In this document: positions 1 through 61,881 of the stretch, in pieces
Layout of the letters: each line of letters starts with the position of its first letter
How positions within the stretch are numbered: the first letter of the stretch is position 1
Origin: Phycisphaerae bacterium
Lineage (GTDB): Bacteria; Planctomycetota; Phycisphaerae; Sedimentisphaerales; UBA12454
Assembly (NCBI GenBank): GCA_026386845.1
Contig: JAPLMW010000039.1
Location: forward strand, 1-61,881
Reading direction: 5' to 3'
Length of the DNA: 61,881 nucleotides
The notes under the pieces: model-generated
Told to the model about the DNA's origin: nothing
The model's database searches: none
What the model saw: the letters and a program-made list of their open reading frames with translations, nothing else
Position numbers and translations under genes: made by a program

Positions 1-647
1 TGCTGGCTGTCGGCAAAAAGCCGATGATTTACTATCCCATTGAGAAACTTATTTCAGCGGGAATAGAGGAAATTCTCATCGTAACCGGCATCGACCATAT
101 GGGCGATGTAGTAAACCTGCTTGGTTCGGGGAAAAATTTTTCCTGCCGTTTTACTTACAAAGTCCAGGACCAGGCCGGCGGTATCGCCCAGGCGCTTGCC
201 CTTGCGGAAGATTTCGCAAAGAACAGCGGACTTGTAGCAATTCTCGGCGATAACATTTTCAAGGCTTCTTTAAAACCTTATCTGCAAAAATTTTCAAATC
301 AGAAAAAAGGAGCAAGAGTCCTGCTCAAACAGGTTGAAAACCCGCAGCGATTCGGCGTCGCTGAAATTGCGGACAATAAAGTAACTTCCATTATCGAAAA
401 ACCAAAAAATCCGAAAACAAATTATGCCGTAACAGGCATATATTTTTATGATAACACCGTCTTTGACATAATCAAAATATTAAAGCCTTCCGGCCGAGGC
501 GAACTTGAAATCACCGATGTCAATAACGCTTATATCAGCCGAAACCAGCTCGAATATGATATTCTTGCCGGCTGGTGGACGGACGCCGGAACATTTGAAT
601 CGCTTAACACTGCAAATGAATTAGTTATTAAGGAGCCTGTCGAATGA
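1..647 (+). CDS. rmlA: glucose-1-phosphate thymidylyltransferase-like sugar nucleotidyltransferase (5' end outside window)
   Basis: The frame is open from the window edge (LAVGKKPM...). Nucleotidyltransferase motifs GGIAQAL, ILGDNIF, EKPKNPK..YAVTGIYFY and GELEITD are present. It is the first gene of an rmlA-C-D-B cluster. Confidence 0.8.
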   Translation, partial: LAVGKKPMIYYPIEKLISAGIEEILIVTGIDHMGDVVNLLGSGKNFSCRFTYKVQDQAGGIAQALALAEDFAKNSGLVAILGDNIFKASLKPYLQKFSNQKKGARVLLKQVENPQRFGVAEIADNKVTSIIEKPKNPKTNYAVTGIYFYDNTVFDIIKILKPSGRGELEITDVNNAYISRNQLEYDILAGWWTDAGTFESLNTANELVIKEPVE

Positions 648-955
648 CAAGTCCCGTTAGACCTCTTTGGTTTTATACTTATGTTTTAATATGCGAAAAA
701 ACAGGGACACTCTATACTGGTTGTACCAAAAATTTAAGGCAGCGAATGGAACAACACACTAAAGGTTTGGTTTATTACACAAAATACAGATTACCGGTTA
801 AGTTAATTTATTCTGAGGCTTGTTTGAACAAAGATGATGCTTTTCGCAGGGAAAGATATTTAAAAACAGGAATGGGCAAAAGATATCTTAAAAATAGGTT
901 AAAAAGATGTCGGACGACCATAAATGCCTTATCTAAAGGAGGTCTAACGGGATGA
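644..955 (+). CDS. GIY-YIG nuclease family protein (COG2827/YhbQ-like, 103 aa)
   Basis: N-terminal FYTYVL..GTLYTG (GIY...YIG) followed by RRERYLK. The ATG overlaps the rmlA stop (ATGA 644-647) and the TGA overlaps the rmlC start (ATGA 952-955). Confidence 0.85.
   Translation: MTSPVRPLWFYTYVLICEKTGTLYTGCTKNLRQRMEQHTKGLVYYTKYRLPVKLIYSEACLNKDDAFRRERYLKTGMGKRYLKNRLKRCRTTINALSKGGLTG
644..955 (+). mobile_element. GIY-YIG cassette with 13-bp terminal inverted repeats and ATGA direct repeats
   Basis: CCCGTTAGACCTC (653-665) and GAGGTCTAACGGG (939-951) are perfect inverted repeats. ATGA occurs at both borders. Removing 648-955 restores an rmlA/rmlC ATGA overlap. Confidence 0.55.
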
Positions 956-1476
956 AAAAAATCGCGGAACTGAAAAGAGTTTTTTCTGAAGGTTCGATTA
1001 TCATTATAGGTTCAGCCGGCCTGATTGAAGGCGTCAAGGCAAAAACTGTAAAAATTCTTCCGGATGAACGAGGCAGGCTTGGCGAAATCCTGCGAGCAGA
1101 TGACGAAATGTTCGAAAAATTCGGCCAGGTTTACTTTACGACAACATATCCGGGAATGGTAAAAGCCTGGCATTGGCATAAAAAACAGACCGACTATTTC
1201 TATGTTGCCAAAGGCACGGTAAAAGTAGCCCTCTACGACCAAAGAGACGGTTCAAAAACCAAAGGCTCTGTCAACCAGATTTATATGAGCGAGCATTGTC
1301 CCGCCGTTTTAAGGATTCCGCCCGGCATCTGTCACGGCTGGATGTGTGTAAGCGCCGATGAAGCTTATATCATCAATATACCGACAGAATGTTACAATTA
1401 CAGTCAGCCGGATGAATTCAGAATCCATCCTCACGACAACGACATACCTTACGATTGGACGCGAAAAGATGGATAA
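952..1476 (+). CDS. rmlC: dTDP-4-dehydrorhamnose 3,5-epimerase family (RmlC-like cupin)
   Basis: Cupin motifs DERGRLGEI, WHWHKKQTDYFYV.KG and PPGICHGW. It lies between rmlA and rmlD. Confidence 0.7.
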   Translation: MKKIAELKRVFSEGSIIIIGSAGLIEGVKAKTVKILPDERGRLGEILRADDEMFEKFGQVYFTTTYPGMVKAWHWHKKQTDYFYVAKGTVKVALYDQRDGSKTKGSVNQIYMSEHCPAVLRIPPGICHGWMCVSADEAYIINIPTECYNYSQPDEFRIHPHDNDIPYDWTRKDG

Positions 1477-2323
1477 AATTGTCCTGCTCGGCGCAAGAGG
1501 AATGTTCGGCTCTGAAATTTACAATCTCTGCGCCAAATGCCGTAAGGCATCCCCTAGCGGAGATAATATAACGCCTCTCGACCTGCCCCAATTTGACATC
1601 ACCGACAAAAATATGCTCGAAAAAGTTCTACAGGACGCAAATGTCGTTGTCAACTGCGCAGCCTATACCAATGTGGAAAAGGCTGAAAGCCAGTCTGAAC
1701 AAGCTTTTAAAATAAATGCCGAAGCTGTAGGCAATCTTGCCAAAATTGCTCATAACAAAAATATTTACGTTATTCACATAAGTACCGATTTTGCATTCGA
1801 CGGCAAAAAAGAAACTCCTTATCTCGAAACTGACCGCACTAATCCAATAAACGTTTACGGCAAAAGCAAGCTCGAAGGCGAAACGCTTTTGGCGAAAAAC
1901 CATAATCGCTACGCTATAATTCGTGTTCAGTGGACTTACGGCAAAAACGGAAATAATTTTATAACCAAACTTATTTCACTTTCCACCCAGAAAGAAAATT
2001 TGAAAGTCGTTGACGACCAGTTTGGCTCTCCCACCTGGACACAGGAGGCGGCAAAAGTTATCCGCGAATTTATCTCTAAAAAACCGCAGGGTCTGTTTCA
2101 CTTCGCGGCTGCCGGTTTTGCGAGCCGGTATGATGTGGCGAAATTCGCCTTTGAAAAACTGAAAATAAGCACTCCCGTCATCCCCTGCAAATCGAGCGAA
2201 TTTCCAACCGTTGCCGCCAGGCCTGCCAGCAGCAGGTTCTGTTGTGATAAAATACAATCTTTGCTTGACAAACCGATTGAATTGTGGCAAAAACCGCTTG
2301 AAAGGTTTCTAAAAACGTTATGA
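1469..2323 (+). CDS. rmlD: dTDP-4-dehydrorhamnose reductase
   Basis: MDKIVLLGARGMFGSE Rossmann N-terminus and YGKSKLEGE (YxxxK). ATG 1469 overlaps the rmlC stop. The ORF-track start at 1358 was rejected because it overlaps rmlC. Confidence 0.85.
   Translation: MDKIVLLGARGMFGSEIYNLCAKCRKASPSGDNITPLDLPQFDITDKNMLEKVLQDANVVVNCAAYTNVEKAESQSEQAFKINAEAVGNLAKIAHNKNIYVIHISTDFAFDGKKETPYLETDRTNPINVYGKSKLEGETLLAKNHNRYAIIRVQWTYGKNGNNFITKLISLSTQKENLKVVDDQFGSPTWTQEAAKVIREFISKKPQGLFHFAAAGFASRYDVAKFAFEKLKISTPVIPCKSSEFPTVAARPASSRFCCDKIQSLLDKPIELWQKPLERFLKTL
1538..1561 (+). repeat. 24-nt module TGCCGTAAGGCATCCCCTAGCGGA, in frame within rmlD (CRKASPSG)
   Basis: 23 of 24 nt identical to 20324-20347, which sits inside an intergenic hairpin repeat. 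Confidence 0.7.
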
Positions 2324-2431
2324 ATCCCGCACCTTCAAATATTCAAGTGATTTTGAAGAGCCGGAAGAATAATCGGATGGGAATATCAATAATATGAAAC
2401 GCAGATTAAAAGAATATAAAGAAGGTGCGGG
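2324..2431 (+). mobile_element. MITE-like element, family 2 (CCCGCACCTTC/GAAGGTGCGGG TIRs)
   Basis: 11-bp perfect TIRs at 2326-2336 and 2421-2431. Flanked by ATGAAT (2320-2325) and ATGAAA (2432-2437). A homologous copy is at 38164-38273. Confidence 0.65.
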
Positions 2432-3445
2432 ATGAAAAGGATTCTTGTTACAGGCGGCGCGGGCTTTATAGGCAGCAATTTTGTAAGATGGATTCTTACA
2501 GAGCAGCCTGATTGCTTCATTGTCAATCTCGACAAACTCACTTATGCCGGCAATCTCGAGAACCTCGAAGGCTTTCTCAAGCACCCCAACCATATCTTTG
2601 TCAAGGCAGACATAAATGACGGCAAAACAGTTGAGGAAATAATAGACAAACACAAAATTCAGACAATTATAAACTTCGCTGCCGAAAGTCACGTTGACCG
2701 TTCAATCACAGGTCCCAAAATTTTCATAGAAACCAACGTAACCGGCACGCTCACTCTGCTGCAGGCTGCCTGCGACAAAAAAATCGAACGCTTTATTCAG
2801 ATTTCAACCGATGAGGTTTACGGCCAGCTCGGCCCAACCGGCAAATTCACTGAACAAACTCCTCTATCTCCTAATTCGCCGTATTCAGCGAGCAAGGCGG
2901 CCGCAGACCTTCTTGTAAAAGCCTTTGGACATACGTGGGGGCTGAATTACAGCATAACTCGCTGTTCAAATAATTACGGCCCGTTCCAGTTCCCTGAAAA
3001 AATGATTCCACTGATGATAAACAACGCCCTCAATGACAAACCCCTGCCTGTTTACGGCGACGGCCTGCACGTCCGCGACTGGATACACGTCGAAGACCAC
3101 TGCAAAGCAATATGGAAGGTTCTTGCTGAAGGAAAGAGCGGCGAAACCTACAACATCGGCTCATCCTGCGAAAAGCAAAACATTGAAGTTGTAAAAACGA
3201 TATTGAAATTGCTCAAAAAACCCGAATCGCTCATAACGTTTGTCAAGGACCGTCCCGGCCACGATAAGCGATATGCGATGGACTCTTCAAAGATTAATTC
3301 GCAGCTTGGCTGGCAATCGCTGATAAATTTTGAAGATGGTTTAAAAAAGACAATAGACTGGTATCTGCAAAACAAAAAGTGGCTCAGCCGTATAACAAGC
3401 GGCCAGTATCAGCAATACTATCAGCAGATGTATGCCAATAGATAG
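2432..3445 (+). CDS. rmlB: dTDP-glucose 4,6-dehydratase
   Basis: MKRILVTGGAGFIGSNF, STDEVYG and YSASKAAAD (YxxxK). Length is 337 aa. Confidence 0.95.
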   Translation: MKRILVTGGAGFIGSNFVRWILTEQPDCFIVNLDKLTYAGNLENLEGFLKHPNHIFVKADINDGKTVEEIIDKHKIQTIINFAAESHVDRSITGPKIFIETNVTGTLTLLQAACDKKIERFIQISTDEVYGQLGPTGKFTEQTPLSPNSPYSASKAAADLLVKAFGHTWGLNYSITRCSNNYGPFQFPEKMIPLMINNALNDKPLPVYGDGLHVRDWIHVEDHCKAIWKVLAEGKSGETYNIGSSCEKQNIEVVKTILKLLKKPESLITFVKDRPGHDKRYAMDSSKINSQLGWQSLINFEDGLKKTIDWYLQNKKWLSRITSGQYQQYYQQMYANR

Positions 3446-3453
3446 AAAAGATT

Positions 3454-5454
3454 ATGCGCAACGGAAAGATTATCGTAGCGAGACTTTGGCCTAAATTCGG
3501 CGGTAACATCCCTTCCGTAATTCCTGTAATTCTCGGCATAAATCCGAAAAAGTATGAAACGATAGGCATTTATCTTACAAAGAACAGCGATACTCCAAAT
3601 CTTCTCGAGCAGAACGGCAAAAAGATTTTTTACGTAACCCAAAAACCTCAGCTTCCACTTTTTAAACCTGCCGCTTTTTTAAAACTGGCTGAAATTCTTA
3701 AAAATCAGGGCGTGGATATTCTGCACTGCCATCATCACATATCTACAGTTTACGGCACAATCGCCGGTAAACTGGCGAAAACGCCGGTAATCCTGAGTCA
3801 CGTTCACGGACTAGGAAGAACCAGAAATCTTCGCAGAAAACTTATCAACCGCTTTATACTGCCGAAGATTGACAAAATTCTGACGGTAGGCGAAGCGGTA
3901 AAAAATGACGTCCTGCAAAATAATCCCTTTTTGCCTTTGGTTAAGGTAACGAATCTCGGCAATTCAATAGATTACAATTATTTTGCCTCGGCTGCTTACG
4001 ACAGGCAAACAGTCCGCGGAAAATTCGGTATTCCGCAGGATAGTTTCGTTTTCGCTACTGCCGGCAGGCTCGCGGCTACCAAAGGCCAGGAATATCTGCT
4101 TGACGCATTCACCCAGATAAGAAAAAAAATTAATAACGCTCAATTACTGATTGCCGGCGAAGGCGAGCTGAAAAATGAACTTGAAAAACAGGCTTCTGAA
4201 CTCGACTGCGGTTCAGATATTCGCTTTCTCGGCCGGGTTGACAATATGCCTGAATTTTATCGTGCGATAGATGCGTTTGTTCTGCCGTCGATTGCGGAAG
4301 GTCTGCCTCGAACGCTCATCGAAGCGATGGCATCGGGTGTTTTCTGCATAGCGGCAGGTGTCGGCGGCATCCCTGAGATTCTCGACAATGGCCGTTTCGG
4401 CCTGCTTGTCCCGCCGAAGGATACAAACGCCCTTGCGGACGCAATGCTGGCGGTTGTAAATATGCCGCAGCAGAAAAAATCTGTTATCGTTTCAGCGGCA
4501 AAAGAGCATATCAAAATAAATTACAGCCACAATTGTTTGATTAAAAAAATCGAAAAGATTTATGATGTCCTGGCTGCGGGAAAAATCGGTCGTACCGGCA
4601 GAGAAGTATATATTTCCATCGGGCACGGCTTCGGCGATAACCTGATAGTCACGGCAGTTATCGCCGGAATCAAAAAGGAATATCCGGATATGAGGATATT
4701 CGTGCTGACAAAAAGACGATGGGAAATATTTGAGAACAATCCGTTTATTGCCGCCTGCTATAATGCAAGAACGATAATGAAAAAAAATCCGGCAATCTAC
4801 AAAAGGGCAATACCTCTTAGCGAATATACTTATGCCGATTTCAGGAACGCAAAAGAAGTAAAACATATGATTGACATAATGTACGACCTTATCGGCATAA
4901 AAGTACAAAAACGAATTTACCAGCCGGAAATTTATCTTACGCAAAAAGAACTCGACTGGCGCAAATGGCGGCTGCAAAGACTCGCCAGGCCTCTGATAGC
5001 AGTTGCACCATCGGGAAAAATAACCACTAAAATACCAAATAAATTTTACGAGTTCGAAAAATGGCAGAAGCTGGCCGCCCTGTTAAAAAAGGCGGACATC
5101 ACCGTCATTCAGGTTGGCGATAAACGGGAAGGACCTCTGCTCGAAGGTGCAATAAACTACAGAAACCTGGGATATCGAAAAACAGCTTCAGTACTCAGAC
5201 GCTGTGATGCGGTAATTACACACGTCAGCGGAATAATGCATCTGGCGACAGCCGTCGGCACTCCGTGCATTACAATATACGGCGGAACAGAAGACCCTCT
5301 TGTTTCAGGCTACCCGTGCAATATAAACATTACGACAGACCTGCCGTGCGCACCGTGCTGGCTGGAAAAACCGTGCGATAAGCCCGTATGCAAGGATATG
5401 CTGACTGGCGAACTCATTATGCAAAAACTGAACGAATTGTTAAATTCCCGCTAA
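3454..5454 (+). CDS. bifunctional glycosyltransferase (GT4-like N-terminal half fused to GT9 heptosyltransferase-like C-terminal half)
   Basis: The N-terminal half has EGLPRTLIEAMASG..GGIPEIL (GT1/GT4 fold). The C-terminal half has IAVAPSG.. and VITHVSGIMHLATAVGTPCITIYGGTEDP (GT9-like). Confidence 0.7.
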   Translation: MRNGKIIVARLWPKFGGNIPSVIPVILGINPKKYETIGIYLTKNSDTPNLLEQNGKKIFYVTQKPQLPLFKPAAFLKLAEILKNQGVDILHCHHHISTVYGTIAGKLAKTPVILSHVHGLGRTRNLRRKLINRFILPKIDKILTVGEAVKNDVLQNNPFLPLVKVTNLGNSIDYNYFASAAYDRQTVRGKFGIPQDSFVFATAGRLAATKGQEYLLDAFTQIRKKINNAQLLIAGEGELKNELEKQASELDCGSDIRFLGRVDNMPEFYRAIDAFVLPSIAEGLPRTLIEAMASGVFCIAAGVGGIPEILDNGRFGLLVPPKDTNALADAMLAVVNMPQQKKSVIVSAAKEHIKINYSHNCLIKKIEKIYDVLAAGKIGRTGREVYISIGHGFGDNLIVTAVIAGIKKEYPDMRIFVLTKRRWEIFENNPFIAACYNARTIMKKNPAIYKRAIPLSEYTYADFRNAKEVKHMIDIMYDLIGIKVQKRIYQPEIYLTQKELDWRKWRLQRLARPLIAVAPSGKITTKIPNKFYEFEKWQKLAALLKKADITVIQVGDKREGPLLEGAINYRNLGYRKTASVLRRCDAVITHVSGIMHLATAVGTPCITIYGGTEDPLVSGYPCNINITTDLPCAPCWLEKPCDKPVCKDMLTGELIMQKLNELLNSR

Positions 5455-7548
5455 TTTACTGTAAACCTCTACAACCTTCTGCGCAGTTTTTTGCCACGTA
5501 AACAGTTTGTTTCTTTCTCTTCCCGCTGTAATTAGCTTTCCTCTCAATTGTTCATTATTCGAAATTTTTGCAAGTGCGCCGGCTATTGATTCTGCGCTGA
5601 ACGGGTCAACATACAATGCCGCATCGCCGGCCACTTCAGGCATCGACGAAATATCTGATGTAATCACTGCTGTCCCGCAGGCGAATGCTTCAAGAATGGG
5701 TATTCCAAATCCTTCATAAAGGCTTGCGAAAATCAACGCCTCTGCACAACCAAGCCACGGCCGCAAATCATCGACCGCTCCTATCCAGAGAACATCCTGA
5801 TAAAAACCGGCTTTTAATTTCTCTCCGAATTCCCGTTCTCTTTTTGGCAGTTGCCCTATTACTACAAGTTTTGAATGTTCCGGCAGGGACTTCTTCGCCA
5901 TCCCGAACGCCTCAACTGTGCGCGGTATATTCTTTCGGCTGTCCGGCGAGGATATTACCACAAAATAATCGCCTAATTGCTGTCCCAGTTTTTTTGACAA
6001 ATCACCGAATGCTTTGTTTTTTTGCTCAGTAGTATATTCGAACGGTTCAATTTCGGTTGCGTGCGATATGACATCAACTTTTTGTTCTTCTATGCCGAAT
6101 ACCGAACACAAATCGTTCTTGGTTGACTGTGATACCGCCAGAAAATGGTCCGCCCTTCCAACGGCGGTCTCGAAAAAACCGAGTTTTGATTTTGGGTACA
6201 ACTGCGGCAGCTTATAACGTCTCAGGTCGTGCACTGTCATCAGACGCGGCACACCGCCGGTCGGCGGCATTAGATGATGGTAGCAGTGATATACATCAAA
6301 ATTTCCCGCCAAGTGCTGAAGCTTCGGGTAATCGAAGTAATTCCAGAAATTCTCCAGCCATCGCATATTGACTATCAGCGTTTTGGACCGGACAATTTGC
6401 TGTCTTTCGTATTTTTCTATTTCTTCCGCCTTTGCCGCCAGTCGGCTCGAACAAAACAGAATAAGTTCAGGTCTTTCCTCAAGCTGCGCAAAACCCTTCA
6501 GTAGTCCGACGCCGAAGGTATAAAAACCGGAAAATTTATTCACAAGCACAGGGTTGAAATCCATTACCACCTTTATATCTGATATGGATTTGCTTTTTTT
6601 GGCTATGGGGCGGCTTCTCGGTTTTAGACCGGAATAATCCTGACTTATCCAAAGTGATGGATGCAGTCTGGCATAAGCGATTCCAAGCCATAAAATCGCC
6701 TTGAGGTTAAAATGCTGCTTCAGGGATTTCCCAAGCCGTTCGCAGGCCTCGGTTTTCATTGATTCTCTTATGGCGCTGCGTGCAACCCTGTATTGCTCCT
6801 TGCTCAATCTTATCATCGCCCATCTGTGAGGGATAACTTCTTTACCGCCGCCGTTAAAATAAAAATTTTCCAGCACATTGTATTCGGTGCTTCTGTTGGC
6901 AAACGATATCTTGGAAATATTTCCGCTGTGTCTTCTTCTTTTAAAAACCGGTTTTTGCAGACCGATGAAATCATATTTCAGGGAAAGTCGAAGCCATAAA
7001 TCATAGTCGGAGCAGACATTCAGGGCGGTGTTAAATCCGCCGGCCTCGACCAAAATCTTCTTGGGAAAAAGCGAACCGCAGGAATGTATCAATATATCTT
7101 CAAAAAGTCGTTTTGTAATTTTTCCGCTGTAAAGTTTTTTCTTTCTCCTGTGAAGTATATCCCCCTTTTCATCTATAGCCACATAAGGCCCGTAAACAAC
7201 AACATCTTCAGTCCCTTTCGGCATCGCCGCCGCCATTTGTTCAAGTGCATCGGGGTATAAAAGGTCATCCGAATCGAGAAACGATATGTATTTTCCCCCC
7301 GCAAGCTCGATAAGTTTGTTTCTGGCGGCTGCGTCTCCCGCATTTTCCTGCCGGTAATACCTAACGCTATAGCCGTTTCTTTCGAGCATCTCCTTTGTGC
7401 CGTCGGTCGAACCGTCATCTACAATAACAACCTCGAAATCCTTATATGTCTGCGCAAAGACACTGTCGAGGGCTTCTTTAAGCAGATGTTCTCTGTTATA
7501 AGTCGGTATGCAGACGCTTATATTAGGCAATTTAACCGCTCCAATCAA
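5440..7548 (-). CDS. bifunctional glycosyltransferase (GT2 N-terminal half fused to GT4 C-terminal half)
   Basis: VCIPTYNRE, VVIVDDGSTDGT and DSDD indicate GT2. EGFGIPILEAFACGTAVITSD indicates GT4. It converges on the previous gene with a 15-nt overlap. Confidence 0.75.
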   Translation of the reverse strand: MIGAVKLPNISVCIPTYNREHLLKEALDSVFAQTYKDFEVVIVDDGSTDGTKEMLERNGYSVRYYRQENAGDAAARNKLIELAGGKYISFLDSDDLLYPDALEQMAAAMPKGTEDVVVYGPYVAIDEKGDILHRRKKKLYSGKITKRLFEDILIHSCGSLFPKKILVEAGGFNTALNVCSDYDLWLRLSLKYDFIGLQKPVFKRRRHSGNISKISFANRSTEYNVLENFYFNGGGKEVIPHRWAMIRLSKEQYRVARSAIRESMKTEACERLGKSLKQHFNLKAILWLGIAYARLHPSLWISQDYSGLKPRSRPIAKKSKSISDIKVVMDFNPVLVNKFSGFYTFGVGLLKGFAQLEERPELILFCSSRLAAKAEEIEKYERQQIVRSKTLIVNMRWLENFWNYFDYPKLQHLAGNFDVYHCYHHLMPPTGGVPRLMTVHDLRRYKLPQLYPKSKLGFFETAVGRADHFLAVSQSTKNDLCSVFGIEEQKVDVISHATEIEPFEYTTEQKNKAFGDLSKKLGQQLGDYFVVISSPDSRKNIPRTVEAFGMAKKSLPEHSKLVVIGQLPKREREFGEKLKAGFYQDVLWIGAVDDLRPWLGCAEALIFASLYEGFGIPILEAFACGTAVITSDISSMPEVAGDAALYVDPFSAESIAGALAKISNNEQLRGKLITAGRERNKLFTWQKTAQKVVEVYSKLAGI

Positions 7549-7671
7549 TAATCAGGTAAATACGATAACCGAATGGACATATTTGGTCAAGAAATGAAAA
7601 ATCAGCCCGGTCAGCATCCATCTTTATCCACCGCAGGCGGGATAATCGCTTTACGTTTTTTCCAAATTTTA

Positions 7672-7701
7672 AATCCCTGTCCTGAACCTTGTCGAAGGAT
7701 T
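7672..7701 (+). repeat. hairpin repeat AATCC-ctgtcctgaaccttgtcgaa-GGATT (PELVEG-type module)
   Basis: The core CCTGA(A/G)C..GTCGAAGG recurs at 23780-23800, 42578-42600, 42917-42939 and 60141-60168. Confidence 0.6.
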
Positions 7702-7713
7702 CAATTTTAAATT

Positions 7714-8292
7714 TTAATTATGCAACTGTCCCCAGTTAACCGGCTTCCTGTCAAGTTCGAGAATTTCGGAACTGTTTATCAGCCATTTTTTCTGCGGTGT
7801 TTTTTTGAAATGAAGTCTTGCCTTGACAATTAAAAACGGCTTACCCATCTTTGCCATTTCGCTTTGCTCGGTAAATTTTAAAAGACCTTCCATCATAAAG
7901 GTCGCTTTATCGCCGTCTATTTCTATCCGGCGGCTGAATAGCGTTATCTTTTCAACCGCAGCCGTCTGGAAAAGCCCCTGGCAGTATGCTATCAGCATTT
8001 CTTTTGAAGTATTCGCTATGTCGGTGTAATTATCGGCTGTTATTTCTTTAATAGGCTCTATTTTCTGCTTTTCGAAAGCCTTGATGCCTTTGTTTACCGC
8101 GCCGAGAACTTTCTCTTTATCGGTCTGGACAAAATACGCGATTGCAAACGCCAAAGCCGCAATCACGAATGGCACAGCGAAATGCCATTTTCGTTTTTTG
8201 TCGGGCCGCACCGCCCCAAACACCCACAGGGCAAACATTGAAACAACTGCCAGCCCAATACCGACAAACGGATATTCAAAAATATTGAACAT
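7714..8292 (-). CDS. hypothetical membrane-anchored protein
   Basis: 192-aa ORF with two N-terminal hydrophobic helices followed by a soluble domain. No motif was recognised. Confidence 0.5.
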   Translation of the reverse strand: MFNIFEYPFVGIGLAVVSMFALWVFGAVRPDKKRKWHFAVPFVIAALAFAIAYFVQTDKEKVLGAVNKGIKAFEKQKIEPIKEITADNYTDIANTSKEMLIAYCQGLFQTAAVEKITLFSRRIEIDGDKATFMMEGLLKFTEQSEMAKMGKPFLIVKARLHFKKTPQKKWLINSSEILELDRKPVNWGQLHN

Positions 8293-8364
8293 AAAAATTA
8301 TTTAGAAATCGTATTCTTGCCTGAATATATTATAATTCAGCCGATAAATATTGACAAAGGTAAA

Positions 8365-9279
8365 ATGGATTCACAAAAAGCCAAAATTAATATTTCAGGA
8401 ACAGTATTTGTCATAATTGCGGTTCTAAGCTGGGTCCCCGGCCCTGTAATTATCAAGTATCTGACGAACTATGTGGACTTCTGGACCCAAAACCTTTTGC
8501 GTTATACCACGGCAATGATAATGTTTCTGCCGATACTCGTATTTTCGATAAAGACCCGCAAAGTCGATTCATCAATATGGCGAAAGGCGCTGCTGCCCGC
8601 CATTCCTAACATTTCCGCTCAGTGTCTTTGGGCATCGGCGCTTTATTATATCAACCCCGCTTTTATGACCCTGCTCAGCCAGTCACAGCTTTTATGGACA
8701 ATGGCGATTTCAATGGCGTTATTCGCCGATGAAAGGCCGCTGCTCGGCAACAGGCGATTCCTTTTTGGCACTTTGACGGCAATTATCGGTCTTGTCGGCG
8801 TCATCACGCTAAAGCACGATTTTACCGCCAGGGCTTCCGTCATCGGCATCGTGATTTCGCTCGGCTGGGCCATAAACTGGAGTTTGTATTCGGTAGCGGC
8901 AAAAACAGCATTGAAAAATATCGACTCGGCCGCAGGTTTTGCCGTCATATCTATATATACAACGGTGCCGCTGGCTATCCTGGCATTTATTTTCGGACAC
9001 GTCGGACAGTGCACTTCAATGAGTTCTTCAGCGTGGATTTATCTGATAATTTCGGGAATATCGAGCATAGCGATTTCGCATAGCTGTTATTACGCCGCGA
9101 TAAAAAGAATGGGCGCGACTATTCCGTCGCTTGCCGTCCTTGCGCAGCCGTTTCTGATTCTGCTCGTATCACACATCCTATTTAACGAAACCCTCAGTCC
9201 CGCGCAATGGCTTTTCGGAATTATACTTATCGCAGGCGCGGCCATTGCCGTCCTGGCACGGGAACACCTGAAAAAATGA
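8365..9279 (+). CDS. EamA/DMT family transporter
   Basis: About ten hydrophobic helices in two EamA-like halves. ATG 8365 (preceded by AAAGG) is preferred over TTG 8317. Confidence 0.8.
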   Translation: MDSQKAKINISGTVFVIIAVLSWVPGPVIIKYLTNYVDFWTQNLLRYTTAMIMFLPILVFSIKTRKVDSSIWRKALLPAIPNISAQCLWASALYYINPAFMTLLSQSQLLWTMAISMALFADERPLLGNRRFLFGTLTAIIGLVGVITLKHDFTARASVIGIVISLGWAINWSLYSVAAKTALKNIDSAAGFAVISIYTTVPLAILAFIFGHVGQCTSMSSSAWIYLIISGISSIAISHSCYYAAIKRMGATIPSLAVLAQPFLILLVSHILFNETLSPAQWLFGIILIAGAAIAVLAREHLKK

Positions 9280-9299
9280 ATTTTCCTGAAAATTCTTCT

Positions 9300-9350
9300 T
9301 GACCATCCTGAACAAATCCGATACTATGTGATTATATAATCACATAGTAA
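9300..9350 (+). promoter_or_regulatory. candidate sigma-70 promoter (TTGACC-N17-TACTAT) overlapped by a 28-bp perfect palindrome (putative ArsR operator)
   Basis: TTGACC at 9300-9305 and TACTAT at 9323-9328. The palindrome TACTATGTGATTAT/ATAATCACATAGTA spans 9323-9350, 20 nt upstream of arsR. Confidence 0.5.
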
Positions 9351-9369
9351 TATAGTAAAGGCAGACATT

Positions 9370-9699
9370 ATGGATAAAAAATCACGAAATATGCTTTATG
9401 ACAGACAGGCCGAAATTCTAAAAGCTCTGGCACATCCGCTGCGGATTGCGATACTTGACTATTTAAAGGACGGCGAGCAGTGCGTCTGCGATATCGCAAA
9501 ACACGTGGCCTCCGAACGGTCCAACGTATCAAGACATCTTGCGATAATGGTTTCCTGTGGTGTCCTTGAATGCCGCAAAGACGGACTCAATGTAATATAC
9601 CGCTTAAAAGCCAGATGTATTCTGGACTTTTTAGAATGCGCAACAACCTGTCTCAAACAGCAGGCAAATGAAAATGTAAAACTCCTGAGAGCCATCTGA
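9370..9699 (+). CDS. arsR: ArsR/SmtB family transcriptional repressor
   Basis: LKALAHPLRIAILDYL, a CVCDI metal-site-like motif and the SNVSRHL recognition helix. Confidence 0.85.
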   Translation: MDKKSRNMLYDRQAEILKALAHPLRIAILDYLKDGEQCVCDIAKHVASERSNVSRHLAIMVSCGVLECRKDGLNVIYRLKARCILDFLECATTCLKQQANENVKLLRAI

Positions 9700-9700
9700 T

Positions 9701-10873
9701 ATGAGCATAAAATCTGAAAGCAAAAAATTACTTTTAATCGTTACCGCCTTTTTAGTTCTCTATTTTTTACCTGTCGGCACTGGACGTTTTGATAATGCTA
9801 TAATGCAGTCTCTACTGCTCGTTAAATGGTATGCAAGAGAACATGTTCTTTTGTGTCTTGTGCCTGCGTTTTTCATAGCTGGAGCTATTTCGGTTTTTGT
9901 AAGCCAGGCTTCGGTTATGAAATATCTGGGCGCAAAAGCAAATAAATTTCTCGCGTATGGTGTCGCTTCTATTTCCGGCACAATTCTTGCCGTCTGTTCC
10001 TGCACGGTTCTGCCGCTCTTTGCCGGCATTTATAAAATGGGCGCGGGTCTTGGCCCCGCCTGTGCGTTTCTTTATTCCGGCCCGGCGATAAATGTTCTTG
10101 CGATTATCCTGACAGCGAGAATTCTCGGTTTTCAACTTGGTCTTGCAAGGGCTGTCGGGGCAATTGCATTCAGTGTCATAATCGGTTTACTAATGCATTT
10201 TATATATCGCAAAGAAGAAATCCAAAGGGCTGATAACGCGATGGCCTTTCCCGAAGATGAAAAACACAGACCGCTTTGGCAGAACAGTTTGTATTTTGCC
10301 TCGATGGTCGCTGTTTTAGTCTTTGCAAACTGGGCAAAACCGATTGACTCCGGCGGGGTATGGGCTGCAATCTATTCGGTAAAATGGATTATAACCGCTG
10401 TCAGTCTGGCGGCATTGATTGTGTTTCTGGCGTTATGGTTCAGCAAAAAGGATTTAGCCGACTGGACAAGCACAACCTGGGACTTTTCAAAACAGATTTT
10501 GCCTTTGCTTTTTGCTGGTGTTATTGCATCAGGCTTTCTGCTCGGCACACCATCTGGCGAAGGCGTTATTCCTTCAAAATGGGTCTCTGCCGCCGTTGGC
10601 GGAAATTCATTCCGAGCAAATTTCTTTGCTTCGGTCGTTGCCGCATTTATGTATTTTGCAACCTTGACGGAAGTGCCGATACTTCAGGGATTAATTAACG
10701 CCGGTATGGGCAAAGGTCCCGCCCTTGCGTTATTGCTCGCAGGCCCGGCATTATCGCTGCCGAGTATGCTTGTTCTTCGCAGTATAATGGGAACACAAAA
10801 AACAGTTGTTTACGTATCTTTAGTAATTGTAATGGCTACGATTTCAGGAATGTTTTTCGGAGCATTCTTCTGA
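9701..10873 (+). CDS. predicted permease (PF03773/ArsP_1, YraQ-like)
   Basis: Multi-TM protein with the AVCSCTVLPLF motif. It lies directly downstream of arsR. Confidence 0.65.
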   Translation: MSIKSESKKLLLIVTAFLVLYFLPVGTGRFDNAIMQSLLLVKWYAREHVLLCLVPAFFIAGAISVFVSQASVMKYLGAKANKFLAYGVASISGTILAVCSCTVLPLFAGIYKMGAGLGPACAFLYSGPAINVLAIILTARILGFQLGLARAVGAIAFSVIIGLLMHFIYRKEEIQRADNAMAFPEDEKHRPLWQNSLYFASMVAVLVFANWAKPIDSGGVWAAIYSVKWIITAVSLAALIVFLALWFSKKDLADWTSTTWDFSKQILPLLFAGVIASGFLLGTPSGEGVIPSKWVSAAVGGNSFRANFFASVVAAFMYFATLTEVPILQGLINAGMGKGPALALLLAGPALSLPSMLVLRSIMGTQKTVVYVSLVIVMATISGMFFGAFF

Positions 10874-10911
10874 AAGTGCATAAGTAATGAAACAAATCAA
10901 AGGATAGAATT

Positions 10912-11601
10912 ATGAAAGAGATGAAATCGGAAAATTGTGCCCCGGGATGTAATTGCGGTAAACCTTCGGGAAATACAAAAGCAAAGGCTGCGGTCTGCGT
11001 TATCGTGCTGTTAGCAATATGCGGCATTTTTGTTTATAAGGCAAAGAGTGCAAAACAGACCGCCCCGGCTAATACGGAAACCGCTTTTGCCCCCACTCTT
11101 GTAAATGAAGTAAATGAACAGAAACCAGCAGTCCCGATTATTGACAAACAGAAACCTGTAGTCGAACCGGTCGAGAATAAAAAAAGAGTAGGCCAGTTCA
11201 TAGATTCACTTGCTTCACTGAATAAAGTAGCTGTAAATCAGGACGCCGTATTTGTCTTTGTCCCCGCTATGGGGGAAGAAACGGTCAGTAAGGAAACCAT
11301 AGATGCAATTACGTCTGCTGAACAAAAATTAAAATCCAACGGCATAAACATCGGCTTATACACCTTACAGTTTTCGCCATCTAATGAATACGCCAATATC
11401 GCATCTCAACTGACCTTGCCGGGTATGCTGGTAATGAGCAAAGGCCGTGGTGTTGGAGCTGTATCTGGAGAAATAACTGAAACAAAACTGCTGCAGGCCT
11501 ATGTCGCTTCTTCTCGTACAGCAGGCTGCGGGCCATCATCAAGTTGCGGACCCTCTACCCCAGGTTGTGGACCTTCAGCCCCAGCCCCAGGAAGTAAATA
11601 A
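10912..11601 (+). CDS. membrane-anchored Cys-rich protein with a thioredoxin-sized domain
   Basis: N-terminal CAPGCNCG, one TM helix and a C-terminal GCGPSSSCGPSTPGCGPS tail. No CxxC occurs in the central domain. Confidence 0.5.
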   Translation: MKEMKSENCAPGCNCGKPSGNTKAKAAVCVIVLLAICGIFVYKAKSAKQTAPANTETAFAPTLVNEVNEQKPAVPIIDKQKPVVEPVENKKRVGQFIDSLASLNKVAVNQDAVFVFVPAMGEETVSKETIDAITSAEQKLKSNGINIGLYTLQFSPSNEYANIASQLTLPGMLVMSKGRGVGAVSGEITETKLLQAYVASSRTAGCGPSSSCGPSTPGCGPSAPAPGSK

Positions 11602-11611
11602 GGCTGTTGTA

Positions 11612-12307
11612 ATGCTTGAGTATATTACAAACACATTGCAGAAAGTAGCTTCAGAACCATTGGGGCTTGTTTTTGCCTTGATTCTTGGAGTGGTCAGTGC
11701 CGCCACAAGTGCTTGCTGCACATTACCCGCTATGGGAATACTTGTCGGATATTCAGGAACCAGGGTTGATACTAATCGCAAAGACGTTTTCAGGTCTGCT
11801 TTGCTCTTTACCTTTGGCACAATCATTTCTTTAATGATTATCGGGGGAATCGCCGGCTTCGTTGGTCAGGTTGCACAGAATACCTTGGGGCGATACTGGA
11901 AAGTGTTCGCGGGAGTTGTAGCGATATTCTTTGGACTGGCTGCCCTTAAATTGCTGCCATTCAAGCTCTCTTTCGGAAACTACGGGAAATCTATACATAG
12001 TTCCGGAAGAATCGGGACTGTTCTTGCTGGACTTGTTATGGGCGGCATTGTCGCAGTGAGTTCTCTTCCCTGCAATCCGGGGATATTTATTGTTCTTGGC
12101 GCGGCAATTTTACAAGGGCGTGTTATATGGGCAACACTTCTATTAGCAATGTTTGCCGTTGGCTTCAGTATTCCGCTTGGTATAATTTTATTTGGTGTTT
12201 CACTGGGCAAGATGAGCCTCGTTGCCAAGAATGCGGATGTGGCAATCCGATGGATTTCAGGGGTAATCCTGTTGGTTGCAGGTTTCTATTTTCTAATCAC
12301 ATTTTGA
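11612..12307 (+). CDS. ccdA: CcdA/DsbD-family thiol-disulfide transporter
   Basis: Six TM helices with Cys in SACCTLP and SLPCNPG. ATG 11612 was chosen because the ORF-track start at 11501 overlaps the previous gene. Confidence 0.75.
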   Translation: MLEYITNTLQKVASEPLGLVFALILGVVSAATSACCTLPAMGILVGYSGTRVDTNRKDVFRSALLFTFGTIISLMIIGGIAGFVGQVAQNTLGRYWKVFAGVVAIFFGLAALKLLPFKLSFGNYGKSIHSSGRIGTVLAGLVMGGIVAVSSLPCNPGIFIVLGAAILQGRVIWATLLLAMFAVGFSIPLGIILFGVSLGKMSLVAKNADVAIRWISGVILLVAGFYFLITF

Positions 12308-12321
12308 AAGGCTCTTATTCG

Positions 12322-13140
12322 ATGGAATCAAATGAAAAAATTAGGGAAACAGTTCGCAAGGGATATACAGATATAGCCAAAGGCAAATCCGGCTGCGGTT
12401 GCGGCTGCGGCTCATCGTCGCCCGGCAAACTCGCCGAAGGAATAGGCTACACAAGCCAGGAACTTGAGATTTTGCCGGATGGCGCAAATATGGGCCTTTC
12501 CTGCGGCAATCCAACTGCTGTTGCTAATCTCAAAGCAGGTCAAACCGTTTTAGACCTTGGCAGTGGAGGCGGCTTTGATGTCTTTATCGCGGCCGGAAAA
12601 GTTGGACCAAAGGGTAAATCTATCGGTGTCGATATGACGCCTGATATGCTCAGTAAGGCAAGGGCGGGCATTTCTAAATTTACAAAAAAGACAGGACTTT
12701 CCAATGTAGAATTCAGACTTGGCGAAATCGAACATCTGCCTGTCGCGGATAACAGTATTGATGTTGTTATTTCAAATTGTGTAATAAATCTTTCGCCGGA
12801 TAAGCAGCAGGTATGGAATGAAATTGCCCGCGTGTTGAAACCCGGCGGCAAAGCCTGTATCTCTGACCTTGCATTAAAAGAGCCTTTGCCGAAGGAAGTT
12901 CTTAAATCCGCGGCCGCACTGGTAAGCTGTGTCGCCGGCGCCGTTCTCATCGATGAAACCATTGAAATGGCTAAAAACGCGGGTCTGGCTGATATTAAGA
13001 TAGAGGAAAAAGCATATAATATTGATGTAATGGCAGATTGCAGCGACCCGCTTTACAGAGAGGTTAAGGATTTTCTGCCGCAAGGCAAAAAACTTAGCGA
13101 TTATATCGTCAGTATCAATGTTACAGCATTTAAGCCTTGA
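12322..13140 (+). CDS. arsM: arsenite S-adenosylmethionine methyltransferase
   Basis: SAM motif [13 protein letters not shown]. Cys clusters at GCGCGCG, LSCGNP and NCVINL. ATG 12322 was chosen as the start. Confidence 0.85.
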
Positions 13141-13186
13141 GCAGGGATGGCAGTATCGCAATTGTAAAAAAGAAAGGAATTTAAAT

Positions 13187-14386
13187 ATGAAAGAAGAAAA
13201 AGCAGAACAGTTTCAGGCGAAAGGATTAAATGTTTTTGAAAAATATCTTACGGTATGGGTTATATTGTGCATTATAGGCGGGATTGTCCTGGGCAAGGTT
13301 GCTCCGCAATTTGCAAAGTCGCTGGATGGGATGTCTATTTATGTCGGCGGCGCTCCGGTTGTTTCAATCCCAATCGCGATATGCCTTTTCTTTATGATGT
13401 ATCCGATTATGGTCAAGATTGACTTTGCCGAAGTCTTGCAGGCCGGCAAAAGCATAAAACCTGTCGGTCTGACGTTATTTGTTAACTGGGCGATTAAACC
13501 TTTTACAATGTATGCCATTGCCGTATTTTTCCTCGGCACATTATTTCGCGGCTTTATTGGCCCCGATGCGATGGATTTGGTCAAAATGCCGTTTGGTATG
13601 GATTTGCCGGTTGGTGCTCAGTATGGTGTTGGTACTATTGTTATGGACAATGGTATCAAAATGCTGCAAATTCCGCTGTGGAGAAGTTATTTAGCCGGCT
13701 GCATACTGCTGGGCATCGCGCCTTGTACCGCAATGGTTTTAGTTTGGGGCTATCTTGCCAAAGGCAACGACGGCCACACCCTTATTATGGTTGCTATTAA
13801 TTCTCTGTCAATGCTGTTGCTGTATGGGCCTTTAGGTGGATTTTTATTAGGTGTAGGCAGACTGCCTGTCCCCTGGCAGGCTCTGGCATTGTCGATAGTG
13901 ATTTATGTCGCTCTGCCGCTTTTGGCGGGATTTATTTCAAGAAAATGGATTATCGCCCATAAAGGCCCCGTGTGGTTCGAGGAAAAATTCCTCCACGTGC
14001 TTACGCCGATTACGATTATCGCACTGCTGGTAACTCTTGTACTTCTGTTCTCCTTCAAGGGCGAAACCATTATTTCAAATCCGCTGACCATTCTCTGGAT
14101 TGCGGTGCCTCTCTTTATACAGACAATGCTTATTTTTACGATAGGCTATTGGCTGTCAAAACCGTTGAAATTGTCGTATGCCGATGCCGCTCCATCAGCA
14201 ATGATAGGCGCTTCGAACCATTTCGAAGTCGCAATCGCAACAGCAACAATGCTTTTTGGCTTATCTTCCGGTGCAGCACTTGCGACAGTTGTCGGCGTTC
14301 TTATTGAAGTGCCGGTAATGCTGATGCTTGTAAAAATATGCTTAAAAACACAAGGTTGGTTTGCTGTAAAGAAGCAGGAAGTATAA
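13187..14386 (+). CDS. acr3: ACR3 family arsenite efflux transporter
   Basis: Ten TM helices and the conserved [10 protein letters not shown] motif. ATG 13187 was chosen as the start. Confidence 0.9.
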
Positions 14387-14435
14387 TAATCGGTTAAAAA
14401 ATAGAATGAATAAAGGCCTAACTTAAGGGGGATGA

Positions 14436-14542
14436 ATCCCGTTAGACCTCTCTGGCTTACAAAGGTGTTCAAAGATATGGAAAGACATGTAAACTTTATA
14501 TTGTATAAATAACTTAAAAATAGGTTAGTGAGGTCTAACGGG
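14436..14542 (+). mobile_element. MITE-like deletion derivative of the GIY-YIG cassette (family 1)
   Basis: It has the same 13-bp TIRs (14438-14450 and 14530-14542). It shares the MNPVRPLW opening and the 15-nt CTTAAAAATAGGTTA (14513-14527, matching 887-901). It is flanked by ATGAA at 14432 and 14543. Confidence 0.65.
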
Positions 14543-14776
14543 ATGAAAAAATTACAAATACTCGGAACAGGCTGCCCCAAGTGCAAAAAACTTGCCGAAT
14601 TTGCTGAAACCGCAGCAAAAGAACTTGGTATTGAGTATGAAATTGAGAAAGTTACAAAGATTAATGATATAATGAAGTTCGGCGTTATGGTAACGCCCGC
14701 TCTTGTCGTTGATGGAAAAGTAAAAGTCGCCGGCAAAGTGCCTTCAATTGAAGAATTGAAGAATATGCTGAAATGA
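14543..14776 (+). CDS. thioredoxin-fold redox-active disulfide protein 2 family (77 aa)
   Basis: MKKLQILGTGCPKCKKL carries the CxxC motif. ATG 14543 is preferred over GTG 14528, which lies inside the repeat. Confidence 0.85.
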   Translation: MKKLQILGTGCPKCKKLAEFAETAAKELGIEYEIEKVTKINDIMKFGVMVTPALVVDGKVKVAGKVPSIEELKNMLK

Positions 14777-14805
14777 TGATGAACTCTTAAAAAGAGAAAA
14801 TTTTT

Positions 14806-15267
14806 ATGGTATTAAGATTATTGCAAATTGTTTGTCTGGTATCGGCAGTTTTTTATTTCGGCTGTCAGGAGCAAAAAACTCCTGTCAATTCAGACCGAAT
14901 ACTTAATCAGCAGACTGTCAACCAAGCAGATAAGACAATAGTTATAGCTTATTATTTTCATCGGACTTTTCGTTGTCCAACCTGTAGAGCTATCGAGGCA
15001 AAGGCAGCACAGGTGATCGAAAAGAATTTTGCTCAGGAGCTTGCCGATGGACGGCTGACGTGGATGCCGTTTAACCTGGATGACCCCGGCGGTAAAGAGT
15101 TCGAAAAAGAATTCGATATTTCTATCAGCACCCTTGTAATAGCAAAAATGAAAGGCGATAATAATACTGAATACAAAAAACTCGAGAAAGTATGGGAACT
15201 GGTGAATGATAACAAGGGATTTGCCGAGTATGTAACAAATGAATTGAATAACTATTTAATGCGTTGA
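14806..15267 (+). CDS. thioredoxin-like lipoprotein (CPTC motif)
   Basis: Signal peptide with a lipobox-like YFGC, followed by FRCPTCRAIE. Confidence 0.5.
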   Translation: MVLRLLQIVCLVSAVFYFGCQEQKTPVNSDRILNQQTVNQADKTIVIAYYFHRTFRCPTCRAIEAKAAQVIEKNFAQELADGRLTWMPFNLDDPGGKEFEKEFDISISTLVIAKMKGDNNTEYKKLEKVWELVNDNKGFAEYVTNELNNYLMR

Positions 15268-15302
15268 AAAACCGCGTTTAAACAGTTAAAGGAAATGCTC
15301 AA

Positions 15303-15818
15303 ATGAGAAATCTTTGGAAAGTAATTATTGTTTTGCTTCTTGTCTCGTCTGTCATCGCGGTTGTCTGGCTGAAAAATGCCGAAAATAAAAATCAGCCAAT
15401 ATCTGTTGAAGTTAAGCCTGTTGAGGTGCTTGAAGAAAAAACACGGGAAGCAAACCGGCCAGCCGAAAAATCGACTGAGCCGAATAATGCTCCGCTTGTT
15501 ATGACTGTTGAGGTGGTTGAGCCTGTAAAGAAATTGCCGCGATTAGTTGACCTCGGCGCAGATAAATGTATCCCCTGCAAGATGATGAAGCCTGTTCTCG
15601 AAGAACTTAACACAGAATATAAAGGCAAATTGCAGGTCGAATTTTACGATGTCTGGAAAGACCCGGCTCCCGGCCAGAAATATGGAATAAGGGTAATACC
15701 TACTCAGATTTTTTTGAGTCCCGACGGCAAAGAGCTTTTCCGCCACGAGGGATTCTTCTCAAAAGAAGATATTTTAGCGAAATGGAAAAAATTAGGATTT
15801 GACCTGTCTAAAAAATAA
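15303..15818 (+). CDS. membrane-anchored thioredoxin family protein
   Basis: N-terminal TM helix. Thioredoxin fold with DKCIPCKMM and VIPTQIF. Confidence 0.75.
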   Translation: MRNLWKVIIVLLLVSSVIAVVWLKNAENKNQPISVEVKPVEVLEEKTREANRPAEKSTEPNNAPLVMTVEVVEPVKKLPRLVDLGADKCIPCKMMKPVLEELNTEYKGKLQVEFYDVWKDPAPGQKYGIRVIPTQIFLSPDGKELFRHEGFFSKEDILAKWKKLGFDLSKK

Positions 15819-16516
15819 TGCAGCAATTATTTGAAAATCTGACTCGCGCCGTCGAAGGCACGGCTTTAATCGCCCTTGCCGCTTCTTTTATCTGGGGCAT
15901 TTTGAGCATTTTGCTCAGTCCCTGTCATCTGGCAAGTATCCCGCTTATTGTCGGCTTTATCGACGAACAGGGAAAAATTTCTACAAAAAGAGCTTTCTGG
16001 ATTTCGTTTCTTTTCGCGGCGGGAATACTTATAACCATCGGTCTTGTCGGCGTCATTACCGCTGCTGCCGGAAGAATAATGGGCGATGTCGGCAAATGGG
16101 GCAATTATTTCGTCGCTGTGATTTTCTTTCTTGTCGGCCTTCATCTGCTTGATGTAATCCCTATGCCGTTTTCAGGGCCGGGCTCTGTCGGTATGAAACA
16201 AAAAGGTCTGTTTGCCGCCTTTTTACTTGGTCTGGTCTTCGGCATTGCCATCGGCCCCTGCACTTTCGCTTATATGGCTCCGATGCTGGCCGTTACATTC
16301 AAAGTCGCTTCAAGTAATATCACTTACGGTATCTTGCTTTTGGTTGCCTATGGCATCGGCCATTGTTCAGTAATTGTCCTTGCAGGCACATTTACCGAAC
16401 TGGTCGAGCATTATTTGCACTGGAACGAAAAATCAAAGGGGGCGGTAATCCTCAAAAAAATCTGCGGCGTTCTTGTCCTTGCAGGCGGGCTTTATATGAT
16501 TTATACTGCCCCCTGA
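15818..16516 (+). CDS. ccdA: CcdA family cytochrome c biogenesis / thiol-disulfide transporter
   Basis: LLSPCHLASIPL and IGPCTFAYMAP motifs with six TM helices. Confidence 0.8.
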   Translation: MQQLFENLTRAVEGTALIALAASFIWGILSILLSPCHLASIPLIVGFIDEQGKISTKRAFWISFLFAAGILITIGLVGVITAAAGRIMGDVGKWGNYFVAVIFFLVGLHLLDVIPMPFSGPGSVGMKQKGLFAAFLLGLVFGIAIGPCTFAYMAPMLAVTFKVASSNITYGILLLVAYGIGHCSVIVLAGTFTELVEHYLHWNEKSKGAVILKKICGVLVLAGGLYMIYTAP

Positions 16517-16642
16517 TTTCTCTGATTTCTTAATTATTCGATTATATAACTCCTTGCTTTAATAACTTAAATTTCGTTATTTATGGAATGGTTAAATTAA
16601 ATTCGTTTTATATCTCGTTTTCCTCTGTGTCTCTGTGGTGAA
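16516..16642 (+). repeat. ~127-nt intergenic repeat (ATTTCTCTGA...CGTTTTATATCTC...TTCCTCTGTGTCTCTGTGGTGAA)
   Basis: Homologous along its full length to 23031-23195 and 23208-23337. It ends 6 nt before the MFS start codon. Confidence 0.75.
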
Positions 16643-16648
16643 AAACAA

Positions 16649-17815
16649 ATGGAAAATAATCGTTCATCGGCAATGAGGTTTATTTTGCTGCTGGGAGTCG
16701 TCAGTCTCCTTGCGGATGTAACTTATGAATCGGCACGAAGCCTGGCGGGGCCATATCTTGCTATCCTCGGCGCAAGCGGCGCCGTCGTCGGCATAACGGC
16801 TGGTCTTGGCGAACTGCTCGGCTACGGCCTGCGGTTCTTTTCCGGTCTGCTGAGCGACAAAACCCGGCGGTACTGGCTGATTACCATCATCGGTTATGTG
16901 GTAAATCTGCTGGCGGTTCCCCTGCTGGCGTTGACCCATCACTGGCCGATGGCGGTCGCTTTAATGATAACCGAGAGAATCGGCAAATCCATTCGCACTC
17001 CCGCCCGCGATGTAATGCTCTCTCACGCAACCGCTTCTGTCGGCAGAGGCTGGGGCTTTGCGGTTCACGAGGCTATGGACCAGATTGGCGCAATGACCGG
17101 CCCGGTTATTGTTATGATTGTTCTTGCGATTAGCGGTTCATACCGTTATGCCTTTGCGATTCTGGCAATACCGGCAATTCTGGCAATTATCGTTCTCTTA
17201 ATCGCCCGATTTAATTATCCGCATCCGCAAAAACTTGAAACCAAACAGGCCGAAATCGGCGATGGCAAATTGCCGACGGCATTCTGGATGTATCTGGGAG
17301 CTATCGGACTTGTCGCGGCTGGTTTCGCCGATTATCCGCTGATTGCGTTTCATATTAAACAGAATAATATTTTCGCGGACAAATGGATCCCCCTGCTTTA
17401 TGCCATCGCAATGGGCGTTGACGGCCTTGCCGCTCTGTTGTTCGGCAAATGGTACGATAAAAAGAAACTGCTTTCGCTGGCGACAGCTATAGCGATTTCG
17501 TCTCTCTTTGCGATTTTCGCGTTCTCGCTTTCGCCGATAGCGATTGTTGTTGGAATCTTGCTCTGGTCCGTAGGGATGGGTGCTCAGGAATCTATTATAA
17601 GAGCCGCGGTAGCCGATTTTGTCCCAACGGCCAAACGCGGCACAGGCTACGGTATTTTCAATGCAGGCTATGGTATATGCTGGTTTTTAGGCAGTGCGCT
17701 GATGGGCGTCCTTTATGATTTTTCGCTTGTCTCGCTTATCGCTTTTTCCGTTGTTTCCCAAGCCGCTTCGCTGCCGCTGCTTATCGGCACGCAAAAACAC
17801 TTTGCCGGAAAATAA
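16649..17815 (+). CDS. MFS transporter
   Basis: 388 aa with about 12 hydrophobic helices and a typical MFS layout. Confidence 0.8.
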   Translation: MENNRSSAMRFILLLGVVSLLADVTYESARSLAGPYLAILGASGAVVGITAGLGELLGYGLRFFSGLLSDKTRRYWLITIIGYVVNLLAVPLLALTHHWPMAVALMITERIGKSIRTPARDVMLSHATASVGRGWGFAVHEAMDQIGAMTGPVIVMIVLAISGSYRYAFAILAIPAILAIIVLLIARFNYPHPQKLETKQAEIGDGKLPTAFWMYLGAIGLVAAGFADYPLIAFHIKQNNIFADKWIPLLYAIAMGVDGLAALLFGKWYDKKKLLSLATAIAISSLFAIFAFSLSPIAIVVGILLWSVGMGAQESIIRAAVADFVPTAKRGTGYGIFNAGYGICWFLGSALMGVLYDFSLVSLIAFSVVSQAASLPLLIGTQKHFAGK

Positions 17816-17882
17816 GCTGGTTTAAATTGCCTTCTTCTGGTAAAATGTCGATACACAGATAAATTTCGTTTAAAGGCATATA

Positions 17883-19277
17883 ATGAAACTTACTTTTCAC
17901 GGGGCTGCACGCGAAGTTACCGGCTCGGCTCACATAGTTACAATCAACGGCAAAAATATCCTGCTTGATTGCGGCCTGTTTCAGGGCAAACGAAAGGAAG
18001 CGTTCGAAAAGAACCGCAATTTTCTCGTTGACCCTTCCAAAATTGACGTAATGCTCCTGTCTCACGCCCATATGGACCACAGCGGCAACATCCCGACTCT
18101 CGTCAAAAAAGGCTACAAAGGCAAAATTTACTGCACCGACGCTACAGCCGATTTATGCAAAATAATGTTTCAGGATTGCGCCCGAATTCAGATTCACGAT
18201 GTTAAATTCGTCAATAAAAGAAGAGCAAATCAGGGCAAAAATCTTTTTGAACCGCTTTATACAACCGAAGATGCCGATATCGCATCGCGGCATCTTGAGC
18301 CTGTTCCGTATTCAGTGCCATTCAAAATTTTTGACAATGTCGAGGTTACTTTTCACGATGCAGGCCATATTCTCGGCTCCGCCTTTACGGAAATAAATTT
18401 TAAAGAAAACGGCAGCACAAAAAAACTGATGTTCACCGGCGACATCGGCCGCCGTGATATACCGATTCTCAAGGACCCTGTCGTTATCAAAGACATTGAT
18501 TATCTTATTACCGAAAGCACCTATGGCGACCGCAGGCACCCGCCCGCCTCGGATGTCAAGGACGCTCTCAAAAAAGTTGTCGATGAAATTTGTTCTACAA
18601 AAGGAAAACTGATAATCCCGGCGTTCAGCGTCGGCAGAACACAATACGTTGTTTATCTTCTGAACAAATTATACAGCGAAGGCCAAATCTGTCCGCTGCC
18701 GATTTTTGTTGATTCGCCGCTGTCCAGTGCCGCCACTGATATTTACGCAAAGCACAGGGAATGCTGGGACTCTGCCGCGGTGGAATTCCTGATTAACGGC
18801 CAAAAGCCTTTTGATTTTAAGCATCTGCGATACACTGAAAGCGTAGAGGAATCCAAATCTTTGAACGATATGTCCGGCCCGATGATTATTATTTCCGCTT
18901 CGGGAATGTGCGAAGCCGGTCGAATCCTTCATCATTTAAAGAACAACATAGACAATCCAAAAAACATCGTATTGATTGTCGGCTATATGGCCGAAAATAC
19001 ACTCGGCCGCAGGATTGCCGAACACCGCAAAGAGGTAAAAATTCTCGGCACTGTCCTGCCGCTCAAAGCGGAAGTTGAGGAAATCGCCGCCTTAAGCGCC
19101 CACGCCGACGAGTTTGAAATGCTCGATTATTTCAACAGGTGTGGTGCATCCCATATTGAGCATGTTTTCTGTGTCCACGGCGAACAAAACGCCCTTGAAT
19201 TCTTCTCCGAAAGGCTCCTCGAAGCGGGTATGAAAAACGCCCATATTCCCTCCCCCGGCCAGACCTTTGAACTGTAG
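17883..19277 (+). CDS. MBL-fold beta-CASP family hydrolase (RNA-metabolising nuclease-like)
   Basis: SHAHMDHSG (HxHxDH) plus a C-terminal beta-CASP/RNA-specificity region (SAHAD). Confidence 0.85.
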   Translation: MKLTFHGAAREVTGSAHIVTINGKNILLDCGLFQGKRKEAFEKNRNFLVDPSKIDVMLLSHAHMDHSGNIPTLVKKGYKGKIYCTDATADLCKIMFQDCARIQIHDVKFVNKRRANQGKNLFEPLYTTEDADIASRHLEPVPYSVPFKIFDNVEVTFHDAGHILGSAFTEINFKENGSTKKLMFTGDIGRRDIPILKDPVVIKDIDYLITESTYGDRRHPPASDVKDALKKVVDEICSTKGKLIIPAFSVGRTQYVVYLLNKLYSEGQICPLPIFVDSPLSSAATDIYAKHRECWDSAAVEFLINGQKPFDFKHLRYTESVEESKSLNDMSGPMIIISASGMCEAGRILHHLKNNIDNPKNIVLIVGYMAENTLGRRIAEHRKEVKILGTVLPLKAEVEEIAALSAHADEFEMLDYFNRCGASHIEHVFCVHGEQNALEFFSERLLEAGMKNAHIPSPGQTFEL

Positions 19278-19335
19278 CATTGTCTTATTTTACTTGCTAA
19301 AAAGACCCTCATTTTGTAAACTTTCTTATCAATTT

Positions 19336-19407
19336 GCCAACGTAGCTCAACGGTAGAGCTCCGGTTTTGTAAACCGGGGGTTATCGGTTCGAATCCGATC
19401 GTTGGCT
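19336..19407 (+). tRNA. tRNA-Thr (anticodon UGU)
   Basis: Acceptor stem GCCAACG/CGTTGGC and D arm GCTC-AACGGTA-GAGC. The anticodon stem-loop is CCGGT-TTTGTAA-ACCGG. The T arm is GGTTCGAATCC. No CCA is encoded. Confidence 0.85.
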
Positions 19408-19468
19408 TTAAGGAAAACATTTCCGTAAAAAGGCCGATAAAAGAGCAAATCTCTCTTGACCCCCTCGG

Positions 19469-20296
19469 ATTAAAATCCTGTTTCGCGGTAAAACCGTTGT
19501 TGTAAAGCTTGGCGGAAGCGTTCTTGACGACCCGCAGCTCCAGAAAAAGCTGCTGACCGACGTTGTTTTTATGGCGACTGTCGGCATTCAGCCCATCCTG
19601 GTCCATGGCGGCGGCAAAGCCATAACAAAGGCGATGAACGAGTCCGGCCTTGAGCCGCAGTGGGTCAACGGCAGACGATACACCGACGAGCGGACAATGA
19701 CTATCGTCGAGCACGTGCTCATTCACGACATAAACGCCTCCATTTGCGAGACTATAAAGCAGCTTGGCTGTGACGCTATGGGTCTGCACTCGCTCAGCAG
19801 TTGTGTCCTTTTCGCGGAGCCGCTCCGCTATACCGACCCGCAGGGCAGAAAAATAGACCTTGGCCTTGTCGGCGAGGTCAAAACCGTCAACAGCGTTTTG
19901 CTTAAGACCCTCGGTGCGAACGGGACTATTCCGGTTATCGCGCCTGTGGCAATCGACCGCAGCGGCGGAAAATTAAACGTTAATGCCGACAGCGCAGCCG
20001 GTAAAGTCGCCGCCGCCGTCGAAGCCGAAAAATTCGTCTCCGTCAGCGATACCAACGGAATACTCAAAGACGTAAACGACCCCGACAGCGGTATCGAAAG
20101 TGTAACCGAAGCGGAAATAAAGAAAATGATTACCGCCGGCATAATAACCGAAGGTATGCTGCCAAAGGTGGATGCCTGTCTTATCGCCATTGATGGCGGC
20201 GTAAAGAAGGCGCACATAATCGACGGCAGAATCCAGCATTCCCTCCTGCTGGAAATATACACTGAAGAAGGCATAGGCACTCAAATAATTAAATGA
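19469..20296 (+). CDS. argB: acetylglutamate kinase (start codon uncertain)
   Basis: FRGKTVVVKLGGS and ILVHGGG, typical of the amino-acid kinase family. The frame opens after TGA 19457-19459. The only start-like codons before the KxGG motif are ATT, ATC and CTG. Confidence 0.8.
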   Translation: MKILFRGKTVVVKLGGSVLDDPQLQKKLLTDVVFMATVGIQPILVHGGGKAITKAMNESGLEPQWVNGRRYTDERTMTIVEHVLIHDINASICETIKQLGCDAMGLHSLSSCVLFAEPLRYTDPQGRKIDLGLVGEVKTVNSVLLKTLGANGTIPVIAPVAIDRSGGKLNVNADSAAGKVAAAVEAEKFVSVSDTNGILKDVNDPDSGIESVTEAEIKKMITAGIITEGMLPKVDACLIAIDGGVKKAHIIDGRIQHSLLLEIYTEEGIGTQIIK

Positions 20297-20311
20297 AAAT
20301 AAATTCCAGGT

Positions 20312-20360
20312 TTAGCCCCCACCTGCCGTAAGGCATCCCTTAGCGGACCTGCGGTGGGGG
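20312..20360 (+). repeat. TTAGCC-hairpin repeat (CCCCCACC...GGTGGGGG) enclosing the 24-nt module
   Basis: TTAGCC followed by an 8-bp GC stem. The loop contains TGCCGTAAGGCATCCCTTAGCGGA. Confidence 0.7.
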
Positions 20361-20374
20361 GAGAAAAAACAAAA

Positions 20375-21553
20375 ATGACGACACAGGAAGTAATAAATTT
20401 GTTCGACAAATACGTAATCGGCAATTACAGCCGCCTGCCGAAGGTTATAACCCGCGGCAAAGGCTGCTATATATATGATACGGACGGCGGAAAAATCCTC
20501 GATATGTTCCCCGGCTGGGCCGTCAGCGGAATTGGCCACTGTCATCCCAAGGTCGTAAAAGCCATACAAAAGCAGGCCAAAATCCTGTTGCATATGGATA
20601 ATACTTTTTATACTGAGCTGCAGGGCCGCCTTGCTCAGTTGCTCAGCGACCGCGCCTTCGGCGGCAAATGCTTTTTCTGCAACAGCGGCGCAGAGGCAAA
20701 CGAAGCGGCTATGAAACTCGCCAGAATCTATACCGCAAAGGGAAAATATAAATACATTACCGCCCTTGGCAGCTTTCACGGCCGAACGTTCGCCGCTATG
20801 ACAGCCACGGCTCAACCTAAAAAACACGCCGGCTTCGAGCCCGTGCTGCCGGGCTTTATTTATGTCCCGTTTAACGATGTCGATGCCCTGCAAAAGGCCT
20901 TTGATAACGAAGTCGCCGCCGTGATGATTGAACCTATTCAGGGCGAAGGCGGCATTAACGTCGCGACGCCTGAATATATGTCCGCGATACGTCACCTCTG
21001 CGATAAAAATCAGGCTGTGATGATTCTCGATGAAGTCCAGACCGGAATGGGCCGCACAGGAAAATGGTTTGGCTACCAGCATTACAACGTCGAGCCGGAC
21101 ATTATCACATTGGCCAAAACACTTGGCGGCGGTGTCGCTATCGGCGCTATGATGGCTAAGCCGAATATCGCTGCTTCGTTTACGCCCGGCACGCACGCCT
21201 CTACTTTCGGCGGCAATTGTATCGCCTGCGCCGCAGGCATTGCGGTTATCGAGGCGATTGAAGAAGAAAATATGCTTCAAAATACTCAGGAAATTGGACA
21301 ATACGCAGCCGACAAGCTCAATCAGTTGAAAACTAAGTATAGTATTATTGACCATATTCGCGGCAAAGGCCTGATGATTGGCATTCAGCTCAAATCGCCC
21401 GGTGTCGAAATTGTAAAAAACTGTCTCGCCGCCGGCCTGCGTATAAATTGCACTCAGGATACAGTTCTGCGTTTTATGCCGCCTATGAATATTACCGCAA
21501 AACAGATTGACTCGGCGATTAAAATTCTTGATAATGTTTTAAAAGATATTTGA
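20375..21553 (+). CDS. argD: acetylornithine aminotransferase
   Basis: Class-III aminotransferase with DEVQTGMGRTGKWF and TLAKTLGGG. ATG 20375 is preceded by GGGGGAG. Confidence 0.9.
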   Translation: MTTQEVINLFDKYVIGNYSRLPKVITRGKGCYIYDTDGGKILDMFPGWAVSGIGHCHPKVVKAIQKQAKILLHMDNTFYTELQGRLAQLLSDRAFGGKCFFCNSGAEANEAAMKLARIYTAKGKYKYITALGSFHGRTFAAMTATAQPKKHAGFEPVLPGFIYVPFNDVDALQKAFDNEVAAVMIEPIQGEGGINVATPEYMSAIRHLCDKNQAVMILDEVQTGMGRTGKWFGYQHYNVEPDIITLAKTLGGGVAIGAMMAKPNIAASFTPGTHASTFGGNCIACAAGIAVIEAIEEENMLQNTQEIGQYAADKLNQLKTKYSIIDHIRGKGLMIGIQLKSPGVEIVKNCLAAGLRINCTQDTVLRFMPPMNITAKQIDSAIKILDNVLKDI

Positions 21554-21562
21554 TATTCTTGT

Positions 21563-21642
21563 TTAGCCGTCGCCGGCACGGCGACGTGTCATTCCCGCGA
21601 AAGCGGGAATCCAGTATATTTAGCCGCCGGTTTTACCGGCGG
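21563..21642 (+). repeat. composite of TTAGCC-hairpin, GTCATT-hairpin-AATCCAG and TTAGCC-hairpin
   Basis: TTAGCCGTCGCCggcacGGCGACG, then GTCATTCCCGCGAAAGCGGGAATCCAG (21588-21614), then TTAGCCGCCGGTtttaACCGGCGG. Confidence 0.7.
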
Positions 21643-21673
21643 TTAGTTATTTTTTAAGTAAAACAGGTGTCTA

Positions 21674-22582
21674 ATGAAGGATTTTCTTTCCGTAAGCAGT
21701 TGTTCGACTGATGAACTTCTTGAATTGCTCGATTTGAGCGATACGCTCAAGAAATTCTACAAAAAGGGCAATCGGGACCTCTGCCTTGCCGGCAAGAGTC
21801 TGGTTATGCTCTTTGAAAAACCCAGCCTGCGGACGCGGATGAGTTTTCAGATTGCGATGGCTCAGCTTGGCGGCCATCCTATTTATGTTAAACCCGAAGA
21901 CATCGGCGGCATCGGAAAACGCGAGCCTTTAAAAGATATGGCGCGCGTCTTGTCTCGTTATGCCAACGGCATTATGGCAAGAACCTTTGCCCACGAAACC
22001 GTCTTAGAGCTTGCAAAATACGCTGATGTCCCCGTGATAAATGCCCTTACAGATTGGTCGCATCCCTGCCAGGCTATGGCCGACATTATGACAATCCGTG
22101 AGCACTTTGGAAAATTAAATGGAATTAAAATCGCTTATATCGGCGATGGCAATAATGTCGCGCGTTCGCTTGCCTTTGGCTGCGCAAAATTGGGAATGAA
22201 AATTGTTATCGCTTCGCCCAGGGGTTACGAACTGGATGAAAAATCTATAACCCGCACAAACGAAATCGCCGCCGGCACAACCGTCCAGACAAATAATCCT
22301 CACGATGCCGTCCAAGGTGCGGACATAATTTACACCGATACATGGGTAAGTATGGGTCAGGAGGATGAAAAGCAGAAGCGGATTGCTGATTTTAAAGGTT
22401 TCGCTGTGGATAGCGCGCTTGTTTCAGCGGCGCCGAAGGCAAAGATTATGCACTGTCTGCCTGCCTATCGCGGCTATGAAATAACCGATGAGGTTATGGA
22501 ATCGCAAAATTCTATCGTCTTCGATGAGGCCGAAAATCGCCTTCACTTCCAGCGGGCATTACTTAAAAAACTTTTAAGTTAA
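21674..22582 (+). CDS. argF: ornithine carbamoyltransferase
   Basis: SLRTRMSF (STRTR), HPCQAMAD and HCLPAYRG motifs. Confidence 0.9.
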   Translation: MKDFLSVSSCSTDELLELLDLSDTLKKFYKKGNRDLCLAGKSLVMLFEKPSLRTRMSFQIAMAQLGGHPIYVKPEDIGGIGKREPLKDMARVLSRYANGIMARTFAHETVLELAKYADVPVINALTDWSHPCQAMADIMTIREHFGKLNGIKIAYIGDGNNVARSLAFGCAKLGMKIVIASPRGYELDEKSITRTNEIAAGTTVQTNNPHDAVQGADIIYTDTWVSMGQEDEKQKRIADFKGFAVDSALVSAAPKAKIMHCLPAYRGYEITDEVMESQNSIVFDEAENRLHFQRALLKKLLS

Positions 22583-22599
22583 TGAGGAACTAATTTTAA

Positions 22600-22622
22600 T
22601 TCACCACAGAGGCACAGAGGAA
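22600..22622 (-). repeat. 23-nt motif TTCCTCTGTGCCTCTGTGGTGAA (inverted copy)
   Basis: Reverse complement of the 3' ends of the repeats at 16620-16642 and 23315-23337. Confidence 0.7.
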
Positions 22623-22655
22623 TGATAGATCGTATATATTATTAGAAGAGTGAAT

Positions 22656-23030
22656 ATGAAAGATTATGATGAACTGTCCGGCAAGGTTATTGGTTGTGCC
22701 ATAGAAGTCCATCGTGCTCTTGGACCCGGCCTTTTGGAATCTGCCTATGAAAGATGTCTTTCTTTTGAATTATCGGCTAATAATATTCATCATTTAGTTC
22801 AAAAAGAATTGCCGGTAAAATATAAGAATATTGAACTTGACTGCAATTACAGAATTGATTTCCTTATTGAGGACAAATTAATCGTCGAATTAAAGTCTGT
22901 TGATGCAATTTTGCCGATTTATGAAGCTCAGATTTTAACGTATATGAAACTGGCCGGTGTTAGAACAGGCCTTTTAATAAATTTTAATGTTCGTCTTTTG
23001 AGAGACGGCATACAAAGATTCGTTTTATAA
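22656..23030 (+). CDS. GxxExxY family protein (PD-(D/E)XK nuclease-like fold)
   Basis: GPGLLESAYERCL matches the GxxExxY motif. Length is about 125 aa. Confidence 0.85.
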   Translation: MKDYDELSGKVIGCAIEVHRALGPGLLESAYERCLSFELSANNIHHLVQKELPVKYKNIELDCNYRIDFLIEDKLIVELKSVDAILPIYEAQILTYMKLAGVRTGLLINFNVRLLRDGIQRFVL

Positions 23031-23337
23031 ATTTCTCTGAGTTCTTAATTATACGCTGGTATAACTTCTGACTTTAACTAATGTGAGTCTCGTTTTTTTA
23101 TGAAATGGCTTTAAAAAATTCGTTTTATATCTCATTTTTCTCTGTGTCGGAGTTTACCCCGTGAGATGTCGCAGTTATCTCATCGGGGTGGTGAAAAATA
23201 TTTTCTAATTTCTCTGAGTTCTTAATTATACGCCGGCATAACTCCTGGCTTTAATTAATATAAGTCTCGTTTTATTATGAAATGGCTTAAAAAAAATTCG
23301 TTTTATATCTCATTTCCCTCTGTGTCTCTGTGGTGAA
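23031..23337 (+). repeat. two tandem copies of the ~130-nt repeat (23031-23195 and 23208-23337)
   Basis: Both copies align with 16516-16642. The first carries a 41-nt hairpin insert, CCCCGTGAGATG..ATCTCATCGGGG (23148-23188). Confidence 0.75.
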
Positions 23338-24028
23338 TAATATAAAAAAAATTCTCGTTGCGACAACAAATCCCGGCAAACTGAAAGAAATTTCAGAAAT
23401 GCTGGATTTCGATATTACCTGGTTAAGTCTCAAAGACTTTCCTGGCATCAAAGAAATCGAAGAGGACGGTAAAACCTTCGCTGAAAACGCTCGGAAAAAA
23501 GCTCTCGGCTACGCAAAACAAACAAATCTCTGGACGCTCGCCGATGATTCAGGTTTGGTTATCGATGCCCTCGGCGGCGCGCCCGGCGTAACAAGCGCAA
23601 GATTCAGTTTAGCCCCCACCCCTGTGGTGGGGGTTAGCCCCGCCAACACTTTGGCGGGGTCACAATCTAAAAATAGAACTCTCCTTGACCACAAGAATAT
23701 GGCCAAGGTTTTAACTCTGCTCAAAGATGTTCCCAAACAAAAAAGAACAGCCAGGTTTGTCTGCTGTTTATGTCTTGCCTGCCCTGAGCCTGTCGAAGGG
23801 GCAAGTCCCCAAAAAGTTTTGATTGAAACAGAAGGAAAACTCCAGGGTATTATCGCTGAAAATCCTGCCGGCAGCAATGGTTTTGGTTATGACCCGATTT
23901 TCTTTGTCCCGCAGCTTAAAAAAACCGTCGCGCAGCTCCAATCTGCTGAAAAAAACAATATTTCGCATCGCGGCCAGGCCATAAAAAAACTCAAACCACT
24001 TCTTCAAAAACTGCTTGAAACAAATTAA
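23330..24028 (+). CDS. rdgB: RdgB/HAM1 family non-canonical purine NTP pyrophosphatase with in-frame repeat insertions
   Basis: ATTNPGKLKE, TARFVC, FGYDPIF and SHRG motifs. The GTG start at 23330 is uncertain. Confidence 0.85.
   Translation: MVNNIKKILVATTNPGKLKEISEMLDFDITWLSLKDFPGIKEIEEDGKTFAENARKKALGYAKQTNLWTLADDSGLVIDALGGAPGVTSARFSLAPTPVVGVSPANTLAGSQSKNRTLLDHKNMAKVLTLLKDVPKQKRTARFVCCLCLACPEPVEGASPQKVLIETEGKLQGIIAENPAGSNGFGYDPIFFVPQLKKTVAQLQSAEKNNISHRGQAIKKLKPLLQKLLETN
23609..23659 (+). repeat. two tandem TTAGCC-hairpin units in frame within rdgB (17 codons)
   Basis: TTAGCCCCCACCcctgtGGTGGGGG followed by TTAGCCCCGCCAAcactTTGGCGGGG. The second unit is near-identical to the intergenic copy at 33028-33053. 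Confidence 0.75.
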
Positions 24029-24187
24029 TCGTCTTACTTAACTTACGATTCCACAAAAACTTACACCATTTATAAATCTAAACCCTCTGTGTCCGGCGCC
24101 TGTCCGCCATAGCCTTTGGCGACGGCGGATGAGCTCTGTGGCTAAAAGAAATAATATTATAACTCTGTGGCTGAATTTTTTTTGTCC

Positions 24188-24216
24188 TTGACATCATATT
24201 TGATTATCTGTATTTG
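24188..24216 (+). promoter_or_regulatory. candidate promoter TTGACA-N17-TATTTG upstream of topA
   Basis: TTGACA at 24188-24193 and a weak -10 at 24211-24216, 11 nt before ATG 24227. Confidence 0.3.
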
Positions 24217-24226
24217 TCCTTATCTT

Positions 24227-24334
24227 ATGGCAAAAAAAACTGTTTCAAAAAAATCGCCCGCCCCCGCAAGGACGGGAAAAAATCTTGTTATCGTTGAATC
24301 CCCGGCAAAGGCAAAATCTGGCCACAGACCTTGA
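24227..24334 (+). pseudogene. topA: topA 5' fragment (MAKKTVSKK..NLVIVESPAKAKS then out of frame, stop 24332-24334)
   Basis: LVIVESPAKAK is the canonical start of the topoisomerase I TOPRIM domain. The frame ends after 35 codons. Confidence 0.7.
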
Positions 24335-26567
24335 CAGGGAAGGCGAAGCCATCGCCTGGCATCTCTCGCAGGTGCTCGGCGTGCCGGAAGATGAAACATA
24401 TCGCGTAATTTTTAACGAGATAACAAAAAAAGCTATCGAGCAGGCCTTCGCAAATCCCGGCAAAATAGATATGGACAAGGTAATGGCTCAGCAGGCAAGA
24501 AGAATCCTCGACCGCATCGTCGGTTATCAGATTAGTCCCCTGCTGTGGAAAAAAGTCGCACGGGGTTTATCGGCCGGCAGAGTCCAGTCCGTTACCGTCA
24601 AAATGATTGTCCAGCGCGAAAGAGAAATTCGCGCATTTAAACCCGTTGAATACTGGCTCATTCCCGCCGTCTTTACAAACCAGCTTGATAAACAAAATGA
24701 ATACAAACAGCAATGGCAGCAGTTTCAGAGCCCAAGCGAAAGCGCAGGGAGTATTAACCCCCCCACACTTGCCCAGCAGAACGACTGGCTCGCCGAGCAC
24801 AGTGCTTTCAAGGCTGAACTTTCCACAATAGCCGGCAAAACCTTTGCCGCGGATAATGCTCAGCAGACACAAAAAATATATGATGCGGTTAAGAATGCTG
24901 ATTTTGTCGTCAGCGCCGTTCAGGTTAAAGATTCTGCTTCCCGCCCCGCCCCGCCGTTTATTACTTCGACCCTTCAGCAGGCCGCCGCCAATCGCCTCGG
25001 CTTCCCGACCAAGCGCACAATGCGCGTCGCTCAGCAGTTATACGAAGGTATCGACCTCGGCTCGATGGGCGCTTTAGGTTTGATTACGTATATGCGAACA
25101 GACAGCACACATCTTTCGCCTGAAGCGATTAGCGAAGCAAGAAAATATATCGGCAGCAATATCGGCGGCAAATATGTTCCTGAAAAACCAAATTATTATT
25201 CCTCAGGCAAAAATGCTCAGCAGGCTCACGAAGCTATAAGGCCTACCGATGTTGACATTGTGCCGGAGCAGATAAAGGATTTGCTCACTGATGAGCAGTA
25301 TAAACTTTATCAGCTTATATGGCGAAGATTCGTCGCTTCGCAGATGACCGCGGCACAATGGAACACAACAACGCTCGAAATTTCAGCCGATACTTCTTTG
25401 GGCAAATGCTGTTATAAGGCTCAGGGAAGAACGCTTATATTTGACGGCTTCACTAAAATCTGGCCGACAGGTTCTGCCGACCAGCAGTTGCCTCAGTTCA
25501 AGCAAGGCGGCAAGGTAGCCGCGATTGACATAAAGGCCGACCAGCATTTTACAAAACCACCTGCTCGTTTCAACGAGGCTTCGCTCGTAAAGGCTCTCGA
25601 AAAGGAAGGAATCGGCAGGCCCAGCACTTACGCGTCGATTATCAGCACTATACAGGACAGGGGTTATGTCGAGCAGCTCGACCGGCAGTTTCATTCCACT
25701 GACATAGGCGAGGTTGTAACCGAAAAACTCGATGAGTTTTTCCCCAAGATTATGGATATGGCTTTTACGAGGTATATGGAAGAGCAGCTTGACAAGATCG
25801 AGGAGCAGCATCTTGACTGGGTCACTGTCTTGAATGAATTTTACGGTCCTTTCAGCAAAGACCTTAAAACGGCCGGCAAGGAAATGGAGCACGCAAAGGC
25901 CGAGACAAAGCCGAGCGAATATACCTGTCCCAAGTGCAGCAAGCCCTTGGTTTACAGGTTTGGCAAAAACGGAAGGTTTTTAAGTTGTTCCGGCTATCCC
26001 GACTGCAAAGTTACATCTCCCTGTGACAGAGACGGAAAGATGCTTGTCGATGAAGTTACTGAGCATAAATGTCCGAATTGCGGCAAGCCGATGGTCAAGA
26101 AGCGAAGCAGGTTTGGCATATTCCTGGGTTGTTCTGATTATCCGACTTGTAAGACGGCGTTGAGGATTGATAAGACTGGTAATATTGTTCCGCCCAAGCC
26201 TCCGCCGCAGCCGACAGGTTTGAAATGTTACAAATGTTCGGCCGGCGAGCTTGTTATAAGGCAGAGCAAAAAAGGTCCTTTCCTCGGCTGCAATAAATTT
26301 CCTCGGTGCAGAACCATAGTAAGCTACAAAAAGCTTGAGGAGTTAAAAGAGCTGCAAAGTAAAGGTCAATGGCCTCCGGCCAGCAGGGAAAAAGCCGATG
26401 AGCTTCTCGGCCGTCAGAAAAAGTCTTCTCCAAAAGCTGATGAACAATCTCTAAAACCGAAACCGGACGCCCCCTCCGCCAAAAACAAAAAGTCCTCAAC
26501 AAAATCGAAGAAGAAGACATCAAAAGGGTCAGCAGAAAAAATAGCAGAAACAGTTGAAGAAAAATAG
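24285..26567 (+). CDS. topA: DNA topoisomerase I, main body in a different frame from its N-terminus
   Basis: LATDLDREGEAIAWH (DxD), GLSAGRVQS, ITYMRTDS (active-site Tyr region), C-terminal CxxC zinc ribbons and a Lys-rich tail. The only in-frame start is TTG 24285. Confidence 0.85.
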   Translation: MLSLNPRQRQNLATDLDREGEAIAWHLSQVLGVPEDETYRVIFNEITKKAIEQAFANPGKIDMDKVMAQQARRILDRIVGYQISPLLWKKVARGLSAGRVQSVTVKMIVQREREIRAFKPVEYWLIPAVFTNQLDKQNEYKQQWQQFQSPSESAGSINPPTLAQQNDWLAEHSAFKAELSTIAGKTFAADNAQQTQKIYDAVKNADFVVSAVQVKDSASRPAPPFITSTLQQAAANRLGFPTKRTMRVAQQLYEGIDLGSMGALGLITYMRTDSTHLSPEAISEARKYIGSNIGGKYVPEKPNYYSSGKNAQQAHEAIRPTDVDIVPEQIKDLLTDEQYKLYQLIWRRFVASQMTAAQWNTTTLEISADTSLGKCCYKAQGRTLIFDGFTKIWPTGSADQQLPQFKQGGKVAAIDIKADQHFTKPPARFNEASLVKALEKEGIGRPSTYASIISTIQDRGYVEQLDRQFHSTDIGEVVTEKLDEFFPKIMDMAFTRYMEEQLDKIEEQHLDWVTVLNEFYGPFSKDLKTAGKEMEHAKAETKPSEYTCPKCSKPLVYRFGKNGRFLSCSGYPDCKVTSPCDRDGKMLVDEVTEHKCPNCGKPMVKKRSRFGIFLGCSDYPTCKTALRIDKTGNIVPPKPPPQPTGLKCYKCSAGELVIRQSKKGPFLGCNKFPRCRTIVSYKKLEELKELQSKGQWPPASREKADELLGRQKKSSPKADEQSLKPKPDAPSAKNKKSSTKSKKKTSKGSAEKIAETVEEK

Positions 26568-27148
26568 TTGGAAAAAAGCAGCTGCAGCAGCAGAAGAAAA
26601 ATAGTAAAAGAAAAAACAACTGAAGAATAATAGCAAAAAAAGCAGAAGAAGAAAAAATCTTTGAATCTCCCGCAAGCCGATAACTAAAAATCCTTAGAAA
26701 AATAAATAAAAAAAACGAGCAGTCGCGCCCGGTGAAGAAACGCTAACTGCTCGCAGGAGGAGGAAGAAGAAGATTTCAGTTTTATATATTCACTTTTCTA
26801 TCTATGCTCCTTATCGGCAAAATGTTCAAATTTTCATTAAAGTTTACGAATAAATCAGCCATAAAATCAATACATAATACTTTTTTAAGAAAAATGACTG
26901 TTAAAACAGGGAATTTAAGACTGGACAAACATTTTTAACAATTGTATCGTATTATATTAAAAGAAGTTATGACAAGAGCTAAAAGCAAGCATTCCGGTAA
27001 CATTTGTCTGGAATAATAGCCGAAAAAGTTTAATATATAACAAAAAAGCTGTGAAAAAAGGGGATTGAAGATATAAGATATCCAACTGTAGCCACAAAGA
27101 CACGAAGAAGTAAGGATGTAAAGAAATAGGGAAGCAAAGAAGATTTTT

Positions 27149-27478
27149 ATGAGCCAAGATAAAGAAACAAAAAAAATTGAACCTAGTTCAATAGAAATCG
27201 TCGAACCAGTCGGCAAAAGAGTCCTCATCCGTAAAGATGAAGATAAAAAAATAACCCGCGGCGGTATCAAACTGCCGGATAATATAGAAATACCCACCAT
27301 CACCGGCAGAATAGTCGCAGTCTCCGCTGAAGTAGAAACTATGCCGGAGATGCCATTGAAAAAATACGACAAAGTCCTGTTTAACCCCAAAGGGGCAATA
27401 CCAGTAGATTTCGAAGGCGATAATCGTTTGTTTGTCGTTGAAGTCGAAAACATAGTGGCGGTGTTTAGGAAAGCGTAG
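27149..27478 (+). CDS. co-chaperonin GroES (Cpn10) family protein
   Basis: VEPVGKRVLIRK..RGGIKLPD..GRIVAVS pattern. No groEL lies downstream. Confidence 0.7.
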   Translation: MSQDKETKKIEPSSIEIVEPVGKRVLIRKDEDKKITRGGIKLPDNIEIPTITGRIVAVSAEVETMPEMPLKKYDKVLFNPKGAIPVDFEGDNRLFVVEVENIVAVFRKA

Positions 27479-27497
27479 CGGTAATTACAACTTCTTT

Positions 27498-29144
27498 TTA
27501 TTTGCCGCTGGTTTTGTGAAAGAGGGCGCCTTCGGTATCATTCGAGAGGTGACGCTCAGCATTCTGCCTGTAAAAGACAATCTCAAATCCGCGGCCCACC
27601 TGAGGCGGGCAGGCTTTTATCATATCCTGATAATTATCACCTGTTGCGATAATCCAGGCGCCTTCTTCGTATCTATTACGAACATCGTTAAGGTCATATA
27701 TTTCAGGAATGTTTCTGCCTGCGTAATGCACCATCCGCGCAGAAACATAATTGTATGCGATAAGCTCTTTATCAGGCGGAACAATTCTGCCAATTTCCGA
27801 TGAAAAAATTCTCGAGGGATTGTTGAAGTCGAGAGGGCCGGTAAAATAAACAAAAGTTATCATTACTATTGCACAGTAACCTGCAAAAAAGAAAACTATC
27901 GCAGCAACTCTACAATTTTGCTGAAATAGAAAAATCACAAGCCCAAGGACAATAAAAATCATCATCGCCATATGAATTGAAGGCCAGAGGAGTGATTTTT
28001 CTCTGGTAAAAACCCAATATAAAAGTCCTGCTGTCCCTGCAACAGCCGCGATTATATGACCGACAAGAAGCGATTTAATCTGTTTTTGTTTAAACGCCTT
28101 AAGCTCGAAAATCATATCATAAAGGCAGATACCCACCAAAATGCTGAATGCGGGAAACGCCGAGAGGATATAATGCTGACGTTTTCCGCCGGAGATAGTC
28201 ATAACGGCAATCTGAACAATAAACCAGAGCCAAAGATACCACATTGCCGGTCTTTTCTTTTCCCAGACCGAATAGAAAGGCGCGGCAACTGTATAAGGCA
28301 CAAACGCTGAAAACGGCGCAGCAAACAAAAAGACAACCATAAGATAATACCAGAAGGGCTTGCGGCCTGAGGCATAATCGCCGGCGAACCTGTCGATGAA
28401 TTCTCTTTTCCAGAATGCCAGACTGCCGGATATTTTTTCAACAGCCATTATCGGCCAGGGAAGAACGATAAGCAGAAATAAAATTGTTCCGATTATCGGC
28501 AAAGTGATTTTTATTTTCCTCCACTGCCGAAAAGCGGCGAAATACAAGAAAATCGGCGGTATAATAAGCGCCAGCGGCGCCGGGCCTTTTGCAAGCATCG
28601 CAAGAGCAAAACTAATCCAGAAAAGGAGCATATACGAGATTCGATGCCGTTTTGATTGCGTCAGCAATCCGGAATAAAAGCTGAGCATTGATATAGTAAC
28701 CAGCGAACAGAGCGCCATTTCAGGCCTGGCGGAATGTGAGTATTTGAGAAAAGCCAGTGAAGATATCCAGACTGCCGCCGAGAGAATCGCGATTTCGATA
28801 CCCAGCCATTGCGAGACGAAATAAAGAATCGCTGCAACTGAAAGAACCGCAAAACAGGCACTCGGCAGACGAGCAGAAAATTCATCGACTTTGCCCGTAA
28901 CTTTCGCAACAGAAGCAACGAGCCAGTAGCAAAGCGGGGTTTTCTGGAGGCGGACTTGGCCGTCAAATTTCGGCAGGAGCCAATCGCCAGTTTGAAGCAT
29001 TTCCCTTGCCGTTACCGATACAAGACATTCATGGTCATCCAGCGGCTCGCCTAAGAGCGACCAATACGAAACAATAACCGCAAACGCCAAACAAGCGATT
29101 ATCAGAAGAGCGTCTGATTTTTTCGTATGTCCTGTTTCTATCAT
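27498..29144 (-). CDS. ArnT/PMT-like glycosyltransferase family 39 membrane protein
   Basis: Many TM helices and an LPKFDGQVRLQKTPLCYWLVA loop typical of GT39. ATG 29144 is preceded by GGGAAAG. Confidence 0.8.
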   Translation of the reverse strand: MIETGHTKKSDALLIIACLAFAVIVSYWSLLGEPLDDHECLVSVTAREMLQTGDWLLPKFDGQVRLQKTPLCYWLVASVAKVTGKVDEFSARLPSACFAVLSVAAILYFVSQWLGIEIAILSAAVWISSLAFLKYSHSARPEMALCSLVTISMLSFYSGLLTQSKRHRISYMLLFWISFALAMLAKGPAPLALIIPPIFLYFAAFRQWRKIKITLPIIGTILFLLIVLPWPIMAVEKISGSLAFWKREFIDRFAGDYASGRKPFWYYLMVVFLFAAPFSAFVPYTVAAPFYSVWEKKRPAMWYLWLWFIVQIAVMTISGGKRQHYILSAFPAFSILVGICLYDMIFELKAFKQKQIKSLLVGHIIAAVAGTAGLLYWVFTREKSLLWPSIHMAMMIFIVLGLVIFLFQQNCRVAAIVFFFAGYCAIVMITFVYFTGPLDFNNPSRIFSSEIGRIVPPDKELIAYNYVSARMVHYAGRNIPEIYDLNDVRNRYEEGAWIIATGDNYQDMIKACPPQVGRGFEIVFYRQNAERHLSNDTEGALFHKTSGK

Positions 29145-29145
29145 A

Positions 29146-29235
29146 TTACTTTCCCGAATTTCCTTTCGCCGCCAGGATTGCGGCAAACGCGATTGTCGCC
29201 GTTTCAATTCTCAATATTGTATCTGTAAACCTGAC
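29146..29235 (-). pseudogene. remnant of an rsmE 3' end (VRFTDTILRIETATIAFAAILAAKGNSGK*)
   Basis: It aligns with the C-terminus of the intact rsmE (LRLTDTILRIETAAIAFASILAANRAAR*, 32245-32331). It has no start codon and no upstream rsmE body. Confidence 0.55.
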
Positions 29236-29271
29236 GGCGGCCAAGTTTTAAAAAGAAGCAGCAAGTGCACT

Positions 29272-30681
29272 TTATACGAACGGCAGATGCATATATATGC
29301 TGAACAAATCGTTTGAGGCCTCGGCTCGAATTTTTCCGCCCAGCAGTTCGACAAGCTGTTTAACCAATGCCAGACCAAGACCGAAGTGAACACCTGTGCC
29401 GCTGCGTGATGCATCGCCTCGCCAGAAATAGTCAAACACAGTTTGCCCCTGCTGGCTGGTAAGCTGATTGCCGGTGTTTTCGAAAATTATCTCGATACCA
29501 GTATCGATTTCCCGAGAGGTTATCCGTATCCTGCCGCTGCGATTTGTGTATTCAGCGGCGTTATTAAGAATGTTTGAAAATATTATCGACAATCCCGCTT
29601 CATCCGATTTCCATACAAGATTTTTGTCGATGAGATTATCAAAAACAATTTCCGCGGCAGCAGCCTTATCAGAAAAAGGCCGCCAGCATTCATCAGCCAG
29701 TTCGGCCAATTTTATCTGTTCCATACCGGCAATCATCCGGCCATTTTCAATTCTTGCCAGCTCAAGCAGTTTGGCGACCATTGTCTGCATATTATTGACT
29801 ACCTCAAGAGTCTCGGACAACGCAGAGCGATATTCGGCGGAGTCGCGGTTGCGCGTAAGTGTTACATCAATGATTGACCGTATGCCTGCCAATGGCGTTC
29901 TCAGTTCATGCGCCACATTTGCGTTGAATGCTCTTTCACGTTCAAAAGAGGCTTCGAGGCGTTCCAATAAACTGTTAAGCTTTCTTTGTATCGGTAAAAT
30001 TTCTTCAGGCAGATTTTCGCCGGCAATACGGCTTTTCAGATTATCTTCTCTAATGTTGTCGATTTGTGCCGCGACCGCGGAAAGCGGCGAAAGACCCTGC
30101 CTTACCACAACCTGTGCAACAGCATAAGCGAGAACGAGGATGCCTGCCGAAACAATCGACAGAAGATATTTCAGAAACCGCAGCTGCGCCAGCAATTTGC
30201 CGGCATCCCGGGCTACTGACAGAACAAGCGATTGTGATACATACGCCGAGTTTGAGTCCTTTTCAATTTTCGGCAGAAAATTCACTGTAACGGCACGGAC
30301 AGGCCGGCCATTTTTCATCACAAATGAATTGAAAGCATGGGATTTATTCGCAGGGGCGAACCTGATAAGGTCATCGTCGCCGAGAGAAGGGGATTTTCTA
30401 ATCACAGTCCCATCATCCCTCCAGAGTTCGTAATAGGCCGGCCTTTTACCGCCGGCAAATTCGGGCATTATTTCAACATCAAACTCAAAATCAAACTTAT
30501 TATCTTTGTCATCCCGTTCCACCAAAGCGGACATCATATTTGCCGCGGATTCAAGCGATGAGTCAAAAACTGTAAACATCGCGTGGCTGATTGTATGATA
30601 AACAATAAGGTCGAAACCAATCAGCAGCACCGTTATGCCGCTAATCATACCATACATTAATCTTGATTTGAGCGACCACAT
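29272..30681 (-). CDS. sensor histidine kinase (CusS/heavy-metal-sensor-like architecture)
   Basis: Two TM helices, a HAMP domain, H-box NVAHELRTPL, N-box NNAAEYT and G-box GLGLALV. Confidence 0.9.
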   Translation of the reverse strand: MWSLKSRLMYGMISGITVLLIGFDLIVYHTISHAMFTVFDSSLESAANMMSALVERDDKDNKFDFEFDVEIMPEFAGGKRPAYYELWRDDGTVIRKSPSLGDDDLIRFAPANKSHAFNSFVMKNGRPVRAVTVNFLPKIEKDSNSAYVSQSLVLSVARDAGKLLAQLRFLKYLLSIVSAGILVLAYAVAQVVVRQGLSPLSAVAAQIDNIREDNLKSRIAGENLPEEILPIQRKLNSLLERLEASFERERAFNANVAHELRTPLAGIRSIIDVTLTRNRDSAEYRSALSETLEVVNNMQTMVAKLLELARIENGRMIAGMEQIKLAELADECWRPFSDKAAAAEIVFDNLIDKNLVWKSDEAGLSIIFSNILNNAAEYTNRSGRIRITSREIDTGIEIIFENTGNQLTSQQGQTVFDYFWRGDASRSGTGVHFGLGLALVKQLVELLGGKIRAEASNDLFSIYMHLPFV

Positions 30682-30686
30682 CAATA

Positions 30687-31355
30687 TTATGTTCCTAAAA
30701 TATAACCCTGCCCCCGTATCGTGCGAAGCAGCGGAGGCATTGATTCCTTTTCTATTTTTTTTCGCAAATAGCCGATATAAACATCCACGACATTGCTTGA
30801 TGCCTCCGAGTTAAATTCATAAATATGCTCCCATATATCCGTGCGTGAAACGACCTGGCCGGCCCGCCTTGCAAGATATTCGAGAAGCATATATTCGCGC
30901 GATGTGAGAATAATTTCATCATCCCCCCGCCATACTCTGCGGGAAGCGGTGTCTATATGCAGGTCTGCTATGTTTATATCCGGACACTTATGCTCATATC
31001 TGCGGCGAACCAGCGCTCTGAGTCTTGCCATAAGTTCTTCAAACGCGAAAGGTTTAACCAGATAATCATCCGCGCCGAGGTCGAGCCCTTTTATGCGGTC
31101 TTCAACCGTGTCTTTGGCGGTAAGAATTATTATATGATTATTTTTATTTTTCACCCTGAGCTGCTTTAGAACGCTCAAACCATCCAGTTTTGGAAGCATT
31201 ATATCAAGGATTATCACGTCATAATCGTTCGACATCGCATACCAGAGGCCCTCCTGTCCGTCACCGCTGACATCGACGGCAAAATCAGCCTCTCGCAGCC
31301 CTTTTGCCAGCGATTTCTGCAAAGGCAGGTAATCTTCGATAAGTAATATTCGCAT
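30687..31355 (-). CDS. OmpR-family response regulator (CusR-like)
   Basis: MRILLIEDY, DVIILDIMLPKLDG, DDYLVKPF and a winged helix (YIGYLRKKIE). ATG 31355 was chosen as the start. Confidence 0.9.
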   Translation of the reverse strand: MRILLIEDYLPLQKSLAKGLREADFAVDVSGDGQEGLWYAMSNDYDVIILDIMLPKLDGLSVLKQLRVKNKNNHIIILTAKDTVEDRIKGLDLGADDYLVKPFAFEELMARLRALVRRRYEHKCPDINIADLHIDTASRRVWRGDDEIILTSREYMLLEYLARRAGQVVSRTDIWEHIYEFNSEASSNVVDVYIGYLRKKIEKESMPPLLRTIRGQGYILGT

Positions 31356-31440
31356 TATGATAATCCAAAAAAGACGCCGTCGATATATTGTATATTTCGG
31401 CGGCGTCTGAAGCAATTTAAAAAATCAGCCAATAGCGTTT

Positions 31441-32013
31441 TTAGTCTTTATCTTTATCTTTATCTTTGTCTTTATCTTTATCATCGTCATCTTTTCCATT
31501 ATCGTCGCCTTTTTCCTTGTCGCATTTCTTCTCTTGCTGCTCTATTATTTTACCATCCGCAGCAATCTCAATCTCTATTTTCTTGCCGTCCTTGACAATG
31601 TCTGCTGAATAGGTAGTTATTGGTTTATCGAGTTTAACCACCTGCACTTTGGCGTATTCGACTTCTTTTGAGACTTCATTCACTTCTGCGTTTTGCGCCT
31701 TGATGGCCGCAGCGACTTCGTTCGGCACAGTATCTATAGTCGCCTCTGATTCAACCTCTATAACTGTCCCGTCTTCGGCAACCTTTACATCAGTTTCACT
31801 GTTGCCGTCTTTTACTTCGACTTTAAACACTTTTATCTCTTCTTCTTCCTGTTTGCTTTCGCTAATCGCTCCGGTTGGGAAAAGCGCCTTTACGGCCGCT
31901 TCAATCGCCGCCGGCAGCGAGTCTTTCTCGTCCTTCTCGGCATACGTTACCGCGCATACCATCGCAACGAGCGCAACACAACAAACAATCACAACCCAAG
32001 TTTTTCTGGTCAT
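31441..32013 (-). CDS. secreted PepSY-like repeat protein with an acidic (KD)n tail
   Basis: Signal peptide and two similar modules (..VKVAEDGTVIEVE.. and ..IEIAADGKIIEQQ..). The C-terminus is DDDDKDKDKDKDKDKD. Confidence 0.45.
   Translation of the reverse strand: MTRKTWVVIVCCVALVAMVCAVTYAEKDEKDSLPAAIEAAVKALFPTGAISESKQEEEEIKVFKVEVKDGNSETDVKVAEDGTVIEVESEATIDTVPNEVAAAIKAQNAEVNEVSKEVEYAKVQVVKLDKPITTYSADIVKDGKKIEIEIAADGKIIEQQEKKCDKEKGDDNGKDDDDKDKDKDKDKDKD
31444..31482. repeat. hexanucleotide microsatellite (TCTTTA/TCTTTG)n encoding the (KD)n tail
   Basis: Read directly: gtctttatctttatctttatctttgtctttatctttatc. Confidence 0.85.
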
Positions 32014-32087
32014 TTTAATTTCCCTTTCTAAAACATTTCTACAATTGCTCCGTCTGTCACCATAACAGCCGAAATCGACCCGCCCAT

Positions 32088-32121
32088 ATTATAGAGATGA
32101 TTATGAGAATATTATGAGAAT
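32088..32121 (-). promoter_or_regulatory. candidate activator-dependent promoter: tandem 11-nt direct repeat, 6 nt, then TATAAT
   Basis: On the minus strand: ATTCTCATAAT ATTCTCATAAT (32121-32100), CATCTC, then TATAAT (32093-32088). It lies about 75 nt upstream of the PepSY-like ATG. Confidence 0.4.
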
Positions 32122-32244
32122 ATATAATTATATCGAAAAATACGGTTGTCTTTAAAAACGCTGTTTTTTATAGGACTCAATCCCGATAAATCGGGCCTCG
32201 GAACGACATTATTCGAAATCCAATGCGGAGAATCTGCCCCGGAA

Positions 32245-32973
32245 CTATCTCGCGGCCCTGTTAGCCGCAAGGATTGAGGCGAAGGCAATCGCAGCCGTTT
32301 CAATCCTTAATATTGTATCCGTCAGCCTGAGGGGCTTTGCGCCGACTTTCAGAAGCAAATTTTCCTCAACTTCTGTCAAGCCGCCTTCGGGGCCGATAAA
32401 GGCAATCACGTCCGCTTCAAAATCAAAATTTATAATCGAGCCGGCGTTTTCTTCCAGTGAACCGAAAATAATTTCTGCTTTCGGGAAATCTGTCCGCAAA
32501 TTTTCGAGCGCTTTTTCAAAACTTAACGGTTTGTCTATGAGGGGGAGAAAGATTCTGCCGCACTGCTTTGCCGATTCAACAGCAATAGCTTCAAATCGTC
32601 GAGCGGACATTTCGCTATCGGCCTGTTTTACAGTCCGCTGGAAAATAACCGGAATAATTCTGTCGATTCCAAGCTCGGTGCATTTTGCAATAATCAGCTC
32701 GAATTTGTGGGCCTTGGCGATACTGGCGGCAATAATAATTTTCCGCCTGTTTTCAGAGTCAAATATTTTTTTGTCCTGCACTTTCAACAGTGCGCTGTCT
32801 TTTGCGATTTTTTCTATAATCGCCTGCGCGACAGTTCCTTTGCCGTCGAACAATTCTACCATATCACCTTGTTTTAGTCTTAAAACCCTGGCAATGTGGC
32901 GGAACTGGATATCAGAAATAATAACGGCGCCGTTTTGATTGATAGTATCGCAGAAAAATCTTGCCGTTCTCAT
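32245..32973 (-). CDS. rsmE: 16S rRNA (uracil1498-N3)-methyltransferase
   Basis: RsmE family with GDMVELFDGKG and FIGPEGGLTEVE. ATG 32973 was chosen as the start. Confidence 0.85.
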   Translation of the reverse strand: MRTARFFCDTINQNGAVIISDIQFRHIARVLRLKQGDMVELFDGKGTVAQAIIEKIAKDSALLKVQDKKIFDSENRRKIIIAASIAKAHKFELIIAKCTELGIDRIIPVIFQRTVKQADSEMSARRFEAIAVESAKQCGRIFLPLIDKPLSFEKALENLRTDFPKAEIIFGSLEENAGSIINFDFEADVIAFIGPEGGLTEVEENLLLKVGAKPLRLTDTILRIETAAIAFASILAANRAAR

Positions 32974-32998
32974 AATAAAATTATCCTGAATTAAACAA

Positions 32999-33053
32999 CC
33001 CGCCGTGAAACGGCGGGCTAAATATAACCCCGCCAAAGTATTGGCGGGGCTAA
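32999..33053 (-). repeat. two tandem TTAGCC-hairpin units
   Basis: On the minus strand: TTAGCCCCGCCAATACTTTGGCGGGG, then TTAGCCCGCCGTTTCACGGCGGG. The TAG of the first unit is the parA stop codon (33050-33052). Confidence 0.7.
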
Positions 33054-33853
33054 CCGGTATTGCCGATGGTTTTGCCGTTTAGGTGCCGGGCAATTAAACG
33101 GTAGTCTTCTGCGCCGTGGCAGGAGGGCTCATATTCGAAAATTGTTTTGCCGTAGCTGGGGGCTTCGGCGAGTTTGATATTTCTTCGCACAAAGGTCGGT
33201 ATGATTTGCGCGTTGCTCCAGGGACAATCGGAATCACGGGCGCTATCGAGAAACTTGTTGATATCGCTCTTGATTTCTTCCGACAGAGACGTTCTGCTGT
33301 CAAACATACATAACAATACGCCGCTTACCTTAAGAGAGGGATTAATTCTCCTGCTGACGAGCGTAATTGTCTGGAGCAGTTTTCCCAGACCCTGGAGGGC
33401 GAGAAAGTGCGGCTGAAGCGGGATAATGACTTCCTGAGCCGCCGCGAGGGCATTTAGCGTTAAAAGGCCGAGCGAAGGAGGACAATCTATCAGCAGATAA
33501 TCGAAATTCTGCTTTGTTTTCGCTATGGCTTCGCGGAAGATTATTTCCCTGCCGACGACGCTGACCAGCTCGCTTTCGGCGCCGACGAGATGGATATTTG
33601 CGCCGAGGAGAAAAAGATTCGGCCTTGCTTCGATAAGCGCATCGTCAAACTGAGATGCACCTGTGAGAACTTTATATGTTCCGGCTTCGACTTTGTCGGG
33701 TTCGATTCCGAGATGTATGGTAAGATGTGCCTGCGGGTCGAAATCGGCGGCGACGACTTTTGCGCCGTCCTGCGCCAGAGCGGCGGCGATATTGACAACC
33801 GAAGTCGTCTTGCCCACGCCCCCTTTCTGGTTGAGCATTACTATTTTACGCAT
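33050..33853 (-). CDS. parA: ParA/Soj family ATPase
   Basis: Deviant Walker A NQKGGVGKTT. No parB gene is adjacent. Confidence 0.9.
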   Translation of the reverse strand: MRKIVMLNQKGGVGKTTSVVNIAAALAQDGAKVVAADFDPQAHLTIHLGIEPDKVEAGTYKVLTGASQFDDALIEARPNLFLLGANIHLVGAESELVSVVGREIIFREAIAKTKQNFDYLLIDCPPSLGLLTLNALAAAQEVIIPLQPHFLALQGLGKLLQTITLVSRRINPSLKVSGVLLCMFDSRTSLSEEIKSDINKFLDSARDSDCPWSNAQIIPTFVRRNIKLAEAPSYGKTIFEYEPSCHGAEDYRLIARHLNGKTIGNTG

Positions 33854-34271
33854 CCCTGCCCGTTTCCGCTTTTAGGGTTCTGTAAATTGCATCGAGCACA
33901 CCATTAACGAAACCCGGCGACGATTCGCCGCTGTATTTTTTGGCCAGCTCGATAGCCTCGTTTATAACCACTTTCGCCGGTATATCGTCGCAATATTTCA
34001 ACTGGTACGTTCCAAGCCGCAGGATGCTCCTGTCAACCTGGCTTAGCCTTGAAAGCTCCCATTTGGCGGCGGCGGTGGTAATCAGTCCGTCGCATTCCGC
34101 CATCGTCTTCCACAGACCCTGCGTCCATTTTTCGGCGAGCTTTCGCACCGTATCGTCATCGGAGTTTTCCGCGAAAAATCTGCCGAGTATCTGGAGGGCA
34201 TCTGCGCCCTGCACATCGAGCTGACAGGCAGCCTGCATCACGAGTTCTCTTGCCCTGGTTCTTTTATCCAT
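33846..34271 (-). CDS. nusB: transcription antitermination factor NusB
   Basis: 141 aa with a NusB-fold sequence (RELVMQA.., INEAIELAKKY). It lies next to ribH, as in many bacteria. Confidence 0.9.
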   Translation of the reverse strand: MDKRTRARELVMQAACQLDVQGADALQILGRFFAENSDDDTVRKLAEKWTQGLWKTMAECDGLITTAAAKWELSRLSQVDRSILRLGTYQLKYCDDIPAKVVINEAIELAKKYSGESSPGFVNGVLDAIYRTLKAETGRDA

Positions 34272-34328
34272 TTATAGTGAGCTTGTCGAACTATCAGACT
34301 AATTTGTAAAAAAGCCGTCGATGCCGAA

Positions 34329-34793
34329 TCATATCTGATTCAGGACATCGACCATTTCCATCGCATTTGCGGCGGCAGCGGCGCCTGCGTTGCCCGCCTT
34401 TGTGCCGGCTCTTTCGATGGCCTGCTCTATTGTCTCGCAGGTCAGAACGCCAAAAATTGTCGGCACGCCGGTATCGTAGTTAATCTGACTGATGCCCCTG
34501 CTGACCTGCTGACAGACATAATCGTAATGGCCGGTCTGGCCGCGAATGATGGTGCCGATGCAGATTATGGCATCGAACTTTTTGGCGGCAGCGAGCTTTT
34601 TGGCCGCGACGGTTATCTCAATCGAACCGGGGACCCATACAACTGTAATCTGTTCTTCGGCTGCGCCGTGTCTTTGCAAAGCGTCAATCGCGCCGTCGAG
34701 AAGCTTTGAAGTGATAAAGTCGTTAAATCTGCTCACGACTATCGCGAACTTCGCCTTGCCGGCACTTAATTTACCCTTTACCTGCTTAATCAT
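34329..34793 (-). CDS. ribH: 6,7-dimethyl-8-ribityllumazine synthase
   Basis: [16 protein letters not shown] and GHYDYV motifs. Confidence 0.95.
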
Positions 34794-35062
34794 AATTCAT
34801 TTACTCCTTATATTTTATATTCAACATTATAAGACCAAAGGCGGCTTTTTTCCAGAAAAAGGGCGAAGACTCGATGTTTTCCGGATTACGCCATAAAGTG
34901 CTCTTTTCATAACCATTTTTATTTTAAGGGGTTAAAGGCGATATTTCCACACAATTTATGTTTTTTTGTGATTTTTTCTCGTGCCCTGTTTTCGTGCAAA
35001 ACCACCGGCCTTTTTATACCGAATTTTAGAAGTGGGACATTGCCCTATTTAACGGAGAAACT

Positions 35063-36445
35063 ATGAATTTGGATGATGGACTTGAGTCGTTTGAGCATAA
35101 CGCGGAATTCAATCCGTGGGACCGTGCGGAACAAAATGCGGTCAAGGCATTTGAACTTTACGACAACGGCCGAATGAACGAAGCGCTTATCGCAATAAAT
35201 GAGGCGCTGAATATCAATCCTGCCAATGACAGGTGGCACTTCAACAAGGCCCTTACCCTTGATGCGATGGACAGATTCGACGAGGCAATCGAAGAGTTCC
35301 GGCTGGCACTGGAACTGAATCCCAACGACATAGAGATTCTTAACAGCCTTGCCGTCGATTACACTCGCACGGGGCAGTACGACCTGTCTCTGAGCATATT
35401 CGAACAGATAGAAAAAATAAATTCCGACTTTGAGCCGTGCTACTGCAACCGGATAATCACCTATACCGAGATGGGCGACCACGAAACGGCTGAGCAAATG
35501 TTTTATTTAGCACAGCAGATAAACGAACGCTGCCCGCTGTGCTTTTACAATATAGGCAATTCGTTTTTCATTCGCGGCAATTATAAAAAAGCGGTGTGGT
35601 GCTGGGAGAGAACGGCGATACTGGAACCGAACCATCCGCAGATAAATTACCGCATCGCCCAGAGCTACTGGAATCTCGGCGATAATAAGATGGCGTGGCA
35701 ATATTTCATTGAGGAGCTGAGGAATAACCCCGGCGACAAGGACGTTATTTTCGATTTCGGTTTGTTTCATCTCCACAGCGGCAATATCGCCTGTGCCGAG
35801 GAGAAGTTCAACCGGATACTGGAGACGGAGCCTGACAATGGCGGTGCGGTGTTCTATCTGGGCGAAATAGAACTGAACCGCGGCAATCCGAAGAATGCCG
35901 AAAAACATTATCGCAAAGCTATGCATTTCAATCACGACCTGGCGGGACCCAGATTCAGACTCGGCCAACTGGCTTTGCAGCAAGGCAGAAAGGAAGAGGC
36001 GTTCGGTTTTCTCGCATCCGAACTCGAACTTGATATCCAGCAGAGCAGAATTCTGCTTTCAATCGGCCTGATGATGGCGGAACTCGGCCGGCTTGACCAT
36101 GCGGTACACTGTTTTTTAAGGGTCTCGGAACTTGAGCCGTCAAACGGCGTCAACTATCTGTACCTGGCAAAGTCGCTGGCGCTTCGCGGCGAATATGACG
36201 AATCGGAGCAGTTTCTGGATTATGCAATCGAACTTGAGCCGAAAAATCCGGCACTTGCCGTCGAGGCCGCAAGGACACATCTTTCAATGGGAAACTTACA
36301 AAAAGCACATTTGGTTTTATCTATAGCCCGGCAGGAAAATAAAGATTTCTCCTGCGGTATGCTGGGATTTTCAATCAGGTTCAAAACATTCCTGTCGAGG
36401 GCGAGAGAGAAAATCCGGTATTTGCTGAAACGGTTTTTCCGCTGA
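35063..36445 (+). CDS. tetratricopeptide (TPR) repeat protein
   Basis: Multiple 34-aa A..Y...L.L.P motifs throughout the protein. Confidence 0.8.
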   Translation: MNLDDGLESFEHNAEFNPWDRAEQNAVKAFELYDNGRMNEALIAINEALNINPANDRWHFNKALTLDAMDRFDEAIEEFRLALELNPNDIEILNSLAVDYTRTGQYDLSLSIFEQIEKINSDFEPCYCNRIITYTEMGDHETAEQMFYLAQQINERCPLCFYNIGNSFFIRGNYKKAVWCWERTAILEPNHPQINYRIAQSYWNLGDNKMAWQYFIEELRNNPGDKDVIFDFGLFHLHSGNIACAEEKFNRILETEPDNGGAVFYLGEIELNRGNPKNAEKHYRKAMHFNHDLAGPRFRLGQLALQQGRKEEAFGFLASELELDIQQSRILLSIGLMMAELGRLDHAVHCFLRVSELEPSNGVNYLYLAKSLALRGEYDESEQFLDYAIELEPKNPALAVEAARTHLSMGNLQKAHLVLSIARQENKDFSCGMLGFSIRFKTFLSRAREKIRYLLKRFFR

Positions 36446-36449
36446 TAAG

Positions 36450-36956
36450 CTATTCTGTTTTATGTTTTGCGGCTTTTGACTTTTTATCTCCTCTATTTCC
36501 AAAGCACGCAAAGGAAATTACAACCAATCCCGCCCCTGCCGAAAAGAGTATAATTCGATTCTCGGCTGTAGTGCATCTTTGGAGCCACTTCGGCACCTGG
36601 CTGTCATCTGAATTTTCCTGCGACTGCTGTTCGAAAATGGCTTTTGTGCGCGAAAGCGTGTCGGCGGTTATCTTCACAACCGGCTGATTAGGCTCACAAG
36701 GCTCAACTCCCAGCGTTACAGACGCAATTTTCCTGAGGATATTGGCATCGGAGTTAATTTGTGCCGTTAGTATCTGATGGTCTTTTATAATATCCTCAAT
36801 CTTTTGATTGTTCCGCTCTGTCTGTTTTACCGCCGCGTTCAACTGATAAAGCTTTTTCCATTCCGGACCGAGAACCGCCATCGAGACAGCACAAACGCCT
36901 ATGGCGGAAAAAACCATAAATAAAAACAGTCTGAAAATATTTTCCAGCTTACGCAT
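36450..36956 (-). CDS. hypothetical membrane protein with a coiled-coil (FtsB/DivIC-like topology, unproven)
   Basis: N-terminal TM helix, a coiled-coil-like segment and a C-terminal TM helix. Confidence 0.4.
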   Translation of the reverse strand: MRKLENIFRLFLFMVFSAIGVCAVSMAVLGPEWKKLYQLNAAVKQTERNNQKIEDIIKDHQILTAQINSDANILRKIASVTLGVEPCEPNQPVVKITADTLSRTKAIFEQQSQENSDDSQVPKWLQRCTTAENRIILFSAGAGLVVISFACFGNRGDKKSKAAKHKTE

Positions 36957-37020
36957 TTACCGGCTCTACATATTCAGTTCTCTTAAGTAACGCCCGACGA
37001 ATTTTAACTTCTTTGCGGGA

Positions 37021-37088
37021 AAATTAAAAGAAAATAAAAAGGTTGCCTTGTGGATGAGCAAATGGTCTTTGCCCTTAAAGCAACCTTT
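37021..37088 (-). terminator. candidate intrinsic terminator after the PPIase gene
   Basis: AAAGGTTGC (37038-37046) pairs with GCAACCTTT (37080-37088), with an inner GCAAA/TTTGC stem. On the minus strand it is followed by TTATTTTCTTTT. Confidence 0.4.
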
Positions 37089-37143
37089 TAAGTTTCCATG
37101 TTTATTCAACTATCCTAATGCCTGAGGAAAAACCTGTCAACAG

Positions 37144-38052
37144 CTAATTATCCTTCTGCTGCGATTTTGTATTACTTTCCTGTTTGCTGTTTTTTTCACT
37201 CAGGATGCCTGTCTTTTTATATTTCTGCTTTGCTTTTTCCTTCAGAGAATTAATAAGGTCCTTTACGGCCTTTTCCTTAGCCTGATTTTCGAGGTTTGTC
37301 TTTATCACCTGCTGAACTTTTTCAAAATCTTTTACTTTCGAAGCCCTTTTCCCCTCGTGCCTTGCAATTTCGTAATTTCCATCCTTATCTTTAATCGGCC
37401 CAATTAACTGACCTTCCGTCGCATTAAGCAGGGCCGCCAGAAATTCGTCTCCGAACCGGCTTTTTACCGTATTTTCCTGAAATTTATTCGCCTTTCCGCC
37501 TTTTTGGGCATCTGACGCCGTTGATAATTCCCTTGCGAGCTGATTAATATCGTTTCCTTCATTGATTTTTTTCAGCACAGCTTCGGCTTCCGGCAGGCTG
37601 CTGACGGTAATATGAGAAAAGCTCAGGAATGTCGGCTCTCTGAGGGCCGGATCGGTTTCCTTGTTTTGCTCATAGTATTTGCGAACATCCTCGTCGGTTA
37701 CCCTCGCATCATTTCTGACTTTTGCCAGCAGCTCCGAGGAAACAGTCTTTTTATGGCCGATATCGGAGATAAATTTGACCTTTTCGTCCTTGTCAATATT
37801 TCGCTTTACGGCCTCCTCATAAAGAAGCTGAGTGTCAAGCCAGAAATTGGCTATATCTTCCACAACCGCATAATTGAGGCTGGGAGCCAGATACTCTATC
37901 TGCTTTAAAGTAAGCTCCTTTCCGTCAAAAATCATAACGGCCTGATTGGTATCCTGTGGCAGGTTTGGCTCGGCTGCCTGCTCGGCATAAACATATTCAC
38001 AGACAAATAACATCCCGATAACAATCAATAAAATCAATCCCGCTTTTCTCAT
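37144..38052 (-). CDS. peptidyl-prolyl cis-trans isomerase (SurA/PrsA-like, parvulin-type)
   Basis: Signal peptide and a parvulin-like segment FSHITV..LARELS..GPIKDKDGNYEIA. Confidence 0.7.
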   Translation of the reverse strand: MRKAGLILLIVIGMLFVCEYVYAEQAAEPNLPQDTNQAVMIFDGKELTLKQIEYLAPSLNYAVVEDIANFWLDTQLLYEEAVKRNIDKDEKVKFISDIGHKKTVSSELLAKVRNDARVTDEDVRKYYEQNKETDPALREPTFLSFSHITVSSLPEAEAVLKKINEGNDINQLARELSTASDAQKGGKANKFQENTVKSRFGDEFLAALLNATEGQLIGPIKDKDGNYEIARHEGKRASKVKDFEKVQQVIKTNLENQAKEKAVKDLINSLKEKAKQKYKKTGILSEKNSKQESNTKSQQKDN

Positions 38053-38163
38053 AGTGTCCCCTTTTTAATCTGGATTATCTTCTACGACAATGCTATTATT
38101 AAAATATAAAAATCCAAATTGTCAATAACTCATTAAAATAAGGATTTTAAAGAGAGCCGATGA

Positions 38164-38273
38164 ATCCCGCACCTTCAGATATTCAAATAATAATTTTGAA
38201 GGGTCGCAAGAGTAACCGGCTGAAGATACAATAATATGAAACATATATCAAAAGAATGTAAAGAAGGTGCGGG
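38164..38273 (+). mobile_element. MITE-like element, family 2 (second copy)
   Basis: TIRs CCCGCACCTTC (38166-38176) and GAAGGTGCGGG (38263-38273). Perfect ATGAAT direct repeats at 38160-38165 and 38274-38279. Confidence 0.65.
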
Positions 38274-39185
38274 ATGAATAAAATTCATCCCAATAGATTT
38301 TATCTCGAAGACTATAGGAAGAAACATCACAGATATTCGCGGGACGGTTTCTTCGGGAATCTGAAACGCATCCGCACCTGGTCGTCCCTGATACAGTTTA
38401 TACTGAGGGCGACAGGTCTTGAGCGGCGAGGCCTTGCCAACGCGATGAATATCAGAGTCAACCAGACAGTCGCAGAGTTTGATAATCTGCCGAGTGGTTT
38501 TGAGAACAGCCGCATACTCTTCATTTCTGACTTTCATATCGAACTTATGGCCGGCCTCGTCGATAAAATAATCGAGCTGATAAAAAATCTCGAATATGAC
38601 TACTGTTTTCTCGGCGGCGATTACAGTACCTTCGACAAATTCGATATGGACAAGACAAAACAGGGAATGAAAAAAATTGCGGAACATCTCAAAACCAATC
38701 GGACTTACGGAGTAATCGGCAATCATGATTATTACGAAACGGCCGTCTTTCTTCAAAGTCTCGGCGTAACAATGCTCATAAATGAAAATACAGTGATTGA
38801 ACGCGATGGCGCAGCGATTTATCTTGCAGGCGTCGATGACGGCTATATTTTTGATTCAGCCGATATAGGCCGGGCATCTGCCGGCATTCCGGCAGGAGCT
38901 TTTAAAATTCTCCTGTCGCACAGCCCGCAGATTTACAGGCAGGCCCAGAAGGCGGGTTTTAACTTTTTTATGGCCGGCCATACACACGGCGGCCAGATTT
39001 GTCTGCCGGGCGGAATACCATTATTCAAGTCCGCTAAGGCACCGGGAAAAATCGCAAAAGGCCTGTGGCAATATAAAACCATGACCGGTTTTACGTCCAC
39101 CGGCGCCGGCTGCTGTAATGCCGCGGCAAGGTTCTTTTGCCCGCCGGAAATCGCTGTTTTGACCCTCAAAATGAAAAAATCATAG
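38274..39185 (+). CDS. metallophosphoesterase
   Basis: SDFH, GGDY, GNHDYYE and AGHTHGGQ motifs. Confidence 0.85.
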   Translation: MNKIHPNRFYLEDYRKKHHRYSRDGFFGNLKRIRTWSSLIQFILRATGLERRGLANAMNIRVNQTVAEFDNLPSGFENSRILFISDFHIELMAGLVDKIIELIKNLEYDYCFLGGDYSTFDKFDMDKTKQGMKKIAEHLKTNRTYGVIGNHDYYETAVFLQSLGVTMLINENTVIERDGAAIYLAGVDDGYIFDSADIGRASAGIPAGAFKILLSHSPQIYRQAQKAGFNFFMAGHTHGGQICLPGGIPLFKSAKAPGKIAKGLWQYKTMTGFTSTGAGCCNAAARFFCPPEIAVLTLKMKKS

Positions 39186-39276
39186 CCGATATAACTGTCA
39201 AAAGAAGGTTTTCACAAGAGCCGCAGCCTGTTATAATAGCCGGTTATATTTTTCGAAAGGTAAACAATTGGTAGAT

Positions 39277-40038
39277 ATGACGCTTCTCGAAACGCACGGT
39301 CTGGTAAAGAAGTACTCCGGCAGAACGGTAGTCAACGAGGTCTCAATCACTGTAGAGCAGCGGACTATAGTCGGGCTTCTGGGCAGAAACGGAGCCGGCA
39401 AGACCACGACATTTCGAATGGTAATGGGTATGATTACTCCCAATACCGGCACAGTAGTCTTTGAGGGAATGGATATTACAAATCTGCCGATGTATAAACG
39501 GGCAAGGCTCGGTGTGGGTTACCTTTCGCAGGAGCCGAGCGTCTTTCAGCGGTTGACCGTCCGTGATAACCTGCTTGCTATTCTCGAAACAATGTCGATT
39601 ATACCTCACGAGCGAAATAAAAAGGCTGATGAGCTGATACAGAGATTCGCCCTGGACGAGGTGGCCGAAAGCCAGGCGAGGTTTTTATCCGGCGGCGAAC
39701 GCAGGAAACTCGAAATCGCACGCGCTATGGTTACCAATCCTTCCCTGATTCTTTTAGATGAGCCATTCAGCGGCGTTGACCCGATTGCAGTCGAGGAGCT
39801 TCAGGCGGAAATCCGGAGACTTGTCGCTTCAGGAGTCAGCATCCTCATAACAGACCATAATGTTGAAAGAACGCTTGAAGTTTCCGACAAGGCATATATT
39901 ATCGACCACGGCAAGGTTATTGCCGCAGGCCATCCTGCAGAAATAGTCAAAAACGAACTTGTGAAGAAAAGCTATCTTGGTCACACTTTTGATGGCGACG
40001 AATTTGACGAAAAACCAACGGGAACCCCTAATGCTTGA
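39277..40038 (+). CDS. lptB: LPS export ABC transporter ATP-binding protein
   Basis: Walker A GRNGAGKTT, signature LSGGERRKLEIARA and Walker B LILLDEPF, in an LptB-like sequence. Confidence 0.8.
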   Translation: MTLLETHGLVKKYSGRTVVNEVSITVEQRTIVGLLGRNGAGKTTTFRMVMGMITPNTGTVVFEGMDITNLPMYKRARLGVGYLSQEPSVFQRLTVRDNLLAILETMSIIPHERNKKADELIQRFALDEVAESQARFLSGGERRKLEIARAMVTNPSLILLDEPFSGVDPIAVEELQAEIRRLVASGVSILITDHNVERTLEVSDKAYIIDHGKVIAAGHPAEIVKNELVKKSYLGHTFDGDEFDEKPTGTPNA

Positions 40039-40555
40039 CGTCGGCAAATGCTGTATAACCCGCTTTCCTTCGCCGGTCCTTGGGCAGAAGGCAAAACCTG
40101 TCGAGAAGATTGATGACTCTATCCGCGCGCTTGCCGATAAAATGATAGATATGATGGTTCAGCACAAAGGCGTCGGTCTTGCCGGGCCGCAGGCGGGAGT
40201 GGACCTGCGAATCTTTGTCGCTTCGCCTGACGGCACAAAAGAAAACGCAAAGGTTTACATCAATCCTGTAATTACTCCATCGGGCAAACTTGTGGCTTCC
40301 GAGGAAGGCTGCCTATCTTTGCCGGGCATTTACGGCAAAATCCGCAGGTATTCGAAATGCTTGATTAAGGCTCAAGGCCTTGACGGCAAAGAATTCAGCG
40401 AAGACGCTGAAGGGTTTCCGGCAAGGATTTTCCAACACGAATGCGACCATCTTGACGGCACGCTGGTAGCCGATAAACTCTCTACCGTAGCAAAAATCGG
40501 CGCCAGAAAGAAGCTCAAGCGGCTTCGTGAAAATTACGAGCAGCAAAACAAATGA
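40031..40555 (+). CDS. def: peptide deformylase
   Basis: GVGLAGPQ, EGCLSLPG and HECDHLDG motifs. Confidence 0.95.
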   Translation: MLDVGKCCITRFPSPVLGQKAKPVEKIDDSIRALADKMIDMMVQHKGVGLAGPQAGVDLRIFVASPDGTKENAKVYINPVITPSGKLVASEEGCLSLPGIYGKIRRYSKCLIKAQGLDGKEFSEDAEGFPARIFQHECDHLDGTLVADKLSTVAKIGARKKLKRLRENYEQQNK

Positions 40556-41508
40556 GAATTGTTTATTGTGGTTGCGGTCGGTTCGGAATTGAATCTCTCA
40601 ATGCCCTGAAGGCATCGAATCATCAGCTTTTGCATATCATTACTCACCCCGAAAAACAGGCAGGCAGAGGAAGAAAATTACACGCTAATGATGTTGAACA
40701 GTGGGCACAGCAAAATGATGTGCAGTTTACCGCTATTGAGGACATAAACAGCCCCCAGGGTATTGAGCTTATAAAAAAACTTGCTCCTGATTTGCTTGTG
40801 GTCATTGCATTCGGCCAGAAGATTCCGGCTGAAATTATAAATATACCTCCCAAAGGAGCAATAAATGTTCACGGCTCACTGCTTCCCAAGTATCGAGGGG
40901 CCGCACCGATTAACTGGGCGATTATCAACGGCGAAATCCAGACGGGTATAAGCATTATTACACTTGCCGATAAAATGGACAGCGGCGAGATACTGGCTCA
41001 GGCAAAAATGAAAATTGCCGCCGATGATACGGCCGATGTTGTTCACGATGCCCTTGCGAAACTTGCCGCCCCGCTGCTGATTGCGACAATCGACCAAATC
41101 GCCGCCGGCACAGCAACTTATACAAAACAGGATAATTCAAAGGCAACCAAAGCCCCAAAACTTAAAAAAGGCGATGGCATTATTGATTTTGCGATGTTTG
41201 CGCAACAGATTCATAATAAGGTAAGAGGTCTTTGGCCGTGGCCGGGAGCGGCTGCCTGTTTTGTCTCCGCACGAACCGGCAAAAAATATCCTGTCGCAAT
41301 CGCAAAAACTCAGGTCGCAAATCCTGCCGGCAAAAACGACAAACCCGGCATAATTGATGAGAATTTTAATATCCTGTGCGGCATCGGCAGTATAAAAGTT
41401 TTAGAACTTAAACCTCACGGCGGAAAAATGATGGACTTCAAATCATTTCTCAACGGCAGAGGCTCCGGATGCGGCGATTATTTTATATCATTTGAGGCTA
41501 AATCCTGA
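40552..41508 (+). CDS. fmt: methionyl-tRNA formyltransferase
   Basis: HGSLLPKYRGAAPI. It shares an ATGA overlap with def (40552-40555). Confidence 0.95.
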   Translation: MRIVYCGCGRFGIESLNALKASNHQLLHIITHPEKQAGRGRKLHANDVEQWAQQNDVQFTAIEDINSPQGIELIKKLAPDLLVVIAFGQKIPAEIINIPPKGAINVHGSLLPKYRGAAPINWAIINGEIQTGISIITLADKMDSGEILAQAKMKIAADDTADVVHDALAKLAAPLLIATIDQIAAGTATYTKQDNSKATKAPKLKKGDGIIDFAMFAQQIHNKVRGLWPWPGAAACFVSARTGKKYPVAIAKTQVANPAGKNDKPGIIDENFNILCGIGSIKVLELKPHGGKMMDFKSFLNGRGSGCGDYFISFEAKS

Positions 41509-42998
41509 TGTCGTCTTCGCTGACGGACTACCGCTACGCAGCGTGGCTTGTCTTAAAAAACTTTGAACCCGACAGACACGATACCGCCGAACTTATTGAA
41601 AAATACGGCAGCAAAACACAAAACCGCGCCGCTATTGTCGAAATCGCCTTCGGTGTCATAAGAAATCTGACTTTTATCGACGCTCTAATCCGGCAAATTT
41701 CCACCCAATCCGTAAACAGAATTTCAGAAAAAATTCTCAATTGCCTGAGAATCGCCGTTTATGAACTTATTTTTTCCAGTCAGCCTGATTATGCCGTTGT
41801 CAGCGAAGCGGTTAATCTGGCAAACAAAACAGGTTCGAAAAAATCGGCGGGTTTTGTCAATGCCGTTCTGCGAAAAATCTGTGCCTCGATAAAAAACAGA
41901 ACAGCCGATTTAAAAAATGCCGACCCGCGAAAAATCCTGCCGCTTACGCTAAAGCTGGGCTGTGAATTTGATATTGATATCCTGCCCGACCCGGCTCGAC
42001 AGCCTGCCGAATATTTCAGCAATGCCTTTTCGCTGCCGCTGTGGCTCATCGAACAATGGATTATTCAGTTCGGCAATAAAAAAACTGCCGATATCTGTTT
42101 CGCATCAAATCGCAGACCCGGAATTTATGCCAGAGCGAATAAACTCAAATTAACTCCTAAGGAGCTTTTTGAAATCCTCAAAGGTCAGGACATAGATTGC
42201 GACTACATCGAAAAATATAAACCTGTGGTGAGCTTGCCGAATCCAATGGTCAGATTAAAAAAAATCGGCAATATTTCGGAATTAAAAGCCTTCAAAGAAG
42301 GTCTTTTTACTATTCAGGATATAACTTCATCTTCAGTTGTGCCTTTACTAAATCCGCAGAGCGGCTGGAAAATTTTTGATATTTGCGCAGCGCCCGGCAC
42401 AAAGACAACACAGATTGCCGAACTCATAAGCGACAAAGGGGTTATAATCGCAACCGACAAAAACAACTTAAGGCTGAAAAAAATCGATGAAAACATCCGC
42501 AGGCTCGGTATAACATCAATCAGGATAATGGATTATGAAACTTTTCTAAAAGATTCATCTTGTGGTGAGCCTGCCTGCCCCGAGCGCAGTCGAGGGGTCG
42601 AAGCCACTTGTAAATCCTGTGCTGATGCTGTTTTGCTTGATGTGCCCTGCTCGAACAGCGGTGTGCTTGCCAGACGGCCCGAGGTGAGATTCAGAATAAC
42701 CCCTAAAAAAATCTGTGAACTTGCGCAAATTCAAACACAGCTTTTAAATCTTGCGGCATCCTTAGTTAAACCCGGCGGCAGAATATGTTACAGCACCTGC
42801 AGCATCTTAAGTCAGGAAAATAATGAAGTTGTAATCGCTTTTATAAAAAAATATCCCAACTTCTCACTTGAAAATGAAAATTTAATTCTTCCTTCGGCCT
42901 GCGGTGAGCCTGCCTGCCCCGAGCGCAGTCGAGGGGTCGAATCCGCCGAAATTTGTGATTTCGATGGCGGCTATGCGGCGATTATCGTAAAAAAATAA
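41508..42998 (+). CDS. rsmB: 16S rRNA (cytosine967-C5)-methyltransferase with in-frame repeat insertions
   Basis: NusB-like N-terminal domain plus SAM methyltransferase motifs DICAAPGTKT, LLDVPCSNSGV and YSTCS. Confidence 0.85.
   Translation: MSSSLTDYRYAAWLVLKNFEPDRHDTAELIEKYGSKTQNRAAIVEIAFGVIRNLTFIDALIRQISTQSVNRISEKILNCLRIAVYELIFSSQPDYAVVSEAVNLANKTGSKKSAGFVNAVLRKICASIKNRTADLKNADPRKILPLTLKLGCEFDIDILPDPARQPAEYFSNAFSLPLWLIEQWIIQFGNKKTADICFASNRRPGIYARANKLKLTPKELFEILKGQDIDCDYIEKYKPVVSLPNPMVRLKKIGNISELKAFKEGLFTIQDITSSSVVPLLNPQSGWKIFDICAAPGTKTTQIAELISDKGVIIATDKNNLRLKKIDENIRRLGITSIRIMDYETFLKDSSCGEPACPERSRGVEATCKSCADAVLLDVPCSNSGVLARRPEVRFRITPKKICELAQIQTQLLNLAASLVKPGGRICYSTCSILSQENNEVVIAFIKKYPNFSLENENLILPSACGEPACPERSRGVESAEICDFDGGYAAIIVKK
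42561..42605 (+). repeat. 45-nt repeat in frame within rsmB (CGEPACPERSRGVEA)
   Basis: 43 of 45 nt identical to 42900-42944. Confidence 0.8.
42900..42944 (+). repeat. 45-nt repeat in frame within rsmB (CGEPACPERSRGVES)
   Basis: Second copy, 339 nt downstream of the first. Confidence 0.8.
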
Positions 42999-43000
42999 TT

Positions 43001-43052
43001 TTAATTCTTAAATTTTAAATTTTAAATTCTTTTAATCCACATCTTTTCCACA
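43001..43052 (+). other. candidate oriC fragment: AT-rich tract plus two DnaA-box-like 9-mers
   Basis: TTAATTCTTAAATTTTAAATTTTAAATTC is followed by TAATCCACA (43033-43041) and TTTTCCACA (43044-43052). The two 9-mers are 11 bp apart and lie upstream of dnaA. Confidence 0.3.
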
Positions 43053-43248
43053 AAAATATTTTCCGGCGGTGCAAAACCTGTTCAAAACAAATTTTTTCTT
43101 CCGCAACGTTATGTAAATCAAAATTTTTCAGCCTGTAGAAAAGAATTTTTCCAAAACGTTGTTGATTTAGCTTCAACATATCAATATATTCTATTTGTTC
43201 TCGTTTCTCGAAGAAGAAGTTAATACTGCATTGGAAAAAAGTAACCTC

Positions 43249-44655
43249 ATGGCAGCGCAGACGATAATCACGGATGAAATCAGCGCGATCAATCAGACGC
43301 TTGCGGACAGGATAGGTCAGCAGAAGTTTCGCATCTGGTTTAAGAATTCCACGAGGTTTACTCTTTCCGATGATTATCTGAAAGTCGGCGTGCCGAACCC
43401 GTTCGTTGGCAGCTGGATAGAGAATCATTTTTTGACCGAGATAACGGCAGCGGTTACAGCGGTTACCGGCTCTGCGAAGAAAATAACATTTAATATAGAG
43501 CCGGAACTCAGCGGCAATCAGCGCCGCAGTCAGCTTGACTGCCAGGCTCAGCTTGTTCAAAAGGCTCAGAACAAGACTGTTCGCAGCAGGACTGTTGAGC
43601 AGCCGTCGAGACCGGTAAAAATGACGCTTGATACTTTTGTGGTAGGCCCATCGAATCAATTAGCCTACAACGCCGCGATGAGTATGATATCTGAAGAGGT
43701 AAGTCCGTTTAATCCGCTCTTTATACACGGAGGGCACGGCCTGGGCAAAACGCATCTGTTGCAAGGGATTTGCCGGATGATGAGCAGAACTCAGCCGCAG
43801 GCCCGTTGGCTTTATGTCTCAGCGGAGGACTTTACCAATCAGTTTGTGCTGGCCTTGAAGACCAAAAAGCTGGACGCTTTTCGGAGGCGATACCGACAAA
43901 CGGATGTGTTGGCTATTGACGATATTCACTTCCTGGCCAGCAAGCCTTCTACGCAGGAGGAATTCCTGCATACTTTTAATACGATAAATCTTGCGGGCAA
44001 AAAAGTGGTTCTCGCTTCGGATGCGCATCCGAAGATGATAGGCCAACTCTGCGAAAGCCTGGTAAACCGGTTTGTCTCCGGTATGGTAGTCAAGATAGAA
44101 CAGCCGGATTTCAAGACCCGATGCAGAATATGCGCCCGCTGGGCCGAGTCAATCAACTATCATATCGATGAAAAGGTCATAGCGTATATCGCCGAGAACA
44201 TCCGTTCGAATGTCCGCGAACTTGAAGGCGCGATTTTAAAGCTCGTCGCCTATGCCTCGCTGTGCAATGAGGAAATCTCCCTGGCAACGGCCAAACAGGT
44301 CCTCGCAGAACATATCTCAAGAACCGACCCGATAGTTCACATTTCGGACATCGAATCTACCGTGACGACATTTTTCGGCATAACCCCTGCCGACGTTCAT
44401 TCGTCGAAGAAGGACAGGACCGTAAGCCTTGCCCGTTCGTTCAGTATGTATCTTGCCAGAAAATATACAAAGATGTCTTACCCTGAGATTGGCAGACTGA
44501 TGGGCAATAAAAATCACGCAACGGTGATTCTCGCCTGCCGCAAGATAGAGGAAATGCTGAAGAATAATTCAAACGCCAACTGGCTCAGCCCCAACGGCAA
44601 CAAAGTCGCTCCAAGCCGCGAAATTCTCACCCAACTTGAACAAACTATAGCATAA
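43249..44655 (+). CDS. dnaA: chromosomal replication initiator protein DnaA
   Basis: Walker A GGHGLGKTHLL and DDIHFL. The C-terminal HTH is MGNKNHATVILACRKI. ATG 43249 is preferred over TTG 43195. Confidence 0.95.
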   Translation: MAAQTIITDEISAINQTLADRIGQQKFRIWFKNSTRFTLSDDYLKVGVPNPFVGSWIENHFLTEITAAVTAVTGSAKKITFNIEPELSGNQRRSQLDCQAQLVQKAQNKTVRSRTVEQPSRPVKMTLDTFVVGPSNQLAYNAAMSMISEEVSPFNPLFIHGGHGLGKTHLLQGICRMMSRTQPQARWLYVSAEDFTNQFVLALKTKKLDAFRRRYRQTDVLAIDDIHFLASKPSTQEEFLHTFNTINLAGKKVVLASDAHPKMIGQLCESLVNRFVSGMVVKIEQPDFKTRCRICARWAESINYHIDEKVIAYIAENIRSNVRELEGAILKLVAYASLCNEEISLATAKQVLAEHISRTDPIVHISDIESTVTTFFGITPADVHSSKKDRTVSLARSFSMYLARKYTKMSYPEIGRLMGNKNHATVILACRKIEEMLKNNSNANWLSPNGNKVAPSREILTQLEQTIA

Positions 44656-44732
44656 ATTTATCAGGCTCTTTTGCCTCACCGCATTTATAAGTAAAATTTG
44701 CAATTGCCTGTCGTTTGGTTTATTTTCCAGCT

Positions 44733-45158
44733 ATGACGAATTCTCATCTTGTCATCTTAAAAAAATTTTATCTCGACAAAATTCTTGATGGCAGCAAGAA
44801 AGTTGAACTGCGTCTCACTAAAACCGCTGTCCCGCCGTTTGGTTGTATCTCTGTCGGCGATACATTGATTCTGAAAGAATCAAGCGGTCCCGTTTGTGCT
44901 GTTTCGCAAGTTGCCGCTGTAAAAGAATTTAGCAATCTTACGCCAGCCAAAATTGCTCAATTAAAAGCTCAATATAATCATCTAATCTGCGGCGCAGATG
45001 CCTACTGGCAGTTTAAATCTGACAGTAAATTTGCGGTTCTTTTATGGCTGAAAAACGTCAGAAGTATAAAGCCGATAAGGATTTATAAGAAGGATTGGCG
45101 AGCCTGGGTGGTATTGAAAAAGCCAAATGATTTTGGCCTGCTGGATAAGATAAATTAG
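44733..45158 (+). CDS. ASCH (PUA-like) domain protein
   Basis: KKFYLDKILDGSKKVELRL..GDTLILKE pattern. The call is tentative. Confidence 0.5.
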   Translation: MTNSHLVILKKFYLDKILDGSKKVELRLTKTAVPPFGCISVGDTLILKESSGPVCAVSQVAAVKEFSNLTPAKIAQLKAQYNHLICGADAYWQFKSDSKFAVLLWLKNVRSIKPIRIYKKDWRAWVVLKKPNDFGLLDKIN

Positions 45159-46420
45159 CTCCTTCTGGCGATATTATTAAGTAATCCTACTGCCATAATA
45201 TTAACCAAAAGGCTTGACCCGCCGTAACTTACGAACGGCAGCGTAATTCCGGTTATCGGCATAAGGCCTATCGTCATCCCTACATTTACGACTACCTGAA
45301 TAGCGAAAACCGCAGTAAGTCCAGCCGCGATATAACAGCCGAATGAATCGGCGCTTGTGCCTGCTATTTCAACGCTGCAGGCTATTAACAGAGCATACAA
45401 AGCCATTACCAGCACCGCTCCCGCGAAACCCCATTGATGGCAGATAAGCGCAAAAATAAAATCGTTGTGTCTTTCCGGCAGAAATTTGTATTTGATAAAC
45501 GGCCCTTCACGAAAACCCTGGCCGTAAAAACCGCCTGATGCTATTGCGAGTTTGGAACGTATAAGCTGATAACCTTCGCCGACTTCCCAGTTTCTTATTC
45601 TCTCTGTTCCGACGCCGAGAGCTTTCGCAAGCCAGAGATGCTTTTCGGCCTCCTGCTTGAACCAGCTTTCGCTGCCGTCAATTTTGTCCTGCAAAAGCAC
45701 CGAACTTATCCGCATCCGCTGATAATCGTGCATCTGAAACCAGAGAACCGGAAAGGCAAGAACGGCAAGAATAATTATCGCAAACAGATGCTTTGTTTTT
45801 GCGCCGGCAATGAACAGCATTGTTAAAAATACCGGCATAATCAATAAAACTGTTCCCAAATCCGGCTCAAGCAAAATCAACATCATCGGCAGAAAGGTAA
45901 GAATAAACGGCGGCAGAAGCGCTGAAAAATTACGATAGTTGCTTCTGTATCGTAAATGCCAGCCGAGCGCTATTACGTAAATCAATTTAAAAAACTCGGA
46001 CGGCTGAAACTGCGGTAATGAGCCAATCACAATCCACCGGCGAGAGCCTTTCTTTAACGGCACAAAAGGGAGGTCGATGATTCTATCCAATAATAAAATC
46101 GCCAATAATATAATTATCGCGGCATAAAGCCAGAAACTCGCGGGGCCGAGTTTTCTGTAACTGAAGGAGTTCATAATAATAAAGCCGATGAAACCGATTG
46201 CGGCAAAAATTAACTGTTTTTGCCAAAGGCCGGCGGCTGCACTTAATTGTTCATCCGCCTTCGGCGAGACCTCGCCATTTGGCGGGCTGTCGGATACGGC
46301 AGGGTTGCCGGAGGCGTAAATCATCATTACGCCGATAACGACGAGACCGGCCGCGGAGGCTAACAACAAAAGCCTTGTTACAAGCAGCCTGCCTTTCAAA
46401 AATTCAAAAATGTCAAACAT
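45155..46420 (-). CDS. FtsW/RodA/SpoVE (SEDS) family peptidoglycan polymerase
   Basis: About ten TM helices and a PLPFVSYGGSS-like motif (TLPFVSYGGSSLL). ATG 46420 was chosen as the start. Confidence 0.85.
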   Translation of the reverse strand: MFDIFEFLKGRLLVTRLLLLASAAGLVVIGVMMIYASGNPAVSDSPPNGEVSPKADEQLSAAAGLWQKQLIFAAIGFIGFIIMNSFSYRKLGPASFWLYAAIIILLAILLLDRIIDLPFVPLKKGSRRWIVIGSLPQFQPSEFFKLIYVIALGWHLRYRSNYRNFSALLPPFILTFLPMMLILLEPDLGTVLLIMPVFLTMLFIAGAKTKHLFAIIILAVLAFPVLWFQMHDYQRMRISSVLLQDKIDGSESWFKQEAEKHLWLAKALGVGTERIRNWEVGEGYQLIRSKLAIASGGFYGQGFREGPFIKYKFLPERHNDFIFALICHQWGFAGAVLVMALYALLIACSVEIAGTSADSFGCYIAAGLTAVFAIQVVVNVGMTIGLMPITGITLPFVSYGGSSLLVNIMAVGLLNNIARRS

Positions 46421-46520
46421 AGAAGAAATGATAACAAAAGAATTAGAAAAGTCGATAGTTGATAGTTGCTGGTCGCTGGTGAAAGGAAGCAAGGAAATAA
46501 GGAGGTAAGGAAGCAAAGAA

Positions 46521-46557
46521 ATAAGGAAAAGAAAGGCCGAGGCAAACAGACTCGGCC
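46521..46557 (-). terminator. candidate intrinsic terminator
   Basis: GGCCGAG (46535-46541) pairs with CTCGGCC (46551-46557). On the minus strand it is followed by TTTCTTTTCC. Confidence 0.5.
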
Positions 46558-46577
46558 CTGTTTGAATTGACTAATTT

Positions 46578-46685
46578 TTATATGCGTTTTTTTCTCAAAG
46601 CCAAACCACCAAAGCCGGGCAGTAAGAGCGTGGCGGCAATAAAGTCGGAGTTTATTTGCTTAAGTTTTATGGTTTCCCTAACAAT
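46578..46685 (-). pseudogene. detached PEP-CTERM-like tail remnant (..SDFIAATLLLPGFGGLALRKKRI*)
   Basis: A start-less frame bounded by TGA (46686-46688) and TAA (46578-46580). Its hydrophobic stretch plus RKKR tail resembles the C-terminus of the protein at 48058-48819. Confidence 0.4.
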
Positions 46686-46722
46686 TCACCGTCGTCAATA
46701 TTATCGCATTCAATCCGATCTT

Positions 46723-48033
46723 CTAATTACACTGTAGCCACTCACCTGCCATAATGGCAAAGTCCCTAAAATCTACGAAGCAATTGTTGTCTATGTCGCC
46801 GATGGGACATACCTTGTTAAATATATACGCCGATCCGGAATCGGTGCCGTTGGCGTGATCTAAATAAGACCCCACAATGGCATAATCGCCGCTGATAGAA
46901 GCACCAAGGCCAAAGCAGTCATAGGGGGCGGCACCATCTGAGGCAATCAGCTTTTTTCTCTGCACCCAGGTTTGACCGTCGCGCTGGAAAATATATGCCG
47001 AGCCGGTAAAGCTGTTTTCGTAAGAAGCGCTCACGATGGCATAATCGCCGCTAATTGAAACCGTGTGTCCAAAGCCATCTCTACTGTCGGTGCCATCTAA
47101 CTTTTGCTGCTCAAGCCAGCTCGTCCCATCCCACTTGAATATATACGCCTTGCCGGATTCGGTTCCATTGTCATAGAATATAGCTCCCACGATGGCGTAA
47201 TCGCCGCTGATAGAAACACCATGGCCAAAGTTATCACCCGCAGCGCCATCTGAGGCGGTTAGCTTGGCAATCTGGTCCCAGTTGTTGGGGTCGACATCAT
47301 TGGGTTCAAATATATACGCCGAGCCGGAATTGGTTCCATTGTCATCATCCCTCAACGCACCTACAATAGCACGGTCGCCACTGATAGAAACAAGGCCAAA
47401 TTGGTCTCCGGCGGCGGCATCTGAGGCGGTCAGCTTGCACTGCTGGTACCAGTTGGGATCGCCCGGTGTAACGCTTTTCTTAAATATATATGCAGAACCG
47501 GAGTCACTTCCATTGTCATCATCGTAATTCGCCCCCACGATTGCCAAATCACCACTGATAGAAACCCGTACGCCAAATTGGTCTCCGGCGGCGCCATCTG
47601 AGGCGGTTAATTTGTCCTGCTGGACCCAGCTCGTCCCATTCCACTTGAATATATATGCCTTGCCGGCGCCACCGTTGTAATGCTGATACGCCCCCACAAT
47701 AGCATAGTCACCGCTGATAGAAACAGAAGTTCCAAAGTGGTCATCGGAGGCGCCATCTGAGGCGGTTAGCTTGGCAATCTGGTCCCAGTTGTTGGGGTCG
47801 ACATCATTGGGTTCAAATATATACGCCGCGCCAGAATCGCTTCCATTGTCATCATCCCCATACGCACTCACAATAGCACGGTCACCACTGATAGAAACGG
47901 AAGCTCCAAAGTGGTCATCGGAGGCGCCATCTGAGGCGACCAACTTATCCTGTTCGGGCCAGTGAGCTTGAGCTTCATTCAAAAAAACAAAAGACACAAT
48001 AACCATCGACATTATCAACACCATCTTTTTCAT
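46723..48033 (-). CDS. secreted FG-GAP repeat (beta-propeller) protein with a dockerin-like C-terminus
   Basis: Signal peptide and about seven repeats of KLTASDGA..D.FG.SVSISGDYAIVGA..D..GS.SGSAYIF. The C-terminus is GDIDNNCFVDFRDF. Confidence 0.8.
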   Translation of the reverse strand: MKKMVLIMSMVIVSFVFLNEAQAHWPEQDKLVASDGASDDHFGASVSISGDRAIVSAYGDDDNGSDSGAAYIFEPNDVDPNNWDQIAKLTASDGASDDHFGTSVSISGDYAIVGAYQHYNGGAGKAYIFKWNGTSWVQQDKLTASDGAAGDQFGVRVSISGDLAIVGANYDDDNGSDSGSAYIFKKSVTPGDPNWYQQCKLTASDAAAGDQFGLVSISGDRAIVGALRDDDNGTNSGSAYIFEPNDVDPNNWDQIAKLTASDGAAGDNFGHGVSISGDYAIVGAIFYDNGTESGKAYIFKWDGTSWLEQQKLDGTDSRDGFGHTVSISGDYAIVSASYENSFTGSAYIFQRDGQTWVQRKKLIASDGAAPYDCFGLGASISGDYAIVGSYLDHANGTDSGSAYIFNKVCPIGDIDNNCFVDFRDFAIMAGEWLQCN

Positions 48034-48057
48034 TTTCTTCTCCTTGTAAAAAAATAA

Positions 48058-48819
48058 TTAATGTTTTTTTCTCAAAAGCAAACCGCCGAGAGTTAATAAA
48101 AGAATCGTTGCCGGTTCGGGGACAAGATTCACATTATCAATGTAACCTTCTGCTACCGCCGAGGACGAAATGCCGCGATATTGGCCATCATCTCCTATCC
48201 CACTGCTCGAGCTTCCCAAATACATGAGGTCATTAGTGAAGCCCCCCGGCACTGCCATCGGAACGGATGACCAAACACTGCTGCCACTCTCCCACACATC
48301 GAAACTTGCCATATATGTACTGGCGTCGTAAGAAAGCTCGCATGTGTACAAAGTATCGAAATTCCACGTCCCGCCGGCCGCTCCGGCATCTCCATCTTCT
48401 CCACTTACGATTAAAGACCAAATATGGCCTGCATCTGGATTGGCAACTAGTCCCAGAACATACTGACCCAGAGGATCCGGATCAATCGCATAGCGAGTCA
48501 AGCTACTATCGTAAATACCAAAGGGAATACTGATAGACCAGTCGCATCGTGTTACATTGACATCCCACTGGAGTTCAAAACTTCCTACAGCTTCCGACAG
48601 TTCTTTGTAAGTATATCTGCTTGGCGAATAACCGGGATACTGATGCTCAGGTTGGACATAATATCTTTGGGTTGGTTCATCCCAATAGTATTTTGATGTC
48701 TGGTCTGTAACCCAGCCCGGATCGGTTGAAAAATCTGTTGAATAAGGTATCGTTGCGGCTGGACTGAAACTACACAGTCCGATTGCCAAAACCATCATAA
48801 AAAAGAATTGCTTTTTCAT
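48058..48819 (-). CDS. PEP-CTERM sorting domain protein
   Basis: Signal peptide and a C-terminal VPEPATILLLTLGGLLLRKKH. Confidence 0.8.
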   Translation of the reverse strand: MKKQFFFMMVLAIGLCSFSPAATIPYSTDFSTDPGWVTDQTSKYYWDEPTQRYYVQPEHQYPGYSPSRYTYKELSEAVGSFELQWDVNVTRCDWSISIPFGIYDSSLTRYAIDPDPLGQYVLGLVANPDAGHIWSLIVSGEDGDAGAAGGTWNFDTLYTCELSYDASTYMASFDVWESGSSVWSSVPMAVPGGFTNDLMYLGSSSSGIGDDGQYRGISSSAVAEGYIDNVNLVPEPATILLLTLGGLLLRKKH

Positions 48820-49031
48820 TTTCTTCCCTTCCAAAAAATTATTGTTTAGATTTTCTCAAGGCAACAATTCCCCTGAGAAATGACGAAAAACATAGTTGCA
48901 GTAAATTTATGGTGAATTAAAGGTATGTTTCATTTTCTCTTCCTCCAAATCTTAATAATAAAATTCCTGCCGAATTTGCTCCATTTTATCCTAACACTAA
49001 ACTCGTGTCAAGACATTTCTGCCATAAAATT

Positions 49032-49280
49032 ATGTTTATGGCTACCAAGTCGCAACATAACTTAATGTATAAAAAAATACCTGTTTTTCTAAGAGAAATG
49101 AGGGAAAAGGCAGGTCTTACCCAAAGAGACATAGGAAGAATCATAAATAAGCCTCAATCATACATTTATAACTGTGAAACAGCCAACAGAAGGGTTGATA
49201 TAACTGAGTTTATTGTATGGTCTAAAGCCTGTGGAGTGGATGCAAAAACTGCCTTTGCAAGACTACTTAAAGAACTATAA
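49032..49280 (+). CDS. XRE-family helix-turn-helix transcriptional regulator (start uncertain)
   Basis: LREMREKAGLTQRDIGRIINKPQSYIYNCE is an HTH_3-like segment. Alternative starts are GTG 49005 and ATG 49065. Confidence 0.65.
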   Translation: MFMATKSQHNLMYKKIPVFLREMREKAGLTQRDIGRIINKPQSYIYNCETANRRVDITEFIVWSKACGVDAKTAFARLLKEL

Positions 49281-49288
49281 GCCAAATT

Positions 49289-49355
49289 AGATTGCCACGT
49301 CCCTTAGGGACTCGCAATGACCCCGATGAGATAGCCGAAGCGGCATCTCACGGGG
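49289..49355 (-). repeat. GTCATT-hairpin-AATCT module plus a CCCCGTGAGATG..ATCTCATCGGGG hairpin
   Basis: The minus strand reads GTCATTGCGAGTCCCTAAGGGACGTGGCAATCT. The adjacent hairpin is related to 23148-23188. Confidence 0.65.
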
Positions 49356-49383
49356 CAAGCAAACCCCTAAACCTCGAATAATT

Positions 49384-50577
49384 TTATTTTACAAACAGAT
49401 AATACAGCCGGCCTTCCTGATAAGTCCGGCCCGCCAGTGTTCCGGCCTTGTCGCCCTGACCCATATAAACATCACATCTGCCAGCTGCCCTAATTGCGCC
49501 GCCGGTGTCCTGGTCAAGTGCAAAACCGGTATAAGGTCTTTCCGCAATAACGCCACCTGTTTCATAAGGCAGTCTTGTCGAAATAAATACCAGATTTGCA
49601 GGCGGGAAAATAGATTTATCCGTCGCGATGCTCCGCAGCTTTGTTACCTCCTCGTTCAAACTGCCGCGAGGCTCGCCCTTTTCCGCCATAAAGAACACGA
49701 AGCGAGGATTAAGCTGCGTGCAGGGACCAACTTCCTCGGGATGTTTTTTGAAATAAGCAATCATCGCTGATAAGCTCATCTGCTCGGCGCTGATTTTGCC
49801 CTGTTCGACCATTGCCTTGGACAAACTCTTGTAATCATGGCCGTTACTTGCAGCGTAGCCGACGCCGAAAAGTTTGCCGTCAGGAAGTCTAATCTTTGCA
49901 GAACCCTGAACGTGAGCGATATAGACCTCAAACGCATCGCCGAGCCAGACCAATTCCTGTCCTCTAAGCGAATCAGAAACTTCAAGAATCTTTCTTGAAG
50001 GATATGGCTCTATTTGACCATCGGCTCCCTTTCTGCCAATAATTTCACCCTTTGGGCCTTTTACAATGTCCGGCGGCTGCTTGTAAAGAGGATACTGAAA
50101 CTTTTCCGTCCGTTTAAGAGAGCCGTCAAAAATCGGCGTATAATAACCCGTAAACAGAACCGTCCCCATATCATCACAGCCGACAGAGATGTAAACATCG
50201 AATTTCTGACGTATAGTCTCGTTTAACTGACTGCCTCGCTGGCCGCTGTCAAGTAATTCGATAAACGCCTTGAGGCTCGCAACTGCTTTGTCGTGAGTAA
50301 TCTCGCCATAGGGATAAAATTGCTTACTTGACGGTTTGGACAGGTAATTAAGACTTTTTTGTGCCGCTTTTTTAAGGTTCATCAGGTCGTGGCAGGCAAA
50401 CGTAAAGTCTGGAATATCAGCGGGGTTAGTTATCTTTCTCAGCGCAAGTTGGCCCGGCGGCAGGGGTCTATCATACTGAGGTTTTTCCTCCAGACGCTTG
50501 ACCTTTTTGGGTTTTTGACAACTGGCTGAAAATAATGCAATTAGAACGAGTTCCAAAATAAGTATTGTCTTTTTCAT
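49384..50577 (-). CDS. mltA: membrane-bound lytic murein transglycosylase A
   Basis: Lipoprotein signal (LFSASC), MltA domain and 3D domain (LDQDTGGAIR). Confidence 0.85.
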   Translation of the reverse strand: MKKTILILELVLIALFSASCQKPKKVKRLEEKPQYDRPLPPGQLALRKITNPADIPDFTFACHDLMNLKKAAQKSLNYLSKPSSKQFYPYGEITHDKAVASLKAFIELLDSGQRGSQLNETIRQKFDVYISVGCDDMGTVLFTGYYTPIFDGSLKRTEKFQYPLYKQPPDIVKGPKGEIIGRKGADGQIEPYPSRKILEVSDSLRGQELVWLGDAFEVYIAHVQGSAKIRLPDGKLFGVGYAASNGHDYKSLSKAMVEQGKISAEQMSLSAMIAYFKKHPEEVGPCTQLNPRFVFFMAEKGEPRGSLNEEVTKLRSIATDKSIFPPANLVFISTRLPYETGGVIAERPYTGFALDQDTGGAIRAAGRCDVYMGQGDKAGTLAGRTYQEGRLYYLFVK

Positions 50578-50663
50578 AAACAGTATCAACTTTCAAAATG
50601 AGGAATAAACCCTGAAATTATAACTACATTCCTTCCCGACGCCACAAAATTTTGTCTGGTGTA

Positions 50664-51085
50664 GTCATTTCGAGCGGAGGCCTCGAAGAGGCCGAAGCCG
50701 AGAAATCTATTAAAAAACGTTCTTTACGAATATTATTCATACCAGCCATCGCTTAAGTCTTTCCAGTCGGGATTCATCGAGTCAATAATCGCAACCTTTT
50801 TCTCCCGTCTCCATTTTTTGATTTGTTTTTCCCGACTAATGGCTGAAATCGGGTCTGATACCCTTTCTACATAAAGTAATCGGTCAATATTGTATTTATT
50901 TGTGAAACCCGGCATTAGATGATTTTTATGCTGATAAACCCTTTTTTTAATGTCATTAGTCATTCCGATATATAAAGTGCCGGTTTTGCTTGACATTATG
51001 TAAACATAATAGTTTTTCATAATCAAATTTTTTAATAGATTTCTCCACTCCGCTCCCCCTAAGGGGTCGCTTCGGTCGAAATGAC
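50664..51085 (-). mobile_element. GIY-YIG gene flanked by 54-58-nt terminal inverted repeats
   Basis: Left arm: GTCATTTCGA...GAGAAATCTATTAAAAAA (50664-50717). Right arm, inverted: TTTTTTAATAGATTTCTC...TCGAAATGAC (51028-51085). Confidence 0.55.
50733..51020 (-). CDS. GIY-YIG nuclease family protein (COG2827-like)
   Basis: YYVYIM..GTLYIGMT followed by SREKQIKKW. ATG 51020 is preferred over TTG 51026. Confidence 0.85.
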   Translation of the reverse strand: MKNYYVYIMSSKTGTLYIGMTNDIKKRVYQHKNHLMPGFTNKYNIDRLLYVERVSDPISAISREKQIKKWRREKKVAIIDSMNPDWKDLSDGWYE

Positions 51086-51102
51086 GGTTTTCAATGGAGC
51101 AA

Positions 51103-51999
51103 TTACCTGTTTAAGGTTTTCCCGGCGGACAATTGCTTTATGACATCAAACAGGGCCTGGGTGCCATCGGAGCCTCTGCCCTGAGTCTTTAATACGGATA
51201 ACAATTCCTTTGCGAGCACAGTGCCCGGCAGGGGCTGATTTATCTTCTCGGCGTATTCGAGAACCAGTTTTAAATCCTTCAACTGCAAATCAACCGAAAA
51301 AGCAGGCTTAAAATCGCCCGCGATAATTTTGGGGCCGAGAGCTTTTAGTGAATGACTGCCCGCGGCACCGGCGGATGTGGCAGCCAATGTAGTATCAAGG
51401 TCAAGGCCGGCTCTTTGAGCAAAGGCAAGACCTTCAGCGACGCTCATAATCGTGTGAATTACCATAACCTGATTGGCAAGTTTCGTTATCTGGCCGAAAC
51501 CCGATGGGCCGCAGTAGGTAATACTCCTGCCCATTACTTCAAAAATCGGCCTGACTTTTTCAACATATTCCTTTGGGCCGCCCGCCATAACTGAAAGCTT
51601 GGCCTGCTGGGCGCCGATTTGGCCGCCGCTGACAGGAGCATCTATCAAAATAATTTTCTTTTCAGCGAGAATTTTCGCCATCTGCTGAGTTTCAGACGGC
51701 GAAATGGTTGACATATCAATACAGATAAGGCCGGGATGAGCTGATTCAATCACGCCGGATTTACCGAGCAGAACCTGCCTTACATCAGGAGTATCGGGAA
51801 CACAGGTTATAACCACATCCGCATCTTGGGCTGCGGCAGCGGGACTATCGGCCCATCTTGCTCCCGCTTTTATAATCTCTTGGGCTTTTGACTTTGTCCT
51901 TGAATGCACAGTCAGGGGAAAACCGGCCTTGAGCAGATTCAAAGCCATTGGTTTGCCCATTATGCCTGTGCCGATAAACGCTATGCGGAAAGCAGACAC
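51103..51999 (-). CDS. NAD(P)-dependent beta-hydroxyacid dehydrogenase (3-hydroxyisobutyrate / 2-hydroxy-3-oxopropionate reductase family)
   Basis: IAFIGTGIMGKPMA Rossmann motif and family-typical length. Confidence 0.85.
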   Translation of the reverse strand: MSAFRIAFIGTGIMGKPMALNLLKAGFPLTVHSRTKSKAQEIIKAGARWADSPAAAAQDADVVITCVPDTPDVRQVLLGKSGVIESAHPGLICIDMSTISPSETQQMAKILAEKKIILIDAPVSGGQIGAQQAKLSVMAGGPKEYVEKVRPIFEVMGRSITYCGPSGFGQITKLANQVMVIHTIMSVAEGLAFAQRAGLDLDTTLAATSAGAAGSHSLKALGPKIIAGDFKPAFSVDLQLKDLKLVLEYAEKINQPLPGTVLAKELLSVLKTQGRGSDGTQALFDVIKQLSAGKTLNR

Positions 52000-52009
52000 T
52001 TTAAAAACC

Positions 52010-52801
52010 TTACGCGATTATGCCGAGACGCTTTAGAGTGTTCTTCGACCATCGCATACTCTTAAGCTGCGCCCAGCAGAGAAGTATGATGACAACCAGC
52101 CACAAACCGGTAAAACGAAGAAACATTACCATATTTGCAATCACTCTGGTCTGGTCAAAACCCGTCCAGGCATCAAGCAGCTCGGTCGGAGTATATATCG
52201 CACCGGTTATCACGCCTTTGAAAATAATCTGCCACGGTAAAAGCAGAACAATCATAAAAAAGGAAACGAAAACCGCTTTGGTGATATGCCTTATTCCTCC
52301 GAGCCTGCCGACAAGCGAAATCTTCATACAAAACAGCAGTGTCAGCGAATAAATCACTGAACAGACGACAAGCAGATAATTGCAAAATCTTATCAGCCAG
52401 GACAACTGCGAAAACTTAATCTTAAGGGGAGGAATAGTAATAGTTTTCGCGGGCACCGGCGTGTTCGGCTCGTTTGGCTCGGTATTAACATCGGCTGCCA
52501 ACTCTTGCGCAGCCTTTTCCGTTTTCTCGGTTTTCTTCTCAATCTTTATAGCTTTTTCTTTTTCGGCACGTGCGGCAAGCTGCGAAATTTCCACAACCGG
52601 CGAGGCATCTTGCTGAACTATTTCCTTACCGGGCTTTTCAACGTATTGTGTCGGCACAAGCCAGAAAATGCCCTGTAAAATCAGCAGGCAGAGAAAACAA
52701 ACCAGGAAAAAGAAATTTTTATTGCTCTTGAGCGTGCCGATTGCCTCCAGGCAATCGGTGGTCTCGATAAGCTGGTCCTGTTTTTTTGCATCTTCAGCCA
52801 T
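52010..52801 (-). CDS. hypothetical membrane protein
   Basis: 263-aa ORF with several hydrophobic helices. No motif was recognised. Confidence 0.5.
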   Translation of the reverse strand: MAEDAKKQDQLIETTDCLEAIGTLKSNKNFFFLVCFLCLLILQGIFWLVPTQYVEKPGKEIVQQDASPVVEISQLAARAEKEKAIKIEKKTEKTEKAAQELAADVNTEPNEPNTPVPAKTITIPPLKIKFSQLSWLIRFCNYLLVVCSVIYSLTLLFCMKISLVGRLGGIRHITKAVFVSFFMIVLLLPWQIIFKGVITGAIYTPTELLDAWTGFDQTRVIANMVMFLRFTGLWLVVIILLCWAQLKSMRWSKNTLKRLGIIA

Positions 52802-52918
52802 TTTTATATCCTTAAAATATCATAGTTTCGTTTTTCATCTTTTTTAAGGAAGTAAAGAGATAAAGAGGTAAGGAAGTAAGGAAAAACAATTGAATGCCTT
52901 CCTTGCTTCCTTGATTCC

Positions 52919-54214
52919 TTATTTCCTTATTTCCTTTATACTATTCTGTGCAGCTTTGACTGTTTTTTCAATATCCTTTTTCGAATGTGCTGCGGAAATA
53001 AACATCGCCTCGAACGGACTGGGGGCAAGATATATGCCGTTTTTGAGCATTTGGGCGAAAAACGCCGCAAAAAGCCTTGCATCCGCTGATTTTGCATCGG
53101 CGAAGTCGAAAACAGGCTTTTCAGTGAAAAAACAGCTTAAAAGCGAACCGATACGGTTTATAGTCAATGGAATTGACGCCTGTTTGCCGGCATCGAGCAA
53201 ACCTGTATGAAGCATTTGTGATTTTTCTTCAAGCCGATTATAAAAATTTTTATTTTTCAATAATTTAAGCGTTGCAAGAGCCGCGGCAGTAGCCAGTGGA
53301 TTGCCGCTCAGGGTGCCGGCCTGATAAACGCCCCCTGCCGGCGCCAGCAGGTTCATAATCTCCGCCCTGCCGCCGACGGCTGCGCACGGAAGACCGCCGC
53401 CGATAATCTTTCCCAGGCAGGTCAAATCGGGTTTAACTTTAAATAACTTTTGAGCTCCGCCGAAACAAAGTCTGAAACCGGTTATCACCTCATCAAAAAT
53501 CAAAAGAGATTTATTGTCGCTGCAAAGTTTTCTGAGAGTTTTAAGATAGCCCGGCTTCGGCAAAACAACTCCCATATTCGCGGCAACCGGTTCGATTATG
53601 CACGCGGCAATTTTATTTTTGTATTTCTCAAAAACCTTTGCCGTCGAATCAATATCATTGTAATCAGCGACAATCGTAAGGGCACAAAGAGATTTCGGCA
53701 CACCGGGGCATAAAGGTTTTGAATATTGAGCTGAACCTGAGCCGCTGGAAACGAGCATCGAATCGCTGTGGCCGTGATAACAGCCGGACATTTTTAAAAT
53801 ATAATCTTTGCCCGTAAAAGCTCTGGCAAGTCGCACGGCGGTCATTACCGCCTCTGTGCCGCTGCTGACAAGACGAACTTTCTCAATCGAATCGAAAGCA
53901 TTACAAATAATTTCCGCAACTTCGGTTTCCGCAGCAGTGGGGGCGCCGAAAGACGTTCCCTTCTGTGCCGCTTTTTTTACCGCGGCGATTACCTGCGGAT
54001 GACAGTGGCCGAGTATTAAAGCACCCCATGAACATACATAGTCAATATACTCGTTGCCGTCGATGTCGTAAATTTTCGAGCCGCTGCCTTTTGCAATAAA
54101 AACAGGACTGCCGCCGACGTTTTTAAACGCCCTTACAGGCGAATTAACCCCGCCGGGGATAAAACGAGCGGCTTTCGTAAACTGCTTTTTGGATTTCGTA
54201 AATTCCATATTCAA
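52919..54214 (-). CDS. hemL: glutamate-1-semialdehyde 2,1-aminomutase
   Basis: FIPGGVNSPVRAF plus a class-III aminotransferase body. Confidence 0.95.
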   Translation of the reverse strand: MNMEFTKSKKQFTKAARFIPGGVNSPVRAFKNVGGSPVFIAKGSGSKIYDIDGNEYIDYVCSWGALILGHCHPQVIAAVKKAAQKGTSFGAPTAAETEVAEIICNAFDSIEKVRLVSSGTEAVMTAVRLARAFTGKDYILKMSGCYHGHSDSMLVSSGSGSAQYSKPLCPGVPKSLCALTIVADYNDIDSTAKVFEKYKNKIAACIIEPVAANMGVVLPKPGYLKTLRKLCSDNKSLLIFDEVITGFRLCFGGAQKLFKVKPDLTCLGKIIGGGLPCAAVGGRAEIMNLLAPAGGVYQAGTLSGNPLATAAALATLKLLKNKNFYNRLEEKSQMLHTGLLDAGKQASIPLTINRIGSLLSCFFTEKPVFDFADAKSADARLFAAFFAQMLKNGIYLAPSPFEAMFISAAHSKKDIEKTVKAAQNSIKEIRK

Positions 54215-54412
54215 TGGACAATATGATAATCTTTAACTGTAAAAAGTGCAAATAGTTGCGCTAAAATGGCTTGTGTTTTTTCTATTGCAAAGCAGCTGGG
54301 ATTGCTTATACTGTGATGTTTTAAAACAAAGTCTTTATGCGTTTACAAGCTCTTTTAGCATTTGACTTTACAGCCGGACGAGTAATTTTTGGAAAGTTTT
54401 TCGGAGTATTAT

Positions 54413-56656
54413 ATGAATCCAATTAAGTGGATAAGACAGAATCAAACAAAGCTGATGGCCGTATTTGTAATCATCATTATGATAGCCTTCGTTATGCCGA
54501 CCCTGCTGAGCCAGTTGGCAAAGCCCCGCATGAAAGGCCCTGAGCAGGCAATGTGGCTATTCAACAAGGACAAGAAAATCAACCTTAATGATATCAGAGC
54601 GGCATCGAGCGAACTTTCCGCGATGAAAATACTTTATATTGATAAATTTCTTGTCAGTCAGCAGGATTTAAGGTTTGTGCTGCTCGGCCATTTGATATTC
54701 CCGGAAGCTGTCCCGCCGGCGGCATTAAGCGATGAAATAAAAAACATTGTCGCGCAAAATCGCCTCCGCGTAAGCTCGGTGAGAGTAAACGACTTATTCG
54801 AACAGACAAGAGGAAGAGCGGAGCTTTTCTGGATACTTTTAAAAGCGGAGGCAAAAAACGCAGGGTTCACCGTCCCGCCGCAGCGTGCCGGAGAAATACT
54901 CAGCGAGCTTATACCTAAAATCACCAACAATCAGATTGACGCTCAAACGCTCGTAAGAAACGCAGGACAAGTCAATGGGATGACGGATGACGGTGTGCTT
55001 TCGACCTTCGCAAATATTCTTGCCATTATCGCTTATGCCAGAGCAATTACCGATATGGAAGATGTTACGGAAGGACAAATGGCAAATCTGGCAGTAAGAG
55101 CAAACGAAACCATAAACGCCGAGTTCGTGGATTTCAGCAGTGAAACATTCATAGATAAAACAAGCGAACCTGACGAGGCCGAAATCGCCGGGCAGTTTGA
55201 AAAATATAAAAATTATTATGCGGATACAATAACAGAAGAAAATCCCTGCGGTTTCGGATACAAACAAAAACCGAGAGTCGCACTTGAATATATCATAATA
55301 AAACTCGAAGATATAAAAAAACTTGTAACGCCGCCGACCCAGGAAGAAACTGAAGAGTATTATCAGCAGAATATCGGGCGTTTCACCGAGGAGGTTCCCG
55401 AAGACGCAAACGACCCCAATTCCAAATTCATCAAAAAACAGAGAAGCTACGCCGAAGTTGCCGATATCATCAGAGATTTGCTGCTTAACGGAAAGGCAGG
55501 CACAAAGGCAAGAAACATTCTCGATGATGTTGTTGAACAGGCACAGGCCGGTTTTGAATCGCTCAGTTTTGAAACTGCTGCGGCCCGGCAGTTTAAGGAA
55601 AAAATGACGGACTACGCCGCCCCGGCTGAAAAAATCGCACAACAGAACAACATAAAAATATATACGGGAAAAACTGCTCCTCTGGCCGCAGAGGAAATGC
55701 AGCAGGACCGCTGTCTCGGCTCACTTATGATGCAGACTCAAAGCAAAGTGCCGACAAGTCTGACAAGACTGGCCTTTGCAGCAGAACAGCTCGGCAGCGA
55801 GGCTGCCAAACTCGGACCCTTTGACCCGCCAAAACCTAAAATGTATGTCAGCTTCGGACCTCTTATAGATAGTATGGGAACCATTATCGCTATGGTTCGC
55901 GTTATCGAAGCCGGAAATTCGGCTGTGCTGACAGATATAAACTTCAGTTACGAAAAGAATCTGCCTGCAGTTTTTGAAGACAAGCAGCAAAAGGAAAAAA
56001 CTTTTGTCCTGAAGGACAAAGTCAAACAGGATTGCAGAAAACTGGCGGCTTTTGAGACCGCCCGCCAAAAGGCAAACGAGTTTGCCGAACTGGCCAAAAA
56101 TAAGGGATGGGATGTCGCTATTGAAAAATTCAATTCGCTCTACCCATCTCGATTAAGTCCGCCGAAGTCGGCCAAAGACGGCAACGAAACCCAAAAAACC
56201 TTTGAAATACAGAAATGGGACCAAAAAACAAGAGTTTCCCGGACGGATGTCGAAATAGCAAAAACATGGGCGGCACAACTGCCCGGCATTGAACACCTCA
56301 TCAATCAGCGTGCAATCCAGGCAAAACTGATGGATAAATTTTATTCGCTTCTTCAACAACCAAATAAAGTCCGGCTTGAAGATGCAAATGTGCCGGCAGT
56401 TATTGAATTCCAGCCGCTGCTCAGCTGCTATGTAATAAAGAGTCTTAGCCGAAACCCTGTAACAACCGATGAATACGAAGCATCAAGGCAGCAAATCGCA
56501 TACAAGGAAAATTTTATATTGGCACAGAGTATGACGATTGAGCATTTTATGCCGGATAATATCATCAAGCGATTAAACTTCAGACCCGCCGCTGCCGAAC
56601 CAAATGAACCGAATAATCCGGCCAAACAAAACGACGCAAACGGAGCCAAACTGTGA
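54413..56656 (+). CDS. PpiD/SurA-N-like periplasmic chaperone candidate (N-terminal TM anchor)
   Basis: MNPIKWIRQNQTKLMAVFVIIIM anchor followed by a long soluble region. No clear parvulin motif. ATG 54413 is preceded by GGAG. Confidence 0.4.
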   Translation: MNPIKWIRQNQTKLMAVFVIIIMIAFVMPTLLSQLAKPRMKGPEQAMWLFNKDKKINLNDIRAASSELSAMKILYIDKFLVSQQDLRFVLLGHLIFPEAVPPAALSDEIKNIVAQNRLRVSSVRVNDLFEQTRGRAELFWILLKAEAKNAGFTVPPQRAGEILSELIPKITNNQIDAQTLVRNAGQVNGMTDDGVLSTFANILAIIAYARAITDMEDVTEGQMANLAVRANETINAEFVDFSSETFIDKTSEPDEAEIAGQFEKYKNYYADTITEENPCGFGYKQKPRVALEYIIIKLEDIKKLVTPPTQEETEEYYQQNIGRFTEEVPEDANDPNSKFIKKQRSYAEVADIIRDLLLNGKAGTKARNILDDVVEQAQAGFESLSFETAAARQFKEKMTDYAAPAEKIAQQNNIKIYTGKTAPLAAEEMQQDRCLGSLMMQTQSKVPTSLTRLAFAAEQLGSEAAKLGPFDPPKPKMYVSFGPLIDSMGTIIAMVRVIEAGNSAVLTDINFSYEKNLPAVFEDKQQKEKTFVLKDKVKQDCRKLAAFETARQKANEFAELAKNKGWDVAIEKFNSLYPSRLSPPKSAKDGNETQKTFEIQKWDQKTRVSRTDVEIAKTWAAQLPGIEHLINQRAIQAKLMDKFYSLLQQPNKVRLEDANVPAVIEFQPLLSCYVIKSLSRNPVTTDEYEASRQQIAYKENFILAQSMTIEHFMPDNIIKRLNFRPAAAEPNEPNNPAKQNDANGAKL

Positions 56657-57060
56657 AAGAAATAACTGCCGGAAAATCAGGATTGCCGGCCGTCGCGTAC
56701 CTTTTTCTGGTCGGAATTGCCGGCTGGTGGATACCCGGCGCAGGACACTGGCTTATCGGCCGGCCCAAAAGAGCCGCGATAATATTCTTTTCAATCGCGT
56801 TTGCGTTTGTGCTGGGAATCTGGTTCGGCTCAATCGCTGTTATTGACGCAAGCACGCCGTGGTATTGGGCACAAATGCTTAATTCGCCGGCGGTTGCGTA
56901 TCTTGCGCACCTTTCCGGCAGTGTATATCATCTTGAATCTTACGGAAAACCAAGAGAAATGGGCGAAATTTACACTGGCATCGCGGGAATGCTTAACCTC
57001 CTGTGCATCGTAAACGCCGTGTATGTGGCTCACTGTAAAAACATAAAAGAGCAAAGCTAA
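56653..57060 (+). CDS. hypothetical membrane protein
   Basis: 135 aa with three or four TM helices. It overlaps the upstream gene by 4 nt. Confidence 0.5.
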   Translation: MKEITAGKSGLPAVAYLFLVGIAGWWIPGAGHWLIGRPKRAAIIFFSIAFAFVLGIWFGSIAVIDASTPWYWAQMLNSPAVAYLAHLSGSVYHLESYGKPREMGEIYTGIAGMLNLLCIVNAVYVAHCKNIKEQS

Positions 57061-57320
57061 TGATAAACAGTTTAAATTTATGCCAGTACGTTCTCGCCGG
57101 ATTTATGTCGCCTATGGATATCGGCACGACCGCAAAGGGCCTGCTTCTTGCACTGCCGCTGATTGCGGTCATAGCAATAGTCTACAAAGCTATAAAACTC
57201 GAAGAGATTAAATTCGTCTCTTTCCTAAAGGAAGTTTTTCTCCTCTTCGGTTCAATCCTCGTCTTTATGATTATAACGGCAATAGTTCTCTTCGTGATTA
57301 TGAAGGCCGTTGTAGGATAA
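57060..57320 (+). CDS. hypothetical small membrane protein
   Basis: 86 aa with two or three TM helices. Its start abuts the upstream stop codon. Confidence 0.4.
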   Translation: MINSLNLCQYVLAGFMSPMDIGTTAKGLLLALPLIAVIAIVYKAIKLEEIKFVSFLKEVFLLFGSILVFMIITAIVLFVIMKAVVG

Positions 57321-58832
57321 TTAGAAGCGTTTTCTGAATCTCGTTGTTGGGATGTTCATTATCTTGCGGTATTTGGCAACCGTTCTGCGGGCAATATCCT
57401 TTACGCCCATTTGCTCGAGTTTCTTTTTTATAGCATCATCGCTGAGCGGTTTTGACTTGTCCTCTGAATCTATTATCTGCTGCATCTTGGCGCGGATTGC
57501 CTCAAAACTTTCAGATTCGCCGCTGTCGGTTTCCATTCCGCCGCCGAAAAGGTCTCGCAGCGGCATAATACCCTGCGGCGACTGAATATATTTGCCCGCG
57601 ACCGCACGCGAAACCGTCGCAACGTGAACGCCGACCATCTTGGCTATTTCCGACATCGGCAAGGGCTTCAAATACATCGTGCCCTTTTCAAAAAATTCCC
57701 TCTGGCGGCCGACAACAGCCTGACTTACACGCAGCAAAGTCTGTTTTCTCTGTTCAATCGCATCCAGCAGCCATCTTGCGGAGAGTATATTGGTCTTTAA
57801 AAAATCGCGGGTCTTGGTATCGAGCTTTTTGTCTTTGGCCATACCCGCGTAATTTTCGTTTATTCGAAGAGCAGGAACGCTTTTGTCGGCAAGATAAACT
57901 TTAAAATTGCCGCCTGTGGTGAGCTCTGTCGAACCATCCTCGGCGCCAACAACGATAATATCAGGTCTTATAGGGAAACTTTGTTCCTTGCTTATAACAA
58001 GGCCGGGAGATGTATCGAGTTTGCGCATACGCAAAAGAGCCTCTTTGACCCGCTCGATGGAACAATTCATCTTCTTTGCGATTTCCGGCAGCTTGTTCTC
58101 AAGAAGTTTATCAAGATACTTTGAAACAAGCTCCATTTCAAAGCTCATATCCTCGGAAGATTGAGCCATCTGTATCAACAAACATTCCTTTGCGTCGCGG
58201 GCGCCTACGCCGGCTGGCTCAAGCTGCTGAATAAGCTGCAATGCTTGTTCAAGATGCTCCATAGCAAAATCTTTTCTGTCCTTGTTATGAAGCTGCTCAA
58301 GCCTGACCTTCAGATAACCCTTCTCGTCGATATAATCTATAATTGCCTGCCCTGCCTTTTTGGTCTTTTCATCGGTATCCGCAAGCTGCCATTGTTCGGT
58401 AAGATAATCGTGCAAAGACCGTCCCCTGTCGGGGGTGTTGTTCATCGCCTCAAGTTTTCTGTCAGACTCTTCGCTATCACCAGTCCGTTTTGAAACTTCC
58501 GTCCGATGCAGGTAATCGTCCGTCCGTTCTGCAAAATCGTTCAGGCGTTCAAAACCATCGGCCTTATCCTGGTCGCTCTTGATTATCAGGTCTTTTTCGC
58601 CTGTCTCAACCTCGCCAGGCTGACCGACTGTTTGCTCCATCGTGGAATCCGCCGTCGTATCAGATTCGCCCTGCTCGGCAACTTCCAGAACAGGATTGCT
58701 GTTAAGCTCAGCCTCGATTTTTTCCAGAAGCGCAAGAGTCGTAAGCTGCAATATCTCCATCGACTGAATCATCCGCGGTGCAAGCTTCATCCGCTGCTCA
58801 AGACGCATTTGATGTGACATATCCATCTTCAT
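57321..58832 (-). CDS. rpoN: RNA polymerase sigma-54 factor
   Basis: RpoN box ARRTVAKYR, an HTH (IAKMVGVHVATVSRAV) and an N-terminal Gln/Leu-rich region. Confidence 0.95.
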   Translation of the reverse strand: MKMDMSHQMRLEQRMKLAPRMIQSMEILQLTTLALLEKIEAELNSNPVLEVAEQGESDTTADSTMEQTVGQPGEVETGEKDLIIKSDQDKADGFERLNDFAERTDDYLHRTEVSKRTGDSEESDRKLEAMNNTPDRGRSLHDYLTEQWQLADTDEKTKKAGQAIIDYIDEKGYLKVRLEQLHNKDRKDFAMEHLEQALQLIQQLEPAGVGARDAKECLLIQMAQSSEDMSFEMELVSKYLDKLLENKLPEIAKKMNCSIERVKEALLRMRKLDTSPGLVISKEQSFPIRPDIIVVGAEDGSTELTTGGNFKVYLADKSVPALRINENYAGMAKDKKLDTKTRDFLKTNILSARWLLDAIEQRKQTLLRVSQAVVGRQREFFEKGTMYLKPLPMSEIAKMVGVHVATVSRAVAGKYIQSPQGIMPLRDLFGGGMETDSGESESFEAIRAKMQQIIDSEDKSKPLSDDAIKKKLEQMGVKDIARRTVAKYRKIMNIPTTRFRKRF

Positions 58833-58982
58833 ATTTATCCCGCCTCAGGGACCGCTTCCAAGAAAAATCCGTACCTACTACGCAAATTCCATTCCAGTTC
58901 AGTTAAATATAGCAAATTGGGGTAAAAAAAGCAACCTGATGTGTAAAAATGATGAAAAACCGGCAAAAATCAGCCTAAAACG

Positions 58983-59588
58983 CTATTCCAGCTCGCATCT
59001 GCCGAGGATTGCATCGGTTAGGACTGCGCCGCCGGCGTATTCAATCTGGCTTCCGCCGGGAAGACCCCTTGCAAGACGGGTAACCTTTATGCCCAAAGGC
59101 TTTATCAGCGAACCGATATACAAAGCTGTGCCGTCGCCTTCAACGGTTGGGTTTGTCGCCATTACAACTTCAGTAATTTTTTCGCTGCGAAGACGGCTCA
59201 ATAAATGTTCGATTGTCAAATCTTCCGGCTCGATATTTTCCAGCGGTGCGATATGCCCGCCGAGAACGTGATAGACCCATTTGCAAAGTCCGGTCTTTTC
59301 CAAAGCGATAAGGTCTTGGAACTGCTCGACAACGCAAATAATACTTTTATCGCGCCTGTCGTCTGTGCAAATCGAGCACAAATCTCCCTCTGAAAGATTG
59401 TGGCATTGTTTGCATTGACGAATACTGCTTTTTAATTTCATTATCGCATCGGCAAGAGCAATGGCTTCGTTTTTGTCAGCTTTCAATATATGAAAAGCAA
59501 GCCTCTCAGCCGTCTTGGGTCCTATCCCCGGCAGCTTTGCCAGTTCTTCTATCAGTTTATTCAAACTTTGTGTATATGCCGAATTCAT
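58983..59588 (-). CDS. recR: recombination protein RecR
   Basis: HhH motif, a Cys4 finger (CKQCHNLSEGDLCSIC) and a Toprim domain. ATG 59588 is preferred over TTG 59603. Confidence 0.95.
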   Translation of the reverse strand: MNSAYTQSLNKLIEELAKLPGIGPKTAERLAFHILKADKNEAIALADAIMKLKSSIRQCKQCHNLSEGDLCSICTDDRRDKSIICVVEQFQDLIALEKTGLCKWVYHVLGGHIAPLENIEPEDLTIEHLLSRLRSEKITEVVMATNPTVEGDGTALYIGSLIKPLGIKVTRLARGLPGGSQIEYAGGAVLTDAILGRCELE

Positions 59589-59680
59589 CCCGCACCTATT
59601 CAATATTCAATTACATCCGCCCCGCAGCACGTTGCAGCGGGGTTCTATTCAACTTTATATATAATAAATAGGTGCGGTGG
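59589..59680 (-). mobile_element. MITE-like element (variant TIR CCGCACCTAT/ATAGGTGCGG) at the recR start codon
   Basis: The minus strand reads ATGAA-CCACCGCACCTAT...ATAGGTGCGGG-ATGAAT(recR). The ATGAA direct repeats are at 59685-59681 and 59588-59584. Confidence 0.55.
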
Positions 59681-59685
59681 TTCAT

Positions 59686-59731
59686 CCCACACCTTCTTTC
59701 TATTCTTATTTTATCGCTTTTTCAAAATAAT
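59686..59731 (-). mobile_element. 3' half of a family-2 MITE fused to the end of the HNH-AP2 gene
   Basis: The minus strand reads ATTATTTTGAAAAAGCGATAAAATAAGAATAGAAAGAAGGTGTGGG. This aligns with the last ~46 nt of the elements at 2324-2431 and 38164-38273. Confidence 0.5.
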
Positions 59732-60453
59732 GCAATCTTCAATTTTTCGGTTAGCCCCCGGACCTGCCTGTCCGACGAAGTCTTTACGAAGGCGGATGCC
59801 GGGGGGCAGACGCCGCTTGCGGCGTCTTTTATGATGACGGGGTTTTCAGGGAAATTCAAAACTGCGAATTCTCCATAGTATTTCTTTGCCGCCTCGTCAT
59901 AGGCCCTTGCCGCTTCTTCTTCGGTATCGAATGAGCCTAATCGTATGGCTGTTCCGTTATATTTTATGCCTGCGCGCCATTTTCTATCACAGTTTCTTTT
60001 GCTTACCCCTTTATATTTTGAGCTTGCAGGCCTTTTTCTTTTTTTACAGTTCATATTATTTTGTTGGATTGTCCCGATTCGCAGGTTCTGTTTTATATTA
60101 TTTAGTCCTTCTCCGTCTATATGGTCAACGACGAGCCTTACCCCGCCCTGAGCGCGGTCGAAGGGGGGAGCGTTCATAATTACACGGTGCATCGAGATAA
60201 TTTGTCTTCCTTCAAGGCGCACCACATAGCGTCCTCTTTCTTTGTCGTATAGTTGCCAGTTATATTCGGCCAATTTTTGATAATCGTCCGGGTCAACGAT
60301 GGTATAGCGGTATTTGGAAATTGTTTCTTTATCTTTGATTAGTTTGATGCGTCTGAATGCTATTCCGTAGCGTTTTGTTCTATAGCGCAGGAGAAAATAG
60401 ACAATGATGTTTTCTATAAAAGCCGGCACTTTAATTTGAAATTTTAAATACAT
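59722..60453 (-). CDS. HNH endonuclease with an AP2 DNA-binding domain
   Basis: HNH_3-like VVDHIDGEGLNNIKQNLRIGTIQQNNMN. AP2-like YKGVSKRN..WRAGIKYNG..IRLGSFDTEEEAARAYDEAA. The C-terminal ~35 aa are encoded by hairpin repeats. Confidence 0.8.
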   Translation of the reverse strand: MYLKFQIKVPAFIENIIVYFLLRYRTKRYGIAFRRIKLIKDKETISKYRYTIVDPDDYQKLAEYNWQLYDKERGRYVVRLEGRQIISMHRVIMNAPPFDRAQGGVRLVVDHIDGEGLNNIKQNLRIGTIQQNNMNCKKRKRPASSKYKGVSKRNCDRKWRAGIKYNGTAIRLGSFDTEEEAARAYDEAAKKYYGEFAVLNFPENPVIIKDAASGVCPPASAFVKTSSDRQVRGLTEKLKIALF

Positions 60454-60689
60454 TGGATTCCTTAACTCAAAACTAAGAACTCAAAACTCAAAACTATGTT
60501 GCCTCCGGCAACATAGCCCCTCCGTATTACCTGAGAAGTTGCGCGTTTTTGTCGAAATTTGAGCAAATTTTCCGAGGGTCGTTTTTGTAAATGCTTGTGG
60601 ATTATGGAGATAAATTTTTTTATTTTTTCAAAGCGCGCAACTTTTTTGTTGCGCATTTTTGCTTATCTGGACAAGATTGGTATGGTTAT

Positions 60690-60743
60690 TTAGCCCCTCG
60701 GCCTTTATCCTGCGTAGCCTTGGCGAAGCAGGATGCCGAGGGG
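60690..60743 (+). repeat. TTAGCC nested hairpin (CCCCTCGGC..ATCCTGC..GCAGGAT..GCCGAGGGG)
   Basis: Read directly. It belongs to the same family as 20312-20360 and 59751-59806. Confidence 0.7.
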
Positions 60744-60786
60744 TTCGTCTCAAATTTTCAATCTTCAATTTTAAATCGTATTCCCC

Positions 60787-60814
60787 TTGACAAACCCGAC
60801 TAAAATGGTATAAT
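60787..60814 (+). promoter_or_regulatory. near-consensus sigma-70 promoter TTGACA-N16-TGgTATAAT
   Basis: TTGACA at 60787-60792, an extended -10 TG at 60806-60807 and TATAAT at 60809-60814. ATG 60958 lies about 140 nt downstream. Confidence 0.55.
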
Positions 60815-60957
60815 ATCTGCCATAAAATCTAAATGGGAGATAAAGGAGCAAACTCGAAATTGAGAGTATACGAGTTTAGACTCGTGCACGTAATTTTTGT
60901 TTCTTTTGGTCTAACAACTTAAAGATCAAAATTTTTAAAGAAAAGAGAAACAAAACC

Positions 60958-61881
60958 ATGAGCAGGATGAGAGATAATACTGTCGGCAAGGTTGCTTTCC
61001 AATTTCTAAGGCACACAATTGCATCAATCTTTTTAATCACATTGTTTGCGGAGACTGCGTTTTGCAATGACTTCAACATCGGCCCCATTGGGATCAACGA
61101 CACATGGCAACTCACAGACATTGACATCGGCTGGAGCCCGGTTGGCGGTATCAGCGTGACCGGATACATTGGGTCGTTCGCTCTTCCGGTGAATGACGTT
61201 TACTCGGGAAATTGGAGCGATCCAACAACATGGTCATTGTCGAACATCGTTGTCCTATACGACAGAGCTAAGGCATGGCAGGACTTCCTTACAGGCCAAT
61301 CGGGGGTAGAGTACTCAAACGGCAACGTATCGTTCGCTTGGCAGGGCCTCACGCAGGGGCTTGGTCCAACGGAGCAATCGGTCACGTTTCCGATACCACT
61401 CTTGGATTATTCGCCAATAGTGAATGTCAACATTGGCACGAAGCTCGAATACAACGTCACACTGTCGCATAATATCCTGCTCGACCAAGATGCGACCCTA
61501 AATTTCCTTTCCGTTCAACCTGGTGCTCGGCTCGATTTTCAAGCTGGCAAGTCCATGGTTCTTCGGACGGGCATTTCGGAAAATGCCGGAACGATCACGG
61601 GGGCCGTACTGTCGATTCAAGATGGTGGAACGCTGACCAACCAGGGGAGTTTCGAGTGGAAGGGCGGAAGTATAGGAGGCAGTGGCGGTCTGACGAATCA
61701 GGGGAGCTTCACGATCAGCGGCAACGGCGGGCAGACTGTTGGGTATTGCATTGACGCTGGCTGGGGATATTTCGCTCCAGGGGCCTTAACGAACTCGGGG
61801 ACAATCACCCATGCGGCGGACGGCGTACTGCACATGGTCAAGGATTCAACGCTGAACAATCTCGCCGGTGCGGTGTATGAC
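60958..61881 (+). CDS. large secreted repeat protein, 5' part (runs off the window)
   Basis: My own translation shows the frame open from ATG 60958 to the window end. It has a signal-peptide-like IASIFLITLFAETAFC. Gly-rich repeats GGTLTNQGSF..GGLTNQGSFTISG..GALTNSGTITH follow. This ORF is not in the ORF track because it has no stop codon. Confidence 0.6.
   Translation, partial: MSRMRDNTVGKVAFQFLRHTIASIFLITLFAETAFCNDFNIGPIGINDTWQLTDIDIGWSPVGGISVTGYIGSFALPVNDVYSGNWSDPTTWSLSNIVVLYDRAKAWQDFLTGQSGVEYSNGNVSFAWQGLTQGLGPTEQSVTFPIPLLDYSPIVNVNIGTKLEYNVTLSHNILLDQDATLNFLSVQPGARLDFQAGKSMVLRTGISENAGTITGAVLSIQDGGTLTNQGSFEWKGGSIGGSGGLTNQGSFTISGNGGQTVGYCIDAGWGYFAPGALTNSGTITHAADGVLHMVKDSTLNNLAGAVYD

Follow-up and report, generated by a model that had tools for sequence, protein, structure and literature searches.

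A 301 bp putative transposable element with a GIY-YIG nuclease as its sole gene at the rmlA–rmlC junction of a Phycisphaerae bacterium

Introduction

The closest known system to the element described here is the Ssn family of single-stranded DNA hairpin nucleases, which have SRM repeats, fall under CDD entry cd10448 and were reported in 2025. It has been shown that Ssn enzymes bind a hairpin in single-stranded DNA and cut a few nucleotides 5' of it, that cleavage persists when the stem is made up of halves from two separate strands, and that RNA is not a substrate of the characterised enzymes (Chenal et al., Nat Commun 2025, PMC11893778). The demonstrated role of the Neisseria SsnA is the modulation of transformation; the NTS-ssnA-NTS layout has been remarked upon as insertion-sequence-like, mobility not being demonstrated in that study (PMC11893778). 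In a phylogenomics paper on GIY-YIG proteins from 2006, the bacterial stand-alone Slx1-like proteins were treated as vertically inherited repair enzymes. In the literature on GIY-YIG mobility (covering transposase, TIR, MITE, target-site duplication, start/stop codon, YhbQ, UPF0213 and SsnA) we found neither an account of an element of the present kind nor a paper on target duplications, empty sites or start-codon capture for such genes. This agrees with the first-pass annotation of the locus, made from the DNA letters, whose author knew of no mobility mode of this kind; the insertion-sequence-like layout noted for Ssn is the one caveat.

Transposition of the IS200/IS605 elements relies on an HUH tyrosine transposase and covalent intermediates; these elements carry a separate subterminal hairpin at either end and insert without duplicating the target. 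The Correia elements of Neisseria and the Rickettsia palindromic elements are palindromic and 60–130 bp long, have terminal inverted repeats and short duplications, and are tolerated by or in genes. Free-standing homing genes of the T4 seg/mob type encode extra DNA-binding domains and have one cognate site, and are without inverted repeats, duplications and miniatures.

In this study, we analysed a gene cassette between rmlA and rmlC of a Phycisphaerae bacterium in a 62-kb window, that is, the whole stretch of 61,881 nucleotides examined (contig JAPLMW010000039.1, assembly GCA_026386845.1). Comparison with related sequences suggests that the 301 bp from T652 to A952 are probably a very small transposable element, the sole gene of which codes for a UPF0213/Slx1/Ssn-like GIY-YIG nuclease and putative mobility enzyme. 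This family of start-codon-inserting mobile elements of approximately 270–300 bp is widespread and apparently undescribed.

Results

The element between rmlA and rmlC

The features of the region are as follows.

24..647, plus strand: 3' part of rmlA (glucose-1-phosphate thymidylyltransferase), from the ORF list; Pfam NTP_transferase, E 3e-46
644..955, plus strand: GIY-YIG nuclease ORF of 103 aa, from the ORF list; Pfam PF01541, E 6e-13
652..952, plus strand: putative mobile element proper (family A), 301 bp, from terminal T652 to terminal A952
652..665, plus strand: left terminal inverted repeat TCCCGTTAGACCTC, coding for nuclease residues (S)PVRP
939..952, plus strand: right terminal inverted repeat GAGGTCTAACGGGA, coding for GLTG and donating A952 to the rmlC start
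953..956, plus strand: right copy of the putative 4 bp target duplication, TGAA
952..1476, plus strand: rmlC (dTDP-4-dehydrorhamnose 3,5-epimerase), its start overlapping ATGA 952–955

The nuclease ORF, both ATGA overlaps, the inverted repeats and the GGAGG at 938–942 all lie where the first-pass annotation had placed them. The rmlA stop codon (TGA 645–647) is contained in ATGA 644–647; the nuclease ORF begins with an ATG (644–646) that belongs to the host-derived flank and ends at TGA 953–955 inside the right target duplication, and the start codon of rmlC is rebuilt from element base A952 and the TG of the duplication. The right repeat also carries the Shine–Dalgarno sequence of rmlC, GGAGG at 938–942. 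The sequence CCCGTTAGACCTC is found at 653–665 and its reverse complement at 939–951, as had been described; however, T652 also pairs with A952 and the inverted repeat is really 14 bp long. Similarly, the proposed 308 bp insertion with a duplicated ATGA stands as an insertion with a short duplication, but the family data presented below give an element of 301 bp with a 4 bp flanking duplication, in which the duplicated tetranucleotide is TGAA or TGAG and not ATGA. In the rmlA/rmlC copy this duplication has diverged, the left counterpart at 648–651 reading CAAG as against TGAA on the right; its left junction, ATGACAAG/T (slash, element border), is atypical for a family with the consensus ATGAA/T, and an additional codon is present there.

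With up to two mismatches, the 13-mer occurs four times in the window versus 0.56 times expected and none of 100 shuffles reached four occurrences, so that the repeat is not due to chance; the other two occurrences belong to a second element at 14437–14543. The G+C content of the unit is 35%, versus 43–44% in the flanking genes. Folded as single-stranded DNA, the full-length element does not significantly exceed its shuffles in stability (z −1.6) and the terminal stem alone stands out. An intron- or ribozyme-like reading was dropped since an Rfam scan of 500–1100 found no RNA family.

The Pfam GIY-YIG match spans residues 10–76 of the nuclease, and no further Pfam domain, including HUH, was found; an overlapping T5orf172 match is borderline (20.4 bits versus a cut-off of 20). 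All residues that are invariant in the family alignment are present, among them Y13, Y24, G26, H38 and E58. An AF2 model (pLDDT 79) has a compact GIY-YIG core with a UPF0213/Slx1-like fold, its best fold matches being 1zg2 and Slx1, and the matches to PDB sequences are the UPF0213 proteins 1zg2 and 1ywl. When compared by hhalign with a hairpin-flanked GIY-YIG protein encoded at 50733–51026, the nuclease matched with a probability of 96% and 37% identity.

Further elements in the window

The search for other copies that had been recommended gave four more in the window and dozens in other genomes, with repeats and flanks kept. At least four further elements are present in the window and all are gene-less miniatures.

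2325..2432, plus strand: family B gene-less miniature bounded by TCCCGCACCTTC / GAAGGTGCGGGA repeats and placed precisely at the rmlD stop / rmlB start; TGAA flanks at 2321–2324 and 2433–2436
14437..14543, plus strand: family A miniature, internally deleted; TGAA at 14433–14436 and 14544–14547
38165..38274, plus strand: second family B miniature, before ORF 38274..39185; TGAA at 38161–38164 and 38275–38278
59588..59700, minus strand: degenerate tandem cluster before the recR start (ATG at 59589, minus strand)

The miniature at 14437–14543 lies between the Shine–Dalgarno sequence and ATG (14432–14434) of an ArsE/MTH895-type thioredoxin-like gene and a regenerated ATG (14543); as single-stranded DNA it forms a 15 bp terminal stem on both strands (z −4.9 and −5.8). 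The cluster before recR consists of a 92 bp miniature with the repeats CCGCACCTATT/AATAGGTGCGG and a solo right end of family B.

Repeats, duplications and landing sites across genomes

A profile search yielded 2,639 clusters at 50% identity (E up to 1e-10), and contigs representing one genome per species gave 476 loci, in Planctomycetota, Omnitrophota, Nitrospirota, Patescibacteria, Bacteroidota and others. Compensatory changes keep the two arms complementary in a set of 59 non-redundant copies drawn from many phyla, and the conservation of the repeats, which the first-pass annotation had left to be checked, is borne out across phyla. In 97% of these 59 elements T/A or C/G forms the outermost pair, and complementarity collapses just outside it; as the element calls required at most one mismatch between the arms, the complementarity at positions 1–13 is inflated, position 0 being outside this filter. 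The flanking tetranucleotides are identical in 44 of 60 element calls, mostly as TGAA or TGAG, versus 0 of 60 in seven shifted registers, and TGAA and TGAG covary between the left and right flank (Fisher p 7e-7). Further matched pairs are TTAA, TTTA, CACG, CTCA and TTCA, as well as TTGA in one locus (L063). In the non-planctomycete subfamilies only 12 of 21 copies have a perfect duplication, and some of them show TTTA…TGAA flanks, for which our model has no explanation.

The suggestion that the cassette lands on ATGA overlaps applies to part of the family: the upstream ORF ends in TGA, giving a stop/start overlap, in only 16 of 43 full copies, whereas insertion is usually at a gene start, ATGAA or ATGAG (entered as A/TGAA). 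A start codon with an ORF of at least 50 codons follows 34 of the 43 full copies, and the outermost base of the element, A or G, sets whether the downstream host gene starts with ATG or GTG. Copies of the planctomycete type lack start and stop codons of their own, ATG and TGA coming from the duplicated target, and the orientation is the same in 22 of 22 full copies of this type. Their inverted repeats of 13–14 bp lie inside the coding sequence, at the N terminus (MNPVRP) and the C terminus (GGLTG). A second nuclease subfamily (MNPAP…GGAG), which is 46% identical, has its own cognate repeats, CCAGC[A/C]CCTC. Internally deleted miniatures with the same ends were found at the same kind of site.

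Individual loci illustrate this arrangement. In L002 the order is helicase, GIY, DUF1156 methylase, GIY, with each GIY start overlapping the end of the upstream gene by 4 bp, and in L183 it is response regulator, GIY, polyprenyl synthase. A nested insertion is present in L074: removal of the miniature and one TTTA gives TTTTATGTTTATGTGCTG, coding for FYVYVL, which matches the conserved WFYxYVL of the host copy. Among the sampled genomes, identity between full copies located at different sites did not exceed 89%; movement is therefore historical and rare and was not caught in the act. In addition, a tblastn search of the nuclease against plasmid and phage collections (E 1e-8) gave zero matches and identified no vector of spread.

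Filled and empty sites in relatives

Empty rmlA–rmlC junctions with a 4 bp ATGA overlap, which had been predicted for related genomes, were found in relatives at approximately 79% nucleotide identity: the window and L001 carry the insertion, and the site is empty in the syntenic L171–L177, L181 and L182. Compared with the empty site in L175, the net extra DNA is 305 bp, that is 301 + 4. The junction that removal of the cassette was expected to leave (…GAATGAAAAAAAT…) also occurs in nature, the empty site in L181 being ccgcaATGAAAAAAATTGCAG. Since the relatives have two types of empty site, ATGACAAAAAAAAT and ATGAAAAAAAT, the original target of this copy cannot be uniquely reconstructed; as ancestral targets we considered the TGAA of an MKK-type site and the TGAC or the CAAA of an MTKK-type site, and chose none because each requires several later changes. 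At rmlD–rmlB, the family B miniature is present in the window, L001, L171 and L175, and the site is empty, with a 4 bp ATGA overlap, in L178–L180. The start of the thioredoxin-like gene is filled in the window and L091; the syntenic sites are empty in L092, L094 and L096, and hold a different miniature in L093 and L095.

These comparisons bear on the idea that the nuclease gene is a resident of the operon and that its paired ends serve host regulation, for example as a stem in the mRNA that would mask the rmlC Shine–Dalgarno sequence until the upstream ORF has been translated. Such a stem would sequester GGAGG 938–942, and the rmlA/rmlC insertion has been retained in two lineages that are 86% identical. 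However, the empty sites in close relatives largely refute this idea, to which we give next to no credence; the host genes at other copies are unrelated, and the phylum-wide spread, the low G+C content and the target duplications also speak against it. Pairing in mRNA is likewise disfavoured as what maintains the stem: its few mismatches (C·A, A·G) show no wobble bias, which together with the inactivity of the characterised Ssn enzymes on RNA favours a stem in DNA. An effect of the stem on RNA could be a side benefit and does not account for the origin of the element.

The copies of the element in the window and L001 are 97.3% identical, versus 81% for rmlA and 92% for rmlC, a pattern that fits lateral replacement by recombination at the rmlA–rmlC site. 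GIY-YIG being the classic homing-endonuclease fold, the gene might be a free-standing homing endonuclease that cuts the empty ATGA junction and is copied by homologous repair between related genomes, with no transposition; like the phage homing genes, it is inserted between conserved genes with no disruption. We consider this very improbable, as copies occupy dozens of different, non-homologous sites, gene-less miniatures have spread, and inverted repeats and target duplications are not products of homing. Moreover, the protein of 103 aa has one domain and no DNA-binding domain outside the core of 90–100 aa, and the only NCBIfam match, to the group I intron endonuclease TIGR01453, is below threshold (18 bits versus a cut-off of 56).

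Discussion

In common with classical insertion sequences and MITEs, the rmlA/rmlC element and its relatives have conserved terminal inverted repeats and a 4 bp target duplication, and they occur at unrelated loci, with empty sites at orthologous positions. In contrast to the former, no DDE, HUH, serine or tyrosine transposase is encoded, the nuclease gene being the sole ORF between the repeats in every full copy. According to the model we propose, this nuclease would be the element's own mobility enzyme and, by analogy with the Ssn enzymes, would recognise the stem of the two paired terminal repeats in single-stranded or extruded DNA and cut a few nucleotides outside it, that is, in TGAA; joining would be finished by host ligase and polymerase. 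In one version, hydrolytic cut-and-ligate would proceed through 4 nt non-palindromic 5' overhangs, which would also explain the fixed orientation. As the sequence comparison shows, the nuclease gene of planctomycete-type copies is read from the host Shine–Dalgarno sequence and ATG and stops at the TGA in the duplication on its right; the right repeat supplies GGAGG, and its last base (A or G) and the duplicated TG rebuild the host ATG or GTG, so that the operon remains translatable, as the first-pass annotation had expected. We infer the transposition chemistry by analogy: GIY-YIG enzymes are, to our knowledge, hydrolytic and we know of no strand transfer by them, which leaves the joining step without an explanation.

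An alternative is that the cassettes do move but that the GIY-YIG protein does not act as their transposase: it would bind or cleave the repeats for a different purpose, such as the restriction of incoming single-stranded DNA as in Neisseria SsnA, and a host recombinase or recombination and repair would move the cassettes in trans. The demonstrated role of SsnA in transformation, the lack of a known strand-transfer activity and the excess of miniatures over autonomous copies in the window (4 to 1) are in agreement with this. We nevertheless regard it as unlikely, since every full copy has no ORF but the nuclease between its repeats, two nuclease subfamilies each have their own repeat sequence, no candidate transposase was seen beside those copies whose gene tables were examined, and the regular 4 bp duplication together with the fixed orientation indicates one dedicated mechanism.

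The nuclease is most closely matched by the Ssn proteins. Both are small single-domain GIY-YIG proteins (approximately 94 aa in Ssn) with a gene bracketed by inverted-repeat DNA, every nuclease lineage is paired with its own cognate repeat, and the start of the Ssn repeat, …TCAT-(T)CCCG…, resembles the bottom strand of the element's right end, TTCAT-CCCG. However, the Ssn flanks are self-contained hairpins of 20–50 nt outside the gene, whereas the element forms one stem from two 14 bp halves inside the coding sequence, with the whole gene as the loop. Its ends also have no SRM match, the pattern HGTCWY…RNCYNB hitting the window at 8409 and 21587 only and not in 600–1000. Target duplications, empty sites, start-codon capture, rebuilding of the Shine–Dalgarno sequence and start, and miniatures at gene starts are unreported for Ssn (PMC11893778).

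The very small size, ends marked by DNA secondary structure instead of long repeats bound by protein, tetranucleotide insertion points, fixed orientation and swarms of short palindromic derivatives are shared with IS200/IS605 and REP/RAYT systems. Unlike in IS200/IS605, the enzyme is of the GIY-YIG type, the two ends pair with each other, and the flanking tetranucleotide covaries on both sides like a true duplication, although the right one may instead be a tetranucleotide that is carried along. The miniatures recall the Correia and Rickettsia palindromic elements, and one in L002 has been called as part of the helicase ORF, as happens with the latter. Here, however, an autonomous parent is identified, which is itself only approximately 270–300 bp long, and insertion is aimed at start codons with the translation signals restored.

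Our confidence is evenly balanced on the fullest form of the proposal, in which these would be the smallest autonomous prokaryotic transposable elements (approximately 268–301 bp, 89–103 aa) and a new class with a hydrolytic Ssn-type GIY-YIG transposase that recognises the stem of its own ends, cuts and ligates at TGAA, and is encoded by a gene without start or stop that is completed on the host start codon it rebuilds. If the nuclease is the mobility enzyme, it would represent a fifth catalytic class of prokaryotic transposases, and the minimum size for an autonomous mobile element would have to be lowered. The speculation on an insertion-sequence-like layout in the Ssn paper is turned into testable predictions on the position of the cut. 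The element also offers a concrete evolutionary reason for the thousands of unexplained small genes annotated as "GIY-YIG nuclease family protein" in Planctomycetota, Omnitrophota, candidate-phyla-radiation bacteria and others, and shows how a parasite can enter dense operons with coupled translation while costing the host next to nothing. For genome annotation, such insertions account for spurious short leader ORFs, GTG starts and fusion proteins at these sites, and for N-terminal variation such as MTKK versus MKK in RmlC. The compact, orientation-fixed and translation-preserving cassette and its sequence-specific nuclease could also be developed into tools.

Two further observations were made in the window. 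A perfect NTS-like copy is located at 21587–21614, and a third GIY-YIG gene is present that has hairpin repeats on its flanks.

The rmlA/rmlC element and its relatives in the window

The first-pass annotation had described a GIY-YIG ORF with ATGA overlaps, 13-bp inverted repeats and a GGAGG motif between rmlA and rmlC, and all of these features are present as it gave them:

644-955: GIY-YIG ORF, ATG 644 to TGA 955, 103 codons
644-647: ATGA, overlap with the rmlA stop
653-665: left repeat CCCGTTAGACCTC, reverse complement at 939-951
938-942: GGAGG
952-955: ATGA, overlap with the rmlC start

The repeat is 14 bp long once the T652/A952 pair is counted. The ORF product is a GIY-YIG domain protein (Pfam, E 6e-13) encoded between genes for a nucleotidyltransferase and for a dTDP-sugar epimerase, and the G+C content of the element unit is 35%, compared with 43-44% in both neighbouring genes. 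The 13-mer CCCGTTAGACCTC occurs four times in the window versus 0.56 times expected, a number reached in none of 100 shuffles. The remaining two matches delimit a 107-bp unit placed between the Shine-Dalgarno/ATG and the start of an ArsE/MTH895-type thioredoxin-like gene; because the outermost 20 nt or so of the full element remain at either side and the gene is gone, this unit is a miniature derivative. In single-stranded DNA folding it forms a 15-bp terminal stem on both strands (z -4.9 and -5.8). A second repeat family, B (TCCCGCACCTTC / GAAGGTGCGGGA), yields more miniatures, and the element total is five in the 62 kb window:

14437-14543: family A miniature, 107 bp, ggATGAA-T-CCCGTTAGACCTC…GAGGTCTAACGGG-A-TGAAaaa
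2325-2432: family B miniature, exactly on the rmlD stop/rmlB start, TGAA each side
38165-38274: family B miniature, ahead of ORF 38274..39185
59588-59700, minus strand: degenerate tandem cluster, ahead of recR

A generic scan of the window for TGAR-Y-arm…arm'-R-TGAR returned three perfect cases versus 0.03 in shuffles.

The nuclease and its repeats

Relatives of the nuclease number 744 at E < 1e-5, most of which start with MNPVRP and end with GGLTG, and therefore the repeats are coding. A scan of one genome per species gave 476 loci in Planctomycetota, Omnitrophota, Nitrospirota, Desulfobacterota, Acidobacteriota, Patescibacteria, Bacteroidota and others. Other copies were checked for repeats and flanks and keep both, the repeats being conserved across phyla; in nearly every copy the left end reads [T/C]CCCGTTAGAnnn and the right end is complementary to it. 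Among 59 non-redundant elements the outermost pair, a position that played no part in finding them, is T/A in 35 and C/G in 22, and three or four compensating pair types are seen at positions 10-12; complementarity is down to 3-10% at two to three bases outside and at chance level past position 13. The downstream start codon follows the outer pair, with ATG in T/A copies and GTG in C/G copies. A subfamily with MNPAP…GGAG/EGAG ends (46% identical) has its own repeats, CCAGC[A/C]CCTC / GAGG[T/G]GCTGG, and its flanks are likewise ATGAA-C…G-TGAA with 4-bp overlaps, for example in the comparison loci L183 (response regulator, GIY, polyprenyl synthase) and L184; the family B miniatures of the window match its EGAG variant. 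The nuclease and its repeat evolve together.

The AF2 model of the nuclease (pLDDT 79) has a compact GIY-YIG core. By structure and by sequence it is closest to the UPF0213 proteins 1zg2 and 1ywl, then to Slx1, with UvrC and I-TevI far weaker, and the family-invariant residues include Y13, Y24, G26, H38 and E58. A profile search returned 2,639 clusters at 50% identity (E up to 1e-10). Some cluster representatives of 350-655 aa (P0251, P0263, P0357) contain the nuclease domain as one part and may be fusions with host genes, formed by read-through where an element inserted.

Target duplication and capture of the start codon

The same 4-mer flanks the element on the left and on the right in 44 of 60 calls, compared with 0 of 60 when the register is shifted in any of seven ways. 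The two sides covary in carrying TGAA or TGAG (29/0/2/8, Fisher p 7e-7), and further matched pairs include TTAA, TTTA, CACG, CTCA and TTCA, as well as TTGA in L063. One copy, at L074, holds a nested miniature; subtraction of this miniature and one TTTA gives TTTTATGTTTATGTGCTG, encoding FYVYVL, which fits the conserved WFYxYVL motif. The left junction of the rmlA/rmlC copy (ATGACAAG|T) is without a clean duplication.

The host start codon is formed by the preceding base plus TG in 32 of 43 full copies; 34 copies have behind them a start codon that opens an ORF of at least 50 codons, and in 16 an upstream ORF ends in the TGA of the left duplication. The target reconstructed for planctomycete-type copies is a normal start-codon context: TGAA is preceded by A in 95%, and the sequence 8-12 nt upstream is rich in G. 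In all 22 full copies of this type the nuclease is co-oriented with the host gene. As read from their sequence, these copies have no Met ahead of the WFYTY motif and the ORF begins at the host ATG; codon 2 joins two bases of the duplication to the first base of the element, and the TGA in the right duplication serves as the stop. GGAGG, 9 nt ahead of the rebuilt ATG or GTG, comes from the right repeat. Candidate-phyla-radiation copies away from an ATG have their own internal Met (e.g. …NPVRDxxxMFYTY…).

Every insertion leaves an ATGAA at either side, and tandem arrays therefore accumulate; they are found in L013, L023 and at 59.6 kb in the window. At L013 (1193-1885) and L023 (531-749) miniatures and a full copy lie head-to-tail with shared ATGAAT junctions; one L013 unit spans an assembly gap, and part of that array may be an artefact.

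The pattern is less regular in the non-planctomycete subfamilies, where 12 of 21 duplications are exact and some flanks read TTTA…TGAA. Several copies at the candidate-phyla-radiation loci L059, L065-L068, L073 and L075 combine a TTTA flank with a TGAA or TAAA flank in place of a direct duplication, and in both L068 and L073 the nuclease runs opposite to these flanks; the simple duplication model does not explain these cases. An 81-bp miniature at L002 (2117-2197, arms CCCGTTAGAGAA) lies within an SNF2/ResIII helicase gene and has inverted rather than direct flanks (TTCA…TGAA). The gene caller reads through it, so that, like Rickettsia palindromic elements, it may be translated in frame.

Empty and filled sites

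The rmlA/rmlC insertion is shared with L001, which is the closest relative at 86% nucleotide identity over 3 kb. In more distant syntenic relatives at about 79%, rmlA and rmlC overlap by ATGA with nothing in between. In L171-L177 and L182 the junction reads …ATGAC[A/G]AAAAAAATCGC, giving RmlC MTKKIAEL, and in L181 ccgcaATGAAAAAAATTGCAG, giving MKKIAEL; the L181 sequence is the empty junction that had been predicted. The rmlD/rmlB site is filled in the window, L001, L171 and L175 and is empty, with an ATGA overlap, in L178-L180. At the thioredoxin-like gene start, the site is filled in the window and L091 and empty in L092, L094 and L096. In L093 and L095 (about 1390-1500) a family B miniature occupies the same start codon as the window's family A miniature, which is an independent hit and a repeated use of one site. 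The spacer of the empty site in L094 and L096 (about 1400-1490) holds a long perfect palindrome of another kind (gccacaaagacac…gtgtcttcgtggc), a further repeat class that uses this gap.

Between the window (652-952) and L001 (3009-3309) the element is 97.3% identical, compared with 81% for rmlA and 92% for rmlC. This greater conservation suggests either that lateral replacement by recombination occurs at this locus besides transposition, or that the shared origin of the element is more recent than that of its flanks. A search for recent transposition caught none.

Mechanism and relation to known systems

The elements have inverted repeats, a 4-bp duplication, a target preference, a fixed orientation, miniatures, and empty and filled sites, and we infer that the nuclease moves the element and that the paired ends are what it recognises. 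In a scheme that requires no more than hydrolysis and ligation, both junctions would receive staggered cuts, with the top strand opened 5' of TGAA and the bottom strand 5' of TTCA. The element would come free with non-palindromic 4-nt 5' overhangs, and the donor could then reseal precisely. A target cut likewise would take the element in one orientation only, leaving TGAA on both sides. Alternatively, staggered nicks could be followed by fill-in, a scheme that fits the varied perfect duplications better than cut-and-ligate. The earlier proposal of a mobile cassette is supported and extended, at the level of sequence comparison, by the copies, empty sites and duplications.

In a 2006 survey, bacterial stand-alone Slx1-like GIY-YIG proteins were regarded as vertically inherited repair enzymes. 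It has since been reported that small single-domain GIY-YIG proteins (Ssn, cd10448) bind NTS/SRM hairpin repeats as single-stranded DNA only, cut a few nucleotides 5' of the hairpin, depend for cleavage on the three bases directly upstream of the palindrome and are active with the stem halves on separate strands; ssn genes are usually hairpin-flanked, a layout called identical to that of an insertion sequence and taken no further (Chenal et al., 2025; PMC11893778). The start of the Ssn NTS, GTCAT-TCCCGCG, can be compared with TTCAT-CCCGTTA on the bottom strand of the element's right end. Unlike Ssn hairpins, the element stem is split around the gene and lies within coding sequence, the SRM pattern is not matched, and for these elements we document duplications, empty sites, start-codon capture and miniatures. 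Literature searches gave no description of these features or of the split stem. The element is most fittingly classified among the Ssn-type GIY-YIG/repeat modules, as a new and mobile variant, and the chance that it stands for a new transposon class is substantial.

The window also contains, at 21587-21614 in an argD/argF-like intergenic region, the sequence TGTCATTCCCGCGAAAGCGGGAATCCAG, a perfect NTS-like copy flanked by two other G+C-rich hairpins. It is near the Neisseria NTS consensus, with its first base as the only departure, and the published SRM pattern fits it in full, which is surprising in a Phycisphaerae-like genome. A third GIY-YIG gene of the window (50733-51026, minus strand, MKNYYVYIMSS…; region 50663-51085) is 37% identical to the element-family profile. 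It is bracketed by imperfect inverted copies of an approximately 45-nt hairpin repeat (GTCATTTCGA…GAGAAATCT, 51038-51085 and 50663-50708), which do not match the strict SRM pattern, and the arrangement looks like the canonical SRM-ssn-SRM layout.

Follow-up and report, generated by a model that had tools for sequence, protein, structure and literature searches.

At the locus studied here, rmlD is followed on the forward strand by rmlB, and 112 nucleotides of inserted DNA lie at the rmlB start codon, made up of an element proper of 108 nucleotides and one copy of TGAA. Coordinates refer to the window, that is, the whole 61,881-nucleotide stretch of DNA that was analysed. The following features were assigned.

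1358..2323, + strand: rmlD (TIGR01214, 2.4e-80)
2320..2324, + strand: left copy of the target, ATGAA; the original rmlB ATG (2320-2322) is now the start of a mini-ORF
2320..2397, + strand: mini-ORF of 25 codons plus stop, a remnant of the nuclease reading frame
2321-2323, + strand: rmlD stop codon TGA, overlapping the original rmlB ATG
2324..2336, + strand: left terminal inverted repeat ATCCCGCACCTTC, anti-Shine-Dalgarno-like as RNA (CACCUUC), translated as NPAPS
2325..2432, + strand: family-A non-autonomous element, T-CCCGCACCTTC...GAAGGTGCGGG-A, 108 nt, with the ends of the GIY-YIG elements L204 and L200
2421..2433, + strand: right terminal inverted repeat GAAGGTGCGGGAT, including the Shine-Dalgarno-like GAAGGTG (2421-2427)
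2432-2434, + strand: regenerated rmlB start ATG, its A contributed by the element
2433-2436, + strand: right copy of the target, TGAA (within 2432..2436)
2432..3445, + strand: rmlB, dTDP-glucose 4,6-dehydratase (TIGR01181, 3e-148)

The true start of rmlD is probably near 1470, because the family match begins only at codon 40 of the ORF; the L205 gene calls indicate the same. An exact-sequence look-up for the window rmlB found none on record, and a profile search gave no family match for the 25-codon ORF.

The original prediction had placed ATGAAT at 2320-2325, CCCGCACCTTC at 2326-2336, GAAGGTGCGGG at 2421-2431 and ATGAAA at 2432-2437, and these coordinates proved exact. The perfect 11-bp repeats that it described are present, although the full inverted repeat is longer, with 13 bp. 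The GAAGGTG that the right repeat was said to provide was found 6 nt 5′ of the regenerated ATG, and the 25-codon ORF with its internal stop was recovered as well (MNPAPSNIQVILKSRKNNRMGISII, 2320-2394; TGA, 2395-2397). Allowing at most one mismatch, the 11-mer repeat occurs five times in the window as compared to 0.83 expected, and none of 100 shuffled sequences reached five. Folding of the terminal stem of the element strand gave z = -4.6 as DNA and -3.2 as RNA.

Removal of the element had been predicted to restore an ATGA overlap between rmlD and rmlB. That very sequence, AAAACGTTATGAAAAG, exists as an empty site in the relatives L108, L111 and L116. The empty site ATGAAAAG supports ATGAA as the left copy of the target in the same three relatives. 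In L108 and L111 the rmlB protein is 89-90% identical to that of the window, and L111, which is among the closest relatives, has both rml junctions empty. At the rmlD/rmlB junction, L109, L110, L022 and L205 carry a different family-A copy, and L113 carries a GIY-YIG gene of family B. L113 and L022 carry different elements, yet their rmlB sequences are 95.5% identical. Overall, the ancestral state is an ATGA overlap of rmlD and rmlB, into which window 2325-2436 was inserted. The empty, MITE-filled and gene-filled alleles at this one junction show mobility, and site occupancy turns over between near-identical genomes.

Further elements of this kind were found in the window.

644..955, + strand: full-length family-B element with a GIY-YIG gene of 103 codons, at the rmlA/rmlC junction
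14432..14547, + strand: deletion derivative of family B, ATGAAT-CCCGTTAGACCTC...GAGGTCTAACGGG-ATGAA, at the start of a thioredoxin-like gene (MTH895/ArsE; 14543-14776)
38160..38278, + strand: second copy of family A, ATGAAT-CCCGCACCTTC...GAAGGTGCGGG-ATGAAT, at the start of a gene for a YaeI-like phosphoesterase (38274-39185)
59589..59679, - strand: third type of element, with an internal GC hairpin and the repeats CCGCACCTATT / AATAGGTGCGG; it occupies the recR start (ATG 59588-59586, minus strand)
59686..59721, - strand: family-A right-end remnant (…AAGAATAGAAAGAAGGTGTGGG), then ATGAAC, where the third-type element inserted

The element at 644-955 was retrieved by a search for pairs of family-B repeats, which are CCCGTTAGACC at 653-663 and GGTCTAACGGG at 941-951. 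On the left, the ATG of this gene shares ATGA (644-647) with the rmlA stop; on the right, its TGA shares ATGA (952-955) with the rmlC start. The rmlA/rmlC junction is empty in L108-L111, L113, L116 and L118, and L205 has the same insertion as the window. The derivation of the copy at 14432-14547 follows from its alignment to the GIY-YIG genes of L113 and L188. For the copy at 38160-38278, an orthologous filled site was found in L093, and the same subfamily is present at other genes in L006 and L018. A GIY-YIG family with the same outer bases, as proposed from the window alone, is real (644-955 and 14432-14547), and its target is common to the two families as well. About five of the roughly 14 ATGAA start codons of the window are occupied, as compared to none of about 150 other ATGAA and none of about 700 TGAA. 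The only nuclease gene of these two families in the window is a family-B one; no family-A nuclease gene was found there.

The search for copies elsewhere specified only the two 11-nt inverted repeats and left the flanks free. It returned at least 107 loci, in Planctomycetota, Omnitrophota and others, and copies are overwhelmingly of the form ATGAA...RTGAA at gene starts, as expected from the original prediction. Among the matches listed, 82 of 113 copies have an RTG (ATG or GTG) at the right end that begins an ORF of 50 codons or more, a figure that, like the other statistics given here, is inflated because orthologous insertions were counted in several MAGs and copies are not independent. About 30 of the 113 scan matches are other things: chance matches in GC-rich coding DNA (L007, L021, L107), tRNA-like Patescibacteria sequences, a TAAA-flanked subfamily and a TTGA-flanked class. 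One weak, unannotated match was all that a plasmid collection contained, and two scans of viral contigs showed no such elements.

The flanks follow the pattern A-TGAA-Y...R-TGAA. Among the matches listed, TGAA/TGAA was found in 60 of 65 copies and Y and R covary (T/A 39, C/G 25, C/A 1). The element supplies the first base of the new start codon, A or G, paired with T or C at its opposite end. The ATGA duplication claimed at first is thus to be amended, since the duplicated unit is usually TGAA. Irregular junctions were also seen, with TGAG/TGAA in three copies and TGA alone in common in five, and the copies encoding MTSPVRP (window 644, L205, L206) have ATGAC-N-AGT as left junction. Some flank variants are mirrored on both sides (TGAG/TGAG, TCAA/TCAA, TAAA/TAAA). 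The left TGA ends an upstream ORF in 26 of 65 copies among the matches listed, as compared to 1 and 4 in control frames. Tandem and nested copies occupy regenerated ATGAA sites in L004, L104/L105, L204 and window 59589-59721. Many copies stand at unrelated gene starts in several phyla. Their enrichment at start codons may partly or wholly reflect survivorship, rather than active targeting.

The autonomous form is a gene of 276-312 nt for a single-domain GIY-YIG nuclease of 91-103 residues, similar to Ssn/UPF0213 proteins. The nuclease frame takes up the entire element. Its first codon is the host gene ATG, the left repeat being translated as MNPAPS (family A) or MNPVRP (family B) and the right repeat as EGAG (family A) or GLTG (family B), and its stop TGA overlaps the regenerated host start. 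The family-A partners P0278 and P0280 (MNPAPS...EGAG, PF01541) are encoded by L204:1289-1579 and L200:1841-2131. These elements have the ends ATGAAY-CCCGCACCTTC...GAAGGTGC[G/T]GG-RTGA, with 4-nt overlaps with both neighbouring genes. Among 120 listed of 1188 family-B homologues, 82 begin with MNPVRP and 95 finish with GLTG; family-B genes overlap the downstream gene by ATGA or GTGA. PF01541 is the only domain found in the nuclease, whose single-domain size is that of the Ssn system. The structure model shows a GIY-YIG fold with unstructured repeat-encoded tails, and its best match is UPF0213 1zg2, followed by Slx1, UvrC-N and I-TevI. No variation was seen in the catalytic columns (Tyr, Tyr, Arg, His and Glu), and repeat type covaries with nuclease clade. 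Given indels, dN/dS of L200 versus L204 was calculated from a protein-guided alignment. Non-synonymous difference between nuclease genes is 0.17-0.25 with synonymous sites saturated, and the genes are under purifying selection. The MITE ends are identical to those of the GIY-YIG genes, from which the MITEs are derived by deletion; by alignment, the interior of the MITE at the rmlB junction keeps remnants of the nuclease 5′ coding region.

We therefore consider it probable, at roughly three chances in four, that window 2325-2436 is a MITE, an internally deleted copy of a tiny mobile element whose autonomous form has a GIY-YIG nuclease of the Ssn/UPF0213 kind as its only gene. It has 108-112 nt, a 13-bp perfect repeat and no mobility gene of its own, with multiple copies at unrelated sites and presence/absence polymorphism. 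The earlier description as MITE-like holds insofar as this is a short element with terminal inverted repeats; it is refined here to an internal-deletion derivative of a one-gene GIY-YIG element such as L204 or L200. The nuclease would mobilise MITE copies in trans. To judge from Ssn nucleases, its substrate would be single-stranded DNA in which the two repeats pair as a stem, with cleavage at the side of this stem, next to TTCAT/ATGAA. Both mobilisation by the nuclease and the insertion chemistry are inferred.

The position of the insertion has consequences for translation. The autonomous form uses the Shine-Dalgarno sequence and the ATG of the host gene (left ATGAA copy), and the right repeat places a Shine-Dalgarno-like GAAGGTG or GGAGGT 6-8 nt upstream of the new start. 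The host gene obtains a new ATG or GTG, whose first base is the last base of the element. Given start/stop overlaps at both ends, an ATGA junction such as rmlD/rmlB becomes ATGA-element-ATGA. The upstream stop is preserved, and the downstream gene regains a start and would remain translationally coupled. Lengths of MITE copies are skewed with respect to modulo 3 (35/19/11), and among the matches listed 24 of 35 in-frame copies are open to the RTGA stop as compared to 2.5 expected. MITE copies thus show selective retention of the read-through frame. Elsewhere, the mini-ORF of most in-frame copies reaches the TGA overlapping the new start, whereas in the rmlB copy it ends 34 nt before rmlB; termination-reinitiation coupling is therefore not preserved there. 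Ribosomes starting from the old ATG (2320) might open the 13-bp stem of this copy and so make the new rmlB ribosome-binding site accessible.

Several observations count against a model in which the nuclease drives insertion: the hydrolytic chemistry of GIY-YIG enzymes, the 4-nt direct repeat, the non-uniform junctions, the lack of a family-A nuclease gene in the window and repeats that depart from the published SRM consensus. To our knowledge, GIY-YIG enzymes hydrolyse DNA, and we know of no strand transfer by them. The absence of such chemistry would be accommodated by a transposase-free spread through microhomology-mediated copying, which we regard as unlikely. A stall at a hairpin, or a nick, would be followed by template switching or break repair via the ATGAA flanks of the donor, with the nuclease at most responsible for the initiating nick. 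Since repair would use donor flanks, new sites would inherit the donor flank, and ATGAA(A) start codons would be affected, their microhomology being the longest and commonest available. Consistent with this, the common flank is often 5 nt long (ATGAA) and is inherited within the TAAA, TCAA and TGAG subfamilies; junctions are variable in length and imprecise, and the tandem and nested copies noted above occupy regenerated ATGAA. However, C/G-type copies have TGAA alone in common between their flanks, because their right-hand start is GTG. In addition, the nuclease is under strong purifying selection and is physically closely tied to the repeats, which implies an essential role of the enzyme in spread.

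Less probable still is mobilisation, as for conventional MITEs, by a DDE-type transposase whose gene lies elsewhere (e.g. IS1380/piggyBac-like), in which case the GIY-YIG frame would be a passenger in some copies. A 4-nt direct repeat is a hallmark of DDE transposases, and the repeat here is mostly of fixed length (the 60 of 65 copies with TGAA among the matches listed), with variants mirrored on both sides. The CCC...GGG tips of the element and the T-N-A-A 4-bp duplication presumably resemble piggyBac/IS1380 ends. Yet a passenger role is hard to reconcile with a GIY-YIG frame that begins and finishes inside the repeats, as it does in more than 100 homologues of two families. Repeat type tracks nuclease clade, and irregular junctions of this sort are not usual for DDE chemistry. 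A search of 0.82 Mb of loci from repeat-carrying genomes gave no larger element with these ends. Candidate long autonomous copies in these 0.82 Mb, sought as pairs of repeats at a distance of 300-4000 nt and with matching 4-mers, each proved to be a gene with a separate MITE on either side. No gene that would support an IS1380/piggyBac-type DDE origin was found there, and the GIY-YIG partners have superseded this candidate.

A non-mobile host leader controlling rmlB in cis (upstream ORF or attenuator hairpin), suggested by the mini-ORF and by the strong stem sequestering the ribosome-binding site, is very improbable, since the rmlD/rmlB junctions proposed for comparison are empty ATGA overlaps in relatives, including L108 and L111 with their 89-90% identical rmlB protein, and the same sequence precedes unrelated genes in several phyla. 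Rfam showed no match in the whole window at gathering thresholds, or in 2200-2560 at E <= 1.

The MITE derived from a GIY-YIG element can be compared with several known systems. Classical bacterial MITEs (Correia/NEMIS, RUP, MITEAba12) are likewise short, with terminal inverted repeats, a direct repeat, many copies and no transposase gene, and they too derive from a longer element having the same ends. Here, in contrast, the longer partner encodes a GIY-YIG nuclease, an enzyme not recognised as a transposase, and no DDE transposase, the start codon itself is the insertion site, and the element gives a start-codon base, a Shine-Dalgarno sequence and a read-through frame. REPIN/RAYT and IS200/IS605 systems resemble it in having hairpin repeats that co-evolve with, or are spread by, a small nuclease gene lying between the same hairpins, in a plausible single-stranded DNA mechanism and in a short specific target. 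However, those systems have HUH/Y1 transposases, subterminal hairpins and no duplication, whereas the partner found here is a GIY-YIG nuclease with terminal inverted repeats, and not an HUH/Y1 gene (TnpA or RAYT).

The seg genes of T4-like phages are free-standing GIY-YIG homing endonuclease genes (PMC2988022). As here, a GIY-YIG gene is wedged between two host genes and host signals drive its expression. Seg proteins have an extra DNA-binding domain and home by recombination into one cognate allele, whereas the present nuclease has a single domain, inverted repeats and many unrelated sites, which sets it apart from free-standing homing endonucleases. Rickettsia palindromic elements are mobile palindromic repeats that insert within genes and add peptide segments; they are tolerated in translated regions through a preserved reading frame. 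Here, by contrast, the insertion is at the start codon and is translated as a separate coupled ORF.

There is also a likeness to the Ssn nucleases and the hairpin repeats (NTS/SRM) that accompany them (Chenal et al. 2025, Nat Commun, PMC11893778). The published Ssn enzymes cut ssDNA only, on one strand, beside a hairpin, and tolerate a stem made of two separate halves; an IS-like NTS-ssnA-NTS layout was remarked upon, mobility not being shown there (PMC11893778). Both systems tie a single-domain GIY-YIG protein of about 94 residues to hairpin repeats with many extra copies, and the NTS box GTCAT-TCCCGCG resembles the bottom-strand TTCAT-CCCGCACC of the element. In contrast to Ssn, a single split hairpin encloses the gene, and both hairpin arms are part of the reading frame. 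The element occupies start codons or ATGA junctions, regenerates the start and has deletion derivatives of about 100 nt, and its mobility is demonstrated by empty and filled alleles.

Whether these elements amount to an undescribed class of prokaryotic mobile elements is, in our judgement, an evenly balanced matter. Such a class would comprise non-autonomous and autonomous forms, with a 91-103-residue Ssn-like GIY-YIG nuclease as mobility enzyme, one frame bounded by translated inverted repeats, expression from the ribosome-binding site and ATG of the host gene, and insertion at start codons or ATGA junctions with a coupled start handed back. A literature search on MITE, start codon, GIY-YIG, Ssn, COG2827 and UPF0213 gave the Ssn paper alone as relevant. 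No description of start-codon insertion by such elements was found, and the repeat strings occur there only as unrelated primers. If the proposal is correct, Ssn ssDNA nucleases would gain a biological rationale as mobility genes of minimal selfish elements, the abundant hairpin repeats found with Ssn genes in other bacteria would represent their minimal derivatives, and a GIY-YIG-based mechanism would join the short list of bacterial DNA transposition modes. Insertion would be near-harmless, using host translation signals and returning a new start, a ribosome-binding site and coupling, which would explain hundreds of copies inside operons. Annotations would be affected through start codons shifted by ~110-310 nt, changes from ATG to GTG, spurious MNPAPS/MNPVRP mini-proteins and very short genes labelled 'excinuclease ABC subunit C' or 'putative endonuclease' in Planctomycetota and Omnitrophota MAGs. 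Nuclease-repeat pairs of differing specificity (CCCGCACCTTC, CCCGTTAGACC, CCGCACCTATT, CCCGCCCC) would be candidate programmable ssDNA tools.

Minimal hairpins of family A failed both the strict and the G/T-relaxed versions of the SRM consensus HGTCWY..RNCYNB. The Neisseria NTS consensus, used as a control, passed, and so did the hairpin at window 21587-21614. The latter is a perfect NTS-type hairpin. The window also holds, at 50736-51020, an Ssn-like GIY-YIG gene between repeats that is unrelated to the start-codon element at 644-955. P0033 and the window's repeat-flanked GIY-YIG protein are 35% identical.

The insert at the rmlD/rmlB junction (112 nt, 2325-2436) was first described from sequence alone, and the coordinates then assigned to its parts all proved right on sequence check:

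2320-2325, + strand, left flank ATGAAT
2326-2336, + strand, left repeat CCCGCACCTTC
2421-2431, + strand, right repeat GAAGGTGCGGG
2432-2437, + strand, right flank ATGAAA
TGA at 2321-2323, + strand, end of rmlD, the upstream ORF (TIGR01214, 2.4e-80)
start at 2432, + strand, rmlB, the downstream ORF (TIGR01181, 3e-148)

With the adjoining AT...AT counted, the inverted repeat extends to 13 bp (2324-2336 and 2421-2433). The 11-mer is enriched in the window: 5 matches were found with at most one mismatch where 0.83 would be expected, a count that none of 100 shuffles attained. A mini-ORF of 25 codons runs from 2320 to a TGA at 2395-2397. Folded, the strand forms the terminal stem and a second one, ATATTC/GAATAT, with an energy of -20.2 kcal/mol as DNA (z = -4.6; as RNA, z = -3.2). 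A search of Rfam with the element gave zero matches, even at E <= 1.

To compare this junction in relatives, rml operons were gathered by a protein-guided scan of metagenome contigs with rmlB as query. A plain ATGA overlap between rmlD and rmlB was observed in L108 and L111 (90% and 89% identical in rmlB protein) and likewise in the more distant L115-L129. The empty site expected by the original prediction matches the L108 sequence exactly (...AAAACGTTATGAAAAGA...). Elements of the same type, family A, as defined by the terminal inverted repeats, also occupy the site in L109, L110, L022 and L205, with interiors scarcely alignable to that of the window. In L113, a 276-nt GIY-YIG gene stands in the same position; L113 and L022 share 95.5% nucleotide identity in rmlB, yet in L022 a family-A MITE takes the place of the gene. 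In L111 and L205, the closest to the window, both rml junctions harbouring elements in the window are respectively empty and filled. Overall, the empty or differently filled sites show recent gain, loss or replacement at rmlD/rmlB. They also rule out a conserved leader at rmlB, the reading that had been set against insertion. In L112 (2990-3010) and L114 (775-795), rmlB opens with ATGAATAC[G/C]AAAAG and exceeds the empty site ATGAAAAG by two codons. A possible explanation is an excision footprint, in which CCCG...CGGG was lost, ATGAA-T-A-TGAA was left and point changes followed.

The L113 gene represents a second type, family B, in which the nuclease gene fills the whole element. It starts at the left ATGAAT, CCCGTTAGACC is translated NPVRP, the end GGTCTAATGGGATGA gives GLMG and the stop, and its TGA overlaps the rmlB ATG. 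Its protein has 1188 homologues at E <= 1e-5; among the 120 of these listed, the N-terminus is MNPVRP in 82 and the C-terminus GLTG in 95. Both inverted repeats are therefore translated. Family-B genes share 4 nt with the gene downstream, and that of L192, set between MNT and HEPN genes, overlaps the upstream one too. A family-A nuclease, P0179 (MNPAPP...GEAG), was found via a search of cluster representatives. Its relatives P0278 and P0280, 96 residues each, read MNPAPS...EEGAG and ...KEGAG. Family-A ends are seen in the DNA encoding these two, L204:1289-1579 (ATGAAT-CCCGCACCTTC...GAAGGTGCGGG-ATGA) and L200:1841-2131 (ATGAAC-CCCGCACCTTC...GAAGGTGCTGG-GTGA), the latter gene being placed between those for an ABC ATPase and its permease and overlapping each by 4 nt.

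Pfam gave PF01541 as the sole match to the nuclease, and among solved structures the UPF0213 proteins 1zg2 and 1ywl come nearest. An AlphaFold model of P0280 (pLDDT 79) has a beta-beta-alpha-beta-alpha-alpha GIY-YIG core that matches 1zg2, Slx1, UvrC-N and I-TevI, the repeat-encoded tails (residues 1-9 and 93-96) being unstructured. The catalytic-type columns (two Tyr, Arg, His, Glu) show no variation across families A and B. The protein is thus predicted to be a functional GIY-YIG nuclease. In family-B gene pairs, synonymous sites are saturated (pS about 0.75) with pN of 0.17-0.21; for L200 and L204, pS is 0.92 and pN 0.25. Such low pN against saturated pS shows that the nuclease genes are kept by selection and are not decaying cargo.

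Further elements were found in the window:

644-955, + strand, full-length family-B gene of 103 codons, MTSPVRPLWFYTYVL...SKGGLTG (PF01541; 86% identical to the L113 protein)
14432-14547, + strand, family-B-derived copy before an ArsE/MTH895 thioredoxin-like gene
38160-38278, + strand, family-A copy before a YaeI-like gene
59589-59679, - strand, third-type element on the recR start

The full-length gene, found through a search for family-B repeat pairs, lies between rmlA (24-647) and rmlC (952-1476) with an ATGA overlap at both ends; its left junction, ATGACAAGT-CCCG, departs from a clean TGAA repeat. The rmlA/rmlC junction is uninterrupted, as ATGACAAAAAAAATCGC or a close variant, in seven relatives (L108-L111, L113, L116, L118), and L205 has the insertion in common with the window. 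Together with the rmlB-junction copy, this insertion means that the rmlA-rmlC-rmlD-rmlB operon carries two elements at successive gene junctions. The family-A copies of the window can be aligned to the first ~100 nt of the L204 and L200 genes (for instance TTTTGAAGAGCCGGAAGAATAATCGG versus TTTTAAAGAGCGATAAGCATAAATGG), and the 14432-14547 element aligns with the family-B gene over the initial ~100 nt and the final ~20 nt of that gene. These alignments indicate that the short copies of both families are internal-deletion derivatives of GIY-YIG genes. The whole system, full-length gene and short copies, is present in the window; a family-A nuclease gene was not found there, the 11 such proteins found all coming from other organisms. 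The recR element is inserted in the ATGAA regenerated by a truncated family-A remnant (59686-59721, - strand). This remnant adjoins the stop codon of a 243-residue HNH_3 + AP2 protein (59722-60453, - strand), which looks like a free-standing homing endonuclease.

A flank-blind scan of one genome per species, using only CCCGCACCTTC, 75-105 nt and GAAGGTGCGGG as query, yielded at least 107 loci in Planctomycetota (Sedimentisphaerales, Phycisphaerae), Omnitrophota, unclassified MAGs and a few other groups. As anticipated, the copies lie mostly at gene starts: in 82 of the 113 repeat pairs listed, both window copies included, the right end forms an ATG or GTG from which at least 50 codons stay open (at least 100 in 71), gene starts in other genomes being inferred solely from ORF length and counts including orthologous insertions from different MAGs, hence not equal to independent events. 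Sixty-five copies have ATGA[A/G]Y on the left; their flanking 4-mers are TGAA/TGAA in 60, TGAG/TGAG in 2 and TGAG/TGAA in 3. Left and right bases on the inner side of the 4-mers covary (39 T/A pairs, 25 C/G pairs, one exception). Therefore, the regenerated start, ATG or GTG, is set by the element and not by the host. In 26/65 copies (control frames, 1 and 4) the left TGA is the stop of an ORF that comes from upstream and has 60 or more codons, which indicates that ATGA gene junctions such as rmlD/rmlB are a common home of family-A copies. Minor flank classes, TCAA/TCAA (= TTGA) and TAAA/TAAA, are also mirrored on both sides.

About 30 of the 113 matches are not start-codon copies. Part of these are chance matches in GC-rich genes; others form a TAAA-flanked subfamily or are TTGA-flanked copies in -35-like TTGAC boxes. 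Four of the latter (L089:4432-4539, L009:7146-7253, L065:1469-1567, L023:5171-5277) lie within TTGAC(N16-18)TAnnnT; such sites look like sigma-70 promoters, and the -35 box is duplicated and thereby preserved. Patescibacteria matches (L001, L034, L037, L048, L051, L053, L056, L064) are off start codons and show the tRNA-like strings AGCTCAG and GAGCTATCTCGGC. Minimal hairpins of two repeats and a 3-6-nt loop, such as TGAATCCCGCACCTTTAATAAGGTGCGGGATGAA, were also observed (L104:5956-5990, L105:3231-3265, L094:2815-2850, L011:5002, L049:981, L061:3346-3375), often nested within other copies and similar to short SRM-type repeats of other bacteria. Tandem arrays occur at L204:1576-1600, where ATGAATCCCGCCCC..., with which a fourth repeat type begins, directly follows a family-A gene, and at L004:5942-6165, where a third-type copy stands immediately upstream of a family-A copy.

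Insertion leaves the upstream stop intact and gives the downstream gene a new start, preceded at 6-8 nt by a Shine-Dalgarno-like sequence, GAAGGTG in family A and GGAGGT in family B. The ATGA/GTGA overlap is the standard arrangement for translational coupling, and the layout of full-length elements, which overlap the host gene in this way, shows a nuclease predicted to be translated from the host's own signals. Family-A MITE lengths are congruent to 2 modulo 3 in 35/65 copies, and 24 of these 35 are open to the overlapping TGA as compared to 2.5 expected from interior shuffles, showing that the read-through frame is preserved far above chance. In the rmlB-junction copy, the mini-ORF ends 34 nt early; ribosomes starting at 2320 would melt the left arm (codons 2-6), freeing the ribosome-binding site of the right arm.

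Of the characterised proteins the Ssn nucleases come closest; they bind a hairpin in single-stranded DNA, cut one strand a few nucleotides 5' of it and accept a stem made from two separate halves; their IS-like layout was remarked on, mobility not being demonstrated there (PMC11893778). Protein type and hairpin association are common to both systems, and the bottom strand of the element, TTCAT-CCCGCACC..., resembles the NTS box GTCAT-TCCCGCG. In contrast to the Ssn/SRM arrangement, however, a single split hairpin encloses the gene here, translation runs through the repeats, which fail the published SRM consensus, and the site is a start codon. From the Ssn precedent and the NTS-like strand, we propose that the two repeats would pair in single-stranded DNA and that the nuclease would cut at the stem foot. 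To our knowledge, GIY-YIG enzymes perform hydrolysis only.

Junctions are mostly clean TGAA repeats, the exceptions being the three TGAG/TGAA copies, five sharing only TGA, and an irregular left junction, ATGAC-N-AGT, at window 644, L205 and L206. The TGAA repeat may reflect staggered-cut duplication; alternatively, elements may spread by microhomology-mediated copying or in an IS200/IS605-like way in which the element itself carries a 3' TGAA. Start codons may be targeted or may only be the places where insertions survive. A real start-codon preference is favoured because, with a rough gene model, ATGAA starts ~14 of ~62 window genes and 5 of these ~14 bear an element, as compared to zero at the other ~150 ATGAA or ~700 TGAA sites. 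The element fits the descriptive definition of a MITE, though its partner is a GIY-YIG nuclease gene and not a transposase gene. Identity with IS200/IS605 or REPIN was rejected for want of an HUH enzyme, and a classical homing endonuclease gene in view of the single domain and many unrelated sites. The literature searched, whose coverage was incomplete, yielded no account of such elements inserting at start codons.

Other repeats were seen in the window. Three REP-like hairpins cluster at 21566-21650, and the middle one, TGTCATTCCCGCGAAAGCGGGAATCCAG (21587-21614), is an exact match to the Neisseria NTS/SRM consensus given in PMC11893778. A separate GIY-YIG gene of 95 residues (50736-51020, - strand, PF01541) is flanked by inverted repeats with GTCATTTCGA[C/G]CG (50693-51110); such an SRM-gene-SRM arrangement has been described for Ssn, and the gene is not on a start codon. 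At 22603-23338, 21-bp inverted repeats, TTCACCACAGAGGCACAGAGG, enclose a PD-(D/E)XK gene (PDDEXK_3, GxxExxY). Incomplete copies of the 3' region of this gene (16513-16664, 23028-23148, 23205-23359), ending ...CTCTGTGGTGAA, lie directly upstream of genes starting at 16649 and 23330, and the whole looks like another family of a nuclease gene plus derivatives at gene starts. Purine-rich repeats with an 8-nt period (AAGGAAGC AAGGAAAT AAGGAGGT ...) occupy intergenic positions 27088-27150, 46475-46545 and 52846-52937 in both orientations, and a 436-codon ORF (46723-48033, - strand) is made of diverged tandem repeats of ~159-174 nt.

Follow-up and report, generated by a model that had tools for sequence, protein, structure and literature searches.

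The 115-nt sequence at positions 14432 to 14546 of the window (the whole 61,881-nt stretch of DNA that was analyzed) is likely to be a nonautonomous, internal-deletion derivative of a small mobile cassette whose sole gene encodes a GIY-YIG nuclease of about 91 aa; the role of the nuclease in movement is inferred. The derivative and a full-length cassette at 644 to 955 of the window are members of one family, designated family 1 (F1), whose copies, from numerous uncultivated phyla of bacteria, are seated on the start codons of unrelated genes, and both are younger than the DNA that flanks them.

Structure of the short element

All features described in this section are on the + strand. The short element lies on the start codon of a gene (14543 to 14776) encoding a 77-aa Thioredoxin_3/small redox-active disulfide protein 2 (Pfam PF13192, E value of 2.9e-28). 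This gene, trx, is located downstream of genes for an ArsM-like methyltransferase and ACR3. One database copy (P0125) has the trx start placed five codons too early, at a GTG within the arm. The left inverted-repeat arm, ATCCCGTTAGACCTC (14436 to 14450, core 14438 to 14450), pairs in the predicted fold with the right arm, GAGGTCTAACGGGAT (14530 to 14544), which carries an SD-like GAGG 9 nt before the trx ATG and overlaps the AT of that codon. Between the arms are a remnant mini-ORF (14432 to 14512) of 26 codons and a TAA, whose first codons are the left arm and whose peptide is MNPVRPLWLTKVFKDMERHVNFILYK, and a 3' subterminal remnant, CTTAAAAATAGGTTAGT (14513 to 14529), which in the full-length gene codes for LKNRL. 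The mini-ORF is the sole ORF of the element and no domain was found in it. ATGAA is present on both sides. The length of 107 bp given in the preliminary description was loose, as the element measures 105 nt from arm to arm, 115 nt from ATG to ATGA, or 111 nt as a deletable unit. Its statements that the arms of the two elements are identical over 13 bp, that the ORF has 26 codons and ends in TAA, that AAGGGGG lies 5' of the ATG at 14432, and that the elements share CTTAAAAATAGGTTA and similar peptide starts all held, as did the prediction that deleting 14436 to 14546 restores the gene start, giving AAGGGGGATGAAAAAATTACAA.

The same description took AAGGGGG (14425 to 14431, directly 5' of the ATG) and the ATG at 14432 to be the original RBS and start of trx, which was not supported. 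The stretch from 14412 to 14431, ATGAAT AAAGGCCTAAC TTAAG GGGG, matches the right arm AAAGGTCTAACGGG apart from a 5-nt insertion, and is probably a solo right end left behind by an earlier F1 element, an inference read from the sequence. A tandem second right arm directly upstream is present in 6 of 78 elements elsewhere. AAGGGGG, the 3' part of the relic, may now provide an SD-like sequence for the ATG at 14432; this is inferred from sequence alone. An Rfam search of 14200 to 14800 at a permissive E value gave only sub-threshold noise.

Relationship of the short element to the full-length cassette

The 13-nt arm CCCGTTAGACCTC occurs exactly four times in the window, at 653 to 665 (+) and 939 to 951 (-), the arms of the full-length cassette, and at 14438 to 14450 (+) and 14530 to 14542 (-) in the short element, where the match between arms reaches 15 nt. 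No further site was found in the window when two mismatches were allowed, and four matches were reached in none of 100 dinucleotide shuffles (mean, 0.56). Similarity extends beyond the arms: the 15-nt block CTTAAAAATAGGTTA is present at 14513 to 14527 and at 887 to 901, and the encoded peptides begin MNPVRPLW in the short element and MTSPVRPLW in the cassette.

The remnant contains frameshifts, and DNA-level tests were therefore used for the interior; a protein-profile search with it was not significant (0.8 bits). When the arm-free 79-nt interior was compared with seven full-length interiors, the summed local scores reached 172, a value attained by none of 500 dinucleotide shuffles (125 +/- 9). 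Against a DNA profile built from nine full-length members, nt 1 to 72 (up to 88) of the short element matched profile positions 1 to 73 (up to 92), and nt 78 to 115 matched positions 237 to 276. The mini-ORF stretch, 14432 to 14512, aligns in this profile to codons 1 to approximately 31 of the GIY-YIG gene. The short element retains ~90 nt from the start of the gene and ~40 nt from its end, with a deletion of ~145 nt whose junction falls at a shared A(T/A)CTTAAA microhomology (CTTAAA). An alternative placement of GGAAAGACATGTAAA on the RERYLK codons was considered and was not favored by the DNA profile.

Other short copies keep a recognizable GIY-YIG peptide. In L101 this reads MNPVRPPWFYTY joined to RYLKTGMGKRYLRNRIQEGLTG, and L018 scored 28.9 bits, against 2.9 at the 99th percentile of shuffles. 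The short copies include parallel deletion derivatives that differ in their breakpoints, some of them plain in-frame deletions of the nuclease gene. The proposal that the short element is a MITE-like deletion derivative thus held on the interior score, the DNA profile and the other short copies.

Chance resemblance, in which two unrelated loci happen to carry the same 13-nt palindromic pair, has nothing to support it except the shortness of the arms. It is all but excluded by the two shuffle tests, of which that of the interior also rules out a chance similarity limited to the 13-bp ends, and by a generic search of 937 kb for ATGNNN plus 13 nt followed by the inverted 13 nt plus ATG, in which 53 of the 54 matches were F1 and one was a sister family.

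The cassette and its nuclease

The full-length cassette (644 to 955, +) contains a 103-aa ORF for a single-domain GIY-YIG nuclease (PF01541, E value of 6e-13) and sits at the overlap of the rmlA stop and rmlC start, with ATGA overlaps at both of its ends. The only Pfam content of the protein was PF01541 and a borderline, overlapping T5orf172 match, and an NCBIfam search returned only a sub-threshold group I intron endonuclease match. A total of 744 homologues were found, the typical length being 91 aa (65 of the best 120), with Y, Y, G, R, H, E, and N as invariant columns. The best sequence matches in the PDB were UPF0213 proteins (1zg2, E value of 7e-10, and 1ywl), followed by SLX1 (7cq2), and Foldseek likewise ranked 1zg2 first and then Slx1 entries, well ahead of UvrC and I-TevI. 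Sequence, structure and catalytic residues place the nuclease in the UPF0213/Slx1-like branch of the GIY-YIG superfamily; its activity is inferred. A second GIY-YIG gene is present in the window at 50733 to 51026.

In the full-length form the arms encode the N terminus (MNPVRP) and the C terminus (GGLTG and the stop) of the nuclease. Among the best 120 homologues, a PV[RK]P-type N terminus (consensus, MNPVRP) was present in 113 and a C-terminal GLTG in 98, and residue 7 was hypervariable. The AlphaFold2 model has a single folded core (residues 10 to 89, pLDDT of ~90), with low confidence for both arm-encoded tails. Since the termini are conserved, residue 7 is hypervariable and the tails are unfolded in the model, constraint on the ends appears to act on the DNA rather than on the protein, an inference from sequence and model.

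Distribution of the family and its placement on start codons

At least 85 arm-bounded units were identified in 118 stretches of species genomes. They derive from Planctomycetota, Omnitrophota, Saccharibacteria, and others, spanning at least eight phyla, with at least six copies in each of two Omnitrophota bins. Nearly all family sequences come from metagenome bins, and as loci were collected by an exact 15-mer from the arm, the conservation of one arm is biased by ascertainment. A scan of viral contigs gave 14 matches to the 15-mer, of which one was a real paired element, and no sign of a phage vehicle. No second, paralogous copy of the exact trx-locus subfamily was found, the scan giving only an orthologous contig.

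Full-length and short forms have the arms CCCGTTAGACC and GGTCTAACGGG in common, inverted over 13 to 15 bp, and share one layout: host RBS, ATGA(A/G)T, left arm, interior, right arm with GGAGG, and the ATGA(A/G) of the host gene. Collapsed, hairpin-only forms (CCCGTTAGACC-TT-TCTAACGGG) were found in Omnitrophota. Where both arms had changed, the changes were compensatory in seven of eight cases, as in L136 (CCAGTTAAACC and GGTTTAACTGG).

The ATG of the right flank opens an ORF of at least 60 aa in 73 of 76 nonredundant units, compared with 28% of control ATGAR sites, so that the seat on a start codon noted for the trx element held and is general. Units, including all full-length copies, run in the same direction as the host gene and have ATGAR on both sides. 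GGAGG was found in the gene-proximal arm of 51 of 78 units and CCTCC in the distal arm of 2 of 78. Just over half of the short copies (35 of 69) are in a frame ending in ATGA, and an open mini-ORF is kept in 23 of the 69, with 3.5 +/- 1.7 expected. The host genes are unrelated across copies and nothing was seen to suggest that they are regulated in common. It is possible that the near-exclusive location at start codons partly reflects selection removing other insertions.

A sister family (F2), with arms CCCGCACCTTC, occupies three further start codons in the window. One short element (2320 to 2435, +), ATGAAT CCCGCACCTTC ... GAAGGTGCGGG ATGA, lies at the rmlD stop and rmlB start; another (38160 to 38277, +) is on the start codon of a gene for 303 aa; and a degenerate one (59586 to 59696, -), with an extra solo right arm upstream, is on the start codon of a recR-like gene (201 aa). 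The F2 element of the rml operon is 83% identical to its counterpart, with indels. In L150-153 an F2 element lies on the same trx start codon, and the same target has therefore been used independently.

An identity as integron attC sites was considered and rejected: the arms hold GTTAGAC and GTCTAAC, in the opposite order to R'' (RYYYAAC) at the 5' end and R' (GTTRRRY) at the 3' end. No cassette array or integrase was seen, and the elements occur singly on start codons.

Empty sites and age of the insertions

The rmlA/rmlC junction is empty in L149 and L145-148, where AATGACAA is followed directly by AAAAAATCGC, and filled in the window and in L154, where AATGACAA is followed by GTCCCG...CGGGATGA and then AAAAAATCGC. 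The empty junction in these relatives shows the full-length cassette to be an insertion, one that brought rmlC its new ATG. No duplication is needed to account for the flanks of this pair, and the right-hand ATGA arrived with the element. Across the family, the flanking 5-mers co-vary (ATGAG/ATGAG, ATGGA/ATGGA, ATGTA/ATGTA, and GTAAA/GTAAA). The ATGAR repeat could therefore be of either nature: the co-variation fits a 5-bp target duplication, while the sole clean empty/filled pair, that of a full-length copy, fits an ATGA carried by the element.

These observations bear on whether F1 is an ordinary TIR-type MITE with a 5-bp TSD (ATGAA), moved by an unrelated DDE-type transposase encoded elsewhere, with the GIY-YIG ORF as a passenger. 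The perfect terminal inverted repeats, the co-varying 5-mers, the small size, and the multiple copies per genome (at least six in each of the two Omnitrophota bins) favor this explanation. Against it, the nuclease ORF opens with one arm in 113 of 120 homologues and closes with the other in 98, which makes gene and arms one unit across the family; no transposase gene was present beside any full-length copy examined; and the rmlA/rmlC pair shows no duplication. Symmetric arms and a TSD also predict insertion in both orientations, whereas all full-length copies are co-oriented and GGAGG is gene-proximal by 51 to 2. We consider this alternative unlikely.

No unambiguous empty site was identified for the short element; the predicted sequence, TTAAGGGGGATGAARAAATTRCAAAT, had no match in a metagenome scan. 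L125 lacks the element and was considered as such a site but rejected, as the 3' end of its ACR3 gene differs from that in the window. It is the only element-free relative at the trx locus, and its trx gene is equally similar. Presence or absence of the element does not follow the trx gene tree and is polymorphic among equally related lineages.

In the window, the two F1 copies are far more recent than the sequences around them. At the trx locus, the element and spacer differ at 0 to 1 of 156 nt from three lineages in which ACR3 is 81 to 87% and trx 88 to 92% identical. The full-length cassette is 97.4% identical to its counterpart, compared with 81.6% for rmlA, 92.2% for rmlC, 85.9% for rmlD, and 84.9% for rmlB. 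Overall, the two copies are 97 to 100% identical to copies in lineages whose flanks are 81 to 92% identical (Fisher P values for element versus flank identity, ~1e-7 to 4e-11); a global alignment with cheap gap extension was fragmented and was discarded. Because element identity so far exceeds flank identity, recent lateral spread is indicated. The claim of recent activity in the preliminary description thus held, but on this clock discordance and not on the evidence it gave. It would have counted as a refutation had orthologous loci carried the same sequence and no further copies existed. This was partly met, as the orthologous loci do carry the same sequence and no paralogue of the subfamily was found; the discordance between element and flanks reverses what that means. 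Its inference of mobilization in trans remains only plausible, with a full-length copy bearing identical arms 13.5 kb away and a second lineage carrying both elements.

A second alternative is site-specific homing only, in which an empty allele is cut and repair copies the cassette into it, the short form being a hitchhiking, decayed copy, and no new loci are colonized. It is supported by the youth of both F1 elements relative to flanks at the same site in diverged lineages, by the polymorphic presence among equally related lineages, and by the identical tract at the trx locus, which takes in 89 nt of the left flank, as a co-conversion tract would. However, dozens of mutually unrelated genes, in several phyla, have these arms at their starts, so that ectopic insertion must occur. 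The young tract that contains the full-length cassette reaches no more than 3 nt beyond it on the left and 14 nt on the right, and the nuclease lacks the DNA-binding domain that I-TevI and the Seg proteins possess. As a sole explanation homing is improbable, although it may be one of two modes of spread.

Proposed mechanism and its limits

We propose that the element would take the host RBS and ATG for its own ORF or remnant, and that the host gene would receive a new SD and, in the case of rmlC, also a new ATG. The arms would pair in the mRNA; the predicted fold of the short element has an energy of -40 kcal/mol (z score, -5.3), with GAGG and the AU of the AUG paired. Because the paired arms would bury the SD, host expression would probably depend on ribosomes that initiate at the upstream ATG, melt the stem and finish translation at the gene ATG or close to it, the coupling being termination-reinitiation at ATGA. 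Coupling at ATGA overlaps is established (PMC6728339). The argument is weaker for the trx-locus element than for the 23 intact copies, as its mini-ORF stops 31 nt before the gene ATG and in the wrong frame for an ATGA overlap.

For movement, the nuclease is envisaged to recognize the paired-arm hairpin in single-stranded DNA and to cut a few nucleotides outside it, in the ATGAR flank, as SsnA does at NTS. Copying into a new ATGAR site would use the 4- to 5-nt identity between target and element flank, and short copies would be mobilized in trans by a full-length copy with matching arms, which in the window would be that at 644 to 955. Movement of the element by the nuclease is an inference that rests solely on co-occurrence and common ends, without enzymology or a transposition assay. 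GIY-YIG enzymes hydrolyze DNA, strand transfer is not among their known activities, and the insertion step would therefore need host functions that cannot yet be named.

The hairpin could instead be host-owned translational control, that is, an upstream mini-ORF and an SD-sequestering stem, inherited vertically and selected, that only superficially resembles a cassette. The very stable stem burying the SD and part of the AUG, the excess of open mini-ORFs (23 versus 3.5 expected), and the near invariance of element and spacer among lineages speak for this. Against it, the interior is homologous to the nuclease gene, with other copies being in-frame deletions of it; unrelated genes have these arms in front of them; a lineage whose trx gene is just as similar has no element at all; and the old F2 element of the rml operon evolves freely (83% identity, indels), so such inserts are not generally constrained. 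This explanation is very unlikely, but a regulatory side effect could coexist with a deletion derivative, the reading preferred here.

Comparison with known systems

Known bacterial MITEs include Correia/NEMIS, RUP, and ERIC, and coding regions can accommodate Rickettsia palindromic elements. The short F1 element meets the description of a MITE in its small size, lack of a mobility gene, arms shared with an autonomous partner and, for the family, multiple loci. It resembles the bacterial MITEs and Rickettsia elements in its length of ~100 nt, terminal inverted repeats, absence of a transposase gene, numerous copies, and mRNA hairpin. It differs from bacterial MITEs in that the autonomous partner encodes a GIY-YIG nuclease rather than a known transposase, in its fixed orientation at an initiation codon with a replacement SD or ATG, and in that target duplication is uncertain.

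Free-standing GIY-YIG homing endonuclease genes are exemplified by the T4 Seg proteins and I-TevI. F1 shares with them the GIY-YIG fold, presence or absence with sharp boundaries, and an element younger than its flanks, but has no DNA-binding domain, has inverted-repeat ends and abundant protein-less derivatives, and targets dozens of unrelated genes and not one cognate site. UPF0213/YhbQ and Slx1 are the best matches in sequence and structure. The solved UPF0213 proteins have neither an assigned function nor a repeat context. Slx1 cleaves branched DNA in a structure-specific manner, an activity compatible with a hairpin or cruciform substrate, but the enzyme has a RING domain and needs Slx4. 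The "peel and paste" elements of the IS200/IS605 family use an HUH tyrosine transposase and covalent intermediates. They resemble F1 in hairpin ends recognized in single-stranded DNA (inferred for F1), in insertion beside a short target and in protein-less repeats of the REP/BIME type; they differ in that their hairpins are subterminal and unlike at the two ends, and in having no known start-codon preference.

No earlier description of start-codon GIY-YIG cassettes was found in the literature searched, where only the Ssn paper (Chenal et al. 2025, PMC11893778) was relevant, and to our knowledge no described mobile element occupies an initiation codon. On a bolder reading, for which we see slightly more reason for doubt than for acceptance, F1 represents an undescribed class of prokaryotic mobile element, in which a minimal GIY-YIG nuclease is encoded in the loop of its own recognition hairpin and which specifically colonizes translation initiation sites, remaining harmless by taking the host RBS and ATG and giving a new SD and ATG. 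Such elements would live in the initiation codon, borrowing the host RBS and start and repaying them with their own. Gene callers will mis-start the host genes, and many genes in Planctomycetota, Omnitrophota, Saccharibacteria, and other phyla would use an element-supplied RBS after a hairpin-forming leader, often with a short upstream ORF. Two young loci in one window point to a system that is active in natural populations and experimentally approachable, and, with a protein of 91 aa and a recognition arm of 13 nt, it is compact enough for in vitro work and may add specificities to ssDNA-cutting tools.

By analogy, the closest known system is that of the Ssn nucleases and their NTS/SRM hairpin repeats; any membership of the F1 nuclease in cd10448 is putative, and its cleavage of ssDNA is inferred. 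SsnA is a 94-aa, single-domain GIY-YIG protein that binds a hairpin in ssDNA sequence specifically and cuts a few nucleotides 5' of it, and the ssnA gene is flanked by its own repeats, an NTS-ssnA-NTS layout that the authors likened to an insertion sequence; the IS200/IS605 parallel was also drawn there (PMC11893778). The published SRM pattern did not match the F1 or F2 ends and has two sites in the window, of which only that at 21587 to 21614 is a canonical NTS. Both systems have a single-domain GIY-YIG protein of ~91 to 94 aa, a gene bracketed by its own inverted repeat, and many protein-less repeat copies elsewhere in the genome. The repeat ends are also alike, as NTS starts CGTCATTCCCGCG, the F2 arm reads TTCATCCCGCACC on the other strand and F1 reads TTCATCCCGTTAG, and the collapsed F1 hairpins resemble NTS in form. 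They differ in that the F1 gene is inside one split hairpin, with an arm on each side, whereas the Ssn gene lies between two complete hairpins, and in that the F1 arms are part of the reading frame. Placement on start codons, co-orientation, and the supply of an SD (and once an ATG) by F1 and F2 have no equivalent in the sections of that paper that bear on the comparison. The Ssn nucleases, discovered in 2025, may be, or derive from, mobility enzymes of hairpin elements, and if the bolder reading is true, NTS/dRS3-type repeats and Ssn nucleases would belong with the elements described here, as relatives that have collapsed or been domesticated.

A full-length cassette and a short element share identical arms

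The 13-mer CCCGTTAGACCTC was found exactly four times in the 61.9-kb window, as two inverted pairs, with no further site in the window at up to two mismatches; four matches were reached by 0 of 100 dinucleotide shuffles of the window. One pair (653-665/939-951) brackets a GIY-YIG ORF and the other (14438-14450/14530-14542) brackets 79 nt. The full-length cassette ORF (644-955; 103 aa; GIY-YIG domain PF01541, E = 6e-13) is flanked by rmlA (24-647) and rmlC (952-1476), with an ATGA overlap at each end. The short element (14432-14546) has as neighbors an ACR3-type arsenite carrier gene, ending at 14386, and a 77-aa Thioredoxin_3 gene (trx; 14543-14776), on whose start codon it sits. The details listed in the preliminary description were all found in place and held, the length of 107 bp being loose, as the element spans 105 nt from arm to arm and 115 nt from ATG to ATGA. 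Gene callers start trx at a GTG within the right arm (14528-14776; protein P0125), giving 82 aa beginning MRSNGMKK; this call is an annotation artifact due to the short element.

The short element is a deletion derivative

The proposal that the short element is a MITE-like deletion derivative of the cassette was supported by two analyses. The arm-less 79-nt interior gave a summed local score of 172 against seven full-length interiors (shuffles, 125 ± 9), which was equalled by 0 of 500 dinucleotide shuffles. Alignment to a DNA profile of nine full-length copies matched nucleotides 1 to 72 of the short element (weakly to 88) with profile positions 1 to 73 (to 92), and nucleotides 78 to 115 with positions 237 to 276. 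Both aligned blocks overlap at a common A(T/A)CTTAAA string, found in the nuclease gene once in NNLK codons and once in YLKNRL codons. In the simplest history, approximately 145 nt (about 48 codons) lying between two short direct repeats were lost, and the frame of the short element was later disrupted by small indels.

The 15-nt subterminal block previously noted as shared by the two elements comprises this deletion junction and the LKNRL codons. It lies 33 nt farther from the arm in the 644-955 copy because of an 11-codon insertion in that copy; in typical 91-aa relatives the spacing equals that of the short element. Other short copies carry unmistakable deletions with different breakpoints: one (locus L101) encodes MNPVRPPWFYTY/RYLKTGMGKRYLRNRIQEGLTG, and three more (L018, L022, and L048) score 10 to 29 bits against the protein profile (shuffle 99th percentile, 2.9). 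The preliminary finding is real and its interpretation essentially right.

Distribution and placement on start codons

To collect further copies of this family (F1), one genome per species was scanned with the exact arm 15-mer ATCCCGTTAGACCTC, identifying at least 118 stretches, nearly all from metagenome bins. By our own arithmetic, approximately 1,000 chance matches to a 15-mer are expected in 596 Gb, and 47 of the 118 stretches contained just one match, without a partner. Together, the remaining 71 stretches and the window yielded at least 85 units bounded by both arms, of which 14 are 45 to 72 nt, approximately 55 are 92 to 133 nt (mode, 98 to 106), and 8 are full length. The units derive from Planctomycetota (n = 27), Omnitrophota (n = 26), Saccharibacteria (n = 11), Desulfobacterota (n = 6), Elusimicrobiota (n = 3), Nitrospirota (n = 2), Aminicenantes (n = 2), Gammaproteobacteria (n = 1), and unclassified bacteria (n = 7).

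The layout of the units is constant: a purine-rich ribosome-binding region, ATGA(A/G)T, left arm, interior, right arm, and ATGA(A/G). Of 76 non-redundant units, 73 have a right ATG from which an ORF of 60 aa or more begins, compared with 28% of control ATGAR sites at the same loci. Upstream of the left ATG there is the ordinary Shine-Dalgarno (SD)-like purine bias and nothing more. GGAGG is present in the gene-proximal arm of 51 of 78 units and its complement in the distal arm of 2 of 78, and all full-length ORFs are co-directional with the host gene. The flanking 5-mers co-vary, with ATGAG/ATGAG found 14 times and ATGGA, ATGTA, and GTAAA pairs also present, and arm changes at paired positions were compensatory in seven of eight cases, most clearly CCAGTTAAACC/GGTTTAACTGG in L136. 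A generic search of 937 kb for the same architecture with any 13-nt arms returned 54 matches, of which 53 were F1 and one was the sister family F2; this architecture is therefore not a product of chance. Tandem and nested arrangements are frequent (L021, L081, L085, L056, and L048), which fits an element whose right end provides its own target anew.

Two variants were also observed. Mini forms of 45 to 72 nt in Omnitrophota (L014, L031, L036, L092, and other loci), such as MNPVRPFLTGFQRGGLTG, comprise a tight two-arm hairpin joined through a linker of about 13 nt to a second right arm, and every part is in the mini-ORF frame. In two Smithella bins and one Omnitrophota bin (L037, L074, and L075) the same arms have GTAAA (or ATAAA), not ATGAR, on both flanks.

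The nuclease family

The cassette protein has 744 homologs at E ≤ 1e-5, mostly of 91 aa, with existing source names of Phycisphaerae, Sedimentisphaerales, Planctomycetes, and Omnitrophota bins. The catalytic positions (Tyr, Tyr, Arg, His, Glu, and Asn) do not vary among the aligned sequences. In both sequence and fold, the UPF0213 proteins 1zg2 and 1ywl are the closest solved structures, and the Slx1 nuclease domain comes next. Among the best 120 homologs, 113 have a PV[RK]P-type N terminus (consensus MNPVRP) and 98 end in GLTG; the position that follows MNPVRP is close to random. Translating the arms gives these conserved tails (ATG AAT CCC GTT AGA CC. and GGA GGT CTA ACG GGA TGA). In the AlphaFold2 model, residues 10 to 89 are predicted to fold with confidence and both arm-coded tails have low confidence. 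The arms are probably constrained as DNA rather than as protein. Some full-length nucleases (P0047, P0076, and P0107; L136 2066-2120) have an in-frame insert of about 20 codons directly after MNPV(R/K)P, containing another right-arm-like TTTCTAACGGG; it appears to be a nested mini element translated within the protein.

Insertion at rmlA/rmlC

An empty site was identified in L149 and L145 to L148 (rmlC 84 to 87% identical in protein), where rmlA and rmlC overlap directly (..AATGACAAAAAAAATCGCAG). The filled site, in the window and L154, reads ..AATGACAA/GTCCCG...CGGGATGA/AAAAAATCGC, so that the inserted DNA, with the A run taken into account, is GTCCCGTTAGACC...GGTCTAACGGGATGA to within one A. 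The insertion took from rmlC its own ATG ACA, which now opens the nuclease ORF (MTSPVRP), and rmlC starts instead at an element-borne ATG (MKKI instead of MTKKI), keeping the stop/start overlap chain rmlA-nuclease-rmlC. On this single clean empty/filled pair, the right-hand ATGA is part of the moving unit and not a target duplication; flank co-variation would then mean that targets are chosen by identity to the element's flank. One pair cannot decide between an element-borne ATGA and a 5-bp duplication.

A sister family on start codons

In one relative (L150 to L153; trx 90% identical in protein; L150 1392-1504), an F2 element occupies the same trx start codon and reads ATGAAT CCCGCACCTTC ... 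GAAGGTGCGGG ATGAA. F1 and F2 both have CCCG/CGGG at the outer positions, ATGAAT/ATGAA as flanks, and a right arm that is SD-like (AAGGTG in F2). The window holds F2 copies at 2320-2435 (rmlD stop/rmlB start; an old copy), at 38160-38277 on a 303-aa gene, and at 59586-59696 (minus strand) on a recR-like gene; with the two F1 copies, the 62-kb window therefore carries five start-codon elements. The window yielded no F2 copy that is full length and codes for a nuclease.

Age of the F1 elements

The short element is shared, at the corresponding trx position, by three independently assembled relatives (L123, L124, and L126). Their flanks are 81 to 87% (last 600 nt of ACR3) and 88 to 92% (trx) identical to the window, whereas the 45-nt spacer and 111-nt element show 0 to 1 differences, and almost none are present along the tract between 14343 and about 14553 (Fisher P = 9e-8 and 4e-11). 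Likewise, the full-length cassette is 97.4% identical to that of L154 over a sharp-edged tract (641-965; P = 2e-9), compared with 81.6% for rmlA, 92.2% for rmlC, 85.9% for rmlD, and 84.9% for rmlB. As an internal control, the rmlD/rmlB F2 element of the same operon is 83% identical to that of L154 with many indels, and such inserts are therefore not generally constrained. The trx gene of L125, lacking the element, is as close to the window (92.3%) as that of L126 (92.3%), and L123, with the element, is at 87.6%. This contrast in age between element and flanks supports the recent activity proposed in the preliminary description, and both F1 elements most likely reached identical sites by recent lateral arrival after the lineages had diverged. 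A search for a second copy of the short element's exact subfamily, and one for a clean empty site for it, found none.

Possible effects on host gene expression

The RNA of 14420-14560 has a predicted fold of -40 kcal/mol (z = -5.3), with a 15-bp stem and 8 further pairs, which would bury GAGG and the AU of the Trx AUG. Among short copies, 35 of 69 have the frame that would end at the ATGA overlap, and 23 of 69 keep an uninterrupted mini-ORF (MNPVRP...GGLTG*) compared with 3.5 ± 1.7 expected, an excess suggesting a role for translation that starts at the upstream ATG and passes through the element. Ribosomes from this ATG may open the stem and reach the ATG of the gene, an inference without experimental coupling data; at ATGA overlaps, termination-reinitiation is already established (PMC6728339). 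As the mini-ORF of the short element ends at 14512, 31 nt ahead of the Trx ATG, only the stem-opening part of this argument applies to the window copy.

Other repeats in the window

A separate intergenic repeat of about 150 nt (16513-16664, 23028-23148, and 23205-23359; inverted, 22599-22622) has copies 76 to 90% identical that end in TTCCTCTGTGTCTCTGTGGTGAA, one being directly upstream of an MFS-type gene at 16649. Purine-rich tracts with an 8-nt period (AAGGAAGN-like) are present in both orientations (27088-27150, 46475-46545, and 52846-52937). The 29-nt GC-rich hairpin GGTTAGCCCCGCCAACACTTTGGCGGGGT is present at 23632-23660 and 33027-33055 in inverted orientation (97% complementary) and is possibly a repeated terminator or REP-like element.

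Mobility and comparison with Ssn/NTS systems

The elements form a family of start-codon cassettes that is widespread, apparently undescribed, rich in protein-less derivatives, and related in style to Ssn/NTS; no earlier description was found in the full-text literature searched. Ssn is the closest described system to F1. SsnA of Neisseria meningitidis (94 aa, a single GIY-YIG domain) recognizes the NTS hairpin sequence-specifically, binding it only when it is single-stranded DNA (ssDNA), and cuts a few nucleotides 5' of it; ssnA genes typically have their own repeats on either side, a layout likened by the authors to an insertion sequence (PMC11893778). By analogy, the F1 nuclease would bind the two-arm stem in ssDNA, for which there are no binding data, and, its activity being inferred, nick the ATGAR flank; copying into a new site, mobility itself being inferred, would be guided by 4 to 5 nt of target/flank identity. 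As GIY-YIG enzymes are hydrolases, host functions must supply the joining step.

A second single-domain GIY-YIG gene (ORF 50733-51026, minus strand; 95 to 97 aa) is present in the window at 50693-51052. Its product is 34% identical to the F1 protein, with 1zg2 (UPF0213) also the best match, and the unit has 25-nt inverted repeats, with an imperfect extension to about 65 nt, whose outer ends carry GTCATTTCGA. As it lies in an intergenic spacer and not on a start codon, it comes closer in layout to the published Ssn arrangement. A canonical NTS, TGTCATTCCCGCGAAAGCGGGAATCCAG, was identified at 21587-21614, matching the Neisseria consensus CGTCATTCCCGCGMAVGCGGGAATCYRG at all positions but the first; it lies in a 120-nt spacer between two plus-strand genes and adjoins a GC-rich hairpin. 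The published SRM pattern of Ssn repeats has two matches in the window, compared with 0.14 in shuffles.

F1 and F2 resemble Ssn at their ends, as NTS starts CGTCATTCCCGCG and the right-end complements are TTCATCCCGCACC in F2 and TTCATCCCGTTAG in F1, and in form, as Omnitrophota F1 arms occur as tight hairpins (CCCGTTAGACC-TT-TCTAACGGG). The SRM pattern has no match at F1 or F2 ends, and the F1 gene lies within one split hairpin, whereas the Ssn gene lies between two complete hairpins.
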